Source of the DNA: an uncultured Actinomycetota bacterium
GTDB lineage: Bacteria > Actinomycetota > Humimicrobiia > Humimicrobiales > Humimicrobiaceae
Assembly: GCA_964426155.1 (NCBI GenBank)
Contig: CAYROY010000107.1
Location: 1 to 59,900 of the forward strand
DNA length: 59,900 bases
Direction of reading: 5' to 3'
In this document: piece after piece, positions 1 to 59,900 of the stretch
Layout: each line of letters opens with the position of its first letter
Numbering within the stretch: position 1 is the stretch's first letter
Made by a program: the position numbers and the translations under genes
Notes under the pieces: model-generated
What the model saw: only the letters and a program-made list of their open reading frames with translations
Told to the model about the DNA's origin: nothing
Databases searched by the model: none

Positions 1-81
1 ATACAAGCTATGAAAGCTGCCGATTTCCTTGCGGGAAGGGACCCATACGGGATGAAATATCTATCATTTTATAGAAAATAG
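1..81 (+). CDS. C-terminal fragment of an unidentified gene entering from the left edge
   Basis: Frame 1 is open from base 1 to TAG 79-81 (...QAMKAADFLAGRDPYGMKYLSFYRK*). Too short to assign a family. Confidence 0.3.
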   Translation: MQAMKAADFLAGRDPYGMKYLSFYRK

Positions 82-139
82 TTATTTTTTTGGGTATAAT
101 CCCATTATAATATTATTTATCAAGACAAAGGAGAATTAA

Positions 140-1237
140 ATGGCAAGGGTTGATCTAAAAAACCTGACCAAGAAATTCGAGGACGTAATTGCTGTTAATA
201 ACATGAATGAAGTCATCGAAGATAAGCAATTCGTGGTCCTGGTAGGACCATCGGGTTGTGGTAAAACCACTACGCTGCGCATGATCGCAGGCCTTGAGGA
301 AGTAACCGGAGGGGAAATATATATCGGAGACAGGCTTGTTAACGATGTCCCTCCAAAGGACAGGGATATCGCGATGGTTTTTCAGAACTACGCTCTTTAC
401 CCCCACATGGATGTCTACAACAATATGGCCTTTGGACTGAAATTAAGAAAAACACCAAAAGCTGAAATTGAAAAGAGGGTTAATAATGCAGCCAGGATAC
501 TTAAGATAGAAGAACTCCTTAAAAGAAAACCGAAGCAGCTTTCAGGCGGGCAGAGACAGAGAGTAGCACTTGGAAGGGCTATTGTAAGAGACCCCAAGGT
601 ATTCTTAATGGATGAGCCACTTTCAAACCTTGATGCTAAACTCAGGGTACAGATGAGAACAGAGATAGCCAAACTCCATCAGAGGCTTAATGCAACGATC
701 ATATACGTGACTCATGACCAGACGGAAGCCATGACCATGGCCAGCAAGATAGTTATAATGAAAGACGGCCTGGTGCAGCAGACCGGTGCTCCGCAGGAAG
801 TATACGACCATCCGAACAACATGTTTGTAGCCGGCTTTATTGGCTCTCCTGCAATGAATTTTATAGATGTCACCATTACTGATAAAATGACTTTGAAGAA
901 TAAACAGTTTGAAATGGAAACTTCTTCAAAGATAAAGGAAATAATAAAGAGTAATGATCTGATAGGAAAAGAGGTTGTTGTAGGCATAAGACCAGAAAAT
1001 CTTGAAGATTCTCAGTTTATACCGGAAGCAAAAGATACAAATACGATAACCGCAAATGTAGAAGTTACTGAGCCTATGGGTGCAGAGATATATGTTTATG
1101 TGGACATAGATGGTGTTCTGATGACTGCGAGAGTTCTACCAAAATCAACACTGAAGAGTGGAGATGTAGCAAAATTATTTGTTGACATTGAAACTATTCA
1201 TCTTTTTGATAAGAAGACAGAAAAGGCCTATATTTAA
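140..1237 (+). CDS. Sugar ABC transporter ATP-binding protein (MalK/MsmX/UgpC family)
   Basis: Walker A GPSGCGKTT, ABC signature LSGGQRQR, Walker B FLMDEPLS, H-loop VTHD, C-terminal MalK-type regulatory (TOBE-like) domain. AAGGAG RBS at 128-133. Confidence 0.9.
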   Translation: MARVDLKNLTKKFEDVIAVNNMNEVIEDKQFVVLVGPSGCGKTTTLRMIAGLEEVTGGEIYIGDRLVNDVPPKDRDIAMVFQNYALYPHMDVYNNMAFGLKLRKTPKAEIEKRVNNAARILKIEELLKRKPKQLSGGQRQRVALGRAIVRDPKVFLMDEPLSNLDAKLRVQMRTEIAKLHQRLNATIIYVTHDQTEAMTMASKIVIMKDGLVQQTGAPQEVYDHPNNMFVAGFIGSPAMNFIDVTITDKMTLKNKQFEMETSSKIKEIIKSNDLIGKEVVVGIRPENLEDSQFIPEAKDTNTITANVEVTEPMGAEIYVYVDIDGVLMTARVLPKSTLKSGDVAKLFVDIETIHLFDKKTEKAYI

Positions 1238-1262
1238 CTGACCTGTAGTTATTTTTATTACC

Positions 1263-1310
1263 AAAAAGCAAAGTGCTGCTTGCTAATTAAGTTGTGCTTT
1301 GCTTTTTCTT
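1263..1310 (+). terminator. Intrinsic terminator after the ABC ATPase gene
   Basis: AAAAAGCAAAGTGC (1263-1276) pairs with GTGCTTTGCTTTTT (1294-1307) across a 17-nt loop, followed by a T-rich run. An A-tract on the 5' side makes it potentially bidirectional. Confidence 0.7.
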
Positions 1311-1328
1311 CTTATAAAATTATATTAT

Positions 1329-2447
1329 ATGGGATCAAAATTCGATGTAATAATCTCAGGATGCGGACCTTCAGGCAGCCTTCTCGGGTATCTGTTATCC
1401 AGTGAAGGTATAAAAACACTTATAATAGAGAAAAAGAATTTTCCACGTTATAAAATATGTGCTGGAGGTCTTCAACACAGGGTGCTGACGCTAATTCCTT
1501 TTGATGTGAGCAGTGTCATAGAGAAAAGTTTGAAAAGAATATTTTTTTCATTTAGAGGCAAAGATTCTTTTTTAAGAGAGTATGATTCTTACCTTATCCA
1601 TACTGTGGATAGAAGAAAATTTGATTTTTTTATGGCAGAAATTGCCAGAGAAAATGGCTGTACAATAAGTTTCGGAGAAAATGTAAAAGATTACGAGCAA
1701 GAAACCAAATATCTTACAGTATTTACAGACAGAGGTAATTACAGGTCCAGTATACTTGTAGGTGCGGATGGAATAAGGGGAACAGTGCATAAGAATATTG
1801 TGTCCGGTCACAAAATAAAAAAGATACTGGGTTATGAAGTAGAAAGACTTTATAGCAGCAATGATAAAAAAAAGTATGGAAATACAGCAGGACTTGATTT
1901 TGGATGCGTAAAAATGGGGTACACATGGGCATTTCCCAAAAAAGATAAAATATCATATGGAATAGGTGGTCCCGAGAATATGGCACTTTCTATGAAAAGG
2001 TATTTTACCAGATTTCTTTATAGCAATAATGGCAGCTGTATAAAAGATAAGATAATGGCCCAGTGTATACCCATAAGGTCTAAGGATACCCCCTTATGCA
2101 AAGAAAGAATCCTCACAATCGGGGATGCTGCCTGTCTGGGTGACGGGTTTACGGGTGAGGGTCTTTTTAATGCATTTAGAAGTTCCCATCTTGCCCTGAG
2201 CAGCATAAAAAAAGCTCTTGCGTCCGCTGACTATTCTTTTAATGATTATTCAGAAGCTGTTCAGCAGGAAATATATAGCGACATTAAGATATCCCTTATT
2301 TTCTCAAGAATATTTTTTGCTTATCCTATGTTTTTCTATAAACTTTTAAAATCTAATGATAAGTTTTTTAACCTGTGCTGCCAGGTTTTAAGAGGTGAGA
2401 AAAGATATAGCCATATTTCAGGTAAGCTAAACCTATTCAGTAAATGA
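1329..2447 (+). CDS. Geranylgeranyl reductase family FAD-dependent oxidoreductase
   Basis: N-terminal dinucleotide fold DVIISGCGPSGS, then IIEKKNFPRYKICAGGL (the PR-K-x-C-GG pattern of the GGR family). Start moved from 1299 to ATG 1329 because 1299-1310 lies inside the upstream terminator. Confidence 0.6.
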   Translation: MGSKFDVIISGCGPSGSLLGYLLSSEGIKTLIIEKKNFPRYKICAGGLQHRVLTLIPFDVSSVIEKSLKRIFFSFRGKDSFLREYDSYLIHTVDRRKFDFFMAEIARENGCTISFGENVKDYEQETKYLTVFTDRGNYRSSILVGADGIRGTVHKNIVSGHKIKKILGYEVERLYSSNDKKKYGNTAGLDFGCVKMGYTWAFPKKDKISYGIGGPENMALSMKRYFTRFLYSNNGSCIKDKIMAQCIPIRSKDTPLCKERILTIGDAACLGDGFTGEGLFNAFRSSHLALSSIKKALASADYSFNDYSEAVQQEIYSDIKISLIFSRIFFAYPMFFYKLLKSNDKFFNLCCQVLRGEKRYSHISGKLNLFSK

Positions 2448-2515
2448 CAGGCAGAAAAAATATTATATGGATTTATAATAATTTCTGAGATAATCAATTA
2501 AAGAAAGGAAATTAA

Positions 2516-3313
2516 ATGTCGGAAAGCAAAAAAGAAACGATTATTGCTCAAATATCAGATATACATGTAGGAGAACAGCATTTTATACCGAGCCTTTTAA
2601 CCAGAGCCATAGATGAAATAAACGATCTTAATCCAGATATAGTAATCATAACAGGAGATCTGACTGCAAATGGTTTTAGAATGGAATATGAAACAGTAAG
2701 AAACTACCTGGCACCTATAAAATGTAAAAATCTGATTGTGCAACTTGGAAATCATGATTCAAGAAATGTAGGCTATCTGCATTTTGAAGAGCTTTTTGGA
2801 GAAAGATATACAACATTTAAAAATAATACAATAACGATTGTTGCTGCTGATTCGAGCGAACCTGATCTGGATAACGGGCAGATAGGCAGGGAGCACTATC
2901 AATGGATAAGTAGGGAGTTCAATGATTCTGAAAAGAATAGCTTCAAGATATTTGCTATGCACCATCACCTTGTATCGGTTCCCAATACCGGAAGGGAAAG
3001 AAATATTGTTAATGATGCCGGAGATGTCCTTGAGACAATAGTAGATGCCGGTGTGGATATGGTGCTTTGCGGGCATAAACACGTTCCTTATTTATGGCGC
3101 ATAGAGGATATGATGGTGGTCACGGCAGGTACTGTATCCTGCCTGAGGCTCAGGGGTGCAATTGAGCCAAGCTATAATATAATATACGTAAGAGAGAAGG
3201 ATATAGATATCTACAGAAGATATCCATTTGACAAAATTGAGAGAATAAAAGGAATAAAAAGATCGATCAGGAAGGCAAGACTCTGTGATAAGTTTATTAC
3301 AGAAAAAAGATAA
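2516..3313 (+). CDS. Calcineurin-like metallophosphoesterase
   Basis: Motifs DIHVG, GDLTANG, GNHD, MHHH and GHKH in canonical order. AAAGGAAA RBS upstream. Confidence 0.85.
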   Translation: MSESKKETIIAQISDIHVGEQHFIPSLLTRAIDEINDLNPDIVIITGDLTANGFRMEYETVRNYLAPIKCKNLIVQLGNHDSRNVGYLHFEELFGERYTTFKNNTITIVAADSSEPDLDNGQIGREHYQWISREFNDSEKNSFKIFAMHHHLVSVPNTGRERNIVNDAGDVLETIVDAGVDMVLCGHKHVPYLWRIEDMMVVTAGTVSCLRLRGAIEPSYNIIYVREKDIDIYRRYPFDKIERIKGIKRSIRKARLCDKFITEKR

Positions 3314-4649
3314 TAAAAATAAAAAACTTATAGCTCTGATAGACGGAGAACATTATCCTGAGGTTAACAGGGATGCTCTGGAATTTTTAAAAAATAGTTT
3401 CACAGGAACTTTTGAAGGAATTATTTTTTTGGGTGGTACAGAGAAACTTATCATAGATGATCTCGAAGGATATTTTAAAGAGAAGGTTTATGTTATAAAT
3501 GACCTTGACCGTGATTTCTGTACTGCTCTTAAATATTTCTCACCCGATATCGTATATGATCTGAGTGATGAACCGGTTGTCAATTACAGAATAAGAATGA
3601 AGATAGCTTCTTTCTGTATGGCAAGTGGAAGTAGTTATATGGGACCTGATTTTCTATTCAGTTATGAAGAAAGGAAAATTAAAATAGCAAAAAAGACCTT
3701 ATCCATTATAGGGACAGGCAAAAGGATAGGAAAAACTGCTGTAAGCTCATATATAGCGAGAATATTTTCCGAGGAGAATATCAATACAGCCATTATAGCA
3801 ATGGGAAGAGGCGGACCCTCAACACCACAGGTCATAAGGGGTGATGAAATCGACATTGATGCAGGATACCTGCTTGACCTTAACAAAAAGGGTTTTCACG
3901 CAAGTTCAGATTATATAGAGGATGCATTACTAAGTGAGGTAGTTACTATAGGTTGCAGGAGATGCGGGGGAGGATTTGCAGGTAAGATATTTATGACTAA
4001 TCTTGGTGAGGGTGCCAGGCTTGCAGAAAAACTTGATTCAGATCTTATTATTGTTGAAGGCAGCGGGGCCTCTATACCTGAAGTGGCTTCAGATAAAACT
4101 ATTTGTGTAATCGGCGCTTTCCAGGAGTGGGAAAGTCTGGTGGGGTATCTCGGTATTTATAGAATAATGCTGGCAGATATGATAATAATTACCATGTGTG
4201 AGGATCCTCCTGCAAAAAAGGAAAAAATAGAAATTTTGGTAGATAAGATTAAAAAATATAATCCAGGTGTAGATATAATAAAAACAGTTTTCAGACCCAA
4301 ACCCCTTACAAATGTAGAAGGGAAAAAAGTGTTTCTCGGAATGACTTCTCAGAAAATTACAGGGTCCAACATAACCGGCCATCTTGAAAGTGAATACGGT
4401 TGCAGAATAGTAAAGGCAAGTTTTAACCTTTCAAAACGAGAACTTTTAAAAAGAGATCTTAATGAAAGTCCGGATTTTGATATTATACTTACGGAATTAA
4501 AGGCTGCTGCTGTGGATGTACTTACAGAATATGCTTCTGAAAACAAAAAAGAGATATCATATATTGATAATATACTAGTAGTTATTGACAGAGAAAGGGA
4601 TTTTAAGAAGGATGTTATAAAATTAATAAAGGAGAAAAGCACCAGATGA
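3285..4649 (+). CDS. cpgS: Putative cyclic 2,3-diphosphoglycerate synthetase (cDPGS family)
   Basis: About 454 aa with LIDGEHYP near the N-terminus, P-loop-like IIGTGKRIGKTAV, MGRGGP, GCRRCGGG, EGSGASIP and LTELKAAAVDV. I recognise these from memory as the methanogen cDPG synthetase family; no search was run. GTG start overlaps the upstream gene by 29 nt. Confidence 0.65.
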   Translation: MISLLQKKDNKNKKLIALIDGEHYPEVNRDALEFLKNSFTGTFEGIIFLGGTEKLIIDDLEGYFKEKVYVINDLDRDFCTALKYFSPDIVYDLSDEPVVNYRIRMKIASFCMASGSSYMGPDFLFSYEERKIKIAKKTLSIIGTGKRIGKTAVSSYIARIFSEENINTAIIAMGRGGPSTPQVIRGDEIDIDAGYLLDLNKKGFHASSDYIEDALLSEVVTIGCRRCGGGFAGKIFMTNLGEGARLAEKLDSDLIIVEGSGASIPEVASDKTICVIGAFQEWESLVGYLGIYRIMLADMIIITMCEDPPAKKEKIEILVDKIKKYNPGVDIIKTVFRPKPLTNVEGKKVFLGMTSQKITGSNITGHLESEYGCRIVKASFNLSKRELLKRDLNESPDFDIILTELKAAAVDVLTEYASENKKEISYIDNILVVIDRERDFKKDVIKLIKEKSTR

Positions 4650-5599
4650 CCATAAAAGAAGAAGAAAACAAGCGGAACCCGGTAGTAATCACTGATAAAA
4701 GAATGGGACTTCCTTTCTCGAAAGGCATACTTGCTTCGTCTATTTCTGTTACGGGTATTGAGATAGTAATTGCACACAGGATAGCTTCTGAAATTCAGGA
4801 TTACTTTGAGGAAAATAATATAAGGTCAATAACTCTTGATGAACTTAGGTCGCTTGCTTTCAGGTTCATAAAAGAAGATTCTGGTATCGATAATGCAGAG
4901 AAATACCTTCTCTGGCAGTCTGTCGGGAAACTTCAAAAACCAACTATAATACTTCTGGGCGGTGCTACCGGTGTGGGTAAATCAACGGTGGCCACAATTA
5001 TTGCAAACCGCTTAAATATAACGAGAGTAGCTTCGACCGATGCGATAAGGGAGGTGATGAGAGCCTCAGTCTCTGAGAAATTAATAAGGCCCCTGCGCGG
5101 GTCTTCTTATAATGCATATAAAAATTTAACTCTCCCGCCTTCCGGAGTAGAACCTGTAATACTGGGATTCAGGGAACAGGTATGTGCTGTAAATGTAGGT
5201 ATCGAAGCCATTATAAAAAGGAGTGTTGTAGAAAAGACAGATATTGTTATTGAAGGTGCACATGTGGTCCCGGGATATCTGGACGTTTTGCAATACAAGG
5301 ATAAGGCGGTTATTATTCAAATGGTAGTATCAGTTCCAAATAAAAGTATACATAAGGAACATTTTACCAAGAGGACTGTTGAGACTCAGGGTTCAAGACC
5401 TATGCAGCGGTATATAAAAAATCTTGACCAGATCACTATAATAAGGAATTATCTGGAGGACCTCGCAGTCAGGAATAATGTAGAAATAATACAAAACTAT
5501 AATCTTGATAATACTGTAAAGCAGGCACTTGATATTATTTTCAAAAAAGTAAAAGATGAATTTGCGAGAATGGGTAAGGAATATTTTAAAAGCACCTGA
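4646..5599 (+). CDS. 2-phosphoglycerate kinase
   Basis: N-terminal ATP-cone-like segment (LPFSKGILASS...), P-loop LLGGATGVGKST, TDAIREVMR and GSSYNAY: the typical 2PGK-family pattern. ATGA start/stop overlap with the upstream gene. Confidence 0.75.
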   Translation: MTIKEEENKRNPVVITDKRMGLPFSKGILASSISVTGIEIVIAHRIASEIQDYFEENNIRSITLDELRSLAFRFIKEDSGIDNAEKYLLWQSVGKLQKPTIILLGGATGVGKSTVATIIANRLNITRVASTDAIREVMRASVSEKLIRPLRGSSYNAYKNLTLPPSGVEPVILGFREQVCAVNVGIEAIIKRSVVEKTDIVIEGAHVVPGYLDVLQYKDKAVIIQMVVSVPNKSIHKEHFTKRTVETQGSRPMQRYIKNLDQITIIRNYLEDLAVRNNVEIIQNYNLDNTVKQALDIIFKKVKDEFARMGKEYFKST

Positions 5600-5601
5600 T
5601 A

Positions 5602-6033
5602 TTAGTTGATGCTGACAGAAAAAGAAGTCTCTTCGGACTGCATATTATTATAATCAACAATTACTTTATAATCACCAGGATAGTATATGTTATTCCTTTT
5701 AAGAAGATATACACTTATCTTGCCGCTTCCATTATTTTTTATCTTAATCTTATCCTGCTGGATTACCCTGTATCCGGATCCCTTTTGATAAAGCCAGGTT
5801 ACATTTATATTTTCTCCAGTTTTTACATCTTTTATCGGTATTACAAGGTATACATCGGAGCTATCAGAATTAAAATCGGTAATTTTTAGATTTTCTCCCG
5901 AAACCTCATCGGTATTTATTGCATCGGAAAGATATATTTTCCCTATGAAGGGTTCTTCTTTAAGAGTTAAGAAAGCAACAGCTATAAGTATAATAGCACC
6001 TATAACTGCTATTATAATACTTGTCTTTTTCAT
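5602..6033 (-). CDS. Membrane-anchored hypothetical protein
   Basis: 143-aa ORF with an N-terminal anchor MKKTSIIIAVIGAIILIAVAFL and a beta-rich remainder. Convergent with 2PGK; the two stops are 2 nt apart. Confidence 0.6.
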   Translation of the reverse strand: MKKTSIIIAVIGAIILIAVAFLTLKEEPFIGKIYLSDAINTDEVSGENLKITDFNSDSSDVYLVIPIKDVKTGENINVTWLYQKGSGYRVIQQDKIKIKNNGSGKISVYLLKRNNIYYPGDYKVIVDYNNMQSEETSFSVSIN

Positions 6034-6084
6034 ATAAAATTCATTGGAAAATTTTTGATATTATAACAAAACTTATCAAATTAT

Positions 6085-6113
6085 TTGACTAAAATTTCCA
6101 ATTAGTATATATT
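6085..6113 (+). promoter_or_regulatory. Candidate sigma-70-type promoter for the zinc-ribbon gene
   Basis: TTGACT (6085-6090), 17-nt spacer, TATATT (6108-6113), about 35 nt upstream of ATG 6149. Confidence 0.45.
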
Positions 6114-6148
6114 TTCTATTTATTTTATACAATTAAAGGAAATATATT

Positions 6149-6475
6149 ATGCCGATATACACATATAAATGCGATAAATGCGGGCGGACTTTTGATATGA
6201 TGGTAAGACCCGGAGAAAATGGCAGGGTAAACTGTATATACTGTAACGGAGAGGCAAGGCGTGTATTCTCTCCTGTAGGCATAATATTTAAAGGTTCTGG
6301 TTTTTACAGTACTGATTATAAAAGAGGTTCAAACGGAACAGCTTCCAGAAAGATATCTGAAGATAAGGTAAAAGAAAATGCAGGGGACAACATATCCTCA
6401 AAACCAGAGTCTGGCAGTAGTGAAAAGAGCAAAGCTGCTGATAAAAACAGGGTGGATTCAGTAAAGAATAAATAA
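6149..6475 (+). CDS. FmdB-family zinc-ribbon protein
   Basis: MPIYTYKCDKCG ... NCIYCNG (CxxC...CxxC) and FKGSGFY, characteristic of the FmdB/CxxC_CxxC_SSSS family. Ser/Lys-rich tail. Confidence 0.85.
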   Translation: MPIYTYKCDKCGRTFDMMVRPGENGRVNCIYCNGEARRVFSPVGIIFKGSGFYSTDYKRGSNGTASRKISEDKVKENAGDNISSKPESGSSEKSKAADKNRVDSVKNK

Positions 6476-6548
6476 TTCACTTTTTTCCTTTATTAAGCAT
6501 ATCATTAAAATTATTTTCAAATCCTATTAATAATATTATAATTATCTA

Positions 6549-7028
6549 TTGATGATTTTATTAATAATTTTATCGATTATATTAATATGGCTGCATATTT
6601 CCAGTCTGAAGTTAATTATAAAGACCAGGAGCGGGCAGGCCATTGCTGTAAAGGATGTATCAGAAATAGAAGAAAAGATGCAGATCACCGATGGAAAAGA
6701 TTCTCCAGTTGGTATAATGCCGGTTCTGATGTCTATTGGAGTGGTGTTTTTTTTAAATTTAATTGAAATTGGATATTTCATTTTTTGTGTATATTATTTC
6801 GATGATCAGGTTGTTGTAATAGGTAGTTCAATACTGGTGGGATATTCATTATATTCTATAATTAAATTTGTTCCCAGAATTAAGGAATTTATTAGAAAAC
6901 CTTTCAGTATATTAATGGAAAAGGCAGAAAAGCATGAAAGATTAATGAATATTGTCATGGTTCTACTGGAAATAATTTTTTGTACATATATATTATTCAA
7001 AATTATTTTTGTAAATTTAAAAGGGTAA
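6549..7028 (+). CDS. Polytopic membrane protein, unknown function
   Basis: 159-aa ORF with about four hydrophobic helices and no recognisable family. The start could be TTG 6549 or ATG 6552. Confidence 0.55.
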   Translation: MMILLIILSIILIWLHISSLKLIIKTRSGQAIAVKDVSEIEEKMQITDGKDSPVGIMPVLMSIGVVFFLNLIEIGYFIFCVYYFDDQVVVIGSSILVGYSLYSIIKFVPRIKEFIRKPFSILMEKAEKHERLMNIVMVLLEIIFCTYILFKIIFVNLKG

Positions 7029-7033
7029 AAAAA

Positions 7034-7585
7034 ATGAGTAATTTAAAGAATTTAAATTTATTAATTTTTATTCTTCTAGTATCTACGGTAGCTGTTTTTA
7101 CGGCATCCTGTGTCTTTACGGCTTCAACGGGTCCAGAGGAGGAGTCTGTGGTTGAAATAGATCAGCCGGTGGAAGATAAATCAGACAATCTTGCCGAAGA
7201 AGAGTTTGAGCAGCTTCTGGAGAGTGAAAATTTTCTGGAGACTTTTAATACTTTTTATTATCCTGATGCCAGCGTAAAACAGGCAAGTCTTTTAAAAGAT
7301 GAACAGGAGATGGTATATGTGATCCTCGACACTGATGAAAGCTTTGAAACCGTAGAAGATTATTACAAAAATAAGAGAATCCAGTCCATATGGAAAAGAG
7401 ATTTCATATATCAGAAAAATATGGCTGATATTGAAGAGGATTTTATAGAGGTAGAAGATAAAAATATAGAAATATCAAAATTTACTTTTTCGAGCAGTAA
7501 TAGAGATAAGGTTGTAGATATTCTTATTAAAAATCTTGATGAAGGCAGGACACAGATAATGATAACATTCTGGGATCTTAAGTAG
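7034..7585 (+). CDS. Putative secreted protein or lipoprotein, acidic
   Basis: Start taken at ATG 7034 (MSNLKNLNLLIFILLVSTVAVFTASC...): a signal peptide with a lipobox-like TASC. The 6980 start in the ORF track would overlap the previous gene. Confidence 0.6.
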   Translation: MSNLKNLNLLIFILLVSTVAVFTASCVFTASTGPEEESVVEIDQPVEDKSDNLAEEEFEQLLESENFLETFNTFYYPDASVKQASLLKDEQEMVYVILDTDESFETVEDYYKNKRIQSIWKRDFIYQKNMADIEEDFIEVEDKNIEISKFTFSSSNRDKVVDILIKNLDEGRTQIMITFWDLK

Positions 7586-7597
7586 CTCCGAGTATAA

Positions 7598-8959
7598 ATG
7601 GATATCATAGTTGATTCAAAGATTTATAGCGTTAGCGAGCTCAATCATCTTATCAGGGAGGACCTCGAGGGCAATTTTCCCAGTATATGGGTCGAGGGTG
7701 AGGTCAGCAATTTTTTCTTCCACAGTAATAGGCATATGTATTTTGATCTTAAAGATGAAAAAAGCAAGATCAAAATAGTAATGTTTTACAGGAACAACCG
7801 GGATCTTCTCTTTGATATTGAAGAAGGTCTTCACATACAGGTCAAGGGTTATATATCTGTATATGAAAAGAGGGGGGAATATCAGCTCGTAGCCCTTGAA
7901 GCCCGGCCCGTGGGAAGAGGTGCGCTGATACTGGCATTTGAACAATTAAAAGAAAAATTATCCAGGAAAGGGTTTTTTGACACCTCTACAAAAAAGAAAA
8001 TACCTGTTCTACCGGGAAAAATTGGTATAGCTACCTCTATAGGAGGGGCGGTTCTAAAAGACATGGTATCAATTCTAGTCCGGAGGTTTCCAAATTTCCA
8101 TATAATTGTGAGAGATGTAAACGTAGGAGGGATAAGTTCTGCCTCAGAGCTATGTTCTGCTATTGATGATCTTTGTGAGTATGGTGTAGATGTTATTATA
8201 ATTGCTAGAGGCGGAGGTTCGCTTGAAGATATGTGGGGTTTCAATAGCGAGGAGCTGGCCTGCAAAATATATAACTGTAATATTCCTATAATATCTGCAG
8301 TGGGGCATCAGACTGATTTTACTATATCAGATTTTGTTGCCGATCTTAGAGCCGCAACTCCTTCGGTCGCAGCGGAAAAAGTTATAGTGGACAAAAATGA
8401 AACAGTTGATGCTATTAAAAATATGACAGGGTTTATTTATGGAAAACTTTTCTCCCTTTTAAAGTTTTCAAAAAAACAGCTTCTAATGACAATCAACAGG
8501 AAATATTTTAAAAGACCTGAAATATTATTTAATGCAAGCCAGCAGGATTTCAATGGTGTCTACAGCGAACTTATCGAGAAAATATCTGTAATAGTTATAA
8601 ATAAAAAGAGAAAACTTATAAAAAATCTATCACACATTGATGAAAAAAGCATAATTTCCGGGATTAAGTATAAAAAATCTGATTTAAAAAATATGTTTGC
8701 GGGATGGAGCAGGATCGTTTCAAATAATATTAAAGATAAAAACAGATATATAAACTATGTTACTAAAAGCATGGAACATAATAATCCCCTTAATATAGTA
8801 AAAAGAGGCTTTGCGGTTATATATGATACTGAAAGCCGCAAAAATATTAGCACCATAAAGTCAGCTTTCCCCGGGAATTTAATAGATATTCTGTTAAAAG
8901 ATGGTACTATAAGGGCAAGGATCGCAAAAATTATTTTTAATAAAGATGAAGCAGGATAA
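7598..8959 (+). CDS. xseA: Exodeoxyribonuclease VII large subunit
   Basis: N-terminal OB-fold pattern (SVSELN..I...LE..FPSIWVEGEVSNF), catalytic core (ARGGGS.EDMW.FN), and its small-subunit partner follows immediately. Confidence 0.9.
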   Translation: MDIIVDSKIYSVSELNHLIREDLEGNFPSIWVEGEVSNFFFHSNRHMYFDLKDEKSKIKIVMFYRNNRDLLFDIEEGLHIQVKGYISVYEKRGEYQLVALEARPVGRGALILAFEQLKEKLSRKGFFDTSTKKKIPVLPGKIGIATSIGGAVLKDMVSILVRRFPNFHIIVRDVNVGGISSASELCSAIDDLCEYGVDVIIIARGGGSLEDMWGFNSEELACKIYNCNIPIISAVGHQTDFTISDFVADLRAATPSVAAEKVIVDKNETVDAIKNMTGFIYGKLFSLLKFSKKQLLMTINRKYFKRPEILFNASQQDFNGVYSELIEKISVIVINKKRKLIKNLSHIDEKSIISGIKYKKSDLKNMFAGWSRIVSNNIKDKNRYINYVTKSMEHNNPLNIVKRGFAVIYDTESRKNISTIKSAFPGNLIDILLKDGTIRARIAKIIFNKDEAG

Positions 8960-9203
8960 TAAAGTGGATATTGATAAACTTAGTTTCGAAGAAGCTCTTG
9001 CAAAGCTTGAGGAGATAGTTAAGGAATTGGAGAAGGAGGACATAACGCTTGAAGATTCAATGCAGAAGTTCGAGCTGGGTATAAAGCTTTCCTCCTACTG
9101 TCTCAAGAAGCTTAACCAGGCAGAACAAAAAATTGAAGAATTAACAAGATCCGAAGACGGTAAGCTTGTTGCAAGGGAACTTAAGGTCGATATAGATTCC
9201 TAG
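8946..9203 (+). CDS. xseB: Exodeoxyribonuclease VII small subunit
   Basis: 85 aa with LSFEEALAKLEEIVKELE...LEDSM..FE.G..L. Overlaps the xseA stop by 14 nt. Confidence 0.9.
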   Translation: MKQDNKVDIDKLSFEEALAKLEEIVKELEKEDITLEDSMQKFELGIKLSSYCLKKLNQAEQKIEELTRSEDGKLVARELKVDIDS

Positions 9204-9337
9204 GATAAAATTACACCATATATTGTACAGGATATTTTTATTATCTTATTCTATAACAATATATAGTTGAATATTATTATTAAAAAAATAATACATTAAA
9301 TAATAATATTTATTTCTAAATAATTTTTTAAAAAAAG

Positions 9338-9366
9338 TTTACAAAAGGGTTAATTTGTGCTATCTT
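9338..9366 (+). promoter_or_regulatory. Candidate dcw-cluster promoter (Pmra-like)
   Basis: TTTACA (9338-9343), 17-nt spacer, TATCTT (9361-9366) with an extended -10 TG at 9358-9359. It lies in a 226-nt AT-rich gap upstream of mraZ. Confidence 0.5.
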
Positions 9367-9368
9367 AT

Positions 9369-9393
9369 TGGTGTGATGTGGGGAAAAGTGGAG
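9369..9393 (+). promoter_or_regulatory. Three direct TGGNG repeats at 10-nt phasing (MraZ-operator-like)
   Basis: TGGTG at 9369, TGGGG at 9379, TGGAG at 9389, immediately downstream of the -10. This matches the known MraZ operator architecture (direct TGGGN-type repeats with 10-bp periodicity). Confidence 0.55.
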
Positions 9394-9450
9394 GATAATG
9401 AAATAGTTTTCCCATAATTTATATTAAAAATGGTCCGGGCAGGCTGTGAG

Positions 9451-9885
9451 ATGTTTTTAGGTGAGCATCACAGGACAATAGATAACAAAGGCAGGATATT
9501 CATTCCTGCTAAATTCAGGGAAGATTTAATAAAAGGGGTAATAATCACAAAAGGTTTTGATGAGAAATGCCTTTTTTTATTTTCAAGTGAAGGATGGAAA
9601 AAAATCCAGGACAGGATTATGGAGAACCCAATGGCAAAAAGGAATATACAGAGATTCTCAAGATGGTTTTTCGCTTCAGCGGCAATGGAAAACATCGACC
9701 AGCAGGGGAGAACCAGAATACCGCGAAATTTAATAGAGCATGCTGATTTGAAAAAAGATATAGTCCTTGTCGGTGTCTCAGACAGGGCGGAAATATGGTC
9801 AGAAGAAAACTGGAAAAAATATTATAATCAGGCCGAATCTCAGTTTACCGAGGATCAGGATTCATTTGAAGAACTGGGATTCTAA
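9451..9885 (+). CDS. mraZ: Transcriptional regulator MraZ
   Basis: Two MraZ/SpoVT-AbrB repeats with DNKGRIFIP and DQQGRTRIP. The canonical MFLGE N-terminus favours ATG 9451 over 9430. Confidence 0.9.
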   Translation: MFLGEHHRTIDNKGRIFIPAKFREDLIKGVIITKGFDEKCLFLFSSEGWKKIQDRIMENPMAKRNIQRFSRWFFASAAMENIDQQGRTRIPRNLIEHADLKKDIVLVGVSDRAEIWSEENWKKYYNQAESQFTEDQDSFEELGF

Positions 9886-9901
9886 CGTAAGTATTAAGTA
9901 G

Positions 9902-10861
9902 ATGGAATTGAAAAAATTTCATATTCCAGTATTACTTGATGAAGTATTAAAATATCTGGACCCAGAAGAAGATGATATAGTTTTTGATGGAACACTTGGC
10001 GGTGCAGGTCATACTGCAGCAATAATTAAAGCCATTGCCCCCACAGGCAAAGTAATTGGAGTAGATCTTAATAGCCAGACTTTAAGCACCGCCACCAGAA
10101 ACCTGAGTAATATGGCCGGTAATATTATTGCAGTAAATGATAACTTTGCAAATATTAAAAGTATTCTTAAAAAGCTCGGGATTCCATGGGTAAACGGTAT
10201 CCTACTTGATCTGGGACTGTCTACCTTTCTTATAGAGAAATCTGGGAAGGGGTTCAGCTATATGAGGGATGAAAAACTTGATATGAGATATTCTGACAGA
10301 CAGCAGCTGGATGCATATGAAGTAGTTAATAGTTATCCGGAAGATGAGCTTGTTGAAATTTTTAAGAAATACGGTGAAGAAAGATATTCTAAGTTAATTG
10401 CGAAAAATATAAAAAAGAGGAGCAGGGAGCATCCTATAGAGTCTACCGGTGAGCTGGTGGAAATAATCAGGGATTCAATACCCGGTAAATATTCTTCAAG
10501 AAGAGGCAACCCTGCAAAAAGGGTATTTCAGGCTATAAGGATCGAGGTCAACAGGGAACTTTATAATTTAGATATTGCTATTAAAGATGGCTTTGAGGTT
10601 TTAAGCAATGGAGGCAGGATGGTTATAATTTCCTACCATTCCCTGGAAGATAAACTGGTAAAGAAAAGATTTAAAGAATATTCCGGGATCTGTACCTGCC
10701 CTCCCGGTTTGCCGGTATGTAGATGTGGGGCAAAAAAAAGAGCAAAGATTCTGACAAAGAAGGCAGTATATCCTTCTGAGGATGAAATAAAAATAAATCC
10801 GAGATCCAGAAATGCAAGACTAAGGGCTTTAGAAAAGGAAAATGAAGATGAGAACCGCTGA
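9902..10861 (+). CDS. rsmH: 16S rRNA (cytosine1402-N4)-methyltransferase
   Basis: HIPVLLDEV, SAM-binding DGTLGGAGH, FQAIRIEVN, ISYHSLEDK. Confidence 0.95.
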   Translation: MELKKFHIPVLLDEVLKYLDPEEDDIVFDGTLGGAGHTAAIIKAIAPTGKVIGVDLNSQTLSTATRNLSNMAGNIIAVNDNFANIKSILKKLGIPWVNGILLDLGLSTFLIEKSGKGFSYMRDEKLDMRYSDRQQLDAYEVVNSYPEDELVEIFKKYGEERYSKLIAKNIKKRSREHPIESTGELVEIIRDSIPGKYSSRRGNPAKRVFQAIRIEVNRELYNLDIAIKDGFEVLSNGGRMVIISYHSLEDKLVKKRFKEYSGICTCPPGLPVCRCGAKKRAKILTKKAVYPSEDEIKINPRSRNARLRALEKENEDENR

Positions 10862-11375
10862 AGCAAGAAAACTAAAAAATACTTACAGTCCTGTGCTTTA
10901 TCTTGTATCGGGAGGTGACAGGGAAGATAATAAAAATGTACTTTATAACAATAGCGGGCTGTTTTATGTAATGATTATAGTAATACTGTTTGCCTGCATA
11001 GGTCTGCTTTTAAATATTTTCCTTAAGGTCCAGAATATAAATTATCAGAAGGATATTTTTAAACTTGGTGAGATGATATCAATAGAAGAGGATAGGACTG
11101 ATAGATTAAAACTTGAGATTTCTTCGCTGAGGGCACCTTCCAGGATTATTGAAACTGCGGAAAATGTACTGGGGATGCAGGCAAAAAAGAATCTTGAAGT
11201 ATTCTCTATATCAAAAGATGGAATAGAAAACAATGAGATGATATTCAATTATATCTCAAAGGAGGATATGCCATTGCCAGAAGTCAGGTATGACAATCTT
11301 CTTGGAACAATATATCATGTTCACGATTTAATACTTGTGGTATCGGAAAGTGTGCTGACGTTTTTTATACCATAA
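10842..11375 (+). CDS. ftsL: Cell division protein FtsL-like
   Basis: Single TM helix (FYVMIIVILFACIGLLLNIFL) followed by a coiled-coil segment, in the conserved position between rsmH and ftsI. Sequence-level identity is weak, as is usual for FtsL. Confidence 0.6.
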   Translation: MKMRTAEARKLKNTYSPVLYLVSGGDREDNKNVLYNNSGLFYVMIIVILFACIGLLLNIFLKVQNINYQKDIFKLGEMISIEEDRTDRLKLEISSLRAPSRIIETAENVLGMQAKKNLEVFSISKDGIENNEMIFNYISKEDMPLPEVRYDNLLGTIYHVHDLILVVSESVLTFFIP

Positions 11376-11391
11376 ATAGATTTGTCTTAAG

Positions 11392-13098
11392 ATGACAGGC
11401 GTAGAAAACCATTATAGAATAAGCAGGAAAAGAATATATTTCCTGTTTATTTTATTTTTAATAGCTTTCTCAATTATTACATATAGACTGGTGTCCATTC
11501 AATATCTTGATGCATCAAAATATCAAGAATTTGCCGACTACCAGCATATGGATGAATTCAAGCTTGATTCAAAAAGGGGAAAAATACTAGATAGGAATGG
11601 TAATGAGCTGGCAATCAGCCTGGTAGAAAAAACAGTATATGCAAATCCGCAGATGATAGAAGATCTGGAATATACAGTGGATGTAATATCAGATGCTCTT
11701 GATATAAATAGAGATGAACTTATGGAAAAGATATCAGATAAGTCCAAAGGATTTGTGTACCTAAAAAGAAAAATTGGTTCAGAAGAAGCTAATAAAATTG
11801 CTGAACTTAATCTCGAAGGTATTTATATAGAGAACGAGTGCAAAAGATATTATCCACAGGAGGAGCTTGCAGCTCCGGTTATAGGATTTACAGGTACGGA
11901 TGGCAACGGACTATACGGAATAGAATTAAAATATGAGAGTATACTACGCGGGGTAGACGGAAGAACAGAAGCGGAGAAAGATGTGTTCGGCAATATTATA
12001 CCTGAGAATATAAAGACATATATTGAACCTATAGATGGGGAAGATGTTATACTTACAATTGATTCTCAGATACAATTTATAGCTGAAAGAAGCCTGGCCG
12101 GCGTAGCAAAGGAGTATAATGCGCAATCTGCTATAGCAGTTGTAATGAATCCTGTAAATGGAGAAATACTGGCTATGGCATCTTACCCTGGTTTTGATGC
12201 CAATAATTATCTGGATTATGATGATGAATTATATAAAGTTGCAGGAGCATCATTCACTTACGAACCAGGATCGACTTTTAAGATAGTAAATGTTTCTTCA
12301 GCTCTCGAGAACGGTACTGTTACAGCTAATCAGGTTTTTAATCTTCCTCCATCTATTCAAGTGGGCGATAGAATAATAAGGGAGATATTCAGGACAGGTA
12401 ATATACAATACACCACAAAAGAGATAATAAAGCATTCAAGTAATGTAGGTGCCGTAGTACTGGCCATGAGCATGGGTGATAGACTTTACTGGGAAGGTAT
12501 TAAAAAATTCGGTTTCGGAGAGATTACAGGAGTCGAGCTCCCGGGTGAAGAAAGCGGAATAGTCCATGACTATAAAAGCTGGCCTGCTTCGACTATAGGT
12601 GCGCTTGCTATAGGCCAGAGTATTTCGGTCACCCCCCTCCAGCTCCTGAGAGCTGCATGCGTTATCGCAAATGATGGATATCTTATAAATCCTACTATAA
12701 TAAAAGAGGTAAGTCTGGGGAAGGTAAAGGATCCTGACCCAGAAAGTACTAGTCCTAAGCGGATCATAAGTGGAGAGACAGCAAGTTCTGTAAAGGATAT
12801 GATGCTTGCAGTAGTAGAGGATGGAACTGGTACCAGGGCCCAGATAGAAGATGTAAAAATTTGTGGAAAAACAGGAACTGCAGAAAAGGTGAACAGGAAT
12901 GGAACAGGCTACAGCGAGGGGAGAAGTATTACTTCTTTTATAGGCTTCGGCCCCTATGAAGACCCGAAGATAGCAGTAATAGTGGTAGTTGATGAACCAC
13001 AGGGTCCCGATAAAACTGTATGGGGAGGAACTGTGGCGGCGCCTGTTTTTAAAGAAATAATGGAATTTTCCCTGGAACGTATTAAAGTATTGAAATGA
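11392..13098 (+). CDS. ftsI: Penicillin-binding protein (FtsI/PBP2B-class transpeptidase)
   Basis: N-terminal TM anchor, PBP dimerisation domain, and transpeptidase motifs STFK, SSN and KTGT. Confidence 0.9.
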   Translation: MTGVENHYRISRKRIYFLFILFLIAFSIITYRLVSIQYLDASKYQEFADYQHMDEFKLDSKRGKILDRNGNELAISLVEKTVYANPQMIEDLEYTVDVISDALDINRDELMEKISDKSKGFVYLKRKIGSEEANKIAELNLEGIYIENECKRYYPQEELAAPVIGFTGTDGNGLYGIELKYESILRGVDGRTEAEKDVFGNIIPENIKTYIEPIDGEDVILTIDSQIQFIAERSLAGVAKEYNAQSAIAVVMNPVNGEILAMASYPGFDANNYLDYDDELYKVAGASFTYEPGSTFKIVNVSSALENGTVTANQVFNLPPSIQVGDRIIREIFRTGNIQYTTKEIIKHSSNVGAVVLAMSMGDRLYWEGIKKFGFGEITGVELPGEESGIVHDYKSWPASTIGALAIGQSISVTPLQLLRAACVIANDGYLINPTIIKEVSLGKVKDPDPESTSPKRIISGETASSVKDMMLAVVEDGTGTRAQIEDVKICGKTGTAEKVNRNGTGYSEGRSITSFIGFGPYEDPKIAVIVVVDEPQGPDKTVWGGTVAAPVFKEIMEFSLERIKVLK

Positions 13099-13140
13099 AT
13101 ATGTATAATTTAAGATGTATATGATTTGAATTGTTAATTA

Positions 13141-14643
13141 ATGTCAGAAAGTCAGCTGATGAGATTAAGTGAGATAATCAAGGGTGTAGATATTAAAGGT
13201 ATTTATGGCCATGAAGATATAGAGGTACTGGATATTTCTATAAATTCGAAAAACATCAATAAAGGCTATCTTTTCGCAGCAGTAAAAGGGTTCAGGTATG
13301 ACGGTCACGATTTTGTAAAAGAAGCAATAGGCAGGGGAGCAGTAGCCGTAATAACCAACAAAAGAATGGATGTCAGCTCTCATATTACACAGGTAATAGT
13401 CAAAGATACCAGATCTGTGCTTCCGCTGATAAGTAGGAATTTTTTTGGTGACCCATCTAAATCATTAAAAGTTATAGGTATAACTGGTACTAACGGAAAG
13501 ACGACTACATGCTATATTATAAACTCGATACTTAAGAGTGCCGGAGTAAAGACATCTATAATAACTACTTACAGATCATTTATAGGCAATAAAGAAATAA
13601 GATTTAGTAGAACCACACCTGAATCACTGGATCTGCAGAGATTCTTTGCTGAAAGCTTAAAAAGCGGTGTAAAGTTTGTGAGTATGGAAGTATCATCGCA
13701 CTCCATAGACCTCCACCGGGTTGATTATATAGATTTTGACTTTCTGGTATTTACTAATCTTTCCCAGGATCATCTAGATTATCACAAAACGATTGAAAAA
13801 TATTTTGAAGCAAAGTCCAGGATCTTTGATGAAAGAAACCGGAAGCTTTTTGGCAGGGGCAGAGCAATAATAAATATCGATGACAGTTATGGAAAAAGAA
13901 TATTTGATATTACCGGGTTGAAAAAGACATCCTTTTCTATAAATAATCCACTAGCTGATATAAGGGGTTATGACATATCAAATTCTATTTCCGGGATAGA
14001 TATGCTGGCAAAAATTAAAGATAAAAATATCAGGATAAAAACCTCTCTCTGCGGAGTATTCAATATATATAACATACTGGCTGCAGCAGGCACCTGTTTC
14101 GAGGCCGGAATTACTACCGGTAATATAATTTTGGGAATTGAAAATATGGAAGGCTTCGGCGGAAGGTTTGAAAGAATAGAATATGGCCGGGGTCCGACAG
14201 TAATAGTTGATTATGCACATACTCCGGATGGACTTAAAAATGTTCTTCAGACTGCCAGGAATATACTTTCAGATCCAGGCAGGCTTGTACTGGTTTTTGG
14301 CTGTGGAGGAGACCGGGATAAAAATAAAAGAAAAAAAATGGGGATCATATCTGCCAGACTTGCTGATTTTACAATAATAACATCTGATAATCCAAGATCG
14401 GAAGAACCTGATAGAATAATATCCATGATAGAGGAGGGTTTTAAAAAAGAAGGAGTAGACAGATATGTCAAAATAACGGACAGGAAAGAGGCAATATTCC
14501 GTGCAATCGATGATACAGCAGATGAGGATATCGTATTGATAGCAGGTAAGGGTCACGAAGATTACCAGGAGTTTGAGAACGGAAGAAGGATAGCATTCAG
14601 TGATTCAGAGACAGTCAGGGAATATTATGAAAATAAAAAATAA
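13141..14643 (+). CDS. murE: UDP-N-acetylmuramoyl-L-alanyl-D-glutamate--2,6-diaminopimelate ligase
   Basis: Mur ligase P-loop GITGTNGKTTT. The DNPR motif (ITSDNPRSE) indicates the meso-DAP-adding type. Confidence 0.9.
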   Translation: MSESQLMRLSEIIKGVDIKGIYGHEDIEVLDISINSKNINKGYLFAAVKGFRYDGHDFVKEAIGRGAVAVITNKRMDVSSHITQVIVKDTRSVLPLISRNFFGDPSKSLKVIGITGTNGKTTTCYIINSILKSAGVKTSIITTYRSFIGNKEIRFSRTTPESLDLQRFFAESLKSGVKFVSMEVSSHSIDLHRVDYIDFDFLVFTNLSQDHLDYHKTIEKYFEAKSRIFDERNRKLFGRGRAIINIDDSYGKRIFDITGLKKTSFSINNPLADIRGYDISNSISGIDMLAKIKDKNIRIKTSLCGVFNIYNILAAAGTCFEAGITTGNIILGIENMEGFGGRFERIEYGRGPTVIVDYAHTPDGLKNVLQTARNILSDPGRLVLVFGCGGDRDKNKRKKMGIISARLADFTIITSDNPRSEEPDRIISMIEEGFKKEGVDRYVKITDRKEAIFRAIDDTADEDIVLIAGKGHEDYQEFENGRRIAFSDSETVREYYENKK

Positions 14644-16090
14644 AATAATACTTGGCCTGGTCTCTGAGTGGACCGGCTCATTAATAAGATCCGGAGAAGA
14701 CAGATCCTGCATAGAAAGCATATCCACTGATACCAGGACAATTAGAAGAGGTGATTTTTTTATTCCCATTAAAGGTGAAAATTTTAATGGCCATGATTTT
14801 ATAGAAGAAGCTTTAAGAAGAGGGGCAGGTGGCTTTGTCTACGAAAAAGAAAGGAGGTCAGAATATTTAAAACTTTTGGAAAGTATCAGTATAAACAATA
14901 AGGCAGGCTATATTATACTGGAAACTGATGATACTATGGATTTTGTGAAGATGCTTGCATCAAATTATTTGATGCAGTTCAATGCAAGTATTATAGGTAT
15001 AACTGGAAGTGTGGGAAAGACTACTACAAAAAATATGGTTGCAGCTGTTCTGTCCAAAAAATTTAAAACAGTATCGACGCCTGGAAATTTTAATACAGAA
15101 ATAGGAATATCAGAAAGCATTTTTAATGTCGGACCTGAAACAGAATATTTTGTGGCTGAACTGGGAATGAGAGGTAAAAATCAGATAGGTCCGCTTGCCG
15201 AAATGATAAATGTGGAGATAGCTGCAATTACTGCTGTTGGTGATTCTCATATGAAATTTTTCAAAAACCAGAGGGAGATAGCTGAAGCCAAGGCTGAAAT
15301 AGCCAGGCCCTTAAGGAGGAACGGAGGCAAACTTTTTCTGAATGCTGATGACAGAATGGCAGCATATATCAAAGAAATTACTGGAGTTGAAACGATAGAA
15401 TTTGGTGCAGATAACTTCATAGATTATAACTTTATAGATACGGGGATTGATAACAGGGGAAGATTCAGTTTTGATCTTTTTAAGAAAGAAAAAAAGATTT
15501 GCTCAATAAAATCAGGGGTTCCAGGATACCACAACCTTTATAATGAATGCCTTGCTGCTGCAATATGCCATTATATTGGTATGGATGTATGTATGATTAA
15601 AGAAGGTATAGAAAATGCAAAAATAGAAGAACACAGGATGCAGATAGTCGACTGCGGCAATTTTACTATTATCGATGATTGCTATAACTCAAGTCCGGTG
15701 TCTGTAAAAAGTGCTATAGATACTCTCCTGCAGATATCAATAAGTAGCAATGGAAGACCTGTAGTGATACTGGGAGACATGCTTGAACTGGGAAAATCTG
15801 CTGCCGAATTACATTATAAGGTCGGTAAATATTGCGCCGAGCGGGGTATTGAGACTTTAATCGCTGTTGGAAAACTGGCAAAAAATTTTGTTAGAGGCTT
15901 CGAAGATTTTGAGAATAAAAAAATTGGCGGAAAGTATTTTTATTTTAATAAGAAAAATGATCTATATAGACATAATAGTTCTCTGGTAAAACCGGGAGAC
16001 ATAATCCTTGTAAAAGGTTCAAGGGCAGATAGGATGGAAGATGTTATCTCATTTTTTAAAAGGCAGTCGGCCAGCAGCCGGACTTTGTAA
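14627..16090 (+). CDS. murF: UDP-N-acetylmuramoyl-tripeptide--D-alanyl-D-alanine ligase
   Basis: Mur ligase fold with GITGSVGKTTTK, in dcw position. ATG 14627 is preferred over GTG 14600 and overlaps the murE stop by 17 nt. Confidence 0.9.
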   Translation: MKIKNKIILGLVSEWTGSLIRSGEDRSCIESISTDTRTIRRGDFFIPIKGENFNGHDFIEEALRRGAGGFVYEKERRSEYLKLLESISINNKAGYIILETDDTMDFVKMLASNYLMQFNASIIGITGSVGKTTTKNMVAAVLSKKFKTVSTPGNFNTEIGISESIFNVGPETEYFVAELGMRGKNQIGPLAEMINVEIAAITAVGDSHMKFFKNQREIAEAKAEIARPLRRNGGKLFLNADDRMAAYIKEITGVETIEFGADNFIDYNFIDTGIDNRGRFSFDLFKKEKKICSIKSGVPGYHNLYNECLAAAICHYIGMDVCMIKEGIENAKIEEHRMQIVDCGNFTIIDDCYNSSPVSVKSAIDTLLQISISSNGRPVVILGDMLELGKSAAELHYKVGKYCAERGIETLIAVGKLAKNFVRGFEDFENKKIGGKYFYFNKKNDLYRHNSSLVKPGDIILVKGSRADRMEDVISFFKRQSASSRTL

Positions 16091-16138
16091 TCCGTAGTGG
16101 GTTAGTAGTATATTTTAAAGACAAAAAGGAGTTTTTTA

Positions 16139-17152
16139 ATGAACTGGATTTTTTTATCGATAACCACCGGGGGGTTTCTATCCCTTTTGCTTACTCCTTT
16201 ATTTATTAGATTTCAGAAAAGAAAAAAAATGGGGGAAAAGATAAGGATTGATGGACCCAGGACACATTCTGCAAAGGCCGGTACACCTACGATGGGAGGA
16301 ATAATATTTGTTTTTTCTGCTATCATAGCTTTTATAATAGTCAGCCTTATTAAATACTATCGTTATAATGATTACAGTATCGAAGGAATATTCATAACTT
16401 CCATACTGGTACTATGCAGCTTACTGGGTTTTATAGATGATTATATGGCACTAAAAAAGCAGCGTTCTCTGGGACTGAGAGGATGGGTAAAAATATTTTT
16501 ACTCGTTATTATATGTGTTTATTTTATATTATTTGCACGTTTTATACTTAATATTGGGACTTATATTAATATTCCCTTCACAGGTATAAAAATAGAACTG
16601 GGAAACTGGTATTATATAATAGTAGCTCTGATAGTGATATCCACCACTAATGCCGTTAACCTGACTGATGGGCTAGATGGCCTGGCAGCCGGTTCATCCT
16701 CGATAGTACTTGCAGTTTTCTGTTTCATAGCCTTTCTGGAATGGACAATAGGCGAAAGAGCATATGCGATAGATATTGCAGTAATAGCAGGCAGTACTCT
16801 TGCGGCAAGTACCGGATTTTTATGGTGGAATACAGCACCGGCAGAGATATTTATGGGTGATACCGGTTCTTTCGGTCTGGGGGGTCTTATAGCAGCAATA
16901 GCTATAGTCCTGAAACAGGAAATTTTATTGATAGCTATCGGCGGAATTTTTGTAGTGGAAGCACTATCTGTAATAATTCAGGTTCTCTGGTTTAAGGCAA
17001 CAGGGAAACGTGTTTTTAAAATGGCTCCAATACATCATCATTTCGAACTTATGGGTTGGCCGGAAATAAAAGTCATTATAAGGTTCTGGCTTGTATGTTC
17101 AATATTCGCAGTCACGGGTTTCTTTATATATTATTTAAAATTCATAGACTAA
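16139..17152 (+). CDS. mraY: Phospho-N-acetylmuramoyl-pentapeptide transferase
   Basis: Polytopic membrane protein with GTPTMGG, NAVNLTDGLDGLA, MGDTGS and APIHHHFE. Confidence 0.95.
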   Translation: MNWIFLSITTGGFLSLLLTPLFIRFQKRKKMGEKIRIDGPRTHSAKAGTPTMGGIIFVFSAIIAFIIVSLIKYYRYNDYSIEGIFITSILVLCSLLGFIDDYMALKKQRSLGLRGWVKIFLLVIICVYFILFARFILNIGTYINIPFTGIKIELGNWYYIIVALIVISTTNAVNLTDGLDGLAAGSSSIVLAVFCFIAFLEWTIGERAYAIDIAVIAGSTLAASTGFLWWNTAPAEIFMGDTGSFGLGGLIAAIAIVLKQEILLIAIGGIFVVEALSVIIQVLWFKATGKRVFKMAPIHHHFELMGWPEIKVIIRFWLVCSIFAVTGFFIYYLKFID

Positions 17153-17162
17153 TTACTTTTTT

Positions 17163-18620
17163 GTGTCAGATATGAAGGAAACAGATATTATTTTTAACAA
17201 CATAAAAATAATGATAATCGGTATGGGAATAACCGGGACTGCAGTTGCAAAAAAAATGGCAGAGCTGGGAAACCATGTAATAGCATTTGACAATAATACG
17301 AGTCTTAATAGGAGTTCATTATATTCAGCAATTGAAAAAAATGGTGAATCAGATTATGAAATATTACTATCAGAAAAGGATAATTTAGATGTCTCGATTC
17401 TAAAAAATGTGGATTTAGTAATTGCAAGTCCAGGGGTTCCTTCAGATAATGTAATGCTTTCAGCTGCACTTGAAAGAGGAATACCGGTGTGGGATGAACT
17501 TGAGTTATCATGGCAGCTTATGGGGGCAGAGCAGAGGAGAAACACAATAGCAGTAACTGGCACAAATGGTAAAACTACGGTCGTAAATCTGATAGGGAAA
17601 TTGATGGAAAAATCGAATATGAAAGTGGTTTTATGTGGAAACATCGGTTCTCCTGTTATCGAAACATTAAAGATAGATAAGGAAGAAAGAAGAGCATTAA
17701 GCGATGAAAATATAAGAGTTATAGAAACCAGCAGCTTTCAGTTGGAAAGGACATTTAGCTTTAAGCCCGGAATCGGAATACTTCTAAATATTACCAGTGA
17801 TCATATAGATAGACATAAATGTATAGAAGAATATGCCAGAACGAAGTTCAGATTGTTTAAAAACCAGGATTCAAAAGACTTTTTGGTGGTAAATATGGAT
17901 GATGAGATTATAGCGGAAAAGATAACCGGTTCTGTTAATAAGCATAAAAGTCCCTTTGTAGTTAAGTACGGCATTAAAAAGGTGAAATCTAATAATCTCT
18001 GGCTGGAAGATGATCATATATATTATGATTTTCTCTCTAAAAGTGGGAGGATCAATATAGAGGGATCCCAACTTAAAGGGATGCATAATGTATCCAATAT
18101 GATGGCTTCTTCAGTACCACTTCTGTTATTAGAGGTAGATCCAGAAAATATCAGTGATTCAATAAAAAATTTTAAACCTCTTAATCACAGATTGGAATAT
18201 ATTGGAGATGTGGAAGGTATACGCTGTATAAATGACTCTAAATCAACTAACCCTGATTCTACGGCAGCGGCACTTAAAGATTTTACAAAAGAAGTTACTT
18301 TGATAATGGGTGGGAAAGATAAAAATATGGATTTTGATATACTGACCGGTTTAATGGATTCTTCGGTAAATAATCTTATACTTATAGGTGAGTCTGCAGA
18401 TAGAATCGAAAAGACATTTAGAAGAGATGGTAATACCTACGGTATATATAAATGTAAAGACCTCGAAGAGGCAGTAGAACTTGGATTTAAGTTGACACAC
18501 CCTGGAGACGTACTATTACTCTCACCAGGATGTGCAAGCATGGATATGTTCAGGAATTACAAGGATAGAGGCAACAGATTTAAAAAAATTGTAATGTCTT
18601 TTATTAAAAACAATGGATAA
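17163..18620 (+). CDS. murD: UDP-N-acetylmuramoylalanine--D-glutamate ligase
   Basis: Rossmann-like N-terminus (IIGMGITG) and Mur ligase P-loop VTGTNGKTT. The start could be GTG 17163 or ATG 17172. Confidence 0.9.
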   Translation: MSDMKETDIIFNNIKIMIIGMGITGTAVAKKMAELGNHVIAFDNNTSLNRSSLYSAIEKNGESDYEILLSEKDNLDVSILKNVDLVIASPGVPSDNVMLSAALERGIPVWDELELSWQLMGAEQRRNTIAVTGTNGKTTVVNLIGKLMEKSNMKVVLCGNIGSPVIETLKIDKEERRALSDENIRVIETSSFQLERTFSFKPGIGILLNITSDHIDRHKCIEEYARTKFRLFKNQDSKDFLVVNMDDEIIAEKITGSVNKHKSPFVVKYGIKKVKSNNLWLEDDHIYYDFLSKSGRINIEGSQLKGMHNVSNMMASSVPLLLLEVDPENISDSIKNFKPLNHRLEYIGDVEGIRCINDSKSTNPDSTAAALKDFTKEVTLIMGGKDKNMDFDILTGLMDSSVNNLILIGESADRIEKTFRRDGNTYGIYKCKDLEEAVELGFKLTHPGDVLLLSPGCASMDMFRNYKDRGNRFKKIVMSFIKNNG

Positions 18621-19794
18621 ACAGGTAAAAAGACACAGAATATTCAGCATAGGTATTGAGTATTATTTTATTTTTATTATTACTCTTATACTCTCCATAA
18701 TAGGTATAGTAATGATATCAAGTGCTTCTATATCTGTGGGGGAAAGATACTTCAATGATTCTTACTGGTTTATACGCAGACAGTTGATCTGGTGGGTTAT
18801 ATCTTTTCCGTGTTTTTTGATTGTTTCAAGAATTGATTATAAAAAAATACGAAGGTTTTCAAATGTAATTATGCTCATAGTAATAGGTCTTCTTGCTCTT
18901 GTTCTGATACCAGGTTTTAGCGTTGAATCTGGAGGAGCCAGGAGATGGCTAGATCTATGGTTTTTTAGTCCACAACCATCAGAATTTGCAAAAATTGCGT
19001 TAATATTATTTTTTTCTGATTACATAAATAGGGAATATATAAAAGATGGCAGATTGAAAAGAATACTCTGGCCCCCATTTTTCGTGCTATGCCTTTCAAC
19101 AGTACTGATTTTTCTGGAACCCGATCTCAGTTCAGCTGTAGTATTGTGGGTTATTATATTCATAGTGATGTTTGCAGGAGGGGTAAGGTTAAAACATATT
19201 GTAGGAACCGGTGTTATAGGAGTAATTGTTACCGTAGGGTATCTTTTTCTGGAAGATTACAGGAGGGAAAGGCTAATGGCTTTTTTTAACGGCTCCTCAG
19301 TTGAAAGTGAGGGAGTAAATTTTCAGATCAGCCAATCACTTATAGCACTGGGCTCAGGGAAATTAATGGGTCTTGGCCTTGGTAACAGTGTCCAGAAATA
19401 TTCATATCTTCCAGAAGCGCAAACTGATTTTATATTTGCAATTATTGGTGAAGAACTTGGTCTGGTGGGCACAATGCTTGTAGTGATTTTATTTATATTA
19501 TTTTTCTTTTTTGGTATAAAGGTCTGCCTCAAAACCGAAGATAGCTACGGAAGAGCACTTGCTGCTGGACTTACAGGCATGATAATTGTACCAGCAATAA
19601 TCAATATATCAGTAGTGACTGGTTTAGTCCCGGTTACCGGGCTGACTCTTCCGTTTATCAGTTTTGGCGGTTCTTCTCTACTTCTCAATATGATAGGAGT
19701 AGGAATATTACTGAATATATCGAGACAGAACCTTCTTGTAAGAAGAATAAAAAAAGATATAAATAGTAAGTTAAAAAATGAACAGAAATATTAG
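18613..19794 (+). CDS. ftsW: Peptidoglycan glycosyltransferase FtsW (SEDS family)
   Basis: About 10-TM SEDS protein with QPSEFAKI, PEAQTDFIFA and LPFISFGGSS, in dcw position. Confidence 0.9.
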   Translation: MDKQVKRHRIFSIGIEYYFIFIITLILSIIGIVMISSASISVGERYFNDSYWFIRRQLIWWVISFPCFLIVSRIDYKKIRRFSNVIMLIVIGLLALVLIPGFSVESGGARRWLDLWFFSPQPSEFAKIALILFFSDYINREYIKDGRLKRILWPPFFVLCLSTVLIFLEPDLSSAVVLWVIIFIVMFAGGVRLKHIVGTGVIGVIVTVGYLFLEDYRRERLMAFFNGSSVESEGVNFQISQSLIALGSGKLMGLGLGNSVQKYSYLPEAQTDFIFAIIGEELGLVGTMLVVILFILFFFFGIKVCLKTEDSYGRALAAGLTGMIIVPAIINISVVTGLVPVTGLTLPFISFGGSSLLLNMIGVGILLNISRQNLLVRRIKKDINSKLKNEQKY

Positions 19795-20929
19795 AAGGGT
19801 ACTTATTACTGCAGGTGGAACGGGAGGTCATATCTACCCGGCGATAGCTTTGATAGAGTATATAAATAAAAATTATCCGGATACCAGCATTACTTTTATC
19901 GGTTCTGAAAGAGGGGCCGGAAAAAGGTTGATTGAAAGCATGGGAATCGGATTCTTTACCGTAAGAGCAAGAGGCCTTTCAGGGGAAAGAAAATTTTTTA
20001 GAAAGCTGAGTACTTATATATTATTTTTGATTTATCTCGTACCGGGTTTTATTAAATCATTTAGAATTTTAAGAGGGAAAAAGATAGAGATTGTTCTGGG
20101 AATGGGAGGGTATATTTGCGCACCAGTAATAATGGCTGCAATGGTAAGAAGAATACCTTTTTCGCTTCACGAACAAAATTATATCCCCGGCAGACTAAAC
20201 AGGCTGTCTTCCAGGTGGGCGAAATATTTTTTTATAAGCTTTGAAGATACCAGGAAATATATAGGTGTCAGAAATAAAAATATAGTATTTTCCGGAAATC
20301 CTGTTAGAGAGTCCATAAAAAAAATTGCAAGCCTGACACCATGCTATGAAAAGTGGGGGTTGAGAGAAGAAAGATTTACCTTAACAGTTTTAGGAGGAAG
20401 TCAGGGCTCTGAAAGGATTAATAATGTCATTATACAATTGTATGATTCTATTAGAAATGATTCCATGATACAAATATTCCTTATATCAGGTTCAAGATTT
20501 TATGATAATATAATTGAAAAGGTAAAAAAAATAAGAAGAGATAAGGATAGTGCTATTTTGAAAGTTTTTCCTTATGTAGATGAAATTGAGGAAATATACC
20601 GGATTACAGATCTATTAATTGCAAGAGCAGGGGCAAGCACTGTATTTGAAACTGCAACGGCGGTTATACCTTCAATTTTTATACCCTATCCGTTTGCAAT
20701 AGATAATCATCAATTTTATAATGCCCGCTATCTGGAGCAGAAAGGTGCGGCGGTGCTTATAGAGGAAGAGAAGCTAAATTCTGATCTTTTAGCAGAGAAT
20801 ATTAAAAATATCAGGGCAGACGGTATGAAAATGCATACCGAGATCAAAAATAAGTTGATGGAAATAAAGTTAAAGGACAGCCAGCGGATAATCTTAGCTG
20901 GATTGCTGGAGGATTATGTTGAACAATAA
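19778..20929 (+). CDS. murG: UDP-N-acetylglucosamine--N-acetylmuramyl-(pentapeptide) pyrophosphoryl-undecaprenol GlcNAc transferase
   Basis: GT28 N-terminal G-loop TAGGTGGHIYPA and C-terminal domain ...ARAGAST..E. Confidence 0.9.
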   Translation: MNRNIRRVLITAGGTGGHIYPAIALIEYINKNYPDTSITFIGSERGAGKRLIESMGIGFFTVRARGLSGERKFFRKLSTYILFLIYLVPGFIKSFRILRGKKIEIVLGMGGYICAPVIMAAMVRRIPFSLHEQNYIPGRLNRLSSRWAKYFFISFEDTRKYIGVRNKNIVFSGNPVRESIKKIASLTPCYEKWGLREERFTLTVLGGSQGSERINNVIIQLYDSIRNDSMIQIFLISGSRFYDNIIEKVKKIRRDKDSAILKVFPYVDEIEEIYRITDLLIARAGASTVFETATAVIPSIFIPYPFAIDNHQFYNARYLEQKGAAVLIEEEKLNSDLLAENIKNIRADGMKMHTEIKNKLMEIKLKDSQRIILAGLLEDYVEQ

Positions 20930-22301
20930 AAGAGATTCTTTGGAAAATAAAAAATATTTTTTAGTTGGCATAGGCGGAGCAGGGATGAGTGCAATAGCGC
21001 TGGTCCTGCAAGGTATGGGATATTATGTAAGAGGTTCAGATTTAAAAAGATCCAGGTATACGCGCACTCTTGAAACAGAAGGTATAGAAATATTGATAGG
21101 CCACAGGAGGGATAATATTGAGGGGTCTGATGCCGTAGTTTATTCTGCTGCAATTCAAAGTGATAACCCTGAGCTGAAGGAGGCTAGGTCAAAAGGCATA
21201 CCGGTCTATGAAAGATCAGATATTTTATCACGGCTACTGGACAGGGGAAAGGGAATTGCAGTTGCAGGTACTCACGGAAAGACAACCACAACTTCAATGA
21301 TATCAATGATTTTAAGGGGTCTTGGAATGGATCCCACGATTATAGTAGGAGGAGAACTGAATGAGCTGGGCTCCAATGCAATAAAAGGAAAAGGAGATTA
21401 TATTATAGCAGAAGCCTGCGAGAGTGACGGGTCATTTATTAAATACAGACCTTTTATAAGTGTTGTGACAAATATAGAGGAAGATCACCTTGATTATTAC
21501 AGGGATATGGATGAACTGAATTCCAGTTTTTTTCAATTTATCTCCAATACGAAAAAAAACGGTTTTATAGTCATAAATAGTGATGAAATAGACCTTACAG
21601 GCCTTTCAGATAGAAAGAATAGAAATATTATAACCTTTGGGCTTTCCAGTAAAAATGATTTATATGCTGATAATATTACTTACAGTAATCTTGGATCATC
21701 TTTTGAGCTAAATGAAAAAGGTGAGAAAAAATTAATAGTGGAACTTAATGTACCAGGTTTACATAATATTAAGAACAGCTTGGCTGCCCTGAGCGTATGC
21801 TCTGCACTTAACATCGATCTTGATAGGGCTAAGGAAGTTTTAAAATATTTTACAGGAGTAAAGAGAAGATTTGAAAAGAGAGGAGAAAAAAACGGGATAT
21901 TGGTATTTGATGATTATGCGCACCATCCCTCAGAAGTCAAAGCAACCCTTGAAGCTGCTGTTTTGAGTACCGGCAAAAGAAGGATCGTAACTGTATTTCA
22001 ACCCCATCGCTATTCCAGGCTTGCAAAGTTGAATAAAGATTTCAGCAGGGCTTTTGACAAAAGCGATGTTCTTATAATCACAGATGTATACGGTGCAGGA
22101 GAGCCGCCTGTACCGGGGATAAATGGTAAGATCCTTATTGATTCTATAATAGAAAGCGGTTATCCAAACAGGGTAATTTATATCCCTAAACTTTTAGATA
22201 TACCGGAATATCTTCAACAGGAGTTAAGGTCCGGTGATGTGCTGTTATTATTGGGAGCAGGAGACATAACCAGGGTTACTGATGAGATTCTCAAAAATTA
22301 A
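20916..22301 (+). CDS. murC: UDP-N-acetylmuramate--L-alanine ligase
   Basis: GIGGAGMSA N-terminal domain, P-loop VAGTHGKTTTTS, and DDYAHHPSE. Confidence 0.95.
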   Translation: MLNNKRDSLENKKYFLVGIGGAGMSAIALVLQGMGYYVRGSDLKRSRYTRTLETEGIEILIGHRRDNIEGSDAVVYSAAIQSDNPELKEARSKGIPVYERSDILSRLLDRGKGIAVAGTHGKTTTTSMISMILRGLGMDPTIIVGGELNELGSNAIKGKGDYIIAEACESDGSFIKYRPFISVVTNIEEDHLDYYRDMDELNSSFFQFISNTKKNGFIVINSDEIDLTGLSDRKNRNIITFGLSSKNDLYADNITYSNLGSSFELNEKGEKKLIVELNVPGLHNIKNSLAALSVCSALNIDLDRAKEVLKYFTGVKRRFEKRGEKNGILVFDDYAHHPSEVKATLEAAVLSTGKRRIVTVFQPHRYSRLAKLNKDFSRAFDKSDVLIITDVYGAGEPPVPGINGKILIDSIIESGYPNRVIYIPKLLDIPEYLQQELRSGDVLLLLGAGDITRVTDEILKN

Positions 22302-23196
22302 AAACATAATCAGGGAGCTGGGCGTCAAAAATATGTGTTTTAACTGCGATGCTTCAAAGCTATGTTCGATTGGAACAGGGGGAACGGCAGCAGTTCTTGT
22401 AACTGTGGATGATGAAAAAATACTTCTGAAACTTATTGAAGCTCTTGAATGCAACAGGATGAAATATGTTGTTATGGGTGATGGTACAAATACTGTATTT
22501 GGAGATGGTTTTATAGATTATGTAATCATCAGGCTGGGGAATTCTTTTAATAATATAAAATTAGGGAAAAAAGAAATTATAGCCGGTGCCGCAGTCAAAA
22601 CCTCGAAACTTGTATATGAAGCAGCAAGAGCTGGCCTTGACCTTTCTTTTTTGACCGGTATACCGGGAACGACTGGCGGTGCCATCTATGGAAATAGTGG
22701 TTCAAATGGAATATGGATAGCAGATTTTATAAAAAGTTTGCGATATATAGCCTATAATAAAGGTAGTTTTTTCATAACTGAATGTGAAAGGAAAGACATA
22801 AAATCGGGTTATAGACATTCTGTTATTCCCGAGATGGCAGTAATAATTTCTGCTGTTTTTGAACCTCACACAGAAGATCTATTGGTACTGGAGAAAAAAA
22901 TAAAGGAAAATAACAGAATAAGAAAAATGACACAACCAGTCGGAATGAAGACAAGCGGCTGTTTTTTTAAAAATCCTGAGGTTATAAATATATCTGCTGG
23001 TACTTTAATAGATGAATGTGGTTTAAAAGGATTTATATATGGCGGGGCAAGAGTTTCACCGTTACATGCCAATTTTATAGAAAATTATAAGGGAGCATCT
23101 TCAGGAGATATAATGGTTCTGTCAAGGATAGTAAAAGAGAAAGTAAAAGAAAGGCATTCCGTAGAACTGGAATACGAAATAAGATATGTGGGTTAG
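22282..23196 (+). CDS. murB: UDP-N-acetylenolpyruvoylglucosamine reductase
   Basis: FAD-binding PCMH-type domain (GTGGTA..., GDGTN, PGTTGGAIYGN) and C-terminal MurB domain (SGCFFKNP). Confidence 0.9.
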   Translation: MRFSKIKNIIRELGVKNMCFNCDASKLCSIGTGGTAAVLVTVDDEKILLKLIEALECNRMKYVVMGDGTNTVFGDGFIDYVIIRLGNSFNNIKLGKKEIIAGAAVKTSKLVYEAARAGLDLSFLTGIPGTTGGAIYGNSGSNGIWIADFIKSLRYIAYNKGSFFITECERKDIKSGYRHSVIPEMAVIISAVFEPHTEDLLVLEKKIKENNRIRKMTQPVGMKTSGCFFKNPEVINISAGTLIDECGLKGFIYGGARVSPLHANFIENYKGASSGDIMVLSRIVKEKVKERHSVELEYEIRYVG

Positions 23197-23201
23197 GAAA
23201 T

Positions 23202-24185
23202 ATGCAAGACATAAATGAAATTTTTAGTGATATTGAAATCAGAAAAATGAAAAATGATTTGAGTGTAGGAGTTATTGCAGGAGGCATGTCTTCCGAGCGG
23301 GAAGTTTCCTTAAAAACAGGAAGAAACATCCTGGAGTCCCTCATAAGATCTGGATATAATGCATATTTTCTGGATCCGGGATCGAATGATTTTATAGAAA
23401 AAATCAAAAATATAGATGTAGCTTTTATGGCCCTGCACGGGAAGCTTGGAGAAGACGGAACGGTGCAGGGAATGCTTGAACTGCTGAGGATACCGTATAC
23501 AGGATCAGGTGTTCTTTCAAGTGCGCTGGTTATGGATAAGATACTTTCCAAGCAGATAATGATATCTAAGGATATACCCACGCCTGAATATATAGAGATT
23601 AGCATGGAAGGTAATGGGCATAGCGAAGATGAGATTGACAGAGATATAATAGAAAAAATCGGCTATCCTGTAATGGTAAAACCAAATACAGGTGGGTCCA
23701 CTATAGGGATAAATCTCATAAAAAACAGAAAATTCCTTAAAGAGGGTATTGAAATAGCCTCACGGTACGATAGGAAAATACTTATTGAGAAATATATTAT
23801 TGGAAGGGAACTAACAGTAGGGATAATAGGCAGGAATCCTGTACCGCTACCAATAATAGAGATAAAACCTGGCCATAGCTTTTATGATTATAAATCAAAA
23901 TATACTGAGAACATGACCAGATATTTGATACCTGCTCCTTTAAAAAAAGAACTGACTGAAGAAATATTGGACATTTCCCTTAAGTGCCATACGATTTTTG
24001 ACTGCTACGGTATATCAAGAGTGGATTTAATACTTGATAATAATTTACCTTATGTTCTTGAGGTCAATACAATGCCGGGCATGACAGAAACGAGCCTTGT
24101 TCCAAAGGCTGCAGATTCTGCAGGTATAAAATTTGATCATCTTGTTGAAATAATACTCGACACTGCAGATATTAAAATTAATTGA
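23202..24185 (+). CDS. ddl: D-alanine--D-alanine ligase
   Basis: GGMSSEREVSL, LHGKLGEDGTVQG, an ATP-grasp body, and LEVNTMPGMT. Confidence 0.95.
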   Translation: MQDINEIFSDIEIRKMKNDLSVGVIAGGMSSEREVSLKTGRNILESLIRSGYNAYFLDPGSNDFIEKIKNIDVAFMALHGKLGEDGTVQGMLELLRIPYTGSGVLSSALVMDKILSKQIMISKDIPTPEYIEISMEGNGHSEDEIDRDIIEKIGYPVMVKPNTGGSTIGINLIKNRKFLKEGIEIASRYDRKILIEKYIIGRELTVGIIGRNPVPLPIIEIKPGHSFYDYKSKYTENMTRYLIPAPLKKELTEEILDISLKCHTIFDCYGISRVDLILDNNLPYVLEVNTMPGMTETSLVPKAADSAGIKFDHLVEIILDTADIKIN

Positions 24186-24186
24186 T

Positions 24187-24969
24187 GTGACTAAATCAAA
24201 AAAAGAAGACAACATAGTTAAACTAAGGACAAGGAGGGTTGTAGCCAGAAGGGTATGGGTGGCTTTAAGAGTATTTCTTATTCTTGCAGTTTTTGCAGCT
24301 GCCCTGTGGGGTTTAAATTATTTCTACAATAGTAATTATTTCAGGGTCAAAGAAATAAATATTGAGGGGAACAACCATTACGGTAATGATGATTTTAATA
24401 ATTTACTGGATGGTGTTATAGGGATGAATATATTTGAAGTGGATAAGAAATCAATAGAGGATTCCCTTACTGATAATATGGTCTGGATAAAGACTTCAGA
24501 ATTGAAAAAGATATTTCCTGACAGGATAGATCTTCTTATAGAAGAGAGAAGACCTTATCTGATACTGGATAATGGAAAAGCCTGTTATCTTGTGGATTAC
24601 GAGGGTGTTGTCCTTGCTAAAATGAATAAAAGCACGCCTGGCGAATACAATGATCTGGTTAAGGTATGCGGTGCAATAGAATATGATCCCAAAGAAGGAG
24701 AGGTTATCGCCAGGAAAGACATATTAAGCTGTGCCGATATTTACAGGGGATTGGATCCACAGACGAAAAGCTTGATAAAAGAAGCGGGAATTGAAGATAG
24801 TATATATGGTGATATTTTTTTTATTACATTCTCAGGATTAAAAATAGTATTTGGAGATAGTGAAGAAATTGTAAAAAAGATCGAGGTGTTAAAACTATTA
24901 TTAAAAGAAGATGCAAATTATATTATAATTGACCTGAGAAATCCCGATAATCCGGTATTGAAATATTAA
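24187..24969 (+). CDS. ftsQ: Cell division protein FtsQ/DivIB
   Basis: N-terminal TM helix, POTRA-like segment (FRVKEINIEGNNHY) and an FtsQ-type C-terminal domain, positioned between ddl and ftsA. Confidence 0.8.
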   Translation: MTKSKKEDNIVKLRTRRVVARRVWVALRVFLILAVFAAALWGLNYFYNSNYFRVKEINIEGNNHYGNDDFNNLLDGVIGMNIFEVDKKSIEDSLTDNMVWIKTSELKKIFPDRIDLLIEERRPYLILDNGKACYLVDYEGVVLAKMNKSTPGEYNDLVKVCGAIEYDPKEGEVIARKDILSCADIYRGLDPQTKSLIKEAGIEDSIYGDIFFITFSGLKIVFGDSEEIVKKIEVLKLLLKEDANYIIIDLRNPDNPVLKY

Positions 24970-24981
24970 TTGGAGGTTTTT

Positions 24982-26226
24982 TTGTCAGGAAGGGACACTT
25001 ATTTAGTAGGTATTGATATTGGTACCACTAAAGTAGTTACAATTATTGGAGATGTTGGTAAGAATAACGTACTCAGGGTTAAGGGGTATGGTGTTTCAGA
25101 TTGTAGAGGAATGAAAAAGGGTCTGGTAGTAGATATAAACGAGGCTACAAGATCAGTTTTAAAATCAGTAGAAAATGCAGAGAAGTCCACTAAATATTTT
25201 ATCGACAGTGCATTTATAGGTGTCACAGGTAAACATATTTCCTTTTTAATAAACAGGAGTGAATTAAATATTAATTCACCAAATCATATCATAAGAAAAA
25301 ACGATGTAGACAGGTTGATTGCTCTCGCAAACAGGGTGAATTTATCATCGTCAAAAGAGATAATCCATACGTTAATAAAGCAATTTATTATAGATGATGA
25401 AAAAGGCATTGTAGATCCTGTAGGACTTTCCGGAAACAGGCTGGCTGTTGAACTTCTTGCTATATATGGTTCTTCTCTTCAGATTAGCAATGTGGTCAAT
25501 ACATTGAAGGCTTCAAAAATAGCAGTTGATGACATAATACTGGAAGCCCTGGCTTCCAGTGAAGCGGTGTTGACTCCTGAAGAAAAAGAAAGTGGCGTGA
25601 TAGTACTTGATATAGGAGGGGGTACCACAGATATCGCAGTATACAGGAGCAGAAAAATGATATTTACATATTGCCTGCCTGTAGGGGGTAATCTGATTAC
25701 GAATGATATATCTGTAGGCCTCAATACAACTTTTACTAAAGCAGAGGAAATAAAGAAAAAATATGCGAATGTGGACTATAATTTTTATGACAATCTCAGT
25801 AAGATAAACATGGGTGAAATAAAAATAAATAGAAATAAGACAGCATTAAATATAAGGTTATATAATATCGTGAATTCGAGAGTAAAAGAGTTACTGGAGT
25901 TGATAAAAGAAAAAGTCGAAGATCATGGTTTTATAAACTCACTTCCCTGCGGGCTGGTAATAACCGGAGGTACGTCATCCTTAAAGGGAATAAAGACACT
26001 GGCATCTTCAGTATTCGACATGCCAGTAAGACTCGGGGTTCCATATGAGGTTGAAGGTCCGCCTGAGGTGATAAATGAACCAGCATATGCCACCAGTGTG
26101 GGAATTCTTAAATACGCTTATCAGCTGAAGAATTTCGCTGATCCGGATATTATAGAAGGCGGCTCGGGGAATGGTAGTTTTATAAAAAAATTCAAAGATT
26201 TTATTTCTAAGATATTAAAGAATTAA
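24982..26226 (+). CDS. ftsA: Cell division protein FtsA
   Basis: Actin-fold phosphate-1 motif [10 protein letters not shown], later DIGGGTTD and ITGGTS. GGAGG at 24972-24976 favours TTG 24982 over TTG 24970. Confidence 0.9.
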
Positions 26227-26240
26227 GGGGAGGTAGGAAG

Positions 26241-27410
26241 GTGACACTGGATTTTGATAAAAGTTATTATGCTGTTATACGAGTTATAGGTGTTGGCGGA
26301 GGAGGAAGCAATGCCATAAACAGGATGATGGAGGATAACCTCAGCGGATGCGAGTTTGTTGCGATAAATACAGATGCACAGGCCCTGATGATGTCAAATG
26401 CAGACAGAAAGGTCCTGATAGGTGATAAAGGACTGGGTGCTGGATCAAATCCTGAAGTTGGGAAAATGGCCGCTGAAAAATCAGTGGAAGCTATTAAGGA
26501 AACTGTAAAAGATGCAGATATGGTTTTCCTTACTCTTGGTGAAGGAGGAGGTACCGGGACCGGTGCCACTCCTGTGATTGCAAAGATAGCAAGAGAAGCA
26601 GGTTGCCTTACAGTTGCAGTTGTAACAAAACCTTTTTCTTTTGAAGGCTATAAGCGTATGGCACAGGCAGAGGAAGGAATCAGGTCCCTCAGGTCAATGG
26701 TAGATACCCTGATAGTTATTCCAAATGATAAACTACTTGAGATCGCTGATGATAATACAACCTTGCTAAATGCCTTTAAGCTTGCAGACAATGTACTTAA
26801 AGCCGGGGTACGGGGCGTAACTGACCTTATAACTCTGCCGGGTCTTATTAACCTTGATTTCGCAGATGTCAAATCTATAATCAAGGATGCAGGAAATGCA
26901 ATCCTGGGGGAAGGCGTAGCATCAGGAGACAACAGGGCAATAAAAGCTGCCCAGAATGCGATTAGCAGTCCACTTATAGAAGATTCAATAGACGGTGCAA
27001 CCGGAATACTTTTAAATATCTCTGGTGGTCCTGATTTAAAGCTTTTTGAAATAAACGAAGCAGCAGAGATAGTGAGAAATGCTTCAAGCCATGATGCAAA
27101 TATAATTTTTGGTTCCGTAATAGACGAAAAAATGAATGACAAAATAAAGGTTACCATAATTGCTACCGGTTTTACTTCTACAGTAGGAAAAACTGTTGTG
27201 TCTGAAGAAGGGGACAAAAAGCAAATAGAGGTAGAAAGTGATGCCGACATTAAAAAGGCTCTGAGTAAAAAATTGGATATATTTGAAAAAGAAATAATAG
27301 AAGAAGAGAAAGAACCTGCGATTGATAAGTATTCTGAAGATGACTTTTCTGAAATAAATGACGATGATTATCTTGATATACCGACATTTTTAAGAAAAGA
27401 TAAAAAATAA
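26241..27410 (+). CDS. ftsZ: Cell division GTPase FtsZ
   Basis: GVGGGGSNA, tubulin signature [15 protein letters not shown], and the conserved C-terminal peptide [14 protein letters not shown] start with a GGAGG RBS. Confidence 0.97.
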
Positions 27411-27462
27411 TTAGATAAAGCCAATTTTTATTATGATAAAAAATAATTATCCGGGAGGCAAG

Positions 27463-27942
27463 ATGGACGGATTTTTCAGAAAGACTCTTTCTTTTTTTGG
27501 ACTGGCTGATGACGAAGAAATAGAAGTTGGAGAAAATGAAAAAATGGATACCCGGAGTATGAAAAATCTATCCATACAGGAATCCAGAAATTTTAAAGAA
27601 CCTGCCTATAAAAAATTGCATACCCGGAAAAAAGTATCGTTAATAAGCACCAGGGATGCTAAAAAAGCGAAGGTTTTTGTTGCTGAACCAGAAGAATATG
27701 AGGAAATAAAAATGGTTGCAGATAATTTTAAAAATGAAATCCCGGTAATAATCAATCTTCAGAAAGTGGATCAGGAACTTTCCAAAAGAATCATTGATTT
27801 TTGCAGCGGTCTTACATATGCATTGGAAGGAGATATAAAAAAGGTAGCCGACAGAGTATTTTTAATAACCCCTTCATGCATAGAAGTCAGTTCAAGAGAA
27901 AGTGATTTTCTAAAAGAAGATGGTTTTTTAAATACATTTTAG
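27463..27942 (+). CDS. sepF: Cell division protein SepF
   Basis: Canonical N-terminal membrane-targeting start MDGFFRKTLSFFGL and a C-terminal SepF domain (VIINLQKVD...RIIDFCSG). GGGAGG RBS at 27453-27458. Confidence 0.85.
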   Translation: MDGFFRKTLSFFGLADDEEIEVGENEKMDTRSMKNLSIQESRNFKEPAYKKLHTRKKVSLISTRDAKKAKVFVAEPEEYEEIKMVADNFKNEIPVIINLQKVDQELSKRIIDFCSGLTYALEGDIKKVADRVFLITPSCIEVSSRESDFLKEDGFLNTF

Positions 27943-27967
27943 TCAGGTTTTAAAGGAAGGAACAGGT

Positions 27968-28786
27968 TTGAGTGAATTCATGTTATCATTTATTGGATGT
28001 GGAAATATGGGAGAGGCAATATTAAAAGGTGTCCTTGATTCTTCTTTTCTTGACGCCAGCCGGGTTACGTTTTATGAAAAGAGTAATTCCAGAAGAGATT
28101 ATATAAAAGATAATTACGGTATATTGCCTTCTGAAGACATATGTTCTGCGGTCAGGCGTTCAAAATATATTTTATTTGCAATAAAACCACAGAATATAAA
28201 AAAAGCTGTAAGTGAAATTTCAGGCTGCTTTTCAAAAGATTTTAACATTATTATAAGCATAGCTGCGGGTATAAGCACTGCATTTTACGAAAAAGAATTC
28301 GGTAAGGGAACTTCTGTTATCAGGATTATGCCGAATGCTCCAGCAATGTATAAAAGGGGTATGAGCACCGTAAGCAGAGGAAGATTTTCTTCTAAAGAGC
28401 ATGAGGATTTTGCTTTAAAACTTATGAGAATGTTAGGGGAATGTATTGTGATAGAAGAAAATCTTCAGGATATATCAACAGCAATCAATGGAAGCGGACC
28501 TGCTTATTTTTTTGTTTTTTGCAGCTCTCTTATAGAAGCTGCAGTAAAAAACGGAATCAGCAGAAAATTAGCAGGAAAGCTTGTAGCAGAGACGATGATA
28601 GGTTCGGGATTTATGCTTAAGGAAGAAGGATTTGAAATAGACAGATTAATCAAGAAGATAGCTTCGCCCGGAGGAACGACCGAGAGTGCCCTGAAAATAT
28701 TTATGGATGAGGGAATTAGAAATATTATAGAGAATGCTGTAGAAAGTGCTTTAGAACGCTCAAGAGAAATTGAAAAAGAGGTGTAA
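27968..28786 (+). CDS. proC: Pyrroline-5-carboxylate reductase
   Basis: FIGCGNMGEAI NADP-binding fold, IRIMPNAP, and the C-terminal SPGGTTE motif. Confidence 0.9.
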   Translation: MSEFMLSFIGCGNMGEAILKGVLDSSFLDASRVTFYEKSNSRRDYIKDNYGILPSEDICSAVRRSKYILFAIKPQNIKKAVSEISGCFSKDFNIIISIAAGISTAFYEKEFGKGTSVIRIMPNAPAMYKRGMSTVSRGRFSSKEHEDFALKLMRMLGECIVIEENLQDISTAINGSGPAYFFVFCSSLIEAAVKNGISRKLAGKLVAETMIGSGFMLKEEGFEIDRLIKKIASPGGTTESALKIFMDEGIRNIIENAVESALERSREIEKEV

Positions 28787-29084
28787 TAGGAGATTGGCTA
28801 TATTCTTTGAAATATTGATTTTTATTTTAAGAATATATTCCTATATCTTATTTTTAAGGGTAATTCTGTCATGGTTTAGAATATCACCCGGGTATGGGTT
28901 ATGGGGGAGGATTTATAAATTCCTTATTTATATAACCGATCCGGTCCTTATACCATTTAGAAGGATAATACCACTTGTAAGGTTAGGCGGATCATATTTA
29001 GATCTCTCTTATATTGCTGCATTTTTAGTGGTACAATTGATAGTAGTTCTATTAAGATTTGTAGTCATTAGATATATATATTGA
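28770..29084 (+). CDS. yggT: YggT-family membrane protein
   Basis: About 100 aa with two TM helices and the LFLRVILSWF..., PVLIPFRRIIP pattern typical of YggT/YlmG. The start codon is uncertain. Confidence 0.8.
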   Translation: MKKRCNRRLAIFFEILIFILRIYSYILFLRVILSWFRISPGYGLWGRIYKFLIYITDPVLIPFRRIIPLVRLGGSYLDLSYIAAFLVVQLIVVLLRFVVIRYIY

Positions 29085-29100
29085 CAATATATATATCTAA
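29068..29100. repeat. Perfect 33-nt palindrome spanning the yggT stop
   Basis: TTAGATATATATATTG-A-CAATATATATATCTAA: 16-nt arms around one central base, with no mismatch. TTGACA sits at its centre (29081-29086). Confidence 0.9.
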
Positions 29101-29123
29101 AAAAATAATAAATGGAGGTAGAT

Positions 29124-30044
29124 ATGGGCCTGAGTTCAGAAAACATACAAAAAAAGGAATTTCATATAGTTTTCAAGGGATATAAGCCTGAAGAAGTTGA
29201 TAAATTTCTGGATGTTCTTTCAGTAGAGTTCGAAGGGATGCAAAGGAGAATAAGGGATCTGGAAGAAAAAATTGAGAGTCTCAAGTATGAAGGAGATAGC
29301 GAATCTTTACAGATGAAAAAAGTTATACAGGAGGCACTTGTATCAGCACATCGCGTAGCTCAGGAGATAAAGAGAAAGGCAAGAGTAGAAGCAGAAGAAT
29401 TTGTTAGTAAAATGAAAGTTAAGGAAGAACAGGAACTTAGAGATATTAAAGATGAGAAAAAACTGATCGAAGCCGATATTTCAAGGTTAAAAATGGAATA
29501 TAGTGATTTTAAGGAACGGATAACCAGATTTGCTGACGATTTTAAACAGAAGACATTGAATATGAAAAACAGCATCATGCTGGACGAATTAGAAGGTGTA
29601 AATCATAAACATGGTGAAGGGGAGGGGACTGGATCAGAAAATAGAGGTACAGATCAAGACCTTGTCACTAAAGAAGAAACAGGAACTTCTGATGAGCCTT
29701 CAGAAGGACAAGAGGATAGACAAATAGAAGAAGAAAAGATAGAGGATTCCGATCTTTCATGGGAAAGTAAGGAAAGTAAGAAAATATCCACTGACCCAGA
29801 AAAGGAGCAGGGGGATATAAATGAAGAATTGGGCAATAATGAATTAAAGGAGCTTGCTTCACTTACTGATGAGATGCTTGAAAGATTGAATAAAGAGAAT
29901 GATAATAATATTGATCACGAAAATACAGATTTAGATGAACCGGAGAAAAATAAAGAAGAAGATAAGGGAAAAATAAACAGGAAGAAGATAGACATTGCAA
30001 ATCCGGATATAATCAATAATTTTTTTAAAACAGATGAAGAATAA
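29124..30044 (+). CDS. divIVA: DivIVA-domain cell division/polarity protein with a long acidic tail
   Basis: N-terminal DivIVA motif (IQKKEFHIVFKGYKPEEVDKFLD), a coiled coil, then a roughly 140-aa E/D/K-rich low-complexity C-terminus. GGAGG at 29114-29118 favours ATG 29124. Confidence 0.85.
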   Translation: MGLSSENIQKKEFHIVFKGYKPEEVDKFLDVLSVEFEGMQRRIRDLEEKIESLKYEGDSESLQMKKVIQEALVSAHRVAQEIKRKARVEAEEFVSKMKVKEEQELRDIKDEKKLIEADISRLKMEYSDFKERITRFADDFKQKTLNMKNSIMLDELEGVNHKHGEGEGTGSENRGTDQDLVTKEETGTSDEPSEGQEDRQIEEEKIEDSDLSWESKESKKISTDPEKEQGDINEELGNNELKELASLTDEMLERLNKENDNNIDHENTDLDEPEKNKEEDKGKINRKKIDIANPDIINNFFKTDEE

Positions 30045-30306
30045 TATACTTGATGTTTATGTAAGACCTGGCTCTTACGTGGCAGGCGTAGAGGGTATGT
30101 ATGACAGATGGTTAAAAATCAAAATATCAGCCCCCCCACAAAAGGGGAAAGCAAACAGAGAACTTATAGATCTGCTTTCTGAAATAATTGGCGTAAGTAA
30201 GAATAAAATAGAGATAATCTCGGGTATCTCTTCAAATTATAAGAAGATCCGCATAAATACCACTTCAAATAAGAATTACCTGGATATAATTCTACGAAGT
30301 ATTTAA
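30034..30306 (+). CDS. yggU: DUF167 (YggU) family protein
   Basis: 90 aa with the V.PG....V.G....LKIK..APP..GKAN.ELI..L pattern typical of YggU. Overlaps the divIVA stop by 11 nt. Confidence 0.8.
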   Translation: MKNNILDVYVRPGSYVAGVEGMYDRWLKIKISAPPQKGKANRELIDLLSEIIGVSKNKIEIISGISSNYKKIRINTTSNKNYLDIILRSI

Positions 30307-30351
30307 ACTTAATCTATAATTACAGGCATAATATATCTACAGCTGTTATTA

Positions 30352-30369
30352 TATGCTATTAATAGCATA
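30352..30369. repeat. 18-bp perfect palindrome (possible operator)
   Basis: TATGCTATT|AATAGCATA in the 274-nt gap after yggU, about 60 nt upstream of the candidate promoter at 30427. Confidence 0.8.
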
Positions 30370-30426
30370 ATCCCTGATATTTCCCTGGATGATTAATTTT
30401 ATACCCGTTAATAACAAAAAAAACAT

Positions 30427-30455
30427 TTGACATTCTAATATAACAGTTCTATCAT
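30427..30455 (+). promoter_or_regulatory. Candidate sigma-70-type promoter of the CpaE-like/HTH/peptide locus
   Basis: TTGACA (30427-30432), exactly 17-nt spacer, TATCAT (30450-30455). Confidence 0.5.
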
Positions 30456-30479
30456 AAATATTTAAGATATGGCTAAAGA

Positions 30480-30581
30480 ATGTTTAATATTATTACAATG
30501 TTAATTGTAGGAATTATAACATATATAATACAGAGGGTTTTTAGCAGAAGAATTGTAAAAATTATTAGACTAATAACGTAA
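30480..30581 (+). CDS. Candidate 33-aa hydrophobic small ORF
   Basis: ATG 30480 ... TAA 30579-30581 encodes MFNIITMLIVGIITYIIQRVFSRRIVKIIRLIT. Its stop overlaps the next gene's ATG (TAATG). No good SD, and an open frame of this length could arise by chance. Confidence 0.3.
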   Translation: MFNIITMLIVGIITYIIQRVFSRRIVKIIRLIT

Positions 30582-31651
30582 TGGGTGTAATTCTTTACAT
30601 AGGGAACGATAAAAATATTATGGTAAGTATCCAGAAGTTATCATCAGGAAGAAATAAAATTGCGGTACTGGATGCAAGATGTAATTACAGGCATTATATA
30701 GAAGAATATATACCGGATTATATTTTGCTATCCGGATCAATAAATAGGTTCAGTGAAATTTCACAATATATAATCAATGAAACATCTTCTAACCTTATAA
30801 TAACCGGGAATAAAAAAGGTAATCAAATATTACCGGGTATTCCAACTGTAAATAACCCTGAAACAATAGAAAGGCTTAAAAGTATTGTTGACTTAATAAA
30901 TAATATTGATTCGGAAACTAAGAGTGAAAATAGTAAATATAAATTTCTGAGGCAGGAAGTTATTTCTTTTTATTCGATACAGGGGGGAGTTGGAAAAACC
31001 ACTCTGGCTGTTAATGCTGCCTGGCAGTTACGGAGAATGAATATCGGCAGGATATTGATACTGGACCTTAACTTCTGCGAGGGGCCGTCGGATATACCTA
31101 TCAGGTTGGATATAAACAGCTCCAGGAATATAGGAGATTATATTGACGATGTTATCGGAGGTGATGGGGATATAGAGAAAAATATAGTAGAGTTAAATGG
31201 CATCGATATAATGAGTGCTCCATATTCATTATACAAGAGTGACAGCTTCGATATAGATATGCTGGATGGGCTGATTTATTCTGCAAGGAATGATTATGAT
31301 GTGATTATTGCAGATATACCATTCAGATATGACAATATTTCTCTGGAAATGATAAACCTTTCTACAACATCCGTACTTGTATTGTCACAGGAAATAGGGG
31401 TAGTACCAAGAATATTGGAATTTAAGAAATTCCTTCCCGAAAATCAGAAAAAAATAGCTGTAATAAATAAATTTGAAGATTCCCCGGGAATGGCAATTGA
31501 TGAACTGGAAAAAATAATAGGGATACCGGTATGCATATCTATACCTTACATCACATCAGAAAGAAAAGGCCTTATAAAAGATAATAATAAAATTACAGGA
31601 ATTTTAGATCTGGAGGCGGGAATAAATAATCTTTTAAATAATATATTTTAA
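30581..31651 (+). CDS. CpaE/TadZ-like ParA/MinD-superfamily ATPase with degenerate N-terminal receiver-like domain
   Basis: The C-terminal half has the P-loop FYSIQGGVGKTTLAVNAA, ILILDLN and IIADIP. The N-terminal roughly 110 aa has a receiver-like alternating pattern, but the phospho-acceptor position reads LLSGS. Confidence 0.7.
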   Translation: MGVILYIGNDKNIMVSIQKLSSGRNKIAVLDARCNYRHYIEEYIPDYILLSGSINRFSEISQYIINETSSNLIITGNKKGNQILPGIPTVNNPETIERLKSIVDLINNIDSETKSENSKYKFLRQEVISFYSIQGGVGKTTLAVNAAWQLRRMNIGRILILDLNFCEGPSDIPIRLDINSSRNIGDYIDDVIGGDGDIEKNIVELNGIDIMSAPYSLYKSDSFDIDMLDGLIYSARNDYDVIIADIPFRYDNISLEMINLSTTSVLVLSQEIGVVPRILEFKKFLPENQKKIAVINKFEDSPGMAIDELEKIIGIPVCISIPYITSERKGLIKDNNKITGILDLEAGINNLLNNIF

Positions 31652-31652
31652 C

Positions 31653-32039
31653 ATGGGAGAAAGAGAAGAATTATATACCATAAAGGAAGTATCTGAACTT
31701 GCAGGTATAAGTGAGCCGGAGATCATAAGGTTTGTGATGTTGAAAAAACTTAAAGCAACCAGGATAGGAAAAGCTATAAGAATAAAAGAAAAAGATTTGG
31801 AAGTTTTTTTGGACAATTTTGTTGGCGGTGAGGAAATAAAAAATTTAGCCGGCAAACCAGTTTTATATACAGCGGAACAGGTATCAAAAATATTAAAACT
31901 TTCAATCGATAATATATGGAATCTACTAAAGACCGGAAAGCTTAAAGGTTTTAAGATAAGGGAAGGAAGGAGTTCATGGAGGATACCTTCTGATAGCCTT
32001 GATGAGTTTATTGAGAGCCGGACCAGGAAAACTATTTGA
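31653..32039 (+). CDS. DNA-binding protein with two excisionase/MerR-type helix-turn-helix domains
   Basis: Two repeats of the excisionase-family HTH pattern: YTIKEVSELAGISEPEIIRFVMLKKLKATRIGKAIRIKEKDLEVFL and YTAEQVSKILKLSIDNIWNLLKTGKLKGFKIREGRSSWRIPSDSLDEFI. Starts 1 nt after the upstream stop. Confidence 0.75.
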   Translation: MGEREELYTIKEVSELAGISEPEIIRFVMLKKLKATRIGKAIRIKEKDLEVFLDNFVGGEEIKNLAGKPVLYTAEQVSKILKLSIDNIWNLLKTGKLKGFKIREGRSSWRIPSDSLDEFIESRTRKTI

Positions 32040-32043
32040 TATT

Positions 32044-32202
32044 ATGGAGAAAAAAAAGGGCCTTACCCGTCTGGAGAAGACAGCTATTGTAGTTATCATA
32101 ATACTGGTAATTATTATTGTAGGTCTTATTTTTAAGGACCGGATAGAAGAGTATATAAAAATATTTATGGAATGGTACACAGCAGAAAGCCAGAGTTTGT
32201 AG
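32044..32202 (+). CDS. 52-aa single-pass membrane protein
   Basis: MEKKKGLTRLEKTAIVVIIILVIIIVGLIFKDRIEEYIKIFMEWYTAESQSL. ATG 32044 is chosen because the 31999 start in the ORF track overlaps the HTH gene. Confidence 0.5.
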   Translation: MEKKKGLTRLEKTAIVVIIILVIIIVGLIFKDRIEEYIKIFMEWYTAESQSL

Positions 32203-32220
32203 TAAAAGGAGGTGAGAAAG

Positions 32221-32292
32221 ATGAAGAAATTATACAGGGTACTGATGATACTGGGATCATTAGTAGGAATATGCGCTACAGTTAGATGGTAG
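32221..32292 (+). CDS. 23-aa hydrophobic peptide, copy 1
   Basis: AAAAGGAGGTGA SD with 8-nt spacing to ATG 32221. Encodes MKKLYRVLMILGSLVGICATVRW, ending at TAG. Confidence 0.6.
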   Translation: MKKLYRVLMILGSLVGICATVRW

Positions 32293-32344
32293 AAAATATG
32301 AATCTATGGAAAAAAATAGATTTCAAGAGATGGAGGTGAGAAAG

Positions 32345-32416
32345 ATGAAGAAATTATACAGGGTACTGATGATACTGGGATCATTAGTAGGAATATGCGC
32401 TACAGTCAGATGGTAG
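32345..32416 (+). CDS. 23-aa hydrophobic peptide, copy 2 (identical product)
   Basis: GGAGGTGA SD with the same spacing and an identical peptide. The single nucleotide difference from copy 1 is synonymous (GTT/GTC, Val21). Confidence 0.6.
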   Translation: MKKLYRVLMILGSLVGICATVRW

Positions 32417-32482
32417 AAAATATAACAAATTATACTTTTTTGCTATAATAAATAATATTTATTAACTATAAATACTATAAAT

Positions 32483-33733
32483 TTGGTTGAAAAGAAAGCT
32501 CTAGTTTTAAAGATATATGTTTATGTTATTTTCCTGATAGGGTTGGCTGTTTTTATTTACATCCTCATAAACTATAAGAATATATCTTTATTGGGAGTGA
32601 TATTGTTTGGTATGTTGATATTCATTGCTGACAACCTTTCAGCACCTCTCCCAAAGACCGGAAGCGTATCAGTTAATTTTGGTATATCTCTAGCAAGTCT
32701 CATAATATTTGGTCCGTCTACTGCGATTATTGTTACTTTCATTTCTATTTTCAATATAAGGGAGTTCATTAAAAGAATTCCATATTACAGACATATATTT
32801 AATGCCGGCCAATATCTTATTTCAATGGGAATAGCAAGTCTGGTCTTTGAGCTGATATATAACAGGGAAGTTTCAAACTTTTTTAACCCGGCTAATTTAA
32901 GCTATATTCTTGCTGCAGCTTATATATTTTTCTTTCTAAACACAATTCTTACGGCAGGAGCGATCTCAATAAGTGAGGGAATCAGCGTTGCTAATGTCTG
33001 GATATTTAATTTTGCATGGCTTATACCTTTTCAATTATTCCTGGCCGCAATGGCAATAGCAATTTCTTTCCTTTACAAGCTTTATGGTCCTTTTACATTA
33101 CTGTTTACTTCATTACCTCTTATAATCGCTCAGTATACATATCTTTTAAGGGTAAAAGAAAGAAGAGCATTATTAAATAGTATTTTGCAGATCGTAAAGA
33201 TAGTTGAGGCTAAGGACCCTTATACTGCAGGTCACTCGGTAAGAGTTGCTGAATATAGTGAAAAAATCGCAAGGGAATTAAAACTGAATGAATATGATAT
33301 TGAACTTCTAATAAACCTTGCTAATTTACATGACCTTGGGAAAATTCAGATTGATCTATCGATACTTAATAAGCCGGGAAAATTTGATAAGAAAGACTGG
33401 GAAGAGGTAAAAAAACATCCTATAGTTGGTTATAATATAGTAAAAGAGATAACCTTTCTCAAAAGTGAAGCGAAATCGATATTATACCATCATGAAAGAA
33501 TAGACGGAAGCGGTTACCCATATGGATTAAAAGGAGCAAAAATCCCGCTTTTTGCAAAGATACTGGCTGTAGCTGATTCATATGATGCCATGACTACAAG
33601 CAGACCCTACCGGGATTCTCTCTCAAACAGTGAGGCGATAATAGAACTCAAAAAAAATTCAGGAACCCAGTTTGATATAAATGTCGCCGGGGCAATGATA
33701 GAAATATTAAAGAGGGAAATGGCTGAATCATGA
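32483..33733 (+). CDS. Polytopic membrane HD-GYP domain protein (putative c-di-GMP phosphodiesterase)
   Basis: The N-terminal roughly 220 aa holds about 7 hydrophobic helices. The C-terminal HD-GYP domain has HSVRVAEY, LHDLGK and HHERIDGSGYPYGL. TTG start with no clear SD. Confidence 0.85.
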   Translation: MVEKKALVLKIYVYVIFLIGLAVFIYILINYKNISLLGVILFGMLIFIADNLSAPLPKTGSVSVNFGISLASLIIFGPSTAIIVTFISIFNIREFIKRIPYYRHIFNAGQYLISMGIASLVFELIYNREVSNFFNPANLSYILAAAYIFFFLNTILTAGAISISEGISVANVWIFNFAWLIPFQLFLAAMAIAISFLYKLYGPFTLLFTSLPLIIAQYTYLLRVKERRALLNSILQIVKIVEAKDPYTAGHSVRVAEYSEKIARELKLNEYDIELLINLANLHDLGKIQIDLSILNKPGKFDKKDWEEVKKHPIVGYNIVKEITFLKSEAKSILYHHERIDGSGYPYGLKGAKIPLFAKILAVADSYDAMTTSRPYRDSLSNSEAIIELKKNSGTQFDINVAGAMIEILKREMAES

Positions 33734-34248
33734 TTAAAAAGTACTGGGTTATATTTTTAAAATGTATTGGAGTTTTTGCTGCAGGATGTATTATTGGATA
33801 TTTTTTTTATTATTTTTTTAGCAATCAGAGTGCTTTTATAATAGAAAAGTTTAAGTTACTACAGAGTTTTTTCGGTATAGAAAATTTCAGCGATGGTATG
33901 CTGATAAGAACTGCCATTTTAACTATACTTTTAGGAAACCTTGTATCTATAATATGCTATATTGCTCTGGGTTTTGCCAGGTTAAGTCTTCCCATAAGTT
34001 TTTTATCCGGCTTTTTCGTAATTGTCTTTTTGTTTTCAGGCATAATAAGACATGGAACAGCCATACCTCTGGAGGTAATAATACTATCCTCTATAGAGAT
34101 GCTATACAGAATTATAGCTGTGAGTGCCGGAGAATATATAAGCAAACAGAGATTAAAAAACAGGGCAGTACCAGTAACTGCTTTTAGCACTGTATTCATA
34201 TTATATATTTTTGCCGCTTTTTATGAGGTATGGCAGTTATATCAGTAG
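33730..34248 (+). CDS. Membrane protein, SpoIIM/DUF95-like
   Basis: 172 aa, 4-5 TM helices, with an RHGTAIPLE segment resembling the HGxxExP motif of SpoIIM-family proteins. ATGA overlap with the HD-GYP gene. Confidence 0.45.
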   Translation: MIKKYWVIFLKCIGVFAAGCIIGYFFYYFFSNQSAFIIEKFKLLQSFFGIENFSDGMLIRTAILTILLGNLVSIICYIALGFARLSLPISFLSGFFVIVFLFSGIIRHGTAIPLEVIILSSIEMLYRIIAVSAGEYISKQRLKNRAVPVTAFSTVFILYIFAAFYEVWQLYQ

Positions 34249-34253
34249 ATATT

Positions 34254-34976
34254 TTACCGGGCCGCATTTTTAAAATCCTTTTTCTCCCTGATACCATTAA
34301 TGACAAGTCTAAAGAATTTTAGAGTATCTTTTATTGGATTTACATGACTGACAAAATCTTTATGGTAGATTGTCTTTATAGGTATATTGAGTATTTTCAT
34401 ATCATACCATCCTGCCCTCATCACTATTTCGGGCTCAGTATCAAAATTACAGGTATTGAGTTTTATCTTTTTAATAGCAGAGGTTTTGAGATAGCGGTAT
34501 CCAGATTGTACGTCACTTATTTTTTTATCTGCTATCCTTGATATAATCCAGGAAGTAAAGACATTGGTTGCAAGTCTTATGAAAGGCATTCCCAGTGTAT
34601 TCTCAAGACGGTTTCCTATTATAAGGTCGGGATCCTTATCCTTTACAGTCTCAACAAATTTCTTTATTTCTGCGGTATCATGTTGCCCATCGGCGTCAAT
34701 TGTAATTACCCCCATATATTTTTTTTTAATAATATATGAGAATCCGGTTATCAATGCCCGGCCCTTACCCATGTTGTAAGGATGAGTTATAAGTTTAAGC
34801 TTATTACCTGCTTCCTTTATGAGTAAACGGACTTGCGCTGCAGTGGAATCTACCGAGCCATCATCGACTACTATAATATCCATTCCATAAACCGCACAAT
34901 TTTCGATAACATGTTTTATATACTTATCTTCATTGTAGGCAGGAATCAATATTGCTATATCTCTATATCCTTCCAT
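34254..34976 (-). CDS. Family 2 glycosyltransferase (polyprenol-phosphate glycosyltransferase-like)
   Basis: ILIPAYNE, VVDDGSVD, NMGKG and IDADGQH motifs of GT-A/GT2 enzymes. Confidence 0.85.
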   Translation of the reverse strand: MEGYRDIAILIPAYNEDKYIKHVIENCAVYGMDIIVVDDGSVDSTAAQVRLLIKEAGNKLKLITHPYNMGKGRALITGFSYIIKKKYMGVITIDADGQHDTAEIKKFVETVKDKDPDLIIGNRLENTLGMPFIRLATNVFTSWIISRIADKKISDVQSGYRYLKTSAIKKIKLNTCNFDTEPEIVMRAGWYDMKILNIPIKTIYHKDFVSHVNPIKDTLKFFRLVINGIREKKDFKNAAR

Positions 34977-35587
34977 TTATTCTTTCCTGTCTTTTTATCG
35001 TAAATAAAGGATTCAGTTATTATTATATCAACTTTTATGTCGTGCTCCGAGACAGGAATATGATCTATGACCTGGATATCAAGGGCCAGAGCAATTTTTG
35101 GCAACTTCTCAGATACATTCCTTAAAAGTCTATCATAAAATCCACCACCGTAGCCTATTCTGTTCAAATCTGGATCAAAACCTACTCCAGGAACTATTAC
35201 AAGATCCATATCTTCAATAGAAGCCTTTTCACAAGTTGAGGGTAAAGGTTCTATAAGGCCATAAATCCCAGTTCTAAGATCCTCTGGAAGGTTTTTTATA
35301 TAATAAATTTCCAGATTTTTTTTATTTACTCTGGGCAGTGCAATTTTTTTCCCCCGGGACATTGACTTTTTTATAATTATCCTTGTGTCCAGCTCACTTT
35401 TGAAGGGGTAGTATGCGAGTATACTATTGGATTTTTTATACTTCTGGAGTTCAAAAAATTTTTCAGCTATTTTTATACTTTTGACCTCTATCAGATTTTT
35501 TGGCATGCTGTCACGTAGAGCCATAATCGATTTTCTGATATATTTTTTGGATTTATTTAAATTTTTAATGGAATCTTTTCTCTTCAT
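34955..35587 (-). CDS. 5-formyltetrahydrofolate cyclo-ligase
   Basis: K..IR........D and ...PGVGFD..LNRIGYGGGFYDR: the typical MTHFS signature. Its 3' end overlaps the GT2 start by 22 nt. Confidence 0.9.
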   Translation of the reverse strand: MKRKDSIKNLNKSKKYIRKSIMALRDSMPKNLIEVKSIKIAEKFFELQKYKKSNSILAYYPFKSELDTRIIIKKSMSRGKKIALPRVNKKNLEIYYIKNLPEDLRTGIYGLIEPLPSTCEKASIEDMDLVIVPGVGFDPDLNRIGYGGGFYDRLLRNVSEKLPKIALALDIQVIDHIPVSEHDIKVDIIITESFIYDKKTGKNKWKDIEI

Positions 35588-35824
35588 AAAAAATTATTTA
35601 TTTATAGTAGAATTGAATATTTATATGTATCATTTTTGGTTGAAGCTATTTATTTTTATAAAGAATATATACAATTGAGGTAAACTGAATTATAAATATT
35701 TTAATTAAATATAAAACTTTTTAATTTTAACATAATTTTATTTTAAAAATAATTATTAAATATCTTTTTTTTGATATAATCTTTTGTGTTTTTAATACTT
35801 ACAGTTATGTGTCGGGGAGTATTG

Positions 35825-37021
35825 ATGAAGAATAAGTCTTTTAAGATGGAAAGATTTTTAAAGATAGTTATAGCTGCTCTGGTTATCACATTAATAATGA
35901 TAGGGCTAAACCTTGTTTCATGTGATACAAGGGAAAGAATAATAAGGATAGGAAGCCAGTCAGTCCTATCTGGAGAATACAGGGTTTTTGGGGAAGATCA
36001 AATGGTAAGCATGGAACTTGCTATCTCAGACATCTCTCCAGTCAGGATCGGGGGTTTCGACTATGATATCGAGCTTATAACAAGGGATGATGAAGGTAAC
36101 CCTGAAAAAGCGTTTCTCATAGCTCAGGAACTTGTCGAACAGGGAGCAGTTGCAGTAATAGGCTCAACATTTGATGGAACTACCAGTGTATCTATTCCTG
36201 TTTATGAAGAATATGATATACCTATCATATCCCCTTTTTCCCAGAAGTCAGATACATCGGAAGTGGGGGATAATTTTTTTAGGGTTATAATAAGCAACAG
36301 ACAAAAAATTGAAAATACGGCAGATTTTATAACAGGTGTAACTAAACCGGCAAGGCTGATACTAATAGATGACAGAAGTGAATATTCAAATAATACTTTA
36401 GATTATCTTCAGGAGATACTGCTGGAAGCCGGACAGGATATACTACATAGATATTCACTGGATTTTGACGGAGATGATATGGCAGTATTTTTAGAAAATC
36501 TACTTATAGATGAGCCCGATTATATTTTTTGCATAGCAGATTTCAACGATCTTGCTGTTCTAATAAAAAGATCCAGGGAAGCCGGGGTGGAATCAAGATT
36601 TATCACTGATGAAACTGTTATGAAAGAAAGTTCTTTTTCCGCAGCTGATGGTCCATATCTTGAAGGGCTTATAGCAATAGTCCATGAGCCACCTTCAATT
36701 GCCATGTACTCAACTGACCAGAAAGCTGTTGATTTCTGGCATTCTTATAATGATCTGCTCGATGAAAAGCGAAAGGAAATGAATCTTTCTATAAATGGGC
36801 CAGGTGAGTACAGCCCCTACATCTATGATGCCTTATTTGTGGTTGTGGAGTCAATGAAAAAGTCTAATTCAATACTTTCAAAAGATTTTATGGAGGAACT
36901 CAGGTCAACTTCTTTTGACGGGATAACGGGACATATAGAATTCGATGCCAGGGGAAATAGGGTAGATCCAGAATCAACCGTATTTATGATCAAGGACGGA
37001 GCATGGGTAAGATATAATTAA
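35825..37021 (+). CDS. Periplasmic-binding-protein type 1 substrate-binding protein (LivJ/LivK-like, branched-chain amino acid family)
   Basis: Signal/anchor helix, then IGSQSVLSGEY..FGED...ELAISDI, DDEGNPEKA....ELVEQGAVAVIGS and IPIISP. ATG 35825 is consistent with the extended -10 TGATATAAT at 35772-35780. No permease or ATPase genes are adjacent. Confidence 0.75.
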   Translation: MKNKSFKMERFLKIVIAALVITLIMIGLNLVSCDTRERIIRIGSQSVLSGEYRVFGEDQMVSMELAISDISPVRIGGFDYDIELITRDDEGNPEKAFLIAQELVEQGAVAVIGSTFDGTTSVSIPVYEEYDIPIISPFSQKSDTSEVGDNFFRVIISNRQKIENTADFITGVTKPARLILIDDRSEYSNNTLDYLQEILLEAGQDILHRYSLDFDGDDMAVFLENLLIDEPDYIFCIADFNDLAVLIKRSREAGVESRFITDETVMKESSFSAADGPYLEGLIAIVHEPPSIAMYSTDQKAVDFWHSYNDLLDEKRKEMNLSINGPGEYSPYIYDALFVVVESMKKSNSILSKDFMEELRSTSFDGITGHIEFDARGNRVDPESTVFMIKDGAWVRYN

Positions 37022-37025
37022 TCGA

Positions 37026-38009
37026 TCAGGGTACTATGAAATTAAGTTTGCCGGAAGCTATTTTGAAGGTTGCCGGAAGTTTGCATATAAATTCACCATC
37101 AGCAAAAACACTGAAATTATAATTGCTTTCTATACTTATTTTGCTGGTTCTAAATATTTCTACATGGGGATCATCTGTATGTTTTCCCTGAAATACTTTT
37201 GGAAATACCTTTATGAAATGAAATTTACTCATCTTCTTTATTATGCATATATCAAGGAGTCCATCAGAAGGACTGGCATCGGGGGTTATTTTCATACCGC
37301 CTCCGTAGCTGGGCATGTTTGAAGCAGCTATCATCATACCGTTAAATTTTTTTACCTTTCCATCGTAATAAAAAGTAAATTCTTTTGATCTGAAGGTAAC
37401 AAGAGTTTTGTAAACTGCATAGGTATATTTTGATGAACCTTTTAATGGAAATCTGGTACTGTTTGCCAGGTCAGTAACCTCTGAATCAAAACCTGCTCCT
37501 GCAATGCATATGTAGTAATATTTATCGTTTATAACTCCCAGATCCAGTTTTTTTATTTTTCCCTGTTTAATTATCCTGCAGCAGTCTTCAATTCCGGAAG
37601 GTATGCCCAGGTTTGCAGAAATGTCATTTCCCGATCCCAGAGGTATTATACCGACTCTTTTATTACTTTCTGCAAGCATGTTTACCATATGATGAAGGGT
37701 ACCGTCTCCACCGACAGCTATGAAATTGTCAAAACCAGATGAAAGGTTGCTTTTAATAGTTTCCAGCATATGTTTTAGATTTTTGGTTATGCTTATGATG
37801 TATTCGATTCCGAACTCGTTCAGACAGGATTCTATCTTTTTTTTCGATTCCAATGCCCTTCCTCCGGCAGAAGAAGGATTTATCAATAAAGATGTTTTCA
37901 AGATATCTCCTATTTTGTTTTTTAAAAACGCAATTAATCCAGGATTTTTCATTATTATCAGACTTAAATAAAGATAAATAGTTTTATATTTTAAAAATAG
38001 TTTAATCAA
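37026..38009 (-). CDS. Diacylglycerol-kinase-family lipid kinase (YegS/BmrU-like)
   Basis: DAGK catalytic-domain motifs INPSSAGG, VGGDGTLHHMVN and PLGSGND. The true start may be the internal Met at 37952. Confidence 0.85.
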   Translation of the reverse strand: MIKLFLKYKTIYLYLSLIIMKNPGLIAFLKNKIGDILKTSLLINPSSAGGRALESKKKIESCLNEFGIEYIISITKNLKHMLETIKSNLSSGFDNFIAVGGDGTLHHMVNMLAESNKRVGIIPLGSGNDISANLGIPSGIEDCCRIIKQGKIKKLDLGVINDKYYYICIAGAGFDSEVTDLANSTRFPLKGSSKYTYAVYKTLVTFRSKEFTFYYDGKVKKFNGMMIAASNMPSYGGGMKITPDASPSDGLLDICIIKKMSKFHFIKVFPKVFQGKHTDDPHVEIFRTSKISIESNYNFSVFADGEFICKLPATFKIASGKLNFIVP

Positions 38010-38183
38010 CTGCGATCAACCGTTAAAAATAATTTACTGGATAATAATCTGCCGAACAGGCATATTGATTGATATTTTTAATGCTGGTATCATACTGATT
38101 AAATAATTTTAATTATCTTTAAGTATCTTTACCTTGACTTATTTGTAAAAAAATATAAATTATTTTCAGTTTTAAAAAAGAAA

Positions 38184-38257
38184 GCGGGCTTAGTATAGAG
38201 GTAGTACGTGAGCTTCCCAAGCTCAAAAGGCGGGTTCAATTCCCGTAGCCCGCTCCA
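38184..38257 (+). tRNA. tRNA-Gly (anticodon CCC)
   Basis: Cloverleaf folded by hand: acceptor GCGGGCT/AGCCCGC, D arm GTAT-AGAGGTA-GTAC, anticodon arm TGAGC-TTCCCAA-GCTCA, 4-nt variable loop, T arm GCGGG-TTCAATT-CCCGT, discriminator U, encoded CCA. Confidence 0.9.
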
Positions 38258-38412
38258 TTTTGAAATTGATAGAGAATGAGTTTACTTGTAGATTAAATCC
38301 AGTTTTAAGGGAAAATTTATTAAAAAATCACTTTGAAAAATGAAAAAACAGGAAACGGCTTTGATAATCAGTCAATAATATAAGATTTTAGAAAAAGAAA
38401 GGGCGAAAATAA

Positions 38413-38565
38413 ATGACGGATATAATGTCAGAACTCGATAAATATATTCCAGAGGATAATCCGAGAAAGTGGGCAAAATTAACTAGCGATATAGATTTTA
38501 GAAGATTGGAGCTGTCTCTTCTTAAAGAAATATTGATTGAATTAAGACAGCTGAACGCTAAGTAA
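38413..38565 (+). CDS. Candidate 50-aa small protein upstream of the helicase-nuclease pair
   Basis: ATG 38413 ... TAA 38563-38565 encodes MTDIMSELDKYIPEDNPRKWAKLTSDIDFRRLELSLLKEILIELRQLNAK. It ends 6 nt before the next start. A competing 70-aa low-complexity antisense ORF at 38388-38600 looks less protein-like. Confidence 0.35.
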   Translation: MTDIMSELDKYIPEDNPRKWAKLTSDIDFRRLELSLLKEILIELRQLNAK

Positions 38566-38571
38566 TATCTT

Positions 38572-41500
38572 ATGCTTAATAAAAAATATCTGGAATACAT
38601 TACTTCCGGGGAAAGTAATTTTCTTATAACAGGGCCTCCAGGTTCTGGTAAAACCTATACTCTACTGAGAATAATAAAGTATTTGATTGATGTAAGGAGA
38701 GTAGAACCTGACAAAATATTGGTACTTACTTTTAACCGCAGATGGTCAAAAATCATCAGGGAACAATCAACCATAAAAGTTGGTGATAGCCTGTGGGAGA
38801 TACCTATAGAAACTTTCTATTCATTCTGCATAGATCTTCTAGAATTGTCAGAACTTTATAGGCTTAGTGATGATTCACGCAGAGAAAAAAATAGAAAAGA
38901 GGGAAACCTCTTTGCCGGTTTTAACCAATCTGGCGGACTTAGAATTCTTAATTCTGTTGAGCAGTGGAACCTATTAAAGAATATAGTTAAAGAGCTTGAC
39001 AAGAATGATTACCCCAGTTCTTATAGGTGTTACAATTCTACGGATCACGTTGCCTGTAGTTTTTTACAGGAAGTATTTGATTTCATTCTGAGAGCCCAGG
39101 AAAATCTGTTAGATCCCCATATGCTTTTAAAAAGATTCACGCCGGAATTATCTCCAATACTTTCAGAGCTGTCAGGAATATATGCCAGGTATACGAATGA
39201 ACTTATAGAGAATGGTAGTTATAATTATGGAATGCTGCTTTTGAAGACTGCAGATATTCTTGAAAAAGAGCCGTCAATAAGGAGGATTTTTCAAAAAAGG
39301 TATAAATATATAATTGTCGATGAACTGCAGGAGACTAATAGAGCACAGTTTAAAATAATTGAATTGATTACCAGAAATAATTGTATTTTCTTTGGTAATG
39401 ATGACCAGGCTATTTATAGTTTCAGAGGTTCTTCAATAGATAATTTTAGAAGATTGTATAAAGATTTAGATAATGAAAAAAGGGTATTTTTTCTGAAACG
39501 TAATTATAGAAGTGGTTCTGATATAGTAAGGCTTTCTGAGATGTTTATAAATATTATCAGTCCGCAAATACCAAAAGCAAGTATTCCACTGAGTAAAAGC
39601 AGGAAAAGCGGACATGTAGCACTTAAAAGTTTTCCATCCCTGCTGGAAGAGGTTAATTATATTTGTGAAAAGATACTTATACTTAATAGGAATTTTAGAA
39701 TAAGGCCTGAAAATATTGCTATTATTATAAAAGGTGCCGGGTATGAAACACATCTGATAGAAGAAGCATTAAGGCAGAGAAAGATTTCCTTCATAAGAAG
39801 AAGTTCAAGAAGTCTTATGGAAAACCATTATATATCATATATTATTAATTTTCTAAAGCTGGCAGCAGAATTAAATAAAAGGATGGCAGGGGCAAAGAAA
39901 AAGAAGAAAAGAGATATAGATTATAATATATTAAATAATGGACAGCAAAAAGAGGATATAATTAAAATTCCACATGATAATCAGGATTATTTAAGAATAA
40001 ACAGGTTACTGGAGGATATACTTAATTCAAATATTATTGATTTAGATCCGCTGTTTTACAGTAAATTAAAGTCTTCCTATAGTTTGATCGAAGACAAATC
40101 TAAGATAAGCTTTCTGGATTATATTTTGGAAAATGAGAGCAAAGGCCAGTTTCAGAAAAAATTATCAAAGATAATAAAACATATAGAATATTTCACCGGT
40201 AAAATAGGCTGTGATATATTTTCATATATCATGGATCTTTTAAATGATCCAGAGATAGGCATATTTAGATTTTTAAAAGATAAAAGGAGTGCGGGTCCTG
40301 ATATACAATCGTGGATATGCCTGGGAGACTTCTTAAAGAGTGTGCAGGAATATACTGTAAAATCAACAGATAAAAGTGTAGAAGCTTATCTGTCTTATAT
40401 AGAGAATCTCGAAATTAACAGGTTCCTCGAAGAAGTAGAAGAAAGTACAGAAGAGCAGTCTGTACCGGATACGGTAAATATTATTAGCTTCCATCAGTGC
40501 AAGGGAATGGAATATGATGCGGTTTTTATCCCCTTTATAAATGATAAATACCTTCCTTCAGAATTCAAACCGCCCCAGATCTTCGATATATGCCTTTTCG
40601 AGAATGCTGTAACAGGAAGTAACCTGAAATATGAAGATATTGAGCAGGAGCATTTCTCGGGAGAAGTCAGGTTATTTTATAACGGAATGACCAGGGCAAG
40701 AAAATATCTTTACATCACCTCCTGCAAATCCAGAGGGGATTCTGTATTTTTTAAAAAATTAAGGGATATCATGAAAAGTATGGAAAAAGATGAAGATTTT
40801 TCTTTGGATGGTGGTGTTAATAAAAAAAATGATTTCAGGGAAAATCCGTGTAAAAATATATATGAAGACAGGGACTGGAGAGTAAAAAAAAGACTGCTTA
40901 CTACCATGGTAAGACTAGAAAATGGCTTAAAGACCGAATATCGTATGTTTTTAAAAGATATTATCATGCTGAATCACCTTTATAATCCAAAGAAATGGTG
41001 GAACCTTAATAAAAATACAGCCAATCCCCATAATCCTTTTGAAATATTCAGAAAGCCTTTTTCTTACAGCGGTCTCGAGGCATACAGGAGCTGCCCTTTC
41101 AGGTATATGGCAAGATATTTTTATAACATCTATGGAGAGGAAGAATTTAATTTACGGTTGGGAAAGATATACCACAATATATTATTAGAGTTTTTTAATG
41201 GTAAAGAAAATTCTTATACATGGGAGAGACTGGAAGAAATAATAGATTCAAGCTTTGAAAAGCAATATTTTGAGTTCCGTCCCCTAAAAGATGAGGCTAT
41301 CTCCAGAACAAAGTCTGACATGAAAAGGTATTATGAAAATTATCTTCCTGAAAACCCAGAAAGGTCGATAATGGAAAAGCCCTTTCTTATTAAGCTGAAT
41401 GGATTGATGATAGGGGGCAGGATCGATCAGATAAATTTTCTGGGCGACGGCAGAATGGAGATCGTGGATTTCAAATCCAGCCAGGGTCCATATAGTAAAA

Positions 41501-41796
41501 ATGATCTTAAAGAAGAACTGCAACTTAAGTTATACCGGTTTGCAGTAGAGGGGAGAATAAAAGATTATGGGGCCAGTGGAATAATAATGAAATACATCAA
41601 TCTCGGAGCGGAAAAGAATGCTGAGTACTTTATCCCTGATAATTATTATGATAGTGCAGAGGTGGAGGAAAACATTAAAAGTATTACTTCAAAAATATTG
41701 AATGAGGATTTTAGAAATAATCCAAAGAATTATATGTCCTGTAAAGATTGTGAATATAAACTTATATGTCCGGGGTTCTACGGAAATGAATATTAG
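38572..41796 (+). CDS. Helicase-nuclease subunit (AddB/AdnA-like): SF1 UvrD-type motor plus C-terminal PD-(D/E)XK nuclease with a 4-Cys motif
   Basis: Walker A GPPGSGKT, DExQ box IVDELQETN, motif III GNDDQAIYSFRG, NYRS, FHQCKGMEYD, GMTRAR. C-terminal nuclease: GRIDQI...EIVDFKS. Cys ligands: SCPFRY ... CKDCEYKLIC. Confidence 0.85.
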   Translation: MLNKKYLEYITSGESNFLITGPPGSGKTYTLLRIIKYLIDVRRVEPDKILVLTFNRRWSKIIREQSTIKVGDSLWEIPIETFYSFCIDLLELSELYRLSDDSRREKNRKEGNLFAGFNQSGGLRILNSVEQWNLLKNIVKELDKNDYPSSYRCYNSTDHVACSFLQEVFDFILRAQENLLDPHMLLKRFTPELSPILSELSGIYARYTNELIENGSYNYGMLLLKTADILEKEPSIRRIFQKRYKYIIVDELQETNRAQFKIIELITRNNCIFFGNDDQAIYSFRGSSIDNFRRLYKDLDNEKRVFFLKRNYRSGSDIVRLSEMFINIISPQIPKASIPLSKSRKSGHVALKSFPSLLEEVNYICEKILILNRNFRIRPENIAIIIKGAGYETHLIEEALRQRKISFIRRSSRSLMENHYISYIINFLKLAAELNKRMAGAKKKKKRDIDYNILNNGQQKEDIIKIPHDNQDYLRINRLLEDILNSNIIDLDPLFYSKLKSSYSLIEDKSKISFLDYILENESKGQFQKKLSKIIKHIEYFTGKIGCDIFSYIMDLLNDPEIGIFRFLKDKRSAGPDIQSWICLGDFLKSVQEYTVKSTDKSVEAYLSYIENLEINRFLEEVEESTEEQSVPDTVNIISFHQCKGMEYDAVFIPFINDKYLPSEFKPPQIFDICLFENAVTGSNLKYEDIEQEHFSGEVRLFYNGMTRARKYLYITSCKSRGDSVFFKKLRDIMKSMEKDEDFSLDGGVNKKNDFRENPCKNIYEDRDWRVKKRLLTTMVRLENGLKTEYRMFLKDIIMLNHLYNPKKWWNLNKNTANPHNPFEIFRKPFSYSGLEAYRSCPFRYMARYFYNIYGEEEFNLRLGKIYHNILLEFFNGKENSYTWERLEEIIDSSFEKQYFEFRPLKDEAISRTKSDMKRYYENYLPENPERSIMEKPFLIKLNGLMIGGRIDQINFLGDGRMEIVDFKSSQGPYSKNDLKEELQLKLYRFAVEGRIKDYGASGIIMKYINLGAEKNAEYFIPDNYYDSAEVEENIKSITSKILNEDFRNNPKNYMSCKDCEYKLICPGFYGNEY

Positions 41797-44700
41797 AGGT
41801 ACGGAACAGCAGCTAAAAATATTTAAAGATAATAGCCAGGTAAAAAGGGTTATAGCATGTGCTGGGTCCGGTAAGACGTGGGTCTTAACTAATCATATAG
41901 TTAAGGTGTTGAAAGATGGATATTGCGAACCCGGCCAGATTCTGGCATTGACTTTTACGAAAAATGCCGCCGAAAACATGCGGCAGAGAATAAAAAGGTT
42001 ATTTGGGGATTACGGAAGTTATTCTGAAATTGATATATATACATTTAATTCATTTGGCAACGAAATTATCTATGAAAACAGTTTTGAAATGGGACTGGGA
42101 AAGGATTTCAGACTGATAACAGACAGCCAATCATGGCAGATTCTCTACAGAGTATTAAGAGAGGCAAAATTTGAAAATTTAAAGATAGGTAAAAATCCAG
42201 GAATATTTCTGCAGGATGTTCTTGAATTTATACAAAATGTAAAAAACAATCTTATCACACGTGAGGATTTTGAAGAATATATAAGAAACTACGTAAAGTT
42301 GCTGGAACCTTATAAGAGCAGGGCGCTTAAGAATGAGGAGATAATATTAACGGACCTGGCATCAGAGTTATTCAGTATATATTTAGAATATGAAAAAATT
42401 AAATCGGACGAGAATAAGATAGATTATGCGGACCAGGTATTTATCCCTTATTCCCTGTTTTCCAGACGGAAAATAATAAGAGAAAAATACAGATTAAAAT
42501 ATAAATACATTTTTATAGATGAATTTCAGGATACAAATGTAGCTCAGGCAAGATTTATTACAATGCTGTATAAAAGAAACCATAACAGAATAATGATAGT
42601 GGGTGATGATGATCAGGCTATATATTCATTCAGGGGAGCCTGCGTAGAAAATATACTTGAATTTGATAGATGGGATTGTTTTGGAAAGGATAATGTCAAA
42701 GACTTCTATCTATCGGTAAATTTCAGATCGGGACAGGAAATAATAAATGCAGCAGATGCAGTAATATCAAAAAATAAGAAAAGATTTAGAAAAGCATTTG
42801 AATGCTATGATGATAGCAAAAGCTCGGAAGTTTTTTTTGATATTAGCGATACAATTGAAGACGAGGCGGAATCTATTGCTGGATATATACGTAGCATAAT
42901 GAATAAAACTGAGATAAAACCTGGTAAGATTGCAATTCTTGGACGGCGTAAAAGATTTGATAAGATAATGAAAGCACTGAAGAATGAAAATATCAGGTAT
43001 GAATTAATAGGAAGTAAAGACCTTTATTACGAACCAGAAATACTTTTCATTACTTCCTGGCTTAAGGTAATAGGCGATGTGTACGATGAGCTATCAATTG
43101 TATATATTTTGAAATCTGATAAATATCGTATAGGTGACAGGGATATTTTTTACATTAAGAATAATAAACCCGGAAATAATAGAGTAGAAAGACTGATAGA
43201 TGGTATAAGCAACTGCCAAAATAATAATTTTTTGAGTGATGAAGCAAAAAGAAGGCTTGCATCCTTTATGAAAAGTCTTCTATTTTATATAAAACAGTCT
43301 GGAATTTTGGATCTTAAAGAGCTTATAAGCCTTATATTTGAAGATTCTGGACTTGCTATGGAACTAAAGTCAGGATTTGGCAAGCATTATCAGAAAAAGT
43401 TAAAGAATGTTGAAAATCTTATAAAAATAGCTTCAGATTTTACCTCTCAATATCGATTAGAAGGATACAGAAGTTTCATTACATATCTGGAGGATATCGC
43501 CAGGACCGATTATGATAACCCGGATAAAATGGAAATATCCGATTATAATTCCGTAAAGATTATGAGCATACATGCAGCCAAAGGGCTAGAATTCGATGCT
43601 GTAATAATCCCAATGCTGTGGGAGAGTGATTACCTGGGGAGAAATGCAGGAAATTCAGGTTTTGCAATACCTTCCCAGTTAAGAAAGGATAATTCTATAT
43701 GGGCAAAAAAGAAAGATTTTAAAAGCGCCAGAGAATTTAATAAAGCATTGAGAGAATTAAGAATTGAAGAAGAAAGAAGGATATTTTATGTTGCATGCAG
43801 CAGGGCCAGAAGAATACTTCTGTTTTCATACAGCCGTTTTAAAAATAAGATTGATATGATAGATGAGAAAAAGAGTCCAAAAGAATTGGTTCCCTTTTTT
43901 AAGGATCTTCTGGTTGAAAACATTCGTACAATCAAACCGCTGGGAAATGATGCAGAAAAATATATTTATAATATTAATGGTAAAAACCATATCAATAAAG
44001 ATATATGCCAGGGAACTCTATCAAAGAATGAAAGTATTAAAAAGACATCAAATTCTATAAATTTAAAAAAATATGACTGGAAATACTTTGAAGAGAAATT
44101 AGGATTGCTGTCAGATATGATTGATGAGAATAGATTTACATATTTTAATGATAATCTCAATAAATTATATGGCACCACCATAGAAGACGGTATAATAAAA
44201 GAGGCAAAAAGATATTTTCATAATATTAAATTAGATACTGTTTTAAAATCTAATGGCCAGAATATAAAATCAGGTAAAAAAATTTTTCCCCTGAGTCCTG
44301 TTCTGGATTATCTGGAATGTCCTGCAATGTACAAGTGGAAATATGTATATTGCATACCCCGGAAACCCGACCGAAAAATGGAAATAGGGGAGAGGGTACA
44401 TAAATATATTGAAAATATAGTTTTTATATGTTCACAAAATAATTCTTTTAAAATTAAAAATTTTTTAGATGGATGCCCTTATGATGCAAAGCCCTATATC
44501 AGGTCATTTATAGAAAGCAGGTTTGCTGATTTTCATTCTTATCCGCCGGAAGAGATTATGCTGGAGAAATTATTCTATCTAAAGACAGGTAATTATTTCA
44601 TAACAGGTAAAATAGACAGGGTGGATATAAGAAAAGAAATAATTGAAATAATTGATTATAAATTATCAGATGGAACAGTAAAAGAAATACCTTTGAGGTA

Positions 44701-44953
44701 TAAAAGACAGATACTGTCATATATTTCTGCATTTTCAAAGATTATGGATATACCGGTTGATAAAATAAAGGGCACAATCTTTTATCTTGGAAACGGGAGG
44801 TCTGTGTCAATGTGGGGTAATAGTGAAGAAATTGAAAGAAACGATAAAATTCTTTTAACAAATGTTAAAAAGATAATTGATGGAAAGTTCGCATCGGTTA
44901 AAAAGGCCGCCTGCAATAAAAATTGTGATTACCTTGATTTATGTATAAGATGA
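41786..44953 (+). CDS. Helicase-nuclease subunit (AddA/AdnB-like): SF1 UvrD-type motor plus C-terminal PD-(D/E)XK nuclease with a 4-Cys motif
   Basis: Walker A CAGSGKTW, IDEFQDTN, GDDDQAIYSFRGA, NFRSG, IHAAKGLEFD, YVACSRAR. Nuclease: GKIDRVD...EIIDYKLS. Cys: ECPAMY ... CNKNCDYLDLC. ATG 41786 overlaps the upstream stop by 11 nt. Confidence 0.85.
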   Translation: MNIRGTEQQLKIFKDNSQVKRVIACAGSGKTWVLTNHIVKVLKDGYCEPGQILALTFTKNAAENMRQRIKRLFGDYGSYSEIDIYTFNSFGNEIIYENSFEMGLGKDFRLITDSQSWQILYRVLREAKFENLKIGKNPGIFLQDVLEFIQNVKNNLITREDFEEYIRNYVKLLEPYKSRALKNEEIILTDLASELFSIYLEYEKIKSDENKIDYADQVFIPYSLFSRRKIIREKYRLKYKYIFIDEFQDTNVAQARFITMLYKRNHNRIMIVGDDDQAIYSFRGACVENILEFDRWDCFGKDNVKDFYLSVNFRSGQEIINAADAVISKNKKRFRKAFECYDDSKSSEVFFDISDTIEDEAESIAGYIRSIMNKTEIKPGKIAILGRRKRFDKIMKALKNENIRYELIGSKDLYYEPEILFITSWLKVIGDVYDELSIVYILKSDKYRIGDRDIFYIKNNKPGNNRVERLIDGISNCQNNNFLSDEAKRRLASFMKSLLFYIKQSGILDLKELISLIFEDSGLAMELKSGFGKHYQKKLKNVENLIKIASDFTSQYRLEGYRSFITYLEDIARTDYDNPDKMEISDYNSVKIMSIHAAKGLEFDAVIIPMLWESDYLGRNAGNSGFAIPSQLRKDNSIWAKKKDFKSAREFNKALRELRIEEERRIFYVACSRARRILLFSYSRFKNKIDMIDEKKSPKELVPFFKDLLVENIRTIKPLGNDAEKYIYNINGKNHINKDICQGTLSKNESIKKTSNSINLKKYDWKYFEEKLGLLSDMIDENRFTYFNDNLNKLYGTTIEDGIIKEAKRYFHNIKLDTVLKSNGQNIKSGKKIFPLSPVLDYLECPAMYKWKYVYCIPRKPDRKMEIGERVHKYIENIVFICSQNNSFKIKNFLDGCPYDAKPYIRSFIESRFADFHSYPPEEIMLEKLFYLKTGNYFITGKIDRVDIRKEIIEIIDYKLSDGTVKEIPLRYKRQILSYISAFSKIMDIPVDKIKGTIFYLGNGRSVSMWGNSEEIERNDKILLTNVKKIIDGKFASVKKAACNKNCDYLDLCIR

Positions 44954-44979
44954 TAACCGATGATAAATTATGTTAGATG

Positions 44980-45900
44980 TCAGACTTCAGTACACCATGA
45001 AGAATATTCTTCAATATTATTCGTGACTAACTTGAAATAATTGTCCTGAAGTTTCTTTGTAACAGGTCCCATTGTCCCATCTCCTATGATTCTCTTATCG
45101 ACTGAGCCTATAGGTGATATCTGGGCTCCGGTACCGCAGAAGAAAAGTTCATCTGCAATATAAAGTTCTGTTCTGTCTATTTGTCTTTCGATGATTTCTA
45201 TGTTGTTAAAATTTTTTGCAAGTTCTATTACGGTATTTCTTGTTATACCTTCAAGTATGTCATCTGTAACTGCAGGGGTAACTAGCTTATTATTGCGGAC
45301 CATAAATATATTCTCAGCGCTACCTTCACACACGTGTCTTCCATCGGTTGAAAGTACCAGTGCCTCGTCATATCCATTTAAAATAGCCTCTGTTTTTTGG
45401 AGGGCTGCATTTACATATGAACCTGATATTTTTGCTCTTGGAGGAATAGAATTATCAGATATACGGTCCCAGGATGAAATACAAACACTTATGGCTCTAT
45501 CAGTTTCTAGATATAACCCCAGCGGTATTGAATAGATAAAAATATCCTGATCATTTCCAATAAGTTTTGGACCTATTCCCAGCCCGCTATTATATGCAAA
45601 CGGCCTTATATAAGCATCCTCTGAATAATTCTCTTTTTTCATAAGGTCCAGGGTAATATCGCATAATTGTTCTGCTGAATATTCTATGTCTATCATTAAT
45701 ATTTTTGCATTTCGGATAAATCTTTTAAAATGATCCTTCATTCTGAATATATAATTTTTCTTTGTGTCATTGTTCCAATAACTTCTTATACCTTCAAAAA
45801 CTCCGGTTCCATACTGAAGGGCATTTGTCCTTATGTCGACCTTTGCCATTTCTATCGGGATTATATGTTTATTAAAAAAAGCATACCCTGGGTGGCTCAT
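44980..45900 (-). CDS. ilvE: Branched-chain-amino-acid aminotransferase (fold type IV)
   Basis: 306 aa with GVFEGIR.Y, YIRP, EGSAENIF and GITR: the typical class IV aminotransferase pattern. Confidence 0.9.
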   Translation of the reverse strand: MSHPGYAFFNKHIIPIEMAKVDIRTNALQYGTGVFEGIRSYWNNDTKKNYIFRMKDHFKRFIRNAKILMIDIEYSAEQLCDITLDLMKKENYSEDAYIRPFAYNSGLGIGPKLIGNDQDIFIYSIPLGLYLETDRAISVCISSWDRISDNSIPPRAKISGSYVNAALQKTEAILNGYDEALVLSTDGRHVCEGSAENIFMVRNNKLVTPAVTDDILEGITRNTVIELAKNFNNIEIIERQIDRTELYIADELFFCGTGAQISPIGSVDKRIIGDGTMGPVTKKLQDNYFKLVTNNIEEYSSWCTEV

Positions 45901-45949
45901 TTTATCCTTCCTGGAAGATTTTAATAATATTTTTAATGATTTTAAAATT

Positions 45950-46130
45950 TTTTTTACAAAAAGAAAACCCCTGGTTATCTTTTACCATTGCTTACGCTTT
46001 AGGCTACTCAACATCCCGGGGTCTCTACTCTGAATCTTTTCTCAGGTCTTTTTGAAATATTGACTTACTATTTACCTTCTTTCGTTGGTCAGTTTCAGTC
46101 AAATTCTAAAGTTACCTTCTTATTCAGAGC
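45950..46130 (-). promoter_or_regulatory. Structured 5' leader of ilvE ending in a terminator-like hairpin plus U-run
   Basis: On the minus strand, CUCUGAAU pairs with AUUCAGAG about 95 nt downstream, enclosing UUGACU/AGUCAA. Two AGAAGGUAA repeats are present. GAGACCCCGGG then pairs with CCAGGGGUUUUC, followed by UUUUUG, about 50 nt before the ilvE ATG. Confidence 0.4.
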
Positions 46131-46136
46131 TTTTTA

Positions 46137-46165
46137 AATATATCAAAAAATTTTTTTGAAGTCAA
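46137..46165 (-). promoter_or_regulatory. Candidate promoter for the ilvE leader
   Basis: Minus-strand TTGACT (46165-46160), 17-nt spacer, TATATT (46142-46137). Confidence 0.45.
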
Positions 46166-46204
46166 TACAATATTGATTTATTGTGTTGTTATTCAGTGAT
46201 ATTG

Positions 46205-47707
46205 TCATGATTTTCTTATGGATGATTTCTTTATGAATTGTTTATGTTGTAAACCTATTATAATCCCTCCTCCAATAAGTATATCATCATCATAGAAAAC
46301 GGCAGATTGTCCCGGTGTCAGAGATTCGACAGGTTCTTTAAAGTTTATTATTGCAGTATTGCATTCTTTAATTAATATTTTTGCCGGTACCGGCTTGCCA
46401 TTGTATCTTATTTTCACATCTGCAGTAAACTCTTTTGATGGAGGTTTTCCCGATATAAAATTAACACTTTTAATTACGGTGCTTTCTGATGCGAGGTCTT
46501 TTTTTTCAGATACAATTATTGTATTTTTTTCTGGAATGATTTTTTTTACATAGAGGGGTTCTGAATGGCTTATTCCAAGTCCTTTACGCTGTCCTACAGT
46601 ATAATAAGGAAATCCCCGGTGTTGTCCCAGATATCTTCCATGTATATCAATGATTCTGCCTTTCTTTATTTTTTCTTTACAGTTGTTTAATAATTCATGG
46701 TAGCTTTTACCCTTTATAAAACAGATGTCCTGACTTTCTTCTTCAGGTACAGCAAAGCTGTAAGATTCTTTTAATTTTTTTTTAATATCTTCTTTAGTAA
46801 AAAAGCCGAGGGGAGTCTTTATATGTGAGATCTGTGACTGGTTAAGTTTCCAGAGGAAATAACTCTGCTCCTTTAGCTGGTCAATACCCTTTCTTATTAA
46901 AAAAGAGTTATCTTTATAATTTTTTTCTATGATACAATAGTGTCCTGTAGCCATATATTTTGCACCTAATTTTCTGCATATCTGCAGCAAGTGGCCAAAT
47001 TTTATATATTTATTGCAATCTATACATGGATTTGGGGTCATTCCTTCAATATACGACCTGCAGAAAGGTTCTATTATCTTTTCTTTGAATATATCCCTGA
47101 GATCTATGATAAGATGTGGAATATCAAGTAACCTGCATGCAATTGCTGCGGACTCAATATCCGAAGAAATCCATGATGTTATCCTTTCTTCTAGAGAAAG
47201 CATATGATCAGGGATTATTTTCATTGTAACCCCCATCAAGCTGTAACCCCTGTCTTTCAATATCTTTGCTGCTATTAAACTATCTATCCCTCCACTCATG
47301 GCAACAGCTGCTGTCCTTTCTTGTTCCGGTACTTTTTTTTCTTTTATGAGCAGGGGGATGTACGAAGAAAGCATCTGGCGGAAAGCTCCAAGTGCGACAT
47401 CGGCAGGACCGACTTTATCAATTAAAATATCAGGAAAATTTTTCTTAATTTCTGCTTTAGAGATTTTTGCTGCATTAAAAAAAGTCCTGTTCTTTGCGAT
47501 TCTGGCTATGAATTCTGAGGCCGATATAAGAAGGCTGCCGCCAAAAGCACTGAAGCTAATCTCTTTTATTATCCCGTCTTTAATAAGGCAGTAGTATATT
47601 ACTTTTTCTTTTGAAAAAAGACTGCTGTCTTTTCCTGTGCAATTATAATTTGATAATATATTTGTGTTTTCTGGATCCAGGAAGCTCATTTTATACGGAA
47701 AGTACAA
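46205..47707 (-). CDS. mnmA: tRNA 2-thiouridine(34) synthase MnmA fused to an N-terminal degenerate IscU/NifU-like domain
   Basis: From about residue 130: PP-loop AVAMSGGIDS, NPCIDCNKYIKF and the MnmA body. The N-terminal roughly 125 aa aligns by eye to the IscU scaffold (DGIIKEISFSAFGGSLLISASEF versus the IscU FKTFGCGSAIASSS region). The start could be TTG 47707 or ATG 47689. Confidence 0.8.
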   Translation of the reverse strand: MYFPYKMSFLDPENTNILSNYNCTGKDSSLFSKEKVIYYCLIKDGIIKEISFSAFGGSLLISASEFIARIAKNRTFFNAAKISKAEIKKNFPDILIDKVGPADVALGAFRQMLSSYIPLLIKEKKVPEQERTAAVAMSGGIDSLIAAKILKDRGYSLMGVTMKIIPDHMLSLEERITSWISSDIESAAIACRLLDIPHLIIDLRDIFKEKIIEPFCRSYIEGMTPNPCIDCNKYIKFGHLLQICRKLGAKYMATGHYCIIEKNYKDNSFLIRKGIDQLKEQSYFLWKLNQSQISHIKTPLGFFTKEDIKKKLKESYSFAVPEEESQDICFIKGKSYHELLNNCKEKIKKGRIIDIHGRYLGQHRGFPYYTVGQRKGLGISHSEPLYVKKIIPEKNTIIVSEKKDLASESTVIKSVNFISGKPPSKEFTADVKIRYNGKPVPAKILIKECNTAIINFKEPVESLTPGQSAVFYDDDILIGGGIIIGLQHKQFIKKSSIRKS

Positions 47708-47852
47708 TTATAAGAATAATTTTATACCTGGATAATTATATGATATTAATAAAAATAAATGTAGGATAAATGAAAATAGAAAAGATATTCAGGGTTTTAA
47801 GAATATTATTCAGGTTAAGGTTGTGGGCAGTGATAGAAGTGATAGAATCTTT

Positions 47853-47880
47853 TTGAAAGTATCAAATATATGAATATAAT
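47853..47880 (+). promoter_or_regulatory. Candidate promoter of the ilv-leu operon
   Basis: TTGAAA (47853-47858), 16-nt spacer, TATAAT (47875-47880). A tandem GTGATAGAA GTGATAGAA sits immediately upstream (47830-47847). Confidence 0.45.
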
Positions 47881-47960
47881 AAAAATTAGTAACAGTATAA
47901 TTGTTTTAAGGTATTATCTATGTTATTATAATCAATTATTGTTTTTACAGGGATTTAGAA

Positions 47961-48101
47961 ATGGAAATAATGAGAGACACAAGAGAGCTATTTTTTAAGA
48001 TTGAAAAAGGTTTTATTTTTAATAAATTTGCCGTTTTCTGCTTATTAGTGGTGGTCCTTATTATTTCTCTATGTGTCCTACCGGTGGGTATTATATCCTA
48101 G
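47961..48101 (+). CDS. Candidate Leu/Val/Ile-rich leader peptide of the ilv-leu operon (46 aa)
   Basis: MEIMRDTRELFFKIEKGFIFNKFAVFCLLVVVLIISLCVLPVGIIS. 15 of the last 22 codons are Leu/Val/Ile, including the run LLVVVLII at 48042-48065. It ends 112 nt before ilvD and its stop codon lies inside a hairpin arm. Confidence 0.45.
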   Translation: MEIMRDTRELFFKIEKGFIFNKFAVFCLLVVVLIISLCVLPVGIIS

Positions 48102-48150
48102 GTACAGGATATTTCTTATTCCCCAATCTTTATTTAATCCTGTATTTTTC
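48093..48150 (+). terminator. Candidate attenuator: antiterminator and terminator alternatives upstream of ilvD
   Basis: ATATCCT (48093-48099) can pair with AGGATAT (48106-48112). Alternatively TACAGGAT (48103-48110) pairs with ATCCTGTA (48137-48144), followed by TTTTTC. The two helices share 48106-48110, so they are mutually exclusive. The terminator loop is large (26 nt). Confidence 0.4.
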
Positions 48151-48213
48151 AAATTTAAAGGTTTTTGGGTTTTGCATATATTTTTTTAAAATTAAAAAAG
48201 AATAGGAGTAAAA

Positions 48214-49872
48214 TTGAGAAGCGACAAAATGAAAAAAGGAGTTTCAAGACTCCCTCACAGGTCTATATTTAAATCACTGGGTTTTACTGACATAGAAATA
48301 GAAAGGCCTATTATAGGGGTGGTTAATTCTTATAACGAACTTATACCCGGACATATGCACCTTAATAATATTGCAAAAGCTGTCAAGGCTGGAATAATGA
48401 TAGCAGGTGGAACGCCGCAGGAATTTAACACAATAGGTGTCTGTGACGGGGTAGCAATGAACCATACAGGCATGAAATACTCACTTGTTACCAGAGAGAT
48501 AATAGCTGACAGCGTAGAAGCAGTATCAATCGCACATCCTTTTGACGGACTGGTCCTTATACCATGCTGCGATAAGATAGTACCGGGTATGATAATGGGT
48601 GCACTCAGGCTTAATATTCCTGCAATCGTGATGAGCGGAGGTCCAATGATGGCCGGAAGATTTGGGGATGAGGACATAGACTACAGCACCACCTATGAAG
48701 CTATAGCCAGATATGGGAAGGGTGAATTGAAAGATGACGACATATATGAGATAGAAGAAGAGGCATGCCCGACTTGCGGCAGTTGTGCAGGGATGTTTAC
48801 TGCTAATTCCATGAACTGTTTGTCCGAAGCAATAGGGCTGGCTTTACCGGGTAACGGTACAATTCCTGCTGTATTCTCGAAAAGATTGAGGCTTGCGAAG
48901 GAAGCGGGGTTTAGAATAATGGATCTGGTAAGAAAAAATATCAGGCCCAGAGATATTGTAAATAGTGATTCTATAAGAAATGCAATTGCAGTGGATATGG
49001 CACTTGGATGTTCTACTAATACAATACTGCATCTTACTGCGATTGCAAGCGAGGCAAAAGTACCATTTACTTTAAAGCTTGTAAATGAAGTAAGTAACAG
49101 TACACCCAATCTCTGCAGGCTTAGCCCTGCCGGGAAACATCATGTCCAGGATCTCTATGCGGCAGGAGGTATAGGAGCGGTTATGAATGAGCTTTACAGG
49201 AACGGGCATATAAACGGCACATCCCTTACTGTGACCGGGAAGAAAGTAGCAGAAAACATATCTAATATTGAAATAAAAGACAATAATATAATAAGGACTG
49301 TTAAGAACCCTTACCAGAAGGATGGCGGACTGGCAATATTGTTTGGTAATCTCGCACCGGATGGCTGTGTTGTAAAAAGGTCGGCTGTTGATCCATCGAT
49401 GTATTACCATAAAGGAAAAGCAAGAGTCTTTGAGGCCGAAGAGGATTCACTTAATGCAATTATGAAAGGCATGATAAAACCCGGAGACGTAATAGTCATC
49501 AGATATGAAGGTCCAAGGGGAGGCCCGGGAATGCGTGAGATGCTTGCACCCACATCAGCTATTGCGGGATCAGGTCTTGATAAACAGGTAGCACTTATTA
49601 CAGATGGCAGATTTTCCGGTGCAACCAGAGGAGCCTCGATAGGGCATGTTTCCCCTGAAGCACAGGCAGGCGGGCCGATAGCAATAGTAGAAGAGGGCGA
49701 TTTTATAGAAATCGATATTCAAAAATATTCTATAAATCTTCTTGTTTCCGAAACGGAGATAAAAGACAGATTGAGTAAATGGAAACCGCCAGAATTAAAA
49801 ATAAAGGAAGGTTATATGGGAAGATATGCAAGACTTGTTCAATCTGCTGCTGAGGGTGCAATCTTAAAATAA
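48214..49872 (+). CDS. ilvD: Dihydroxy-acid dehydratase
   Basis: IlvD/Edd family: RSD..KKG..R.PHRS N-terminus, [36 protein letters not shown] start with an AGGAG RBS at 48204-48208. Confidence 0.95.
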
Positions 49873-49965
49873 TTAAAAATTTTATATATGAAATTGAATA
49901 AGAAGAAGATAGTGCTATAATTATGAAAGCACTGTTATAAAGTTGTTACAATATTGGGAGTTGAT

Positions 49966-51666
49966 ATGGGTAAGATAACAGGTTCAGAAATGTTAATAAG
50001 GTGTTTAAAGAAAGAAGGGGTTGAAGTTATATTCGGCATACCTGGTGGAGTGATGATACCTGTATATGACGCTTTATTCGAAAGTGATATAAGGCATATA
50101 CTGGTCAGACACGAGCAGTGCGCCGCACATGCTGCAGACGGATATGCCAGGGCTACTGGAAGGACTGGCGTATGTATGGCCACATCAGGTCCAGGTGCCA
50201 CAAATCTTGTAACGGGTATAGCAAATGCATATATGGATTCTATCCCTATTGTAGCCATAACAGGTCAGGTAGCAAGTTCAATGATCGGAACTGATGCATT
50301 TCAGGAAGCAGATACAACAGGGATAACAGCACCGATAACCAAACATAATTATCTGGTAAAGAGCCCCGAAGAGCTGCCTTTTATCGTTAAAGAAGCCTTT
50401 TATATAGCTTCAACCGGAAGGCCGGGTCCGGTATTGATCGATATTCCTGTAGATATATCCACTGCAATGGTAGATGAAAAAAAGATTGATGAAGCTATTA
50501 AGCTACCCGGATACAAACCGACAATCAAGGGCAACAAAAAACAGATAAAAGAAGCAGCATTCAGAATATACAACAGTAAAAGGCCTGTTGTGTTCGCCGG
50601 TGGGGGAGTTGTTTCTTCGAATGCAAGCATGGAGCTTAGAAAGCTCGTAAAAACAATAGAAGCACCAGTTATAACATCTCTTCTTGGAAAAGGCTGCTAT
50701 CCAGAAACTGATATCCTTTCATTGGGCATGGCGGGTATGCATGGGGCCAAATATGCAAATATAACATTCACCGACACGGACCTTATTATAGCCATAGGAG
50801 TCAGGTTTGATGACAGGGTTACTGGAAAATTGTCAGAATTTGCAAAAAACGCAGGTGTTATACATATTGATATAGACCCGGCAGAGATAGGTAAGAATGT
50901 TGCAGTTAACGTTCCGGTTGTAGGAGATGCAAAAAACGTGATGGAAGAGCTGGAGAAGGCTTACAGGGAGATTGAGAAAAAAAAGGGTAAAAATGAAAGG
51001 AATGACTGGCTGAAAAGAATAGAAATGCTAAAAAAGCAGTATCCCCTCAAATATGACAGGGATTCTGATGCGGTTAAACCAGGATATGTTATTGAAAAAA
51101 TATATGAGCTTACCAGAGGTGATGCAATCATATGTACCGAAGTGGGCCAGAATCAGATGTGGACCTCCCAGTACTATAAATTTAAAGAACCCCGTAGACT
51201 AATAACTTCCGGAGGACTGGGCACAATGGGTTTTGGTTTCCCTGCTGCGATAGGGGCGAAGATCGGGGTGCCTGATAAAACAGTAATAGATATAGCCGGT
51301 GATGGGAGTATCCAGATGGTATCTCAGGAGATGGCCACTGCTACTTCAAATAATATACCTGTAAAGATAATGATCCTTAACAATGGCTACCTTGGAATGG
51401 TAAGACAGTGGCAGGAATTATTCTGGAAAAAGAGATATTCGCATACAGGTATATACAGCGGTGTTGATTTTGTTAAACTTGTTGAAGCATATGGCGGGGC
51501 AGGTATAAGGGTTACAAAAAAAGATGAAGTAGAAGATGCTATAAGAGAAGCCCTTAAGATCGATAAACTGGTCCTGGTAGATTTCTTGATAGAAAGGGAG
51601 GAAAACGTGTTTCCAATGGTTGCTCCTGGTTCTACCATAGATAAAATGATAGAAGAGAGTAGGTAG
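49966..51666 (+). CDS. ilvB: Acetolactate synthase large (catalytic) subunit
   Basis: ThDP enzyme: FGIPGG, HEQ.AAH.ADGYAR.TG, GPGATN, and the ThDP-binding motif GDGSIQM...LNNGYLGMV. GGGAG RBS precedes ATG 49966. Confidence 0.95.
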   Translation: MGKITGSEMLIRCLKKEGVEVIFGIPGGVMIPVYDALFESDIRHILVRHEQCAAHAADGYARATGRTGVCMATSGPGATNLVTGIANAYMDSIPIVAITGQVASSMIGTDAFQEADTTGITAPITKHNYLVKSPEELPFIVKEAFYIASTGRPGPVLIDIPVDISTAMVDEKKIDEAIKLPGYKPTIKGNKKQIKEAAFRIYNSKRPVVFAGGGVVSSNASMELRKLVKTIEAPVITSLLGKGCYPETDILSLGMAGMHGAKYANITFTDTDLIIAIGVRFDDRVTGKLSEFAKNAGVIHIDIDPAEIGKNVAVNVPVVGDAKNVMEELEKAYREIEKKKGKNERNDWLKRIEMLKKQYPLKYDRDSDAVKPGYVIEKIYELTRGDAIICTEVGQNQMWTSQYYKFKEPRRLITSGGLGTMGFGFPAAIGAKIGVPDKTVIDIAGDGSIQMVSQEMATATSNNIPVKIMILNNGYLGMVRQWQELFWKKRYSHTGIYSGVDFVKLVEAYGGAGIRVTKKDEVEDAIREALKIDKLVLVDFLIEREENVFPMVAPGSTIDKMIEESR

Positions 51667-51673
51667 GTTCACT

Positions 51674-52156
51674 ATGAAACATATAATATCGGTTCTCGTG
51701 GAAAATAAATCAGGGGTACTTGCCAAGGTTGCAGGACTATTCAGCAGAAGGGGTTTCAATATTGAAAGCCTTGCAGTAGGTCCAACAGAGGACACAGCAA
51801 TATCCAGGATAACACTGGTTGCTGATGCTGAGGAACACAGCATAGAACAGATAACAAAACAATTATATAAACTGATAAATGTAATAAAAATTCAGGAGCT
51901 TGACCCTATAAATATTGTGGAAAGGGAGCTTCTTCTTATTAAAGTAAGTGCTGATTCAAGGACGAGGCCAGAGATACTTGAGATTGTCAGTATATTCAGG
52001 GCTAATATTGTAGATGTTGGTAAGAAAACTCTTATGATAGAAATAACCGGTAACAACAGCAAAGTAAGGGCCCTGGAGGATCTTTTAAAGCCCTTTGGAA
52101 TACTTGAACTTGTAAGGACCGGTAAAATCGCCTGCACGAGGGGTTCTAAGACGTAA
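51674..52156 (+). CDS. ilvN: Acetolactate synthase small (regulatory) subunit
   Basis: ACT domain HIISVLVENKSGVLAKVAGLFSRRGFNIESL plus the AHAS small-subunit C-terminal domain. Confidence 0.95.
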   Translation: MKHIISVLVENKSGVLAKVAGLFSRRGFNIESLAVGPTEDTAISRITLVADAEEHSIEQITKQLYKLINVIKIQELDPINIVERELLLIKVSADSRTRPEILEIVSIFRANIVDVGKKTLMIEITGNNSKVRALEDLLKPFGILELVRTGKIACTRGSKT

Positions 52157-52193
52157 ATATTTGTAAACTTTAATTTTATAGAAGGAAGGATGG

Positions 52194-53360
52194 ATGTTAA
52201 AAAAATATATATTGACTCCTGGACCTACAGCAATTTCAGAGGATGTGCTTATAGAACATGGAAGACCTCTTATTCACCACAGGTCTCCAGAATTCGGTAA
52301 TATATTTTCAGAGGTCCTTGAAAAATTAAAGAAACTTTACAGGACGAACAATGATGTATTTGTGTTGACTTCCTCGGGTACGGGAGCGATGGAAGCAGCA
52401 GTGACAAATTCTTTTAAAAAAGGAGACAGGGTCCTGGTAGCAAGTAGTGGAAAATTTGGGGAAAGATTCAAGGAGGTCAGTGAGGAATTTGGCCTGGAAG
52501 TAATTCATCTTGACTATACGTGGGGCAGTGCAGTAAATCCCGGAGATATACGAGAAAGACTTGAGTCAGATAATAAAATAATGGCTGTGATGGTAACACA
52601 TAGTGAGACCTCTACAGGTGTGATCAATAATATAGAATCTATTGGAGATATAGTTAAGGATTATCCTGCTATTCTAATAGTGGATGCTATAACTGGTCTG
52701 GTAACGACAGACCTTGAAACAGACAGATGGCATCTTGACATGGTAATAGGCGGGTCACAGAAAGGTATAAGCGCTCCTACGGGTGTTGCGTTTATAAGCG
52801 TGAGCGACAAGGCATGGAAATTAATAGAACAGTCCGATCTTCCAAGATATTATTTTGACCTCAAAGCAGCCAGGAAAGCAATGCAAAAAAATCCTCCCCA
52901 GACTCCCTGGACGCCGGGAATCTCAATAATAATGGCTATTAATAAAGCCCTTGATATTCTATTTGAAGAAGGTATGGAAAAGGCTTTTGAGAGACACAGG
53001 GCTATGGCGAATGCATGTTGGGTAGGAGCTGAAGCTCTGGGTCTTGAGCTTCTAGTGGCAGACGAGGACAGCAGAGGTTTTTCGACTACTGCCATAAAAG
53101 TCCCGGAAAACATAGACGGCAAGGAACTTGTAAAAATGATGAGAGTCAAATATGGTGTTACTATAACAGGCGGACAGGGAAAGCTTGCCGGTAAAATAAT
53201 TAGAATAGGCCATCTCGGATATGTGGGCATGTTTGATATAATTATAGCTTTTTCAGCTCTTGAAATGGCACTTTCAGATCTTGGTTTCAAATTTAAAACG
53301 GGTGCAGCATTAAGTGCTGTACAGGAAGTGTTTATGCACAATAATTATTTTAATATTTAA
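52194..53360 (+). CDS. Class V (AGT/SerC-like) PLP-dependent aminotransferase, possible phosphoserine aminotransferase
   Basis: LTPGPT start, SSGTGAMEA, THSETSTGV, and the PLP-lysine context GGSQKG. Lies immediately upstream of serA. Confidence 0.8.
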   Translation: MLKKYILTPGPTAISEDVLIEHGRPLIHHRSPEFGNIFSEVLEKLKKLYRTNNDVFVLTSSGTGAMEAAVTNSFKKGDRVLVASSGKFGERFKEVSEEFGLEVIHLDYTWGSAVNPGDIRERLESDNKIMAVMVTHSETSTGVINNIESIGDIVKDYPAILIVDAITGLVTTDLETDRWHLDMVIGGSQKGISAPTGVAFISVSDKAWKLIEQSDLPRYYFDLKAARKAMQKNPPQTPWTPGISIIMAINKALDILFEEGMEKAFERHRAMANACWVGAEALGLELLVADEDSRGFSTTAIKVPENIDGKELVKMMRVKYGVTITGGQGKLAGKIIRIGHLGYVGMFDIIIAFSALEMALSDLGFKFKTGAALSAVQEVFMHNNYFNI

Positions 53361-53372
53361 ATAGAGATTATC

Positions 53373-54977
53373 ATGAAAAGAATAAAAAAGAAGGTATTGA
53401 TAACAGATGGACTTGCTGTAGAGGCTTTAGATAAATTAGGGGAGCATTTTACGGTTGATGAAAAAAAGGGTATTTCAAGGGATGAATTGAAAAGAATAAT
53501 ACCACAATATCATGCTCTTATAATAAGAAGTTCGACCAGGGTTGATTCGTCAATAATTGAAGAAGCAGATAAAATGGAAATAATAGGAAGAGCTGGTATC
53601 GGAGTTGATAATATCGATCTGGAAGCTGCTACAAAAAAGGGGATAATAGTGGTAAATGCACCCGCAAGTAATTCTGTTACCGTAGCGGAGCATACAATAG
53701 CTCTTATGCTTGCACTTGCCAGGAAAATTCCCAGGGCTAATTTTTCCCTTAAGCAGGGAAAATGGGAGAAATCAAAACTAAAGGGAGTGGAGATAGAGGG
53801 TAAAACCCTGGGAATTGTGGGATTTGGCCAGATTGGAGGGCTTGTAGCTAAAAAGGTTATCGGACTGGGCATGAATGTGATAGCATATGATCCATTTGTT
53901 ACAGAGGACCGCTTCAGGCATCTTGGAATAAAAAAGGCTGGAAAGCTCGAGGACCTATATAGTGAATCAGATTTTATTTCAATACATCTGCCCAAAAACA
54001 GGGATACTATTGGAATGTTTGATAAAAAAGAATTATACAAGATGAAAAAGGGAACAGCTATACTAAACGTTGCCAGAGGGGGCATATTAGTGGAAAAAGA
54101 TCTGGCAGAATCTATTAAAGAGGGGCATATAGGCGGTGCTGCACTTGATGTTTATGATAGTGAACCCTGTACAGATTCACCGGTATTTGAACTGGAAGAT
54201 GTGGTATGCACACCACATCTCGGTGCTTCTACGACAGAAGCCCAGAGCCGTGCAGGTATTATAATAGCTGAGCAGGTAATAGAGGTACTGGGTGGAGGAA
54301 CACCAAAATTTCCTGTAAATGCACCGTCAGTAAGACCCGAGCAGATGGAAGCCCTTTCTCCTTTTTTTGAACTTGTTGAAGATATGGGCAGCCTTTTTAT
54401 AAACCTATTTGAAGGTGATCTAAACAGGATAAATATTGGTTATCATGGAAAGGTATCAGAATATGATGTAAGGGTTCTAACGTCTATGATACTGGTAAAG
54501 ATAATGGGAAAGCATACAGCTGAAAACGTAAATGTTATAAATGCAGACCTTATTGCAAAAGAGGCAGGGCTGAAAATAAAAGTTGAGAAAAACAGTGAAT
54601 CCAGTGATTATGTCAACCTTATTACCATAAAGGGTACAGGACCCGACAGTGATTTTTCAGTATCCGGTACAATAACAGGCAAGAAGAATATTCCAAGGTT
54701 TATATCAATAGATAAATTTGAGATAGACATGGCTCCTTCAGAGCATATGGCATTTATAAGGTATAAGGATATACCTGGACAGATAGGAAAGATAGGCACC
54801 GCATTTGGGAAACTTAATGTTAATATTGCTGCTATGCACGTGGGCCGCAAGAAAATGAGCGGAAATGCAGTTATGGGCCTCAATCTTGATAGTGAAGTAA
54901 CTGATACAATGGTTGAAGAGTTTAAGAAATCCTCTGGATTCAGCAGCATAAAGATTGTTAATCTATACAGGAAATGA
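53373..54977 (+). CDS. serA: D-3-phosphoglycerate dehydrogenase (long form with ASB and ACT domains)
   Basis: NAD fold GIVGFGQIGG, LNVARGG, the TPHLGAST catalytic region, about 530 aa in length, and a C-terminal ACT-like segment (DIPGQIGKIGTAFG). Confidence 0.9.
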   Translation: MKRIKKKVLITDGLAVEALDKLGEHFTVDEKKGISRDELKRIIPQYHALIIRSSTRVDSSIIEEADKMEIIGRAGIGVDNIDLEAATKKGIIVVNAPASNSVTVAEHTIALMLALARKIPRANFSLKQGKWEKSKLKGVEIEGKTLGIVGFGQIGGLVAKKVIGLGMNVIAYDPFVTEDRFRHLGIKKAGKLEDLYSESDFISIHLPKNRDTIGMFDKKELYKMKKGTAILNVARGGILVEKDLAESIKEGHIGGAALDVYDSEPCTDSPVFELEDVVCTPHLGASTTEAQSRAGIIIAEQVIEVLGGGTPKFPVNAPSVRPEQMEALSPFFELVEDMGSLFINLFEGDLNRINIGYHGKVSEYDVRVLTSMILVKIMGKHTAENVNVINADLIAKEAGLKIKVEKNSESSDYVNLITIKGTGPDSDFSVSGTITGKKNIPRFISIDKFEIDMAPSEHMAFIRYKDIPGQIGKIGTAFGKLNVNIAAMHVGRKKMSGNAVMGLNLDSEVTDTMVEEFKKSSGFSSIKIVNLYRK

Positions 54978-54987
54978 AAATATTATT

Positions 54988-56526
54988 ATGGAAGATAAGA
55001 TTTATATTTTTGATACGACCTTAAGGGATGGAGAGCAGGCTCCGGGAATACATTTAAATGTAAGGGAAAAGGTCGAGATCGCAGAACAACTGTCCAGGTT
55101 AAACGTGGACATAATTGAAGCAGGTTTTCCGGTATCTTCAGCAAGTGATTTTGAATCTGTTAAGGAGATATCAATAAAGATAAAGGACAGGAGGATTGCT
55201 GCACTTTGCAGGGCTAATGACGGTGATATAGAGATAGCGGGAGAAGCACTGAAAAAAGCGGTAAATCCAGTGATTCATACTTTTATATCTTCTTCGGACA
55301 TCCATCTAAAGTATCAGTTCAAAATGACAAGGCAGCATGCTCTTGAAATGGCAGGCAGGGCTGTAAAAAAAAGCAGGCAGTATACTGATGCAGTGGAGTT
55401 TTCAGCGATGGATGCTACAAGAAGTGATAGGGATTTTCTATGCAGGATGTTTGAGGAAGCAATTAAAAAAGGTGCAAGTATTATAAATATTCCGGATACA
55501 GTAGGGTATGCTCTTCCGGAAGAATTTTCAAATTTGATCGATTATGTTCTGACTAATGTGGATGGTATAGAAGATGTCATAGTAAGCGTTCACTGTCATA
55601 ATGATCTCGGACTTGCTGTTGCAAATTCTTTAATGGCGCTAGCCCATGGCGCAAGACAGGTAGAGTGCGCCGTAAATGGGATAGGTGAGAGGGCAGGGAA
55701 TGCTTCTCTTGAGGAACTAGCTATGATAATAAATACACGTGGGCAAGAAATGGGGATAAAGACAGATATCAGAACTGAAGAAATAATAAGAACCAGCAAT
55801 CTTGTAAAATCTCTTACAGGATATTTAATAGCACCAAATAAAGCTATTGTCGGCAAAAATGCATTTGCACATGAGTCAGGTATCCATCAGGACGGGATGC
55901 TGAAAGAAAGGTCTACATACGAAATAATAAAACCACAGGATATTGGTCTGGGGGATTCCAGACTTGTACTGGGTAAACATTCAGGAAGGCATGCATTTTT
56001 TGAAAAGGTAAGTGAGATGGGGCTAAAGCTAAAAGATGAAGACCTTGAGAGTGCCTTTGAGAGATTTAAAAATCTTGCTGAGAAAAAAGGGGCTATAAAT
56101 GATGATGATCTAAGAGCAATAGTAACAGATAAGATCAGGGAAGCAGGAGAACACTATTTTCTTAAAAATTATGAGGTTCATAGCGGTTCCAGCATTAAGG
56201 CTAAATCGACTGTTTGTATTGTAGTTGATAAAAAAGAAAAAGAAGCATCAGCAGATGGTGACGGCCCCATAGATGCATCTTTTAAAGCAATTGATAAAAT
56301 AACAGGCATAGATACGGTATTGGTTGATTATAATATTGAAGCTGTGTCTGCGGGTAAGGATGCTATCGGACAGGTTAAGATAATAGTAAGTGCAGAAGAA
56401 AATGAAGTAATGGGAAGTGGAATCTCAACTGACATAGTGGAAGCCAGTATCAATGCATATATAGATGCAGCAAACAGACTTAGATCGATAATAAAGAATA
56501 GTGAGCAAAGGGGAAATGTAAATTGA
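54988..56526 (+). CDS. leuA: 2-isopropylmalate synthase
   Basis: [42 protein letters not shown], and a C-terminal LeuA allosteric domain. ATG 54988 avoids overlap with serA. Confidence 0.9.
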
Positions 56527-57803
56527 ATAATATAAAAAAGCCGCAGACAATTGCGCAGAAGATACTTGCTGCACATGCTGGAAGGGAGCATGTAAGTGAA
56601 GGAGAGATAATAGAAGCTTCATTAGATATAACCCTGGGCAATGATATAACTATGCCCCTTGCTATTGAAGAATTTAAAAAGATGGGTGCCAGGAAAGTTT
56701 TTGATATAAATAGGGTTGTCATGGTACCTGATCATTTTACACCCAACAAGGATATTAAATCCGCCGAGCAGTGCAAAATAATGAGGAACTTTGCAAAGGA
56801 ACAAAATATAGTCAATTATTTCGAAGTAGGCCAGATGGGAATAGAGCACGCACTGCTGCCCGAGAAAGGGATAGTACTCCCGGGGCAACTTGTTGTGGGA
56901 GCAGATTCGCATACCTGCACCTATGGTGCACTGGGTGCCGCATCTACTGGTATAGGAAGTACTGATCTGGCAGTTGCAATGGCTACAGGAAAGTTATGGT
57001 TTATGGTTCCCGGTACAATAAAATTTATTTTTACAGGAGTTCCGGGAAAATGGGTAACAGGAAAGGATATAATATTGTATATAATCGGTATGATAGGGGT
57101 TGACGGAGCACTCTATAAATCTATGGAATTTTCCGGCCCTGCAGTAAACCTGCTTTCGATGGATTCTAGGTTTACTATTTCCAATATGGCTATTGAAGCA
57201 GGCGGAAAATTTGGAATATTCGAAGTTGATGATAAAACAATCGAATATGTAAGGTCAAGGAGTAAAAAGGAATACACTATATATAAAAGTGACGAAGATG
57301 CAGAATATGAAAATATTATTTATATAGACTGTTCGGAAATAGAGCTCCAGGTTGCTTTTCCCCACCTTCCTTCAAATACCAGAAGTGCATCTGACTCTGA
57401 GGATATTAAAATAGATCAGGTAGTAATTGGTTCATGTACTAACGGGAGAATGGAAGATCTCAGAATGGCTGCAGAGATATTAAAGGGCAGGAAAGTTGCC
57501 AGGGGTATAAGAACAATAATAATACCCGCAACACAGAAGATCTATCTCGATGCTCTAAGAGAGGGTCTTATAGAGATCTTTATTGAATCTGGCTGCGTGG
57601 TGAGTACGCCTACATGCGGTCCGTGTCTGGGGGGACATATGGGGGTTCTTGCTGAAGGAGAAAGGGCAGTATCGACTACTAACAGAAACTTTGTTGGAAG
57701 AATGGGGCATCCAAAAAGCGAAGTTTATCTAAGCGGGCCCGCGGTAGCTGCAGCCTCTGCAATAACTGGAACGATAACAACACCGGAGGAGATATTATTA
57801 TGA
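56523..57803 (+). CDS. leuC: 3-isopropylmalate dehydratase large subunit (about 420-aa type)
   Basis: Aconitase-family motifs [23 protein letters not shown] start overlaps the leuA stop. Confidence 0.9.
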
Positions 57804-58297
57804 TAATAAAAGACAGGGTTATAAAATATGGTGACAATGTCGATACTGATGTTATTATCCCTGCAAGATATCTTAATACCACATCAGAAAAAGAACTTGC
57901 ACTACATTGCTTTGAGGATCTTGACGAAAAATTCAGGGATAAAGTGAAAACCAGAAAAATAATAGTGGGGGGAGAAAATTTTGGCTGTGGATCTTCAAGA
58001 GAGCATGCCCCGCTATCTATCAAAGCAAGTGGAGTAAAGGCTGTAATAGCCAGATCGTTTGCAAGAATATTTTACAGGAATGCTATAAATATCGGACTAC
58101 CGGTTATGATAAGCAGTGAAGTGATTGATATTGATGATAATGATGAGCTGGAAATAGATCTGGACAAAGGTAAAATCAGAGATATGACAAATGGTAAGGT
58201 TTTTAGTATACCCCCGCTGCCTGATTTTATACAAAAGATTATAGCGAGCGGAGGATATGTCAATTTTATCAAGCGCAAGCTTTTTAATGAAAGATGA
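57800..58297 (+). CDS. leuD: 3-isopropylmalate dehydratase small subunit
   Basis: 165 aa with [14 protein letters not shown] and [17 protein letters not shown] overlap with leuC. Confidence 0.9.
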
Positions 58298-58311
58298 TTT
58301 TTTAATTAAAA

Positions 58312-59900
58312 ATGAAAAAAAGCAATATAAATAACAAAATATATATTTACGACACTACTTTAAGGGACGGAACGCAGAGAGCAGATATTTCTTTTTCTGT
58401 TAAAGATAAGCTGGAGCTTATAGATCATTTTGATAGGATGGGCATAGATTATATAGAAGTAGGCTTTCCCGCATCTAATCCGAAGGAAGCCCAGCTTTTC
58501 AGACAGCTCAGATCTCTGGAAGTAAAGTATTCGAAGATAATTGCATTCGGGATGACCAGGTATAAGGACAATACTGTTGAAAAGGACAAAAATCTGGAAA
58601 TACTTATAAATTCGGGTACCCACGGTGTATGTGTTGTAGGAAAATCTTCGATAAGTCATGTAAAGAAAGTCATAGAGACCACACCGGAAAACAATCTGGC
58701 AATGATATCAGAAACTGTAAAGTATTTAAAAAGGTATTTTGATGAAGTTCATTTTGATGCGGAGCATTTTTTTGACGGCTTTAAAGAAGACCCTTCTTAT
58801 GCAATGAAGACACTTGAAGTCGCAGAAGATGCAGGTTCAGATTTTATTGTTGTTTGTGACACAAACGGCGGGGCGCTTCCCGGGGAAGCGGGATATGTTA
58901 TAGGGGAAGTAACTTCGAAAATGCATGTACCGGTAGGGGCACATTTTCATAACGACAGCGGATGTGCCGATGCGAATACAATAATCGCTGTAGAAAAAGG
59001 TGCGGTTATGGTCCAGGGTACAATTAACGGTTACGGTGAAAGGTGCGGTAATGCAGACCTTTGTACTATAATACCAAACCTTGAGTTGAAATTAGGAAAA
59101 AAATGCCTTAAGGAAGGTAATCTAAAACACCTGACGAGTCTCTCACGTTATGTAAGCGAGACTGCCAATCAGATAGCGTACAGCCACCAGCCTTTTGTGG
59201 GTCGTAATGCTTTTGCTCACAAGGGTGGTATGCATGCCAGCGGAGTGAGTAAGTGGCCGTCAGCTTTTGAACACATAAAACCCGAAAAAGTCGGAAATAC
59301 CAGAAAGATACTTATATCAGAACTTTCGGGCAGAAAATCTATACTACTCAAGGCCAGGGAACTTGGCATCGATCTCGAGAATGATCCAGAAACTATAGCA
59401 AAAATCCTTAACGCTGTGCAGGACCTGGAGCAAAAGGGCTATCAGTTTGAAGCGGCAGACGGCAGTTTTGAACTACTTGTAAATGAGATGGGAGGCCGGA
59501 AGAAAGAATTTTTTACACTTGAGAGTTTCAGGGTTTTAAATGAAAAGACCAAAGATGGGAAAATGCTTTCAGAAGCTACAGTAAAAGTTCATATAGGAGA
59601 TAACAGGATTATAGAGACGGCAGAAGGTAATGGCCCTGTGAATGCACTTGACGGAGCCCTGAGAAATGCAATAAAAAGCTGTTATCCCGACCTGTCAAAT
59701 ATAGAGCTGACAGATTTTAAGGTCCGTGTCCTTAATGAGAAAAAAGGAACAGCAGCAGTTGTAAGGGTGCTTATAGAATCCACTGACGGCAAAAAGACAT
59801 GGGGTACCATAGGTGTTTCTAAAAATATAATCGAAGCAAGCTGGCAGGCCCTGGAAGACTCAATAATATACGGTCTGATGTATCTTGAAAAAAACAAGAA
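58312..59900 (+). CDS. cimA: (R)-citramalate synthase-type LeuA-family enzyme (3' end runs off the window)
   Basis: Not in the ORF track because no stop is reached; I translated it by hand and the frame stays open to 59900. IYDTTLRDGTQ, HFHNDSGCA, NGYGERCGNADL, FAHKGGMHASG, and a C-terminal LeuA-dimer region (GNGPVNALDGALR...). The assignment as citramalate rather than a second isopropylmalate synthase is by family resemblance. Confidence 0.75.
   Translation, partial: MKKSNINNKIYIYDTTLRDGTQRADISFSVKDKLELIDHFDRMGIDYIEVGFPASNPKEAQLFRQLRSLEVKYSKIIAFGMTRYKDNTVEKDKNLEILINSGTHGVCVVGKSSISHVKKVIETTPENNLAMISETVKYLKRYFDEVHFDAEHFFDGFKEDPSYAMKTLEVAEDAGSDFIVVCDTNGGALPGEAGYVIGEVTSKMHVPVGAHFHNDSGCADANTIIAVEKGAVMVQGTINGYGERCGNADLCTIIPNLELKLGKKCLKEGNLKHLTSLSRYVSETANQIAYSHQPFVGRNAFAHKGGMHASGVSKWPSAFEHIKPEKVGNTRKILISELSGRKSILLKARELGIDLENDPETIAKILNAVQDLEQKGYQFEAADGSFELLVNEMGGRKKEFFTLESFRVLNEKTKDGKMLSEATVKVHIGDNRIIETAEGNGPVNALDGALRNAIKSCYPDLSNIELTDFKVRVLNEKKGTAAVVRVLIESTDGKKTWGTIGVSKNIIEASWQALEDSIIYGLMYLEKNK

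Follow-up and report, generated by a model that had tools for sequence, protein, structure and literature searches.

The window is a stretch of DNA of 59,900 nucleotides from a Humimicrobiaceae-like MAG of an uncultivated, sediment-type member of the Actinomycetota with a complete dcw cluster. On its forward strand lie three overlapping genes that form a cassette. The first, at positions 2516 to 3313, encodes a metallophosphoesterase of 265 aa. It is followed by a homologue of cyclic 2,3-diphosphoglycerate (cDPG) synthetase, cDPGS, with a GTG start and 454 aa (3285 to 4649), and by a gene of the 2-phosphoglycerate kinase (2PGK) family with an ATG start and 317 aa (4646 to 5599). These last two ORFs, and the ATGA stop/start overlap between them at 4646 to 4649, read from the forward strand and indicative of translational coupling, were reported in a preliminary description of the locus and are present in the ORF list and the raw sequence. 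Purine runs resembling Shine-Dalgarno sequences are found upstream of both starts, AGGAAGG at 3269 to 3275 for the cDPGS gene and AGGAG at 4630 to 4634 for the kinase gene. All of the motifs cited earlier were found in the translations: LIDGEHYP, GTGKRIGKT, GCRRCGGG, EGSGASIP and LTELKAAAVDV in the 454 aa protein, and PFSKGIL, GGATGVGKST and TDAIREVMR in the 317 aa protein. Both pathway genes, whose counterparts give methanogens the protective solute cDPG, are real and intact, and they are probably functional. Scanning identified 29 promoter-like sites where 20.6 were expected, and 4 terminator-like sites where 2.9 were, numbers that are uninformative in DNA this AT-rich.

The third gene, that of the metallophosphoesterase, was absent from the preliminary description. 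By coordinates and sequence, its end overlaps the GTG start of the cDPGS gene by 29 nt on the forward strand (3285 to 3313). An overlap of 10 to 29 nt is retained at this junction in most of the related MAG loci, with a short gap in locus L009.

The 454 aa protein matches the structures of the Methanothermus fervidus cDPGS (PDB 8ork/8oru) with an E value of 1.7e-120 and 405.7 bits, residues 11 to 440 of the query aligning with 3 to 440 of the chain at 46.6% identity over 429 positions. PDB 9sxb is also matched (E 2.9e-98). Similarity of the strength seen with 8ork/8oru, and with the 2PGK model below (E 1.9e-88), lies well outside what chance would produce. The Pfam domain CpgS_N (PF27272.1) is among the precomputed annotations of the window protein and of all 120 homologues listed. 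In M. fervidus the N-terminal domain has no fold relatives and builds both the dimer and the substrate site (PMC10690619). Pfam and NCBIfam scans of the 454 aa protein returned only sub-threshold P-loop matches (DUF1611, AAA_26 and KamB); since the libraries scanned contain no cDPGS model, these are not counted against membership of the family. The M. fervidus enzyme (PDB 8ORK/8ORU; PMC10690619) and the window protein are of the same length class and share the two-domain arrangement of CpgS_N and a P-loop kinase fold.

The residues of the active site are likewise shared. The Walker A sequence GTGKRIGKT is identical in the two proteins, with G142-T150 of M. fervidus (K145, R146, K149, T150) corresponding to G143-T151 of the window protein (K146, R147, K150, T151), encoded at 3711 to 3737 on the forward strand and including the substrate-contacting K146 and R147. 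The K, R, G, K and T of this motif do not vary among the 76 aligned family members (10 from the clade of the window protein and 66 other representatives). The 2,3-diphosphoglycerate (2,3-DPG) contacts E45 and K46, contributed by the partner protomer in M. fervidus, are E53 and K54 here, and the Mg ligand D208 is D209; these three are kept in all 10 clade members and in 60, 62 and 63 of the 66 others, respectively. This conserved trans-protomer E/K pair implies the same dimeric active site as in the M. fervidus enzyme. The contacts to adenosine, ribose and alpha-phosphate, E305, T353, E404 and K406, are E306, T354, E404 and K406 in the window protein. In M. fervidus numbering, E45, K46, K145, R146, K149, T150, D208, E305, T353, E404 and K406 are present in 10/10 clade members, and the majority of ligand-contact residues are near-invariant across the 66 other representatives. 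One residue is ambiguous: the published P335 is F335 in the deposited-chain numbering used here, with the nearby P337 kept as P338 in the window protein.

Comparison with the M. fervidus structure therefore finds the key residues present and none of the listed contacts lost. With its full-length identity and its retained ATP, Mg and 2,3-DPG contacts, P335 being the one ambiguous position, the 454 aa protein belongs to the cDPGS family proper, as was first proposed. As far as sequence can show, it is predicted that it would catalyse the conversion of 2,3-DPG and ATP to cDPG, ADP and Pi.

The 317 aa protein matches the 2PGK model NF003259 over its length (E 1.9e-88; residues 11 to 308 against model positions 4 to 298 of 306). 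The score of 296.8 bits is below the curated equivalog cut-off of 343 bits, so the protein is filed as a member of the 2PGK family and probable orthologue, not as a certified equivalog. Its earlier identification as a 2PGK stands to the same extent. A second NCBIfam model, NF008994, scores 286.6 bits, generic P-loop kinase profiles match around residues 97 to 141, and JGI names the exact protein 2-phosphoglycerate kinase. The P-loop, GGATGVGKST (G105-T114), is encoded at 4958 to 4987 on the forward strand. The ATP-cone-like character given to the N-terminus is less secure: the PF03477 match to residues 22 to 92 (4709 to 4921, forward strand) has an E value of 0.0035 and 18.3 bits against a gathering score of 25.8 bits, although precomputed PF03477 matches are found on some close homologues and on a Thermococcus neighbour gene. 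The methanogen 2PGK (NF003259 / PRK04220) has in common with the window kinase an end-to-end profile match, the P-loop, an N-terminal region that matches the ATP-cone only weakly, and genomic coupling to cDPGS; it differs in that the window kinase falls below the equivalog threshold. The M. fervidus 2PGK was cloned by Lehmacher and Hensel in 1994, as cited in PMC1224877. A search for a solved 2PGK structure for residue comparison found none. The 317 aa protein is probably a 2PGK orthologue, with a predicted ATP-dependent phosphorylation of 2-phosphoglycerate at O3. Other substrates are also used within the 2PGK family, for example by mevalonate-3-phosphate 5-kinase.

The 265 aa protein matches PF00149 (E 3.2e-18; 67.3 bits against a cut-off of 21.5 bits) and contains all of the dimetal motifs, DxH / GD / GNH[DE] / H / GHxH. 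Across 50 orthologues, conservation is 95% or higher at D15, H17, G47, D48, G78-N79-H80-D81, H149-151, G186, H187 and H189, and R83, K144, R160, E161, R162, R213 and Y220 are invariant. Among solved structures, the class-III phosphodiesterases Rv0805, GpdQ and Icc come nearest (E 4e-6 to 4e-5). With Rv0805, GpdQ and Icc/CpdA the protein shares the calcineurin-like dimetal motifs and a similar size of about 265 aa, but they are no more than distant relatives (E about 1e-5 to 1e-6), and this subfamily, unlike them, has invariant Arg and Lys residues of its own and is specifically associated with cDPGS in genomes. It is this association that makes the phosphoesterase a candidate cDPG or 2,3-DPG phosphohydrolase. 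The only cDPG hydrolase described is that of M. thermautotrophicus, which converts cDPG to 2,3-DPG, is membrane-bound and is inhibited by K+ and Pi (PMC1224877). No assignment of a gene to that activity was found in the sources consulted. The window phosphoesterase has no obvious membrane segment and would therefore not be the form of enzyme described there.

The dcw cluster noted in the preliminary description is complete. MraZ and RsmH, at 9430 to 10861, were named from their translations and from PF02381 and PF01795 calls on syntenic genes, and are followed at 11392 to 27410 by PBP/FtsI, MurE, MurF, MraY, MurD, FtsW, MurG, MurC, MurB, Ddl, FtsQ, FtsA and FtsZ. A search of genome contigs with the window protein recovered nine close Actinomycetota MAG loci, and the synteny of the locus, including its position beside the dcw cluster, is kept across the lineage down to 53 to 58% cDPGS identity. 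All three cassette genes are within 1.4 sd of the other genes of the window in GC content, GC3 and codon usage. More widely, phosphoesterase orthologues adjoin cDPGS in 23 of 33 assessable lineages, and a 2PGK homologue directly follows it in 25 of the 33, including Thermococcus and one Asgard archaeon. In contrast to the window operon, the methanogen-type cDPGS loci sampled have neither the 2PGK nor the phosphoesterase adjacent; the window gene order is common to other bacterial lineages. Elsewhere the neighbours of cDPGS include phosphoglycerate mutase, transaldolase/FSA and GlpX FBPase, which fit cDPG as a branch off lower glycolysis and gluconeogenesis, as reviewed in PMC1224877.

The cDPGS family has more than 4,500 members, in Actinomycetota, Bipolaricaulota, Cloacimonadota, Thermococcus and Asgard archaea, many of them bacterial, an organism-labelled breadth that is taken from cluster names. 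The impression of rarity given at the outset is not borne out, as NCBI and JGI already label the proteins and their relatives as cDPGS and 2PGK. Most family members carry the cDPGS name, a JGI cluster-mate of the window protein (P0001) is called cyclic 2,3-diphosphoglycerate synthase, and '2,3-diphosphoglycerate synthetase' has been assigned automatically in MAGs of Actinomycetota, Candidatus Humimicrobiaceae, Bipolaricaulota and Cloacimonadota. The window protein itself falls among these auto-annotated bacterial proteins and does not differ from them. The database annotation gives neither the conserved phosphoesterase partner nor a physiological interpretation.

In neighbour-joining (NJ) trees, the only kind built, with a deep backbone that lacks resolution, the window clade is a deep bacterial branch, separately monophyletic in 200 of 200 bootstraps. 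It lies outside the M. fervidus/methanogen clade, and no more than 49 of 200 replicates give it a purely archaeal sister group. One clade of 26 taxa reached 100% after midpoint rooting, a value that is probably an artefact of the rooting and was disregarded. By a small margin, archaeal sequences come nearest to the clade from outside it, M. fervidus at 46.6% and 9sxb at 44.0%, against 39 to 43% for other representatives, most of them unlabelled; this slight advantage of low-GC archaea may be an effect of composition. The description of the genes as methanogen-type, and the suggestion of inter-domain transfer, were therefore overstated, given that there is no nesting in the methanogen clade, the composition is host-like and the synteny extends across the lineage. 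Owing to the deep monophyly, composition and synteny, any transfer between domains is ancient and may have gone either way.

Taken together, the cassette is probably a vertically inherited chromosomal operon of three genes, for phosphoesterase, cDPGS and 2PGK, that makes cDPG in a Humimicrobiaceae-like actinobacterium. The homology, the conservation of catalytic and substrate-binding residues, the gene linkage and the synteny were observed directly, and from them we infer the cDPG product, the role of the phosphoesterase and that of cDPG. The kinase would convert 2-phosphoglycerate and ATP to 2,3-DPG, and the synthetase would spend another ATP on joining the two phosphates in the cyclic pyrophosphate of cDPG. 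Its chemistry would be that of M. fervidus, in which the gamma-phosphate is transferred to the 2-phosphate, followed by attack of the 3-phosphate and release of Pi. The upstream metallophosphoesterase may open or dephosphorylate cDPG for turnover. In M. fervidus the two enzymes alone are enough for cDPG formation in vitro and in vivo (PMC10690619). The complete two-step pathway originally proposed is thus present as regards both enzyme genes, but the conserved unit is of three genes and the metallophosphoesterase had been missed. The physiological role in the host is conjectural; cDPG may be an anionic compatible solute and/or a reserve of carbon, phosphate and energy, rather than specifically a thermoprotectant of hyperthermophiles. 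The searchable literature yielded no biochemical or metabolite evidence that any bacterium contains cDPG.

It is very improbable that the 454 aa protein is a diverged paralogue, such as an ArcE-like arginine synthetase or other ADP-forming ligase, with a kinase acting on another phospho-acid and no cDPG made. ArcE of Thermococcus kodakarensis (TK2200) shows that a distant relative of cDPGS can have a completely different reaction, arginine + ADP + Pi <-> citrulline + NH3 + ATP (PMC11032458), and the kinase belongs to a family that includes mevalonate-3-phosphate 5-kinase and scores under the 2PGK equivalog cut-off. ArcE is also ADP-forming and falls within the same wide P-loop superfamily, but its authors treat cDPGS as an outgroup and call the similarity low (PMC11032458), against 46.6% identity over the whole length to a characterized cDPGS for the window protein. 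The 2,3-DPG contacts E45 and K46 of the partner protomer, K145 and R146, and the Mg ligand D208 are all kept, and no arc genes (OTC, carbamate kinase) are present in the neighbourhood. The kinase reaches 297 bits with the 2PGK model but 84.5 bits with that of mevalonate-3-phosphate kinase. An ArcE-type function was rejected on residue conservation and identity to cDPGS, ArcE being compared by its published description, and the protein falls with cDPGS and not with this paralogue.

A recent gain from a (hyper)thermophilic methanogen, with the genes acting as a thermoprotectant system, is also unlikely. The slightly closer archaeal sequences noted above would fit such an origin, as would an IVYWREL index of 0.416, which extrapolates to about 55 C but is confounded by low GC, and an (E+K)/(Q+H) ratio of 4.9. 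Reports of Humimicrobiia include the heated Guaymas subsurface. The papers that mention the class are, however, mostly studies of non-thermal sediments, euxinic water, salt marsh and lakes, and cDPG is also found in the mesophile Methanobrevibacter smithii (PMC1224877). Recent horizontal transfer was rejected on the tree, the host-like composition and the conserved dcw-adjacent synteny, and the gene order is that of other bacterial lineages rather than of the methanogen-type loci. There is more room, while still short of an even chance, for an active pathway in which cDPG is mainly a fast-cycled store of phosphate, carbon or energy, released by the phosphoesterase and/or by reversal of cDPGS, and not a bulk compatible solute. 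Turnover of cDPG is rapid in M. thermautotrophicus, where NaCl does not affect the cDPG level and the compound is regarded as a reserve of carbon and phosphate; the M. fervidus synthetase is reversible and can form ATP from cDPG, ADP and Pi (PMC1224877). The hydrolase-type gene beside the synthetic genes in so many lineages, and in one lineage a gene for a phosphonate/phosphate-type binding protein immediately upstream, are consistent with storage. However, sequence features do not tell storage from osmoprotection, and the two roles are not exclusive.

As recently as 2023, cDPG and its synthetase were said to occur only in hyperthermophilic methanogens (PMC10690619). The window host is bacterial and not necessarily a hyperthermophile. 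Intact cDPGS genes with conserved residues, mostly paired with 2PGK, are stable in the chromosomes of several bacterial phyla. With thousands of bacterial copies already auto-annotated, the bacterial cDPG genes are under-studied rather than unknown. Public annotation already identifies the genes, so any advance would be owed to experiments and not to the sequence observation. It is tentatively suggested, as a wider and distinctly less secure proposal than that for the window operon, that cDPG is not a methanogen speciality and that it may be an anionic solute or phosphate-energy reserve widespread in uncultivated anaerobic Bacteria (Humimicrobiia, other Actinomycetota, Cloacimonadota and Bipolaricaulota) and non-methanogenic Archaea, encoded by a portable three-gene cassette in which the metallophosphoesterase is a cDPG hydrolase or 2,3-DPG phosphatase. 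If bacteria do make cDPG, the conserved phosphoesterase would be a concrete candidate for the degradative step, and mesophile-derived enzymes would become available for biotechnological cDPG production, for which current work uses the M. fervidus enzymes (PMC12136491). The accepted role of cDPG as a thermoprotectant would then shift toward osmoprotection or the storage of carbon, phosphate and energy.

Both open reading frames of the preliminary description are present in the window, at 3285 to 4649 (+, GTG start, 454 aa) and at 4646 to 5599 (+, ATG start, 317 aa), and all of the motifs quoted for the two proteins were found. The stop codon of the first and the start codon of the second overlap, bases 4646 to 4649 reading ATGA. 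Shine-Dalgarno-like purine runs are located 5' of both starts (AGGAAGG, 3269 to 3275; AGGAG, 4630 to 4634), and the GTG start is supported by conservation of the N-terminus from residue 3 on in relatives at 67-74% identity. The host is indeed a bacterium with a dcw cluster. MraZ and RsmH, named from the window translations and from PF02381 and PF01795 matches on the syntenic genes of related loci, are encoded at 9430 to 10861, followed at 11392 to 27410 by FtsI/PBP, MurE, MurF, MraY, MurD, FtsW, MurG, MurC, MurB, Ddl, FtsQ, FtsA, and FtsZ, as identified with Pfam.

The 454-aa protein is a homologue of cyclic 2,3-diphosphoglycerate (cDPG) synthetase (cDPGS), aligning over its full length to the crystallised enzyme of Methanothermus fervidus (PDB 8ORK/8ORU; E 1.7e-120, 405.7 bits, residues 11-440 on 3-440) with 46.6% identity over 429 aligned positions. 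It also matches a second deposited cDPGS, 9SXB (E 2.9e-98). In the M. fervidus enzyme, 2,3-diphosphoglycerate (2,3-DPG) is contacted by E45 and K46, both of the partner protomer, and by K145 and R146, the P-loop contacts are K149 and T150, Mg2+ is contacted by T150 and D208, the nucleotide by E305, T353, and E404, and K406 acts as a charge shield (PMC10690619). All of these are kept in the window, as E53, K54, K146, R147, K150, T151, D209, E306, T354, E404, and K406. They are kept in 10 out of 10 clade members, and in 66 further representatives of the family most show almost no variation. One further residue is ambiguous: 'P335' of the structure paper is F335 in the deposited-chain numbering used here, and the nearby P337 is conserved. 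The family-specific N-terminal domain PF27272 (CpgS_N) is in the precomputed Pfam annotation of an identical sequence; Pfam and NCBIfam scans of the protein itself were empty because the library copies scanned contain no cDPGS model.

It is unlikely that the protein belongs instead to a paralogous group such as the arginine synthetase ArcE (TK2200), the alternative that the preliminary description had set against its own assignment. ArcE is a distant relative of cDPGS and catalyses an unrelated reaction (PMC11032458). Judged by its published description, it has low similarity to cDPGS; the window protein, by contrast, shares nearly half of its residues with a characterised cDPGS. The window protein also retains the 2,3-DPG contacts, and its gene is coupled to a 2-phosphoglycerate kinase (2PGK) gene, not to arc genes.

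The 317-aa protein was likewise correctly placed as a 2PGK-family kinase, with an end-to-end match to the NCBIfam equivalog NF003259 (E 1.9e-88, model positions 4-298 of 306), although its 296.8 bits are below the curated 343-bit cut-off. The model for the paralogous mevalonate-3-phosphate 5-kinase scores only 84.5 bits. The ATP-cone match on the kinase N-terminus is weak (E 0.0035, below the gathering score). An identical protein is already annotated as 2-phosphoglycerate kinase at JGI; for residue-level comparison, no solved 2PGK structure exists.

The preliminary description presented these as a two-gene pathway. Both genes stand, but the conserved unit has three, the one missed being a calcineurin-like metallophosphoesterase of 265 aa at 2516 to 3313 (+; PF00149, E 3.2e-18), the last 29 nt of which overlap the start of cDPGS. 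A metagenome scan with a profile built from 46 diverse cDPGS sequences, together with targeted contig look-ups, identified 102 loci, which form 35 lineages at 65% identity in a sample biased toward window-like sequences. Among the 33 lineages with enough flanking DNA, a 2PGK homologue adjoins cDPGS in 25 and a phosphoesterase orthologue in 23, with both beside it in 21. The phosphoesterases are typically about as similar to that of the window as those of lineages L015 (50% identity, E 5e-95) and L017 (48%). In the Cloacimonadota-type and Asgard-type loci the phosphoesterase is a tandem-duplicated fusion of approximately 500 aa, with 32-33% identity, and is located downstream; in some lineages this fusion follows 2PGK.

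Within the clade, the phosphoesterase is more conserved than cDPGS (about 84% versus about 68%). All of its dimetal motifs are kept, and its closest solved relatives, Rv0805, GpdQ, and Icc, are distant. Five basic residues are invariant and specific to the subfamily (R83, K144, R160, R162, and R213), a pattern that would fit a polyanionic substrate. Hydrolysis of cDPG is an enzymatic activity in M. thermautotrophicus that has a membrane-bound form and for which no gene was reported (PMC1224877). We infer that the phosphoesterase is a candidate for either opening cDPG or dephosphorylating 2,3-DPG.

Other locus layouts were also seen. In the methanogen-type group, whose 25 loci are 68% identical to M. 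fervidus, neither 2PGK nor the phosphoesterase adjoins cDPGS. In Bipolaricaulota-type loci (L014, 5001 to 7908; also L070, L080, and L092) the gene after cDPGS codes for a cofactor-independent phosphoglycerate mutase, not 2PGK, and in several Actinomycetota-type loci a phosphoglycerate mutase of archaeal type is encoded 1-3 kb upstream. Other Actinomycetota-like lineages (L093, 3158 to 9049; L015, L017, and L022) have the unit beside transaldolase/FSA or GlpX FBPase, followed by Rho, L31, and RF1, a context that is conserved and different from that of the window. One high-GC lineage has phosphoesterase-cDPGS-GlpX FBPase-Rho without an adjacent 2PGK, and a phosphonate-type binding-protein gene just upstream. 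In the Thermococcus paralvinellae-type locus L019 (3467 to 7171), cDPGS-2PGK is directly 3' of a mannosylglycerate-synthase-type glycosyltransferase (PF21969 MGS_GT), which places genes for two distinct anionic compatible solutes side by side. The 436-aa protein of PDB 9SXB, for which no citing paper was found in the searchable literature, is 63% identical to the L019 sequence, and the two form a group with 100% bootstrap support.

Some other genes of the window were characterised. Upstream of the phosphoesterase is an intact geranylgeranyl-reductase-family gene (1299 to 2447, +; TIGR02032, 184.5 bits, above cut-off), which is also whole in more distant relatives. In those most closely related to the window (73-89% cDPGS identity), no more than fragments of it can be aligned (L001, 4768 to 5157; L002, 4832 to 5164; L004, 4986 to 5150), which suggests that the gene is decaying there and has no functional tie to the three-gene unit. 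A convergent 143-aa ORF (5602 to 6033, -), which has no family match and whose N-terminus is hydrophobic, ends 3 nt past the 2PGK stop; its position is kept across the clade and its sequence diverges fast (30-85% identity). Just 3' of the only tRNA of the window (38184 to 38254) are two successive genes of about 1,080 aa each (38572 to 44953, +), overlapping by 95 nt, both with UvrD-type helicase domains and a C-terminal PD-(D/E)XK nuclease (AddAB/AdnAB-like). An MnmA-type tRNA 2-thiouridylase (46205 to 47707, -) has at its N-terminus an additional NifU_N-like domain (PF01592, E 3.2e-5, residues 9-114).

The cDPGS locus is neither rare nor a foreign element. Among the candidates scored, 4,531 proteins match the cDPGS query at E <= 1e-5, and an exhaustive search of 50%-identity representatives gave, at E <= 1e-30, 169 clusters, of which about 65 are full length. 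An identical protein is already in NCBI, and a JGI cluster-mate is named 'cyclic 2,3-diphosphoglycerate synthase'. The closest genomes by cDPGS are Actinomycetota MAGs, including Candidatus Humimicrobiaceae. Named members elsewhere are from Candidatus Bipolaricaulota/Acetothermia, Cloacimonadota, and other Actinomycetota among the bacteria, and from Thermococcus paralvinellae and the Asgard Candidatus Borrarchaeum among the archaea. The gene order of the lineage (geranylgeranyl-reductase-like gene, phosphoesterase, cDPGS, 2PGK, convergent small gene, FmdB, XseAB, MraZ-RsmH-dcw) is kept down to 53-58% cDPGS identity, and in GC, GC3, and codon usage the three genes deviate by no more than 1.4 sd from the window's 33 other large genes.

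Inter-domain transfer was one suggestion of the preliminary description. In neighbour-joining (NJ) trees, the cDPGS clade of the window is monophyletic in 200 out of 200 bootstraps and is not nested inside the methanogen-type clade, which is separately monophyletic (100% bootstrap). The latter was given its label on the strength of the 59-68% identity of its members to M. fervidus. A purely archaeal sister group to the window's clade appears in only 49 of 200 replicates. The lineages closest to the window's clade in these trees are bacterial as well and share its gene order; the deep backbone is poorly supported. An ancient transfer between domains somewhere in the family is likely, for which the NJ trees give no direction.

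The cDPGS and 2PGK enzymes are known, and the bacterial genes have already been automatically annotated. Recent primary literature still terms cDPGS methanogen-specific, genomic inferences of cDPG exist for non-methanogenic archaea (ammonia oxidisers and Pyrococcus yayanosii), and no paper reporting or discussing cDPG in Bacteria was found in the searchable literature. The present analysis adds to this how widely the genes are distributed in bacteria, evidence that speaks against a recent transfer, and the phosphoesterase as a conserved partner.

By homology, the kinase is predicted to convert 2-PG and ATP to 2,3-DPG, and the synthetase 2,3-DPG and ATP to cDPG, ADP, and Pi; turnover may be through the candidate phosphoesterase. 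The M. fervidus 2PGK and cDPGS suffice for cDPG synthesis in vitro and in vivo (PMC10690619). Phosphoglycerate mutase, transaldolase/FSA, and GlpX, which recur as neighbours, appear to link the module with lower glycolysis and gluconeogenesis. Publications in which Humimicrobiia are mentioned deal mostly with sediments (marine and lake), euxinic water, salt marsh, and hypersaline mats, with the heated Guaymas subsurface as a further site; the growth temperature of the host estimated from composition is about 55 C, a value confounded by AT-richness. Elsewhere, a mesophilic methanogen contains cDPG, the compound behaves in M. thermautotrophicus as a carbon-phosphate reserve, and the M. fervidus synthetase works reversibly (PMC1224877). 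Taken together, these points make a role as an osmolyte and/or storage compound seem more likely than thermoprotection of the hyperthermophile kind.

Follow-up and report, generated by a model that had tools for sequence, protein, structure and literature searches.

Comparison of the locus with 42 species-level genomes of the class Candidatus Humimicrobiia (Actinomycetota) indicates that its eight reading frames, which the initial annotation had read as a single module, are two separate units: a trio that is always present and an optional cyclic-dinucleotide phosphodiesterase unit. The core trio consists of an ATPase, a double-HTH_17 protein (HTH2) and a bitopic membrane protein of 52 aa (TM52). 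The facultative unit consists of one to three tandem copies of a micro-protein gene (pep23), a MASE9-HD-GYP phosphodiesterase gene and a gene for an orphan 172-aa membrane protein (TM172). As had been suspected, no description of this gene arrangement was found in the literature. The ORF, gene-junction and promoter coordinates proposed earlier were all borne out in the window (the whole stretch of 59,900 nucleotides that was analysed). The features are the following.

30427 to 30455, + strand: predicted promoter P1 (TTGACA-17-TATCAT) of the ATPase operon; 11 of 12 positions match, the best match of the region.
30464 to 30496, + strand: conserved 5' leader block (AAGATATGGCTAAAGAATGTTTAATATTATTAC) with imperfect dyad symmetry, the sole well-conserved leader stretch in alignment A6.
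30480 to 30581, + strand: 33-codon leader ORF, overlapping the ATPase start as TAATG.
30581 to 31651, + strand: TadZ-like two-domain ATPase, 356 aa (Pfam AAA_31, CbiA and ParA).
31653 to 32039, + strand: HTH2, 128 aa, with two excisionase-type winged HTH (HTH_17) repeats; 1-nt gap after the ATPase.
32044 to 32202, + strand: TM52, 52-aa single-helix bitopic membrane protein; 4-nt gap after HTH2.
32185 to 32423, + strand: 124-bp tandem repeat carrying the pep23 genes, its two copies 90% identical.
32221 to 32292, + strand: pep23 copy 1 (MKKLYRVLMILGSLVGICATVRW), with a GGAGGTG Shine-Dalgarno upstream.
32345 to 32416, + strand: pep23 copy 2, within the tandem repeat; identical peptide, one synonymous difference.
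32422 to 32449, + strand: P2, a predicted, conserved extended -10 promoter (TGcTATAAT) for HD-GYP and TM172.
32483 to 33733, + strand: MASE9-like membrane sensor (about residues 1-225) with an HD-GYP cyclic-dinucleotide phosphodiesterase domain (HD_5, E=8e-35).
33730 to 34248, + strand: TM172, orphan six-helix membrane protein, 172 aa; ATGA overlap with HD-GYP.

The order FtsZ-SepF-ProC-YggT-DivIVA-DUF167-ATPase-HTH2-TM52-(pep23, HD-GYP, TM172)-GT2-FTHFcl was conserved across the 42 genomes, which represent at least two families. The tightly coupled trio followed ftsZ-sepF-proC-yggT-divIVA-DUF167 in every genome reaching that far and was never lost. The HD-GYP gene neighbours it in most species. 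Scattered lineages, at least five or six, lost pep23, HD-GYP and TM172 jointly and retained the trio; L020 is without the unit and its close relative L019 has it. The comparison proposed earlier as a check thus shows a conserved gene order in which the HD-GYP part comes and goes irrespective of the ATPase part. These comparisons identify the trio as a fixed, class-wide continuation of the dcw cluster beyond its divIVA end, and the remainder as a separately promoted, repeatedly lost add-on. Because of this separate promotion and repeated loss, a link between a positioning ATPase and c-di-GMP would be facultative at best.

A simple promoter scan returned 33 sites against 32.9 in shuffled sequence, which is no excess by itself. 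The near-consensus promoter of the initial annotation nevertheless withstood comparison: P1-type elements (TTGACA-N16-18-TAYNAT) were kept in 29 of the 40 orthologous loci compared, at 77-211 nt before the start of the ATPase gene, and the spacer was conserved (TATAAYAGTTCTATTAT). The trio has a conserved sigma-70-type promoter of its own. In loci without P1 the trio lies 51-169 nt behind DUF167. The leader block just downstream is possibly an operator; no RNA structure was supported for it (consensus -0.09 kcal/mol) and it was without match in Rfam.

The ATPase comprises an atypical receiver-like domain (residues 1-110), a linker (111-123) and a MinD/ParA-type domain (126-356). Its AF2 model (pLDDT 81) had as best PDB match, over its full length, E. 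rectale TadZ (3FKQ), a localisation hub of the Tad/Flp pilus; 3EA0, MinD, BcsQ, Soj and FleN followed. The nearest sequence outgroups were CpaE proteins, so that the earlier CpaE/TadZ-like assignment is upheld. TadZ likewise has a receiver-like domain ahead of a MinD/ParA-type domain whose deviant Walker A is degenerate, and its receiver-like domain is without the phospho-acceptor Asp, where the locus ATPase has an invariant Ser51 (judged by eye). The family comprises about 100 clusters, all from Humimicrobiia, beyond which scores dropped sharply from 175 to 70 bits. Walker A reads SIQGGVGKT. The Walker B Asp is kept, as is the P-loop Lys, which is reported lost in E. rectale TadZ (PMC10482377). 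A further difference from TadZ is that the signature Lys and the catalytic Asp are exchanged for Gln and Asn: Q134 corresponds in the alignment to K11 of MinD, its signature Lys, and N164 to MinD D40, the position mutated in the hydrolysis-deficient MinD of 4V02, and both were invariant in 21 family members. The C-terminal helix is only moderately amphipathic and not basic.

The pairing of the ATPase with a two-HTH protein, also part of the initial annotation, was invariable across the class, with -8 to +2 nt between the ATPase stop and the HTH2 start in 39 loci. HTH2 matched PF12728 in two stretches (E=5e-24) and also TIGR01764. Its class-wide identity (60-91%) is near that of FtsZ (71-93%), and its second repeat is almost invariant. 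A TM52 orthologue stood right behind HTH2 in all 37 loci with ungapped sequence past HTH2. In TM52 (pN/pS 0.34) the N-terminus is basic and a single TM helix is present; a [LF]TxxEKxA motif and a C-terminal IKEYIEIFKNWY-like helix are both conserved.

Many HTH_17 proteins are simply transcription factors or excisionases, and the excisionase/MerR-like domains of HTH2 are typical of DNA-binding regulators. The trio might accordingly be a regulatory pair, with HTH2 as transcription factor, the MinD-like ATPase as its nucleotide-dependent partner or antagonist, TM52 as the pair's membrane anchor or sensor and HD-GYP, where present, as second-messenger input, controlling motility, envelope or development genes. 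The models would be FleN-FleQ and BcsQ-BcsE, in which MinD-like ATPases have c-di-GMP-responsive partners. The combination of such an ATPase with a DNA-binding or regulatory partner and a cyclic-dinucleotide enzyme nearby (a phosphodiesterase, adjacent in most species) recalls them; BcsQ and FleN structures, including the FleN-FleQ complex (7EJW, 8P53), were among the fold matches; and the dyad-like block downstream of P1 could be an autoregulatory operator. Flagellar genes are frequent in basal actinobacterial classes including Humimicrobiia (PMC10746217). However, HTH2 has no effector, c-di-GMP-binding or AAA+ domain, the ATPase is nearest to TadZ and not to FleN or FlhG, and the HD-GYP gene is separately promoted and dispensable in many lineages. 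Direct repeats, not a dyad, would be expected for a tandem HTH, and the sole repeated motif (AATTACAGGCAT) was not conserved as a site. The FtsZ-like conservation of HTH2 and its fixed dcw/divIVA position better fit a structural or cell-cycle role, and we consider a regulatory pair rather unlikely.

Less probable still, and in our view improbable, is that the locus is what remains of a Tad (type IVc) pilus system, or an outpost of one, in which the ATPase would be a true TadZ localising a Tad machine whose genes lie elsewhere, with TM52 as a diverged Flp-type pilin and HTH2 as the regulator. The two-domain TadZ fold agrees with this, and the nearest outgroup of the ATPase is a CpaE that sits inside a complete Tad locus. 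The basic leader of TM52, with [LF]-T-x-x-E and then a hydrophobic helix behind it, recalls the Flp G/xTxxEY site, and the TM52 of the window weakly matched Flp1_like (E=3e-4). This match was seen in only four of 24 TM52 members, always under the cut-off and amid many spurious hydrophobic matches. Prepilin peptidases require Gly at -1, but only about half of the TM52 orthologues have it. The ATPase also reached only 27.8 bits with the actinobacterial CpaE/Ssd model (CpaE_hom_Actino; cut-off 154). CpaF/TadA, TadB, TadC, A24 peptidase, TadE and RcpC were all missing from the window and from 47 related loci (740 kb in total). More broadly, no Tad, flagellar or Par genes occurred in the window or within +/-10 kb of the 47 loci, as the initial annotation had noted for the locus. 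The trio is instead fixed at a division cluster, not a secretion locus: unlike the genes of known TadZ/CpaE proteins, that of the locus ATPase lies at the dcw divIVA end, with the surrounding 10 kb free of Tad genes in every genome compared, and is translationally coupled to the tandem-HTH and 52-aa membrane proteins.

The add-on begins with pep23. The peptide is a single hydrophobic helix of 23 residues. Its repeat is present in two copies in the window, L003 and L004, in three in the same-species contigs L001 and L002, and in one to three class-wide. A perfect GGAGGTG Shine-Dalgarno lay 7-8 nt upstream of all 36 copies from 24 loci, pN/pS was 0.245 and variable sites at codon positions 1, 2 and 3 numbered 14, 9 and 21. 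By these measures pep23 is a real, selected gene, as the initial annotation had supposed for both copies. It is not indispensable to HD-GYP and TM172, since it has decayed to a pseudogene in L008 while both persist. A TTTTTGGTATAAT-like P2 element was found 40-49 nt ahead of the HD-GYP start in each of the 19 loci examined, a predicted promoter that HD-GYP and TM172 have to themselves.

The HD-GYP protein has the features of the polytopic phosphodiesterase that had been proposed: no catalytic motif is missing, and HD and HHExxDGxGYP are intact. It scored 24.2 bits against MASE9 (cut-off 24.3), and its orthologues carry a precomputed PF20972 annotation. The best PDB relatives were 5Z7C (V-cGAP3) and 4MCW. 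An N-terminal polytopic MASE9 followed by HD-GYP is also the architecture of T. maritima TM1467 and S. venezuelae HdgA; the locus enzyme differs in being flanked by one to three tandem pep23 genes and TM172, neither of which is mentioned in the accessible part of the MASE9 description (bioRxiv 10.1101/2021.11.05.467447). TM172 belongs to no Pfam or NCBIfam family, its AF2 model (pLDDT 85) gave no PDB fold match and only 11 clusters were found among 1.84 billion representatives. Within Humimicrobiia it always adjoins HD-GYP; more distant homologues adjoin MFS transporters instead. The last gene is thus an ATGA-coupled membrane protein as annotated, but its supposed SpoIIM/DUF95 likeness was not supported, for lack of a significant match (PF01944 matched by only one of 15 orthologues, at E=0.12).

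The 33-codon hydrophobic ORF, previously counted as a module member, had a pN/pS of 1.01 (against L016), compared with 0.05-0.34 for neighbouring genes. It starts with ATA in L008 and with TTG in L011, L012 and L015; the frame stops after six codons in L007 and encodes 29 aa in L006. As the ORF evolves neutrally and relatives have it in broken form, it does not encode a conserved protein; it is probably not functional as a protein, and at most a leader ORF. One co-functional operon of eight frames, with a positioning ATPase under the control of micro-proteins and c-di-GMP turnover, would agree with the close packing on one strand, with no terminator predicted between the genes, and with a pep23 lying within the ATPase transcription unit yet evolutionarily tied to HD-GYP, which leaves room for cross-talk, but is made very improbable by the independent conserved promoter, the repeated loss of pep23, HD-GYP and TM172 with the trio kept, and the neutral evolution of the leader ORF.

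The best explanation, which we hold tentatively and with slightly less than even confidence, is a composite locus: a division-linked ATPase scaffold core with a facultative pep23-tuned phosphodiesterase add-on. Its functional steps are drawn from position, conservation and family resemblance. Lying upstream of P2 and directly behind TM52, pep23 is probably made from the core operon's transcript. The peptide would enter the membrane, where it may modulate the intramembrane MASE9 sensor of HD-GYP, TM172 or both, resulting in tuned cyclic-dinucleotide hydrolysis; it could in this way report core-operon expression to the phosphodiesterase. MASE9 itself has been inferred to bind its ligand within the membrane (bioRxiv 10.1101/2021.11.05.467447). 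As a 23-residue helix with a strong ribosome-binding site, under purifying selection and encoded beside a polytopic sensor enzyme, pep23 has parallels in other small proteins. MgrB (with PhoQ), KdpF and AcrZ are small membrane proteins that modulate sensors or transporters. Unlike them, pep23 has no sequence relation to any described family, its partner is putative and its tandem copy number varies even within one species.

For the core, the earlier reading of a positioning ATPase with a DNA-binding adaptor remains plausible. With the P-loop Lys and Walker B Asp kept and the signature Lys and water-activating Asp replaced by Gln and Asn, the ATPase most likely binds ATP and turns it over slowly. 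Loss of canonical residues is no proof of low activity, since E. rectale TadZ is reported to hydrolyse ATP with both Walker lysines missing (PMC10482377). The protein would be a nucleotide-dependent, TadZ-like scaffold and not an oscillating or gradient-forming motor. A link to septum placement has been described for an actinobacterial TadZ/CpaE relative, Rv3660c (Ssd), which also gives partial complementation of an E. coli minDE mutant (PMC10482377). The locus shares with MinD, MipZ and Noc the common ATPase fold, the proximity of ftsZ, sepF and divIVA, and the combination of a DNA-binding protein with a membrane element. Noc works by joining DNA and membrane, and MipZ-ParB follows a similar logic. 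Differences are that no MinC, MinE or ParB partner lies near the locus, that the ATPase lacks the MinD signature Lys and scores 21-46 bits with curated MinD models (thresholds 202-213), and that a separate bitopic protein, not an amphipathic helix, would provide the connection to the membrane. The trio may thus be a division- or nucleoid-associated scaffold between DNA and membrane, in which the ATPase would join DNA-bound HTH2 to the short cytoplasmic tail of TM52 and so to the membrane. The outcome would be a chromosome-membrane or division-site positioning device, working with the neighbouring DivIVA/FtsZ machinery.

The locus was found to consist of two units that differ in evolutionary behaviour. 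The eight reading frames of the initial annotation were confirmed at their coordinates, as were the junctions between them: TAATG joins the 33-codon leader ORF (sORF33) to the ATPase gene, gaps of 1 nt and 4 nt separate ATPase from HTH2 and HTH2 from TM52, and the HD-GYP gene overlaps TM172 by ATGA. Searches of Pfam and NCBIfam identified the product of 30581..31651 as a MinD/ParA-type ATPase (AAA_31, CbiA, ParA) and gave no match for the 33-aa, 23-aa and 172-aa products.

Features of the locus
30318, 30683, 31591 and 34445, + strand: copies of the 12-mer AATTACAGGCAT in or beside the locus
30427-30455: P1, promoter of the ATPase operon
30464-30496: leader block of about 30 nt, GATATGGNTAAAAANTGTTTAATATTATC
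30480..30581: sORF33
30581..31651, + strand: TadZ-like ATPase
31653..32039, + strand: HTH2, 128-aa tandem HTH_17 protein
32044..32202, + strand: TM52, 52-aa bitopic membrane protein
32185-32299 and 32309-32423: 124-bp tandem repeat, 90% identity between copies, one pep23 (23-aa peptide) gene each, peptides identical
32422-32449: P2, window copy of an extended -10 element, promoter of the HD-GYP gene
32483..33733: MASE9-HD-GYP protein
33730..34248: TM172, 172-aa membrane protein

A genome scan (one genome per GTDB species) gave 42 loci with the ATPase family. All were in MAGs assigned to Actinomycetota, Candidatus Humimicrobiaceae or Candidatus Hydromicrobium (the latter two belonging to two families of the class Candidatus Humimicrobiia), or unclassified. 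Proteins identical to those of the window were seen on contigs of several JGI metagenomes; the window species is represented in the ML7/ML8 and 33000775xx/33000773xx sets. Synteny was tested by tblastn, using 17 window proteins as queries against all loci. The backbone FtsZ-SepF-ProC-YggT-DivIVA-DUF167-ATPase-HTH2-...-GT2(-)-FTHF cyclo-ligase(-)-SBP-DAGK(-) was common to the loci. ATPase and HTH2 were present in all loci of the 42-species scan that reach that far, with a spacing of -8 to +2 nt from the ATPase stop to the HTH2 start (39 loci), and a TM52 orthologue followed immediately in all loci with sequence past HTH2. In the window DivIVA (29112-30044, 310 aa), the N-terminal DivIVA domain is normal and the C-terminal half is long, of low complexity and highly acidic; within the window, GC skew and AT skew both peak at this gene. 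The remaining window genes are housekeeping genes. An AddAB/AdnAB-like pair is encoded side by side at 38572-44953; both proteins measure about 1,080 aa and have a UvrD-helicase and a PD-(D/E)XK nuclease domain, their genes overlap by about 95 nt, and a tRNA gene (38184-38254) lies just upstream.

The ATPase family comprises about 100 clusters of 355-369 residues, labelled 'Actinomycetota bacterium' wherever the source is labelled, and identity across the class is 39-82%. Search scores drop abruptly from 175 to 70 bits; the sequences beyond the drop are receiver-domain CpaE proteins. In the AF2 model (pLDDT 81), an alpha/beta domain (1-110) is joined by a disordered linker (111-123) to a MinD/ParA domain (126-356). 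The top match of this model in the PDB, searched with Foldseek, was 3FKQ over the full length (357 columns, E=5.7e-12), followed by 3EA0, MinD, BcsQ, Soj and FleN. With FleN among these matches, a FleN/FleQ-like regulatory pair was considered; FleN ranks behind 3FKQ, and this reading is unlikely. 3FKQ is titled "NtrC-like two-domain protein" (E. rectale) in the PDB, and we take it to be the E. rectale TadZ structure of Xu et al. (2012). In the model, the ATPase shares the two-domain build of TadZ/CpaE, an atypical receiver and an atypical MinD/ParA ATPase. Its nearest sequence outgroup, P0106, is a CpaE encoded within a complete Tad locus (Flp, A24 peptidase, TadE, RcpC, CpaF, TadB, TadC). The assignment as a CpaE/TadZ-like ATPase is borne out by both the full-length fold match and this outgroup.

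In a tad/cpa locus, the TadZ/CpaE gene is accompanied by tadA (cpaF), tadB, tadC, flp and a prepilin peptidase gene, whereas none of these was found at the ATPase locus. The ATPase itself was the only match when the Tad proteins of L048, the locus of P0106, were searched by tblastn against the window and 47 related loci (740 kb). The absence of neighbouring Tad genes had been noted from the window and extends to these loci. The ATPase has the TadZ architecture outside any Tad locus in the window and the 47 loci. Its CpaE outgroup might suggest that it serves as an outpost for Tad genes located in another part of the genome; this is improbable.

The ATPase fails the curated models of the known families: TIGR03815 (CpaE_hom_Actino / Ssd; 27.8 bits, cut-off 154.45), the MinD models TIGR01968 and TIGR01969 (21.3 and 46.2 bits, cut-offs 212.9 and 201.75) and ParA_partition (23 bits against 180). 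Its Walker A motif is S-x-QGGVGKT (SIQGGVGKT in the window) and its switch I is DLNFCEGPSD. MinD has the signature Lys of KGGxGK[ST] (K11) and a switch I catalytic Asp (D40), whereas the ATPase has Gln and Asn at the aligned positions (Q134 and N164, invariant in 21 sequences). Asp40 is the residue altered in the hydrolysis-deficient Aquifex MinD of 4V02. We infer from these residues that the ATPase would bind ATP and turn it over slowly. Caution is called for here, since E. rectale TadZ reportedly hydrolyses ATP though it is devoid of both lysines (PMC10482377). Ser51 is invariant and, when the sequences are read by eye, seems to occupy the position of the receiver phospho-acceptor Asp. MinD carries a C-terminal amphipathic helix for membrane targeting; in the ATPase, the hydrophobic moment of the last helix (345-355) is 0.35-0.67, and most members have no basic residues there.

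HTH2 is of the HTH_17/excisionase type (PF12728, E=5.1e-24, two stretches) and passes TIGR01764 (58 bits, cut-off 28.8). Its identity across the class is 60-91%, which puts its conservation close to that of FtsZ (71-93%) and well above that of the ATPase, and the second repeat is close to invariant. The single natural relative found by sequence in the PDB, a weak one, is the phage excisionase Gp37; the other match is a designed repeat protein. The pair differs from ParA-ParB in that the partner of the ATPase is a tandem HTH_17 protein without a ParB domain. No parS-like conserved repeat array was found, and no plasmid relatives of the ATPase-HTH2 pair. A plasmid or mobile-element origin was ruled out on this lack of plasmid relatives and on the fixed chromosomal context.

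The consensus of TM52 is ..K+x[LF]TxWEKIAIAVIVILIIIIILLIFNQxIKEYIEIFKNWY.. and its pN/pS (0.34) indicates purifying selection, marking it as a real gene at the sequence level. TM52 was rejected as a Flp pilin: the Glu at +5 of the class III signal is invariant, but about half of the orthologues do not have the Gly at -1, and Flp1_like matched 4 of 24 members, every one below the cut-off.

The promoter TTGACA-17-TATCAT proposed in the initial annotation (P1) was retained: it agrees with the consensus at 11 of 12 positions and is the best match of the region, in a scan that as a whole gave no excess (33 sites against 32.9 in shuffled sequence). Of 40 loci, 29 carry P1 (TTGACA-N16-18-TAYNAT, spacer conserved), at a distance of 77-211 nt from the ATPase start downstream. 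In most loci devoid of P1 the DUF167-ATPase distance is only 51-169 nt, which suggests co-transcription of the ATPase with divIVA-DUF167. Six loci (L020, L037, L038, L041, L045 and L046; distance 51-137 nt) are devoid of both P1 and the HD-GYP unit; this joint lack may stem from streamlining of the genomes or from a link in regulation. P2, an extended -10 element (TTTTTGGTATAAT), precedes the HD-GYP start by 40-49 nt in 19 of 19 loci.

sORF33 did not hold up as a gene. Its pN/pS is 1.01 against L016, a relative with 82% identity, compared with 0.05-0.34 for the neighbouring genes; L008 has ATA at the start position, and L011, L012 and L015 have TTG; and in L007 a stop follows after six codons. 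With this neutral pN/pS and variable start and frame, the leader ORF was rejected as a micro-protein and judged spurious from its sequence evolution. The leader block just downstream of P1 is conserved, with loose dyad symmetry and a pS of 0.17 against 0.28-0.36 at the synonymous sites of the neighbours; it may be an operator. A riboswitch or structured leader was ruled out: Rfam gave zero matches for the leader, even at E<=1, and RNAalifold on eight leaders gave -0.09 kcal/mol without covariation. With up to one mismatch allowed, the window contains six copies of the 12-mer AATTACAGGCAT, where 0.58 would be expected. It was rejected as an operator, since conservation of the copy at +102 in the ATPase gene is due solely to the conserved peptide NYRHYIE that it encodes, and the upstream copy is restricted to the window species.

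The two 23-aa peptides proved to be genuine genes. GGAGGTG lies 7-8 nt upstream of the ATG in 36 of 36 pep23 copies (24 loci), pN/pS over 23 distinct nucleotide versions is 0.245, and variable sites number 14, 9 and 21 at the three codon positions; this pattern indicates that pep23 is a real gene. Met1, Lys3, Leu11, Ser13, Leu14, Gly16, Ile17 and Trp23 are invariant. No Shine-Dalgarno was recognisable at the starts of the ATPase, HTH2 and HD-GYP genes (window 30560-30583, 31640-31655 and 32205-32223), and the HD-GYP start codon is TTG. The perfect pep23 Shine-Dalgarno, against none at its neighbours, implies that these closely spaced genes are translated at very different efficiencies. Loci of the class that have pep23 carry 1-3 copies: two repeats in the window and L004, three in L001/L002 (11592-11960), from the same species as the window, and two in L003 (11632-11856), where the spacer differs (144 nt). 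This variation within one species suggests ongoing recombination between repeats and a variable peptide dosage. In the window, pep23 starts 18 nt past the TM52 stop. Located between TM52 and P2, and so upstream of P2, it is probably carried by the P1 transcript, though its evolutionary fate follows HD-GYP. A RiPP or glycocin precursor for GT2 was ruled out: the Cys is replaced by Ala in half of the clades, GT2 occurs both with and without pep23, and no modifying enzymes were found near it.

The HD-GYP protein scored 120.5 bits with HD_5, and its catalytic motifs (HD and HHExxDGxGYP) are complete. For MASE9, the window protein scored 24.2 bits against a cut-off of 24.3, and nearly every orthologue has a precomputed PF20972 annotation; like MASE9-HD-GYP phosphodiesterases, it has both the N-terminal MASE9 and the catalytic motifs. 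Its best alignments were to 5Z7C (V-cGAP3), in which the motifs align as well, and 4MCW (a c-di-GMP enzyme), which with the motifs points to a cyclic dinucleotide as substrate, most likely c-di-GMP, with 3'3'-cGAMP as the alternative. Among the matches listed, its homologues were orthologues from its own class. A search of 1.84 billion representatives found just 11 TM172 clusters. The proposed SpoIIM/DUF95-like identity was discarded: PF01944 matched neither the window protein nor any of five distant homologues, one of 15 orthologues matched at an insignificant E=0.12, and the model (six helices, pLDDT 85) gave zero matches in a PDB fold search. The most distant homologues (L049 2-1709 and L050 1-1699, 32-37% identity) are encoded directly behind MFS_3-type transporters, not HD-GYP. 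Given this context, TM172-family proteins may serve polytopic membrane proteins in general, as an accessory subunit.

HD-GYP, TM172 and pep23 were jointly missing from L020, L023, L033, L035, L037, L038, L039, L041, L043, L045 and L046; in these 11 loci GT2 is directly behind TM52. On a neighbour-joining tree of the ATPase, the absences fall in at least 5-6 separate lineages, and L020 neighbours L019, which has the unit. Because the joint absences are scattered over the tree, they are read as repeated loss of one unit. There are two apparent exceptions: in L029 pep23 is there, interrupted by an assembly gap, and in L008 a pep23 pseudogene (11640-11740; ATG to ATA, in-frame stop at codon 5, Shine-Dalgarno remnant retained) precedes intact HD-GYP and TM172. 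The neighbourhood anticipated in the initial annotation is conserved for ATPase-HTH2-TM52; its HD-GYP/pep23 part is facultative. With the trio fixed and the other genes lost together, a single eight-gene module is highly improbable, tightly packed as the frames are.

From its fixed place at the divIVA end of the dcw cluster, the trio is interpreted as a putative division- or nucleoid-associated scaffold, in which the ATPase would join DNA-bound HTH2 to the membrane via TM52. In the second unit, pep23 would act as a membrane micro-protein modulating the MASE9-HD-GYP enzyme and/or TM172. According to the paper that defined MASE9 (bioRxiv 10.1101/2021.11.05.467447), the domain is inferred to bind its ligand inside the membrane; MASE9 proteins have no known ligand. 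In a bolder reading, the trio would be an unrecognised division-cluster system, a pilus-localisation factor exapted for the cell cycle, with a hydrolysis-impaired TadZ-derived ATPase bridging a near-invariant tandem-wHTH DNA binder to a 52-aa membrane anchor and positioning the nucleoid or division site beside DivIVA. Independently of this, pep23 would be a peptide that acts inside the membrane as ligand or regulator of MASE9, the first to be identified, tying expression of a division-linked operon to cyclic-dinucleotide hydrolysis. This bolder reading is quite unlikely.

No description of the arrangement of the trio and the add-on unit was found in the literature. What is new here is the company of two proteins of known kinds, a DNA-binding partner for an orphan TadZ/MinD-like ATPase and a micro-protein for a MASE9-HD-GYP enzyme, both confined to one uncultured class. 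Practical value is limited: the class is uncultured and the ATPase subfamily, TM52, pep23 and TM172 are confined to it. To our knowledge, a clear Min or Noc system is missing in most Actinobacteria. If the scaffold model of the trio is true, it would reveal how division-site or chromosome positioning is achieved in early-branching uncultured Actinomycetota, with a pilus-localisation ATPase reused as a static nucleotide-dependent scaffold. The pep23/MASE9-HD-GYP pair is a concrete candidate for what an intramembrane MASE domain senses.

Follow-up and report, generated by a model that had tools for sequence, protein, structure and literature searches.

The paired mini-genes immediately upstream of the HD-GYP gene in the window (the whole stretch of DNA that was analysed, 59,900 nucleotides) encode a 23-residue peptide, predicted to be single-pass, that may modulate the neighbouring MASE9-HD-GYP phosphodiesterase within the membrane; we assign this explanation as a whole a probability of about 0.5. 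It draws on the sequence features of the peptide, purifying selection on its genes, their conserved linkage to the phosphodiesterase gene, their variation in copy number, and the two expression contexts in which they occur. Judged by their substitution patterns in relatives, both units are genuine protein-coding genes under purifying selection. According to our database searches, the peptide family is previously undescribed and, for the members found, confined to one uncultured low-GC Actinomycetota lineage. As read from the loci of that lineage, the conserved genetic core comprises between one and four cistrons for the peptide, followed by the gene for the MASE9-HD-GYP phosphodiesterase and then by a gene for a membrane protein of ~172 aa. 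Few coding sequences of the lineage are as conserved as this 23-codon gene, which standard gene callers miss and which is kept in multiple copies under two expression regimes.

Tandem Repeat and Gene Neighborhood

The features of the locus in the window are as follows:

30427-30455: promoter-like site before the ATPase gene (TTGACA-17 nt-TATCAT, 11/12 matches)
30581..31651, + strand: ParA/MinD-type ATPase with an N-terminal extension of ~120 aa (CpaE/TadZ/Ssd-like), the first gene of the same-strand string
31653..32039, + strand: 128-aa protein with two HTH_17 (excisionase-type) DNA-binding domains, upstream in the MKK...YR clade only
32044..32202, + strand: 52-aa single-pass membrane ORF, directly 5' of copy 1, in the MKK...YR clade only
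32208..32215, + strand: Shine-Dalgarno (SD) sequence of mini-gene copy 1, GGAGGTGA, assigned by sequence
32221..32292, + strand: mini-gene copy 1, 23 codons plus TAG, encoding MKKLYRVLMILGSLVGICATVRW, under frame-specific purifying selection
32293..32331, + strand: inter-copy spacer with a weak AT-rich hairpin (AATCTAT-8 nt-ATAGATT), unconserved in other lineages
32332..32339, + strand: SD sequence of mini-gene copy 2, likewise assigned
32345..32416, + strand: mini-gene copy 2, same peptide, one synonymous base different from copy 1
32422..32449, + strand: promoter-like element right after the last copy (ATAACA-16 nt-TGcTATAAT, extended -10; 10/12 matches, with the TG)
32483..33733, + strand: MASE9-HD-GYP c-di-GMP phosphodiesterase gene, 416 aa, TTG start
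33730..34248, + strand: TM172, 172-aa multi-pass membrane protein, its start overlapping the HD-GYP stop by 4 nt

Direct comparison of 32208-32299 with 32332-32423 (92 nt each) reproduced the doubled unit of the original prediction, with 91/92 identical positions and a period of 124 nt. The sole mismatch (32283 T, 32407 C) is GTT/GTC at Val21 and therefore synonymous, as had been claimed; weaker similarity reaches further, from 32185-32299 to 32309-32423 (115 nt, 90%). Because the flanks of the two copies differ and the arrangement recurs in independent assemblies, the repeat is neither a product of chance nor an assembly artefact. Both copies read GGAGGTGAGAAAGATG, with the GGAGG core 8 nt 5' of the ATG as predicted and the full SD 8-mer GGAGGTGA ending 5 nt 5' of it, and the two ATG ORFs (32221-32292 and 32345-32416) yield the same peptide. 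The description of these SDs as the strongest in the window was roughly right: GGAGGTGA occurs six times, compared with 1.4 occurrences expected from shuffles, and the other four lie inside long ORFs. The stop of the 52-aa ORF is 18 nt from the start of copy 1, and 66 nt separate the end of copy 2 from the TTG with which the MASE9-HD-GYP gene begins (32483), which agrees with the placement given previously (after a 52-aa membrane protein and ~65 nt before the sensor).

The HD-GYP protein matches HD_5 (7.9e-35), and the MASE9 match of the window copy scores 24.2 bits against a cutoff of 24.3 bits; relatives carry a precomputed MASE9 match. The catalytic motifs (HD and HHERIDGSGYP) are intact, and 4566 homologues were recovered at E up to 1e-30. 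TM172 is restricted to the lineage of the peptide (43 homologues, all hypothetical proteins) and belongs to no Pfam or NCBIfam family. Its AF2 model (pLDDT 79.7) has six helices; Foldseek against the PDB returned noise alone (E > 1, TM-score at most 0.33), and the fold therefore adds no functional clue. The 52-aa ORF shows 40-81% identity where tblastn detects it in MKK-clade loci, and has a prepilin-like start and a sub-threshold match to Flp1_like (E 3.3e-4, 20.5 bits vs a 33.5-bit cutoff). Exact-sequence look-ups of the HD-GYP translation of the window and of a 36-aa ORF gave no match.

The promoter-like element after the last peptide copy is conserved in close relatives: ATATAAyAAATT..TTTTTGGTATAAT is shared by the window and loci L001, L008, L009, L013, L017, L018, L020, L025, L028, L040, and L041. 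Given the promoter-like element between the last copy and the HD-GYP gene, the sequence suggests that the peptide copies and the enzyme may not be strictly co-transcribed.

Coding Status of the Mini-Genes

The original prediction had asked whether the repeat recurs in relatives and is codon-constrained there. The repeat is present, and substitutions are biased toward synonymous change: pN/pS is 0.19 in frame, compared with 1.0 and 2.8 in the other frames, and the variable columns are distributed 10/3/19 over the three codon positions. The 89 distinct coding sequences always comprise 23 codons preceded by an SD, bar one outlier start call (L019); 79 begin with ATG and nine with GTG. Paralogues within the same genome show 9-11.5 synonymous-site differences, and some arrays retain old duplicates with 6-14 synonymous differences. 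Solitary and arrayed copies (see section "Solitary Paralogues and Their Leader") differ by 0-3 non-synonymous changes in 6/7 pairs, and by 7.5 in the JAFGDA01 pair.

These spacer, codon and CDS-conservation data effectively refute the reading of the unit as a non-coding repeat or structured RNA in which the ORF is accidental. The region does fold better than its shuffles (z = -3.8), but tandem repeats inflate such scores, and we discount this one accordingly. Substitutions follow the reading frame, and start, stop, length, and SD are kept throughout the 89 coding sequences (again bar the one outlier start). The inter-copy spacers are unrelated between lineages, the GGAGG(T/G)G SD being the only conserved part, and the strongest hairpin, which is internal to the unit, needs the codon choices of the window and is absent in relatives. 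Covariation that ignores the frame, named in the original prediction as evidence that would speak against coding, was sought in relatives and not found. A structured RNA was likewise rejected on the Rfam scans, which gave no relevant match for the whole window at gathering thresholds, for the region at E up to 10, or for five solitary loci.

The Peptide and Its Family

The peptide is hydrophobic (Kyte-Doolittle mean 2.46 over residues 7-21) and, at 23 aa, falls within the small hydrophobic peptides (under ~60 aa). Its N-side charge is +3, and charges are found only at the ends, a distribution that is not amphipathic. Two clades can be distinguished, MKK...YR (that of the window) and MSK...WK. 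Constraint also shows at positions that the search pattern had left open (19 A/S/G, 20 T/S, 3 K/R, 8 L). Gly12 is replaced by Ser in L114 and Cys18 by Ala in P0175 and P0176; therefore neither a strict GxxxG motif nor the Cys is essential. A redox or disulfide role of Cys18 was downgraded, given Ala18 in some members and a MASE9-HD-GYP protein in the window that has no Cys, which rules out a disulfide with the peptide. A lipoprotein or pheromone-type signal peptide and a precursor of the AgrD or ComX kind were both rejected: the peptide has no lipobox [LVI][ASTVI][GAS]C, the residue before Cys18 being Ile or Leu, and its neighbourhood lacks genes for AgrB, ComQ or processing. On reading the sequence, the Gly-x4-Glu (G/xxxxE) prepilin cleavage motif is absent from the peptide.

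The original prediction that the peptide matches no known peptide family is borne out. Pfam contained no matching family at E up to 10 and NCBIfam none at E up to 1, Rfam was equally empty, and an exhaustive hmmsearch of 1.84e9 representatives returned 10 proteins, all belonging to the peptide's own family, which was reached by searching with the peptide concatenated twice. The motif appeared in no paper of the literature searched. The viral collection contained 0 matches to the peptide pattern, and thus there is no sign of a phage origin.

Linkage and Copy Number in Relatives

Synteny with the HD-GYP gene and copy number, which the original prediction had proposed to check in relatives, were assessed in 79 distinct arrays with readable downstream DNA. 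An orthologous MASE9-HD-GYP gene starts 64-345 nt downstream in 60/79 (median ~75 nt; 64-110 nt in most loci). The linkage extends to the MSK...WK clade, whose loci lack the ParA-like, HTH_17, and 52-aa genes, and a single MAG contains two distinct peptide-HD-GYP pairs. Lineages in which the neighbouring proteins share just 45-70% identity have almost the same peptide. The DNA pattern that retrieved most of the loci was derived from the peptide, and the linkage statistic therefore runs from peptide to enzyme; the single enzyme-to-peptide test is the sampling of P0103, which was found through the enzyme alone (69% identity, different flanking genes) and encodes MSKLMKVLIALSSIIGICSTVRW 82 nt upstream of its HD-GYP gene. 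TM172 follows the HD-GYP gene wherever the downstream sequence suffices, P0103 included, the exception being L026. The HD-GYP and TM172 genes are the only recurrent neighbours: no other gene is consistently adjacent, and the neighbourhood contains no conserved gene for an ABC exporter, a processing protease, or a modification enzyme.

Copy number ranges from 1 to 4 (one copy in 36 arrays, two in 13, three in 7, and four in 2), counts to be read with the caveat that in many short-read contigs the array is broken or contains N-gaps. Contigs whose HD-GYP protein is 100% identical to that of the window have two or three peptide copies. Copies within arrays are spaced 39-56 nt apart, inside the same-strand gene string.

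Solitary Paralogues and Their Leader

In the other 19/79 arrays the peptide gene is solitary, without an HD-GYP neighbour, and the peptide is therefore not tied exclusively to this enzyme. The solitary paralogues have unrelated neighbours (Fic/MerR-type/DnaK, a cation-efflux gene, a sigma factor, and others). These units share a layout in which an extended -10 box lies ~135 nt upstream, a conserved leader precedes the ORF, and a 3' hairpin or terminator follows it; conservation spans the stretch from the -10 box to the 3' hairpin and stops there. Since the units end in hairpins or terminators, they look monocistronic. One example is given here:

L055:622-903: solitary unit, with leader/SD elements CAUAGCACAACCUCU and GGAGGUUGUG

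The MFE fold pairs the SD-AUG stretch with a conserved CAUAGCAnnACCUC element in 11/15 solitary units, and in 12/15 a shuffled leader would leave the SD more accessible. All matches of a covariance model of the leader (21/21) were solitary units, with none at the window copies or at any HD-GYP-linked copy. RNAalifold predicts a leader-SD helix of 9 pairs, in which changes are mostly absent or one-sided; covariation support is weak, and the claim is therefore one of conserved complementarity and per-sequence folding rather than of a proven structure. On these grounds, the leader of the solitary units is a candidate cis-regulatory RNA that is not in Rfam.

A Putative In-Membrane Modulator of the Phosphodiesterase

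Among the functions proposed in the original prediction, a small membrane modulator of the 7-TM HD-GYP sensor gives the best fit to the comparative data: the gene is adjacent to that of the sensor in 60/79 arrays, this adjacency persists where every other neighbour differs, and the peptide was recovered when the enzyme was sampled first. As in the class of small modulators, which is defined by function and not by homology, the peptide is encoded beside a polytopic protein that would be its target. Its basic N-terminus (MKKLYR) would face the cytoplasm, and the Arg-Trp C-terminus would lie at the outer membrane face. The 15-residue hydrophobic core, which has a small-xxx-small helix-packing motif (G12-S-L-V-G16), is predicted to insert into the membrane and pack on the transmembrane MASE9 sensor domain or on the co-encoded TM172; packing would alter the activity or stability of the phosphodiesterase and, through it, the cellular level of c-di-GMP. 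Tandem copy number would set the basal dose of peptide, and the separately regulated solitary paralogue, present in many of these genomes, could add peptide under other conditions. Against such a role, the adjacency of the genes could reflect shared regulation or history instead of contact.

It is common for c-di-GMP enzymes to receive input through MASE-type membrane sensor domains; to our knowledge, the signals of these domains are almost entirely unknown, and we know of no ligand or partner for any MASE9 protein. In the literature searched, no small protein was described as acting on either an HD-GYP or a MASE9 protein. A linked, conserved transmembrane peptide offers a concrete hypothesis for the MASE9 input that is cheap to test; as the organisms are uncultured, tests must be heterologous. 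Ligand binding to MASE9 has been considered by the authors who defined the domain to occur probably within the membrane (bioRxiv 10.1101/2021.11.05.467447). In a bolder and distinctly more tentative form of the proposal, the peptide would itself be the in-membrane ligand of MASE9, supplied from at least two differently controlled sources (the dosage-variable tandem cistrons, and the solitary gene held off by its SD-complementary leader), with the HD-GYP domain converting its abundance to a c-di-GMP level. If so, the peptide would be the first ligand or partner assigned to a MASE-type domain in any c-di-GMP enzyme, and HD-GYP phosphodiesterases would gain their first small-protein regulator.

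Alternative Explanations

The original prediction also raised a type I-like toxin, that is, a membrane-active toxin or stress peptide that damages or depolarises the membrane under RNA-level control, its position beside the HD-GYP gene being incidental. We regard this as unlikely. In size, hydrophobicity, and multi-copy tandem pattern within a narrow lineage the peptide recalls Ibs, Ldr, Zor, and ShoB, and the solitary paralogues are stand-alone transcription units whose leader is predicted to pair with the SD-AUG stretch (11/15) and to make the SD less accessible compared with a shuffled leader (12/15), and is specific to these units (21/21). Because the solitary paralogues have this mRNA layout, which is typical of type I systems, the toxin reading keeps some probability for them; for the tandem copies of the window it is not supported. 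Neither these nor other HD-GYP-linked copies are independent transcription units with a structured 5' UTR: the spacers of 39-56 nt leave no space per copy for a promoter, a 5' UTR, or an antisense gene, are unconserved, and lack the leader, and the arrays sit in a same-strand string of conserved genes. No antisense or divergent RNA gene was identified in the loci, though an antisense RNA may lie inside the solitary units. The linkage to the HD-GYP gene (60/79), the weak covariation of the leader helix, and a peptide so nearly invariant that old paralogues stay identical also argue against a toxin; such strong conservation is unusual for type I toxins.

It is improbable that the peptide is a released or shed pheromone-like signal, or a leaderless bacteriocin or PSM-like peptide, with TM172 providing immunity or export and the MASE9-HD-GYP protein possibly acting as receptor. 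Tandem, near-identical, leaderless short peptides with strong SDs do recall PSM-alpha and the multi-peptide leaderless bacteriocins, and both a multi-pass membrane protein and a membrane sensor are encoded next door; however, the peptide lacks amphipathicity, no exporter, protease or modification enzyme is conserved nearby, and TM172 is unlike any solved immunity or export protein. Bacteriocins are usually strain-variable, whereas this peptide is almost invariant across the lineage at a conserved core-genome position. The strong constraint and the small-xxx-small motif, which point to a specific helix-helix contact, together with solitary paralogues beside varied genes, would also suit a stoichiometric small subunit of another membrane complex (cf. 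KdpF, CydX), with a partner that is neither the HD-GYP protein nor TM172. This too is quite doubtful, since only the HD-GYP and TM172 genes recur in the neighbourhood and the solitary units look monocistronic. Least plausible of these is that the ORFs are cis-acting leader peptides (uORFs), whose translation would control downstream HD-GYP expression. Their strong SDs and position 64-110 nt upstream of the HD-GYP gene in most loci are compatible with attenuation, but amino acids are conserved along the whole peptide while synonymous change is saturated, and no terminator-like site or terminator/anti-terminator structure lies between copy 2 and the HD-GYP gene in the window. Multiple identical tandem copies would be unexpected for an attenuator, and the 19 solitary copies terminate in a hairpin, with no target gene behind them.

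Comparison With Known Systems

Like the type I toxins of Ibs/Sib, Ldr/Rdl, ZorO/OrzO, ShoB/OhsC, TisB/IstR-1, and Fst (hydrophobic peptides of 19-35 aa), the peptide is encoded in multiple, sometimes tandem, copies over a narrow taxonomic range, and in its solitary paralogues a long 5' leader with complementarity to the SD precedes the ORF and a 3' hairpin follows it. It has no sequence similarity to any known toxin family, and differs from these systems in that the window copies are packed cistrons without their own promoter, leader, or antisense partner, in that no antitoxin RNA was found in the loci, and in its extreme conservation and fixed synteny with an enzyme gene. The staphylococcal PSM-alpha1-4 peptides and multi-peptide leaderless bacteriocins such as aureocin A70 are also encoded by leaderless genes of ~20-30 codons that lie in tandem, are nearly identical, and have a strong ribosome-binding site each. 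They are amphipathic or cationic and leave the cell through dedicated transporters, whereas the peptide described here is predicted to be a plain transmembrane helix, has no transporter nearby, and is conserved lineage-wide.

The MASE9-HD-GYP proteins TM1467 of T. maritima and HdgA of S. venezuelae share the MASE9-HD_5 architecture with the product of the downstream gene; the association with a peptide gene was examined in the actinobacterial lineage only. We know of no peptide partner reported for any MASE9-HD-GYP phosphodiesterase, and the literature searched gave none. Parallels in arrangement are MgrB and SafA (both acting on PhoQ), PmrR, MgtR, MgtS, AcrZ, and, as small subunits, KdpF and CydX, in which a very short single-pass peptide is encoded beside, or co-regulated with, a polytopic protein. 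The presumed helix-helix contact in the bilayer is shared with these MgrB-type small proteins, as is a gene so short that annotation missed it. The peptide is unrelated to them in sequence, and the present system, in which the interaction is presumed, would differ in its target, a MASE9-HD-GYP c-di-GMP phosphodiesterase, as it does in its tandem arrays of one to four copies accompanied by a separately regulated solitary paralogue.

Genomic setting and structure of the repeat

The window is a chromosomal contig with a G+C content of 32–41%, and ahead of the repeat it carries, in order, the dcw cluster, ftsQ/A/Z, sepF, proC, yggT, divIVA, and DUF167. The gene order onward is:

30581-31651 (+): ParA/MinD-type ATPase with an N-terminal extension
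following gene: double HTH_17 protein
32044-32202 (+): 52-aa ORF
32221-32292 (+): 23-codon mini-gene, copy 1
32345-32416 (+): 23-codon mini-gene, copy 2
32483-33733 (+): MASE9-HD-GYP (membrane-bound c-di-GMP phosphodiesterase)
33730-34248 (+): 172-aa multi-pass membrane protein (TM172), overlapping the HD-GYP gene
after TM172, opposite strand: GT2 gene

All genes from the dcw cluster through TM172 share one strand and are closely spaced; the widest gap (~270 nt, 5′ of the ParA-like gene) contains the promoter-like site of that gene. Housekeeping genes make up the remainder of the window. The original prediction described the tandem repeat accurately: the two 92-nt units (32208-32299 and 32332-32423) are identical at 91 positions, with the lone difference (T vs C at 32283) changing the Val21 codon synonymously from GTT to GTC. 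The period is 124 nt, with weaker likeness out to 115 nt. Each unit consists of GGAGGTGAGAAAG-ATG, 23 codons, and TAG, with the product MKKLYRVLMILGSLVGICATVRW. Copy 1 starts 18 nt past the stop of the 52-aa membrane ORF, and copy 2 ends 66 nt ahead of the TTG start of the 416-aa MASE9-HD-GYP gene. Six GGAGGTGA sites are present in the window, where 1.4 are expected; the four sites other than those of the mini-genes are all within long ORFs.

The N-terminal extension of the ATPase at the head of the string is as in TadZ/CpaE/Ssd, and the 52-aa ORF begins with a prepilin-like leader (MEKKKG|LTRLE, Glu at +5) and has a sub-threshold match to Pfam Flp1_like (E 3.3e-4; 20.5 bits, cutoff 33.5 bits); Pfam scans of other ORFs in the window turned up no TadA/B/C or prepilin peptidase homologue. 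ORFs of 454, 143, 159, and 201 aa (3285-4649, 5602-6033 (−), 6549-7585) have no Pfam match, and the ORF at 4646-5599 has weak Zeta_toxin and AAA_18 matches and nothing else. Although the host lineage carries the label Actinomycetota, the window and relatives' loci L017-L045 combine this G+C range with a Firmicutes-like gene order (dcw-ftsZ-sepF-yggT-divIVA, AddAB). Both traits are typical of deep-branching uncultured classes, and they account for the naming of the homologue P0058 as clostridial in one database source.

Coding status of the mini-gene

Comparative evidence identifies the mini-gene as a genuine gene, and it is very probably translated into a small membrane protein. A protein search for which two copies of the peptide were joined, as queries need at least 40 aa, recovered ten over-called ORFs, every one ending in the same 23 residues; several begin where an upstream copy is read out of frame, the first sign of tandem copies in relatives. 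In a comparison of eight distinct lineage sequences, the proposed frame gives a pN/pS of 0.185 and the other two give 1.0 and 2.8, and variable columns number 10/3/19 at codon positions 1/2/3. The full data set comprises 89 distinct coding sequences for 52 distinct peptides, with 23 codons throughout, 79 ATG and nine GTG starts plus one outlier (locus L019), and TAG or TAA stops. The reading as a non-coding repeat is excluded, and that as a structured RNA indifferent to the reading frame is rejected because, besides the frame-specific substitutions and fixed ORF length, the inter-copy spacers are unrelated between lineages except for the ribosome-binding site GGAGG(T/G)G, the 10-bp hairpin within the window's ORF stems from its own codon choices and is missing elsewhere, and no Rfam family matches the region. 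One database protein, P0178 (54 aa; MKKLMRVLIVLGSLVGICSTVRGGENNEE...), lacks the RW-stop and reads through out of frame into the next copy, which marks it as a pseudogene copy with a frameshift or as the result of a sequencing error.

Of the peptide's first six residues, three are basic; its hydrophobic core spans 15 residues (mean hydropathy 2.46), and aromatic residues lie close to both termini (Y/W5, W23), with Arg22 before the C-terminal Trp. The positive-inside rule predicts a single-span helix oriented N-in/C-out. Two large collections were scanned with the degenerate DNA pattern xLGSLxGxCxxxRW-stop, which fixes G12, G16, C18, and W23, so that the invariance of these residues in scanned loci is partly imposed. 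Positions left free by the pattern are still tightly constrained (19 A/S/G, 20 T/S, 3 K/R, 6 R/K, 8 L). Pattern-independent searches gave Ser at position 12 (...IALSSIIGICSTVRW, from enzyme-first sampling) and Ala at position 18 (...GIAATVRW, from an exhaustive profile search), and thus the robust core is a small-xxx-small motif (G/S12...G16) with a T/S-V-R-W C-terminus. The conserved i/i+4 small residues and this C-terminus are better explained by specific contact between helices than by nonspecific insertion into the membrane.

Linkage to MASE9-HD-GYP and TM172

Downstream sequence is readable for 79 of 91 distinct arrays (runs of one to four copies), and in 60 of these an HD-GYP orthologue (47–100% identity to that of the window) begins 64–345 nt past the last peptide stop (median ~75 nt). 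The peptides form two clades. In the window's own MKK(L/F/I)YR clade, one to four copies follow the ParA-like, HTH_17, and 52-aa genes; the MSK(L/I)WK clade has one copy and none of these three genes, with HD-GYP still downstream and then, in most loci, a TM172 homologue. In a test independent of the peptide pattern, the locus of P0103 (an HD-GYP homologue of 69% identity picked from an enzyme search) is flanked by enolase-side genes and mannitol dehydrogenase, and has a 23-codon ORF with a GGAGG SD 82 nt upstream of HD-GYP and TM172 downstream. Since the linkage persists across clades and in this enzyme-first locus, the conserved core, judged by synteny, is peptide(s), MASE9-HD-GYP, and TM172. 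The MAG JBBQDW01 (Ca. Humimicrobiales) has two separate peptide-HD-GYP pairs (L026 and L035; peptides MSKVWKVLLILGSLIGICATVRW and MSKIWKILLVLGSLVGICATVRW), which suggests that peptide and enzyme were duplicated, or kept, together.

The HD-GYP domain has intact HD and HHERIDGSGYP motifs. TM172 follows it in nearly every locus with sufficient downstream sequence; its 43 homologues are all within this lineage, neither Pfam nor NCBIfam has a family for it, and no PDB fold matches its AF2 model, a confident prediction of six helices. Immediately after the last peptide stop (window 32417-32449), the sequence AAATATAACAAATTAT.CTTTTTTG.TATAAT shows far stronger conservation than do the spacers between copies, and resembles an extended −10 promoter that would drive HD-GYP. 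The element is at the equivalent position in L001, L008, L009, L013, L017, L018, L020, L025, L028, L040, and L041; the MSK clade instead shares AATTCCTATATTTAAGAAGTA...AGAGG...TTCCTGTTG ahead of the HD-GYP start.

Copy number

HD-GYP-linked arrays have one (36), two (13), three (7), or four (2) copies. Copy number varies within a species, as contigs whose HD-GYP proteins are 100% identical to that of the window carry three copies at the 124-nt period (L108, L110, L112) or two (the window, L109, L111); L113, cut near its first copy, has at least two. These counts are lower bounds: many short-read contigs break or are N-scaffolded within the array (N-gaps in L004, L033, L041; contig ends within or just past it in L007, L015, L032, L052), and published copy numbers are therefore probably underestimates. 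Some arrays are recent duplications (0–1 differences). Old duplicates in the arrays of L013, L040, L066, and L081 differ at 6–14 synonymous sites with few amino-acid differences, which speaks for lasting retention of several copies rather than a transient state.

Solitary units

Solitary single copies, away from HD-GYP, account for 19 of the 79 assessable arrays, often in MAGs that also have an HD-GYP-linked array. One set neighbours a DUF4172-Fic protein, a MerR-type regulator, and a DnaK-like protein (the last by N-terminal sequence only); others neighbour a cation-efflux gene and aldo-keto reductase, a sigma factor, or tRNA-synthetase-like genes. Units with the ~135-nt leader and 3′ hairpin are:

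L055:622-903 (−)
L072:607-888 (+)
L024:2367-2648 (−)
L023:3814-4095 (+)
17 further units

All solitary units have an extended −10 box (TGTTATAAT) ~135 nt upstream, a conserved leader, SD, ORF, and a GC-rich 3′ hairpin, which is a canonical terminator in one subgroup. Within the leader, (UU)CAUAGCAnnACCUC(U/C) complements the SD-AUG region, and the minimum-energy fold pairs precisely these two stretches in 11 of 15 units; SD accessibility falls below the shuffled-leader value in 12 of 15, by a modest gap (e.g., 0.10–0.27 vs 0.36–0.49), and covariation is weak. A covariance model matched 21 solitary units (87–126 bits) in ~750 kb searched and nothing else there, neither an HD-GYP-linked copy nor any part of the window; Rfam has no match to the leader. 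It is a candidate new cis-regulatory leader for translational control, perhaps a thermosensor or sRNA target. At L114:2420-2500, between peptide and HD-GYP, CGTTATAATTGTCGTATAT resembles the promoter box and TGTCGTATA motif that open the solitary leaders (A1 columns 10-35), and may be a common operator or promoter element.

Solitary and arrayed copies of the same genome differ at 9–11.5 synonymous sites (pS 0.56–0.78) and, in six of seven pairs, by 0–3 non-synonymous differences (two genomes at 0; the JAFGDA01 pair at 7.5), the pattern of old paralogues held to nearly one peptide.

Distribution and novelty

The degenerate pattern matched 29 stretches in GTDB species representatives and 62 in JGI metagenome contigs, with no match in IMG/VR viral contigs. 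The GTDB relatives are labelled uncultured Actinomycetota (one Candidatus Humimicrobiales), except for one unclassified 'uncultured bacterium.' A family profile searched against 1.84 billion representative proteins (hmmsearch) returned ten proteins, none outside the peptide family; Pfam and NCBIfam are empty for the peptide, and its motif is absent from the literature searched. The view that it matches no known family therefore holds, and by these searches the family is new and restricted to one lineage.

Proposed function

The recurrent genetic partners of the peptide are MASE9-HD-GYP and TM172 only, and the study that defined MASE9 came to the conclusion that binding of its ligand probably 'occurs within the membrane' (bioRxiv 10.1101/2021.11.05.467447); together these favor binding of the peptide to the MASE9 domain, or to TM172, in the bilayer. 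The bound peptide would tune c-di-GMP hydrolysis, peptide dose would depend on tandem copy number, and a further regulated input would come from the solitary gene under leader control. Functional coupling to the HD-GYP/TM172 module has somewhat better than even odds; for the statement as a whole, modulation of MASE9-HD-GYP/TM172 in the membrane, with function assigned from synteny alone, we put the probability at roughly 0.5.

The original prediction also likened the peptide to type I toxins, a reading that suits the mRNA layout of the solitary units but not the window copies, which have no promoter or leader of their own and no space for an antisense gene, and which are extremely conserved within a same-strand gene string. 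Against a bacteriocin, PSM, or pheromone, the neighbourhood has no conserved exporter or processing gene, and the peptide itself lacks amphipathic character and variability. A role as a cis-acting uORF, which proximity to HD-GYP might invite, conflicts with selection acting along the full peptide and with solitary copies that have no target gene. The partner may instead be an unrelated membrane complex. As a hypothesis for an orphan sensor domain in uncultured hosts, modulation of the MASE9-HD-GYP/TM172 module can be tested directly, and the peptide family itself is real and well supported.

Small membrane proteins that modulate sensors include MgrB and SafA, which act on PhoQ. They are the closest likeness in function, as the peptide's function is read from synteny, and share no common sequence with it. 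The mechanism class is known and the peptide family new, and this particular pairing would be without precedent. Unlike MgrB and SafA, the peptide has as its presumed target class a MASE-domain c-di-GMP phosphodiesterase, and its gene is tandemly amplified with a dual expression context.

Follow-up and report, generated by a model that had tools for sequence, protein, structure and literature searches.

A probable leader-peptide attenuator upstream of the ilvD-cimA operon in an uncultured low-GC family labelled Actinomycetota

The branched-chain amino acid (BCAA) operons of Escherichia coli and Salmonella are textbook examples of control by a leader peptide, with ilvL (32 amino acids) preceding ilvGMEDA and ivbL preceding ilvBN. 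In these systems, mixed Ile, Leu and Val codons allow multivalent sensing, a single RNA segment acts both as the 3' strand of the antiterminator and as the 5' strand of the terminator, and the first gene is located about 100 nt downstream. The pyrBI operon of E. coli has a 44-codon leader peptide and senses UTP through polymerase pausing, with no antiterminator; its long ORF extends up to or into the 5' arm of the terminator and a late ribosome physically blocks the hairpin.

In actinobacteria, Ile/Leu/Val (ILV) leader ORFs that overlap terminators have already been described upstream of ilvB (PMC1262725, PMC10272879), including the Corynebacterium ilvBNC uORF (ilvB-II motif) and candidates from Mycobacterium and Streptomyces. 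These are short ORFs of 15-17 codons, rich in Ile, Val and Leu codons and present in one copy per genome about 100-150 nt 5' of the first ilv gene, and their 3' end adjoins or overlaps a terminator hairpin that has U's behind it. The ilvB-OMG and ilvB RNA motifs of the Breaker laboratory, conserved RNAs upstream of BCAA genes with an in-frame BCAA-rich uORF, have been reinterpreted as uORF attenuators as well (PMC10272879). Nevertheless, a leader of such appearance is no proof of classical attenuation, since mutation of the candidate regulatory codons of Streptomyces coelicolor ilvB reportedly had no effect on regulation, according to a result cited in PMC1262725.

The window analyzed here (the whole stretch of 59,900 nucleotides, whose plus strand carries all the features below) contains a region that shares much of this layout. 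Judging from the sequence and its relatives, it is probably a ribosome-mediated transcription attenuator of the operon formed, in this order, by ilvD, ilvB, ilvN, a class-V aminotransferase gene, serA, leuA, leuC, leuD and cimA. The leader ORF (47961-48101) starts with ATG at 47961, ends with TAG at 48099-48101 and has 46 codons (peptide MEIMRDTRELFFKIEKGFIFNKFAVFCLLVVVLIISLCVLPVGIIS). The first operon gene follows at 48204-49872, with the ribosome-binding site AGGAG at 48204-48208 and ilvD itself from the TTG at 48214 to 49872, and its product is a dihydroxy-acid dehydratase according to NCBIfam (E = 4.8e-246). The gap between the leader stop codon and this TTG is 112 nt, as the original prediction had it. 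The Leu/Val/Ile-rich end that it had noticed is also there, with these residues making up 15 of the final 22 and including LLVVVLII (codons 28-35, 48042-48065), a run of eight consecutive candidate regulatory codons. The N-terminal half of the peptide is charged, and its C-terminus is hydrophobic over 20-24 residues (residues 24-46); the mean Kyte-Doolittle value of its last 19 residues is 2.99 and the hydrophobic segment is long enough to span a membrane. In its overall appearance it looks like a tail-anchored membrane protein.

The resemblance to the actinobacterial ilvB leaders covers the short ORF rich in Ile, Val and Leu codons, its contact with a predicted terminator hairpin followed by U's, the single copy per genome, the distance to the first ilv gene and the Actinomycetota label of the genomes. 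Furthermore, serA belongs to the operon here and in some of the known actinobacterial cases (ilvB-serA1). However, there is no sequence similarity between the two, the leader is longer (41-58 codons) and its BCAA tract covers about 19 codons and resembles a membrane helix. In addition, the genome has a low GC content (37.6%), the first gene is ilvD, and part of the antiterminator resides in the 26-nt loop of the terminator. With ilvL and ivbL the locus has in common the mixed codons, the shared RNA segment and the distance to the first gene, whereas it lacks a clear region 1 or pause hairpin, its stop codon is enclosed by the antiterminator and is 0-2 nt away from the terminator arm, and its hairpins are far weaker and A/U-rich. 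It also resembles pyrBI in the long ORF that reaches the terminator arm, where a late ribosome would block the hairpin, but it employs amino-acid codons and an antiterminator.

Like the T-box riboswitch (RF00230), the proposed element would control amino-acid genes by antitermination in a Gram-positive-type genome, but there is no T-box at this leader. At gathering score, Rfam returned no T-box, leader family or riboswitch in the region and, unlike the motifs ilvB-OMG and ilvB, positions 47500-48400 gave nothing but three noise matches at E <= 10. The element lies outside every curated Rfam 15 family. The only T-box of the genome is on another contig, where it precedes a trpB-like gene. A peptide attenuator had been expected to be notable because such genomes usually rely on T-boxes. 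This expectation does not hold, as a genome of the same family is labelled Actinomycetota, a phylum in which ilv leader peptides are the rule and ILV leaders had already been described. The label was obtained by searching contigs of other genomes for IlvD (the best match listed had 75% identity), which also provided one more leader; the actinobacterial marker WhiB (PF02467) is absent from this 86%-complete genome, and the assignment to the phylum is therefore based on the record label. A quick regular-expression search of the genome for leader ORFs with His, Phe, Cys or Tyr runs found no His run and nothing convincing, and so gave no sign of leader peptides at other operons.

Concerning its distribution, a profile of the peptide gave one strong match per genome in 68 of the 80 family genomes, in 16 of 17 genera, and no free-standing copies or paralogues among the 80. 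The frame remains open over 34-58 codons in these 68 genomes, with in-frame length changes, in sequence of about 30% GC where stop codons are frequent. Likewise, an RNA model that combines the ORF tail with the hairpin, searched against 87 genomes of the class, matched 59, all of a single family, with exactly one match in nearly every one. A word-based protein search with the 46-residue peptide returned only itself. The conservation of the ORF in relatives, which the original prediction had proposed to check, is confirmed. Wherever it is found in the family, the leader is at the head of the ilv operon, which is its sole consistently adjacent partner, while the upstream neighbours vary even inside a genus. 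Among the 30 best-scoring loci, the ORF precedes ilvD in 27, with a distance from the stop codon of 108-131 nt in 24, 159 nt in two and 115 nt in one; longer gaps occur in further loci. In part of one genus ilvD is missing from this place, and the ORF still heads the operon, before ilvB-ilvN. A ribosome-binding site (GAGGA or AGGGA) precedes the ORF in the genus, and the ORF is probably translated.

The composition of the leader is equally characteristic. Over the final 19 residues, Ile, Leu and Val account for 69% and F/A/M/W/Y/T for only 2.8% in 49 distinct leaders, whereas the 1065 membrane-like windows examined in this genome have 48% (sd 10%) and 29%. Enrichment in BCAA, which had been expected of the relatives, is thus a property of the family. 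The leader in the window has 14 Ile, Leu or Val codons among its final 19 (74%), which places it in the top 0.7% of the membrane-like windows of its genome.

The two hairpins that had been drawn at the end of the ORF are present. A 7-bp helix (helix 1, A:A') joins ATATCCT at 48093-48099 with AGGATAT at 48106-48112, and an 8-bp helix (helix 2, B:B') joins TACAGGAT at 48103-48110 with ATCCTGTA at 48137-48144, with 3 G-C pairs, a 26-nt loop and TTTTTC following at 48145-48150. The two helices share 48106-48110 and are mutually exclusive. Helix 2 has a calculated energy of -7.6 kcal/mol, and two G.U pairs extend it to 10 bp (48101-48110 with 48137-48146, -9.6 kcal/mol). The centre arm GGUACAGGAUAU (48101-48112) contains both the antiterminator 3' strand (48106-48112) and the terminator 5' strand (48101-48110). 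It is followed by the pyrimidine-rich loop of 26 nt (48111-48136), by arm B' (AUCCUGUAUU, 48137-48146), the 3' strand of the terminator hairpin, and by the U-tract UUUUU (48145-48149), directly 3' of the 8-bp stem and ending at a C. Transcription would probably terminate at this U-tract. In the window the terminator is weak: its stem has 8-10 bp with 3 G-C pairs, its loop spans 26 nt, and its U-tract is short and interrupted.

The comparison with relatives strongly supports helix 2, which is the RNAalifold consensus fold. Within the genus 2 of its 10 pairs covary; in 51 sequences, with the alignment fitted to the model, 7 of 10 covary and 93.6% of the cells are paired, a level reached by none of 500 shuffles. 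The double changes convert CAGGAU/AUCCUG to UAGGAU/AUCCUA, ACGGAU/AUCCGU, CAGGAC/GUCCUG or CAGGAA/UUCCUG, and an A-to-G change at a shared centre-arm position preserves pairing with both partners. Among the leaders found by the RNA model, the loop is variable in sequence and has about 16-38 nt, mostly 22-30, and most of them have a UUUU run no more than about 8 nt away from the end of the stem. In every case the stop codon borders on the helix. Two further structures were considered, a second terminator 3' of B' (CAAAG-N7-CUUUG before a T-run) and a helix of the loop CCCC with GGG at 48158-48170; both were dropped, being neither conserved nor canonical in the genus.

Compensatory changes had been expected in both helices. 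They appear in the terminator and are almost lacking in helix 1 across the 51 leaders. Helix 1 (-6.2 kcal/mol) has as its 5' strand arm A (AUAUCCU, 48093-48099), which corresponds to Ile45, Ser46 and the first stop base, and in the window its strength is reached by 18% of the codon shuffles of the ORF (p = 0.18). Its core AUCCU:AGGAU is paired in 95.7% of the cells (51 sequences) with little covariation, and where the centre reads AGGAC or AGGAA, arm A mostly does not compensate. Its support within the window is weak, and helix A:A' is retained only because of synonymous-site and sister-genus evidence, which is strong and includes helices of 10-14 bp in sister genera. Rare codons are fixed in arm A (TCC in 45 of 48 leaders, together with CTA or ATA whose third base does not vary), and the codons upstream of it vary freely. 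In sister genera missed by the RNA model, the arm is found within the ORF and the helix reaches 8-14 bp. The arms of these genera match their own centre variant (UCAUCCU/AGGAUGA, UUAUCCUGCU/AGCAGGAUGA and UCCUACC/GGUAGGA), with codon-shuffle p values of 0.005-0.05 for the longest helices.

An outer helix completes the predicted antiterminator. Its 5' strand GG.GGGUA (48083-48090) lies in the codons Pro41-Val42-Gly43-Ile44, and in the minimum-energy fold of 48075-48136, the RNA present before B', positions 48083-84 and 48086-90 pair with 48123-24 and 48117-21 around A:A' (-11.7 kcal/mol). The 3' strand of this outer helix (48117-48124) thus resides in the terminator loop. Of 54 leaders, 36 can form an equivalent helix, compared with a mean frequency of 0.41 after shuffling of the loop, a modest excess that gives weak support. 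In two species of one sister genus, both states are predicted minimum-energy folds and the terminator is canonical (AACAGCAG...CUGCUGUU, then U7). In one sister genus (g4), the helices have no U-tract behind them.

Folded alone, 48030-48160 is no more stable than its shuffles (z = -0.30); it is through its relatives, and not through the single sequence, that the attenuator stands above chance. The calculated energies in the window are -11.7 kcal/mol for the antiterminator and about -10 kcal/mol for the terminator, and as long as B' has not been transcribed, the antiterminator is the most favourable fold. A ribosome stalled in LLVVVLII would reach at most about 48078 and would leave 48083 onward free. 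The proposal that upstream stalling frees the antiterminator stands with respect to this geometry, but the equilibrium fold is still the terminator, and hence antitermination would be kinetic or would act through the larger two-part antiterminator. The other half of the proposed logic, that a ribosome at the stop codon allows the terminator to form, has to be abandoned in its simple form. Masking 48085-48105, or a footprint over 48084-48110, removes the terminator, since between the stop codon and the beginning of its 5' arm there are only 0-2 nt. According to these models, the switch would work only under kinetic control. Moreover, no clear region 1 or pause hairpin was found in the leader, so that an untranslated leader should read through rather than terminate.

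The following sequence of events can be proposed. Transcription would start at P1, a putative promoter with its -10 region at 47921-47932 (an extended -10 TGtTATTAT overlapping TATAAT), about 30 nt 5' of the leader ATG, and would enter the 46-codon ORF. A TGnTAWWAT block is found at the same distance from the ATG in all members of the genus and in the other genera, and at one locus (L143) the promoter scan called TTTAAA-16-TATAAT at the equivalent position, which suggests promoter activity of P1. The end of the ORF (48083-48099) would then pair with the sequence after the stop codon (48106-48124) to give the two-part antiterminator, whose centre arm AGGAU doubles as the terminator 5' arm (48101-48110 with 48137-48146), ahead of the U-tract at 48145-48149. 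If charged Ile, Leu or Val tRNAs are scarce, the ribosome would stall in LLVVVLII (48042-48065), upstream of the antiterminator, which would persist, and RNA polymerase would read through into ilvD. With a good supply, the ribosome would pass codons 41-46 and melt the antiterminator, and the freed centre arm could pair with B' and stop transcription near 48150. Both the stalling and the timing by which the terminator would form despite a stop-codon ribosome over the centre arm are presumed steps of this model.

Taken together, the conserved ORF with its BCAA codons, the covariation of the terminator and the synonymous-site constraint on the arm argue for the core of the original prediction, namely a translated BCAA-codon leader with alternative antiterminator and terminator. 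The locus could also represent a distinct attenuator design, although this is rather unlikely. Such a design would combine an unusually long leader (41-58 residues) with a 20-codon, membrane-like I/L/V tract, no region 1 or pause hairpin, a loop that stores the 3' strand of the two-part antiterminator as a spacer, and a peptide with a second job in the membrane. If so, the loop spacer would give the terminating ribosome time to leave, and a single mini-gene would serve as sensor and as signal of the BCAA status.

It is unlikely that the ORF is an independent small, tail-anchored membrane protein, with the hairpin and U-tract as its own terminator, a separate ilv promoter in 48150-48213 and synteny without regulatory link. 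Its charged N-terminal half and hydrophobic C-terminus would suit such a protein, as would the sub-threshold Pfam matches of the peptide, all of them membrane-segment noise, the loose N-terminal motif MNTNKE.F..K.KN that is retained across genera, and the stem-loop with U's directly after the stop codon, which looks like a plain terminator. Promoter-like sites 3' of the hairpin point in the same direction. The block TTTTGCATATATTTTTTT (48170-48187), between the terminator and the ilvD ribosome-binding site, is conserved in all 11 members of the genus and may provide the -10 region for a second promoter, TTTAAA-17-TATATT at 48154-48182 (promoter-like match, 9/12), and several genera have a conserved promoter-like TATAATTGAAAT block between hairpin and ilvD. 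These sites could feed ilvD independently of the leader. On the other hand, two other genera (loci L146 and L143) have no promoter-like site in this interval. As for TTGCATAT, the core of TTTTGCATATATTTTTTT, the genome has 117 copies where 84 are expected, and a role as an operator or promoter motif used throughout the genome was rejected.

The evolution of the ORF does not fit a membrane protein either. Purifying selection along the whole protein and a membrane-typical composition would be expected of it, but dN/dS is 0.70 in the N-terminal part, 0.35 in the last 20 codons and 0.05 in ilvD, and F/A/M/T/W/Y are avoided in the tail. The N-terminal half evolves freely, close to neutrality, and the synonymous divergence of the leader is about half that of ilvD. 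Furthermore, a membrane protein would explain neither the complementarity of the ORF end to the terminator 5' arm, which follows the centre variant of each genus and uses rare synonymous codons, nor the constant contact of stop codon and helix. The ORF also stays at the head of the operon where ilvD is missing, and free-standing paralogues are absent. Of the small membrane protein that had been offered as an alternative, a second role is what could survive, whereas the RNA switch is left unexplained by it.

That second role, in which an attenuator would also release its 46-residue hydrophobic peptide to act in the membrane, for instance on a BCAA transporter or as a feedback signal, is quite improbable. 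The leader is unusually long for its kind (41-58 residues), has a membrane-like tail with a nearly invariant C-terminal VGI(L/I)S and keeps some N-terminal conservation across genera, all of which would agree with a function of the peptide. However, RNA constraints explain the invariant C-terminus, since it falls on arm A and on the Gly-codon GG of the outer helix; the N-terminal part is close to neutral, and no partner gene is consistently adjacent apart from the ilv operon.

Very improbable indeed is a switch independent of translation, such as a riboswitch, a leader that binds a protein or a Rho-dependent element located on the pyrimidine-rich loop, with the ORF being incidental. The loop (48111-48136) is C/U-rich and G-poor like Rho-loading sites, the helices of sister genus g4 have no U-tract, and the Streptomyces codon mutations cited in PMC1262725, as reported there, had no effect. 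Against this, the frame is open across 16 genera with in-frame length changes in sequence of about 30% GC, the I/L/V bias is far above membrane-like composition, the Rfam families give no match, and no conserved core resembling a ligand pocket was found, the loop sequences varying freely. A type I toxin was rejected because of the single copy, the synteny and the constant position at the head of the ilv operon.

Regarding the significance of a leader-peptide attenuator at this locus, the mechanism itself is textbook and its general significance is modest. The locus is an example in which single-sequence thermodynamics fails and comparison alone reveals the switch, and the length of the 26-nt terminator loop would be explained by the other strand of the antiterminator that it carries. 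Rfam has no entry for the leader family, and one could be seeded with the present alignment and covariance model. For the organisms, the lineage would regulate its ilv operon by ribosome sensing and not by a T-box, and the main BCAA operon of a whole uncultured, small-genome, low-GC family labelled Actinomycetota would gain a regulatory annotation that spans an unannotated ORF, a promoter, an antiterminator and a terminator.

The leader ORF, read directly from the sequence, runs on the forward strand from ATG 47961 to the TAG at 48099-48101, encodes MEIMRDTRELFFKIEKGFIFNKFAVFCLLVVVLIISLCVLPVGIIS and has Ile, Leu or Val at 15 of its 22 C-terminal residues. A gap of 112 nt separates its stop from the TTG with which ilvD begins (48214); this start is preceded by the ribosome-binding site AGGAG (48204-48208), and the operon continues with ilvB, ilvN, a class-V aminotransferase gene, serA, leuA, leuC, leuD and cimA. 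On the same strand, helix 1 pairs ATATCCT (48093-48099) with AGGATAT (48106-48112), and helix 2, the putative terminator, pairs TACAGGAT (48103-48110) with ATCCTGTA (48137-48144) through three G-C pairs and a 26-nt loop, directly followed by TTTTTC (48145-48150). All these positions agree with the original prediction of a peptide attenuator, and it is quite likely that the element is one, although the ribosome geometry and the taxonomic premise need correcting.

Folding 48030-48160, a check proposed at the outset, gave -19.8 kcal/mol versus -18.8 (sd 3.2) for shuffles (z = -0.30), which is not beyond chance. When the codons of the ORF were shuffled, 18% of the shuffles yielded a match for helix 1 of the window, and a terminator pattern scan missed the hairpin because of its loop. 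The Rfam scan of the leader region, up to E <= 10, returned no T-box, leader family or riboswitch, and Pfam and word-based protein searches were uninformative on the leader peptide.

Within the genus, the 506-nt intergenic DNA is conserved, most strongly from 48051 to 48213, and a 43-50-codon ORF occupies the equivalent site in 10 of 10 readable relatives. The N-terminal half has diverged, the C-terminus is kept as VVLIISLxVLLVGIIS before the stop, and the stop codon falls within the same ATATCCT arm. A covariance model built on the ORF tail and the hairpin found matches in 59 of the 87 class genomes, nearly always once per genome, all in one family and in 11 of 19 genera. Of the 30 loci with the highest scores, 24 have 108-131 nt between the ORF stop and the downstream ilvD, two have 159 nt and one has 115 nt; gaps are longer in further loci beyond these 30. 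In several genomes of one genus (g3) the same ORF and hairpin stand ahead of ilvB-ilvN-aminotransferase instead, as ilvD is absent there. At g3 loci L160, L115, L131, L132, L135 and L141 they directly precede ilvB-ilvN with a spacer of ~370-400 nt, and in two such genomes that were checked the sole ilvD-like gene is a homologue of 46-47% identity, located elsewhere and lacking the leader. At g3 loci L150 and L155, low-complexity A/G-rich sequence with AAGAAA-type repeats has lengthened the hairpin-ilvD spacer to 190-310 nt.

Genera missed by the RNA model still carry an I/L/V-rich ORF upstream of ilvD (e.g., MEHKEYRNTLFSSIKGKTFKCISMPAIIILVILSVCLVL, ending at the stop). A peptide profile searched over 80 family genomes gave one strong match per genome in 68 (16 of 17 genera), always at the known ilv-linked locus, so that the expected conservation of a BCAA-rich ORF was found; additional matches were weak and inside long membrane proteins. 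The gene upstream of the leader in the window is mnmA (46205-47707, reverse strand), whose extra N-terminal domain of ~125 residues has a weak NifU/IscU-like match (TIGR03419, E = 6.5e-6). Upstream neighbours vary even within the genus; the leader ORF moves with the ilv operon, not with mnmA. In five genomes of 1.0-1.6 Mb from a sister family of the same class (f3; G026 and G028-G031), no ilvD homologue was found at E <= 1e-30, which suggests loss of the BCAA pathway.

Since the leader tail resembles a membrane helix, the leader tails were compared with 1065 membrane-like 19-residue stretches taken from this genome's long ORFs. The 49 distinct leader tails are 69% I/L/V and 2.8% F+A+M+W+Y+T, versus 48% (sd 10%) and 29% in the membrane-like stretches, and the tail in the window (14 of 19 I/L/V) ranks in their top 0.7%; the enrichment predicted for relatives is therefore present. 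Ser, Cys and Gly fill the non-BCAA positions of the tails. Pooled over close pairs, dN/dS was 0.05 for ilvD (dS 0.36), 0.70 for the N-terminal part of the leader and 0.35 for its last 20 codons, and synonymous divergence of the leader was about half that of ilvD. These values argue that the N-terminal peptide is barely constrained as protein and that the entire leader is constrained as nucleic acid. Across 48 distinct leaders, the final three sense codons follow the fixed pattern AT[TC] [CAT]TA TC[CT], with codons that are rare in the genome (TCC, 12.7% of Ser codons; CTA, 7% of Leu codons), and codons -6 to -12 show free synonymous change.

Helix 2 is the RNAalifold consensus of the genus alignment, with two covarying pairs within the genus. 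Across 51 sequences, in an alignment fitted to the model, 7 of 10 pairs have changed on both sides and 93.6% of cells are paired, a covariation approached by no shuffle or slid register. Variants are CAGGAU/AUCCUG, UAGGAU/AUCCUA, ACGGAU/AUCCGU, CAGGAC/GUCCUG and CAGGAA/UUCCUG, and most leaders showing them have a UUUU run after the stem. Compensatory changes had been anticipated in both helices; helix 1 shows little covariation, its core AUCCU:AGGAU being paired in 95.7% of cells. Genomes with the centre AGGAC or AGGAA are mostly uncompensated in the 5' arm of helix 1, and one compensates with CUG UCC. Beyond the reach of the RNA model, the centre is AGGAUGA(U), AGCAGGAUGA or GGUAGGA by genus. 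In each case an arm of 8-14 bp that matches the centre lies within the ORF, 6-10 codons ahead of the stop, and the 3' arm matches as well. Codon shuffles gave p values of 0.005-0.05 for the longest helices of this set, and the arms are made of the regulatory codons themselves (AUC-AUC-CUN, Ile-Ile-Leu). In one genus, the minimum-energy folds of two species differ: one pairs the ORF arm with the centre and forms a canonical terminator, AACAGCAG...CUGCUGUU-U7, and the other forms a long centre:3'-arm helix engulfing the terminator 5' arm. This genus is predicted to carry a four-segment attenuator.

When the transcript was folded as before synthesis of the 3' arm of helix 2 (48075-48136), helix 1 lay within an outer helix on the forward strand (48083-48084 and 48086-48090 with 48117-48121 and 48123-48124) that pairs the Pro41, Val42, Gly43 and Ile44 codons with the loop; the total was -11.7 kcal/mol, versus about -10 kcal/mol for the terminator. 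Most relatives have this two-part structure as their minimum-energy fold, with helix 1 in 42 of 54 leaders and the outer helix in 36 of 54, a modest excess over the frequency of 0.41 that loop shuffles gave on average, and the structure is very stable in several genera (-14 to -21 kcal/mol). Because the outer helix pairs into it, the 26-nt loop, whose length had raised doubts, is predicted to have a role as holder of the antiterminator 3' strand.

The two folds share 48106-48110 and have close energies. Being transcribed earlier, the antiterminator would be the first to form. A ribosome stalling within LLVVVLII (48042-48065) would extend to ~48078 at most, leaving the antiterminator untouched, and one passing codons 41-46 would have to melt it. 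This ribosome switch is in outline the one proposed at the outset. Contrary to that proposal, a ribosome at the stop would not permit the terminator: masking 48085-48105, or 48084-48110 (for a ribosome whose P site contains Ser46), abolished the terminator fold, since only 0-2 nt separate the stop from its 5' arm. The terminator remains the equilibrium fold when the ribosome is stalled upstream; given both results, the choice must, under this folding model, be kinetic. Termination would need the centre arm freed, by a ribosome on codons ~38-43 or just after release, as the 3' arm of helix 2 emerges. Region 1, which distinguishes the trp-type design, was not found in the leader, so an untranslated leader should read through.

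Upstream of the leader, the putative promoter P1, an extended -10 element (TGnTAWWAT, 47921-47932) ~30 nt before the ATG, is kept in every genus. The best intergenic sigma-70-like match (TTGAAA-16-TATAAT, 47853-47880, 11/12) lies ~45 nt upstream of P1 and is a candidate second promoter for the leader. A second promoter may lie between the hairpin and ilvD, where TTTAAA-17-TATATT (48154-48182, 9/12 match) falls within the conserved block TTTTGCATATATTTTTTT and several genera conserve TATAATTGAAAT. In two other genera this interval is just 45-55 nt and the promoter-like site was not found. A second promoter would not account for the switch, though it would weaken the control exerted by the attenuator if it is real. 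The block itself (48170-48187), between terminator and ilvD ribosome-binding site, is kept in 11 of 11 genus members, and TTTTGCATATAG reappears in one genome of another genus. The block is no genome-wide motif and may represent the -10 region of that promoter or a protein site.

The leader-peptide attenuator also has precedents. The genome of the window is a 1.29-Mb metagenome-assembled genome (37.6% GC) in which WhiB was not found; a genome of the same family, with the same leader and a 75% identical ilvD, was deposited as 'uncultured Actinomycetota bacterium'. The premise that a T-box was to be expected, making a peptide attenuator notable, needs correction: a 2005 paper described leader ORFs rich in I/L/V that overlap terminator hairpins ahead of actinobacterial ilvB (PMC1262725). 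Most genus members have one T-box per genome; that of the window's genome (RF00230, 113 bits, contig C25:4036-4336, locus L192 1501-1801) lies outside the window, before a TrpB-like (trpB2-type) PLP enzyme gene and not an aminoacyl-tRNA synthetase gene. The element is outside curated Rfam families yet would belong to a well-known kind of attenuator, differing from known leaders in its greater length, its membrane-like BCAA tract, the missing region 1 and the antiterminator strand in the terminator loop. A passage in PMC1262725 recalls that mutation of the candidate codons of Streptomyces coelicolor ilvB left regulation unchanged, a caution for the leader-peptide reading.

Between ilvN and leuA (52194-54977) lie the class-V aminotransferase gene, whose best NCBIfam matches fall below cut-off and are of the aspartate-glyoxylate or pyridoxamine-pyruvate type, and serA, which encodes a full-length phosphoglycerate dehydrogenase. 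Linkage of ilvB and serA in Actinobacteria is mentioned in PMC1262725. In this operon, serine-pathway genes would therefore be under the BCAA leader.
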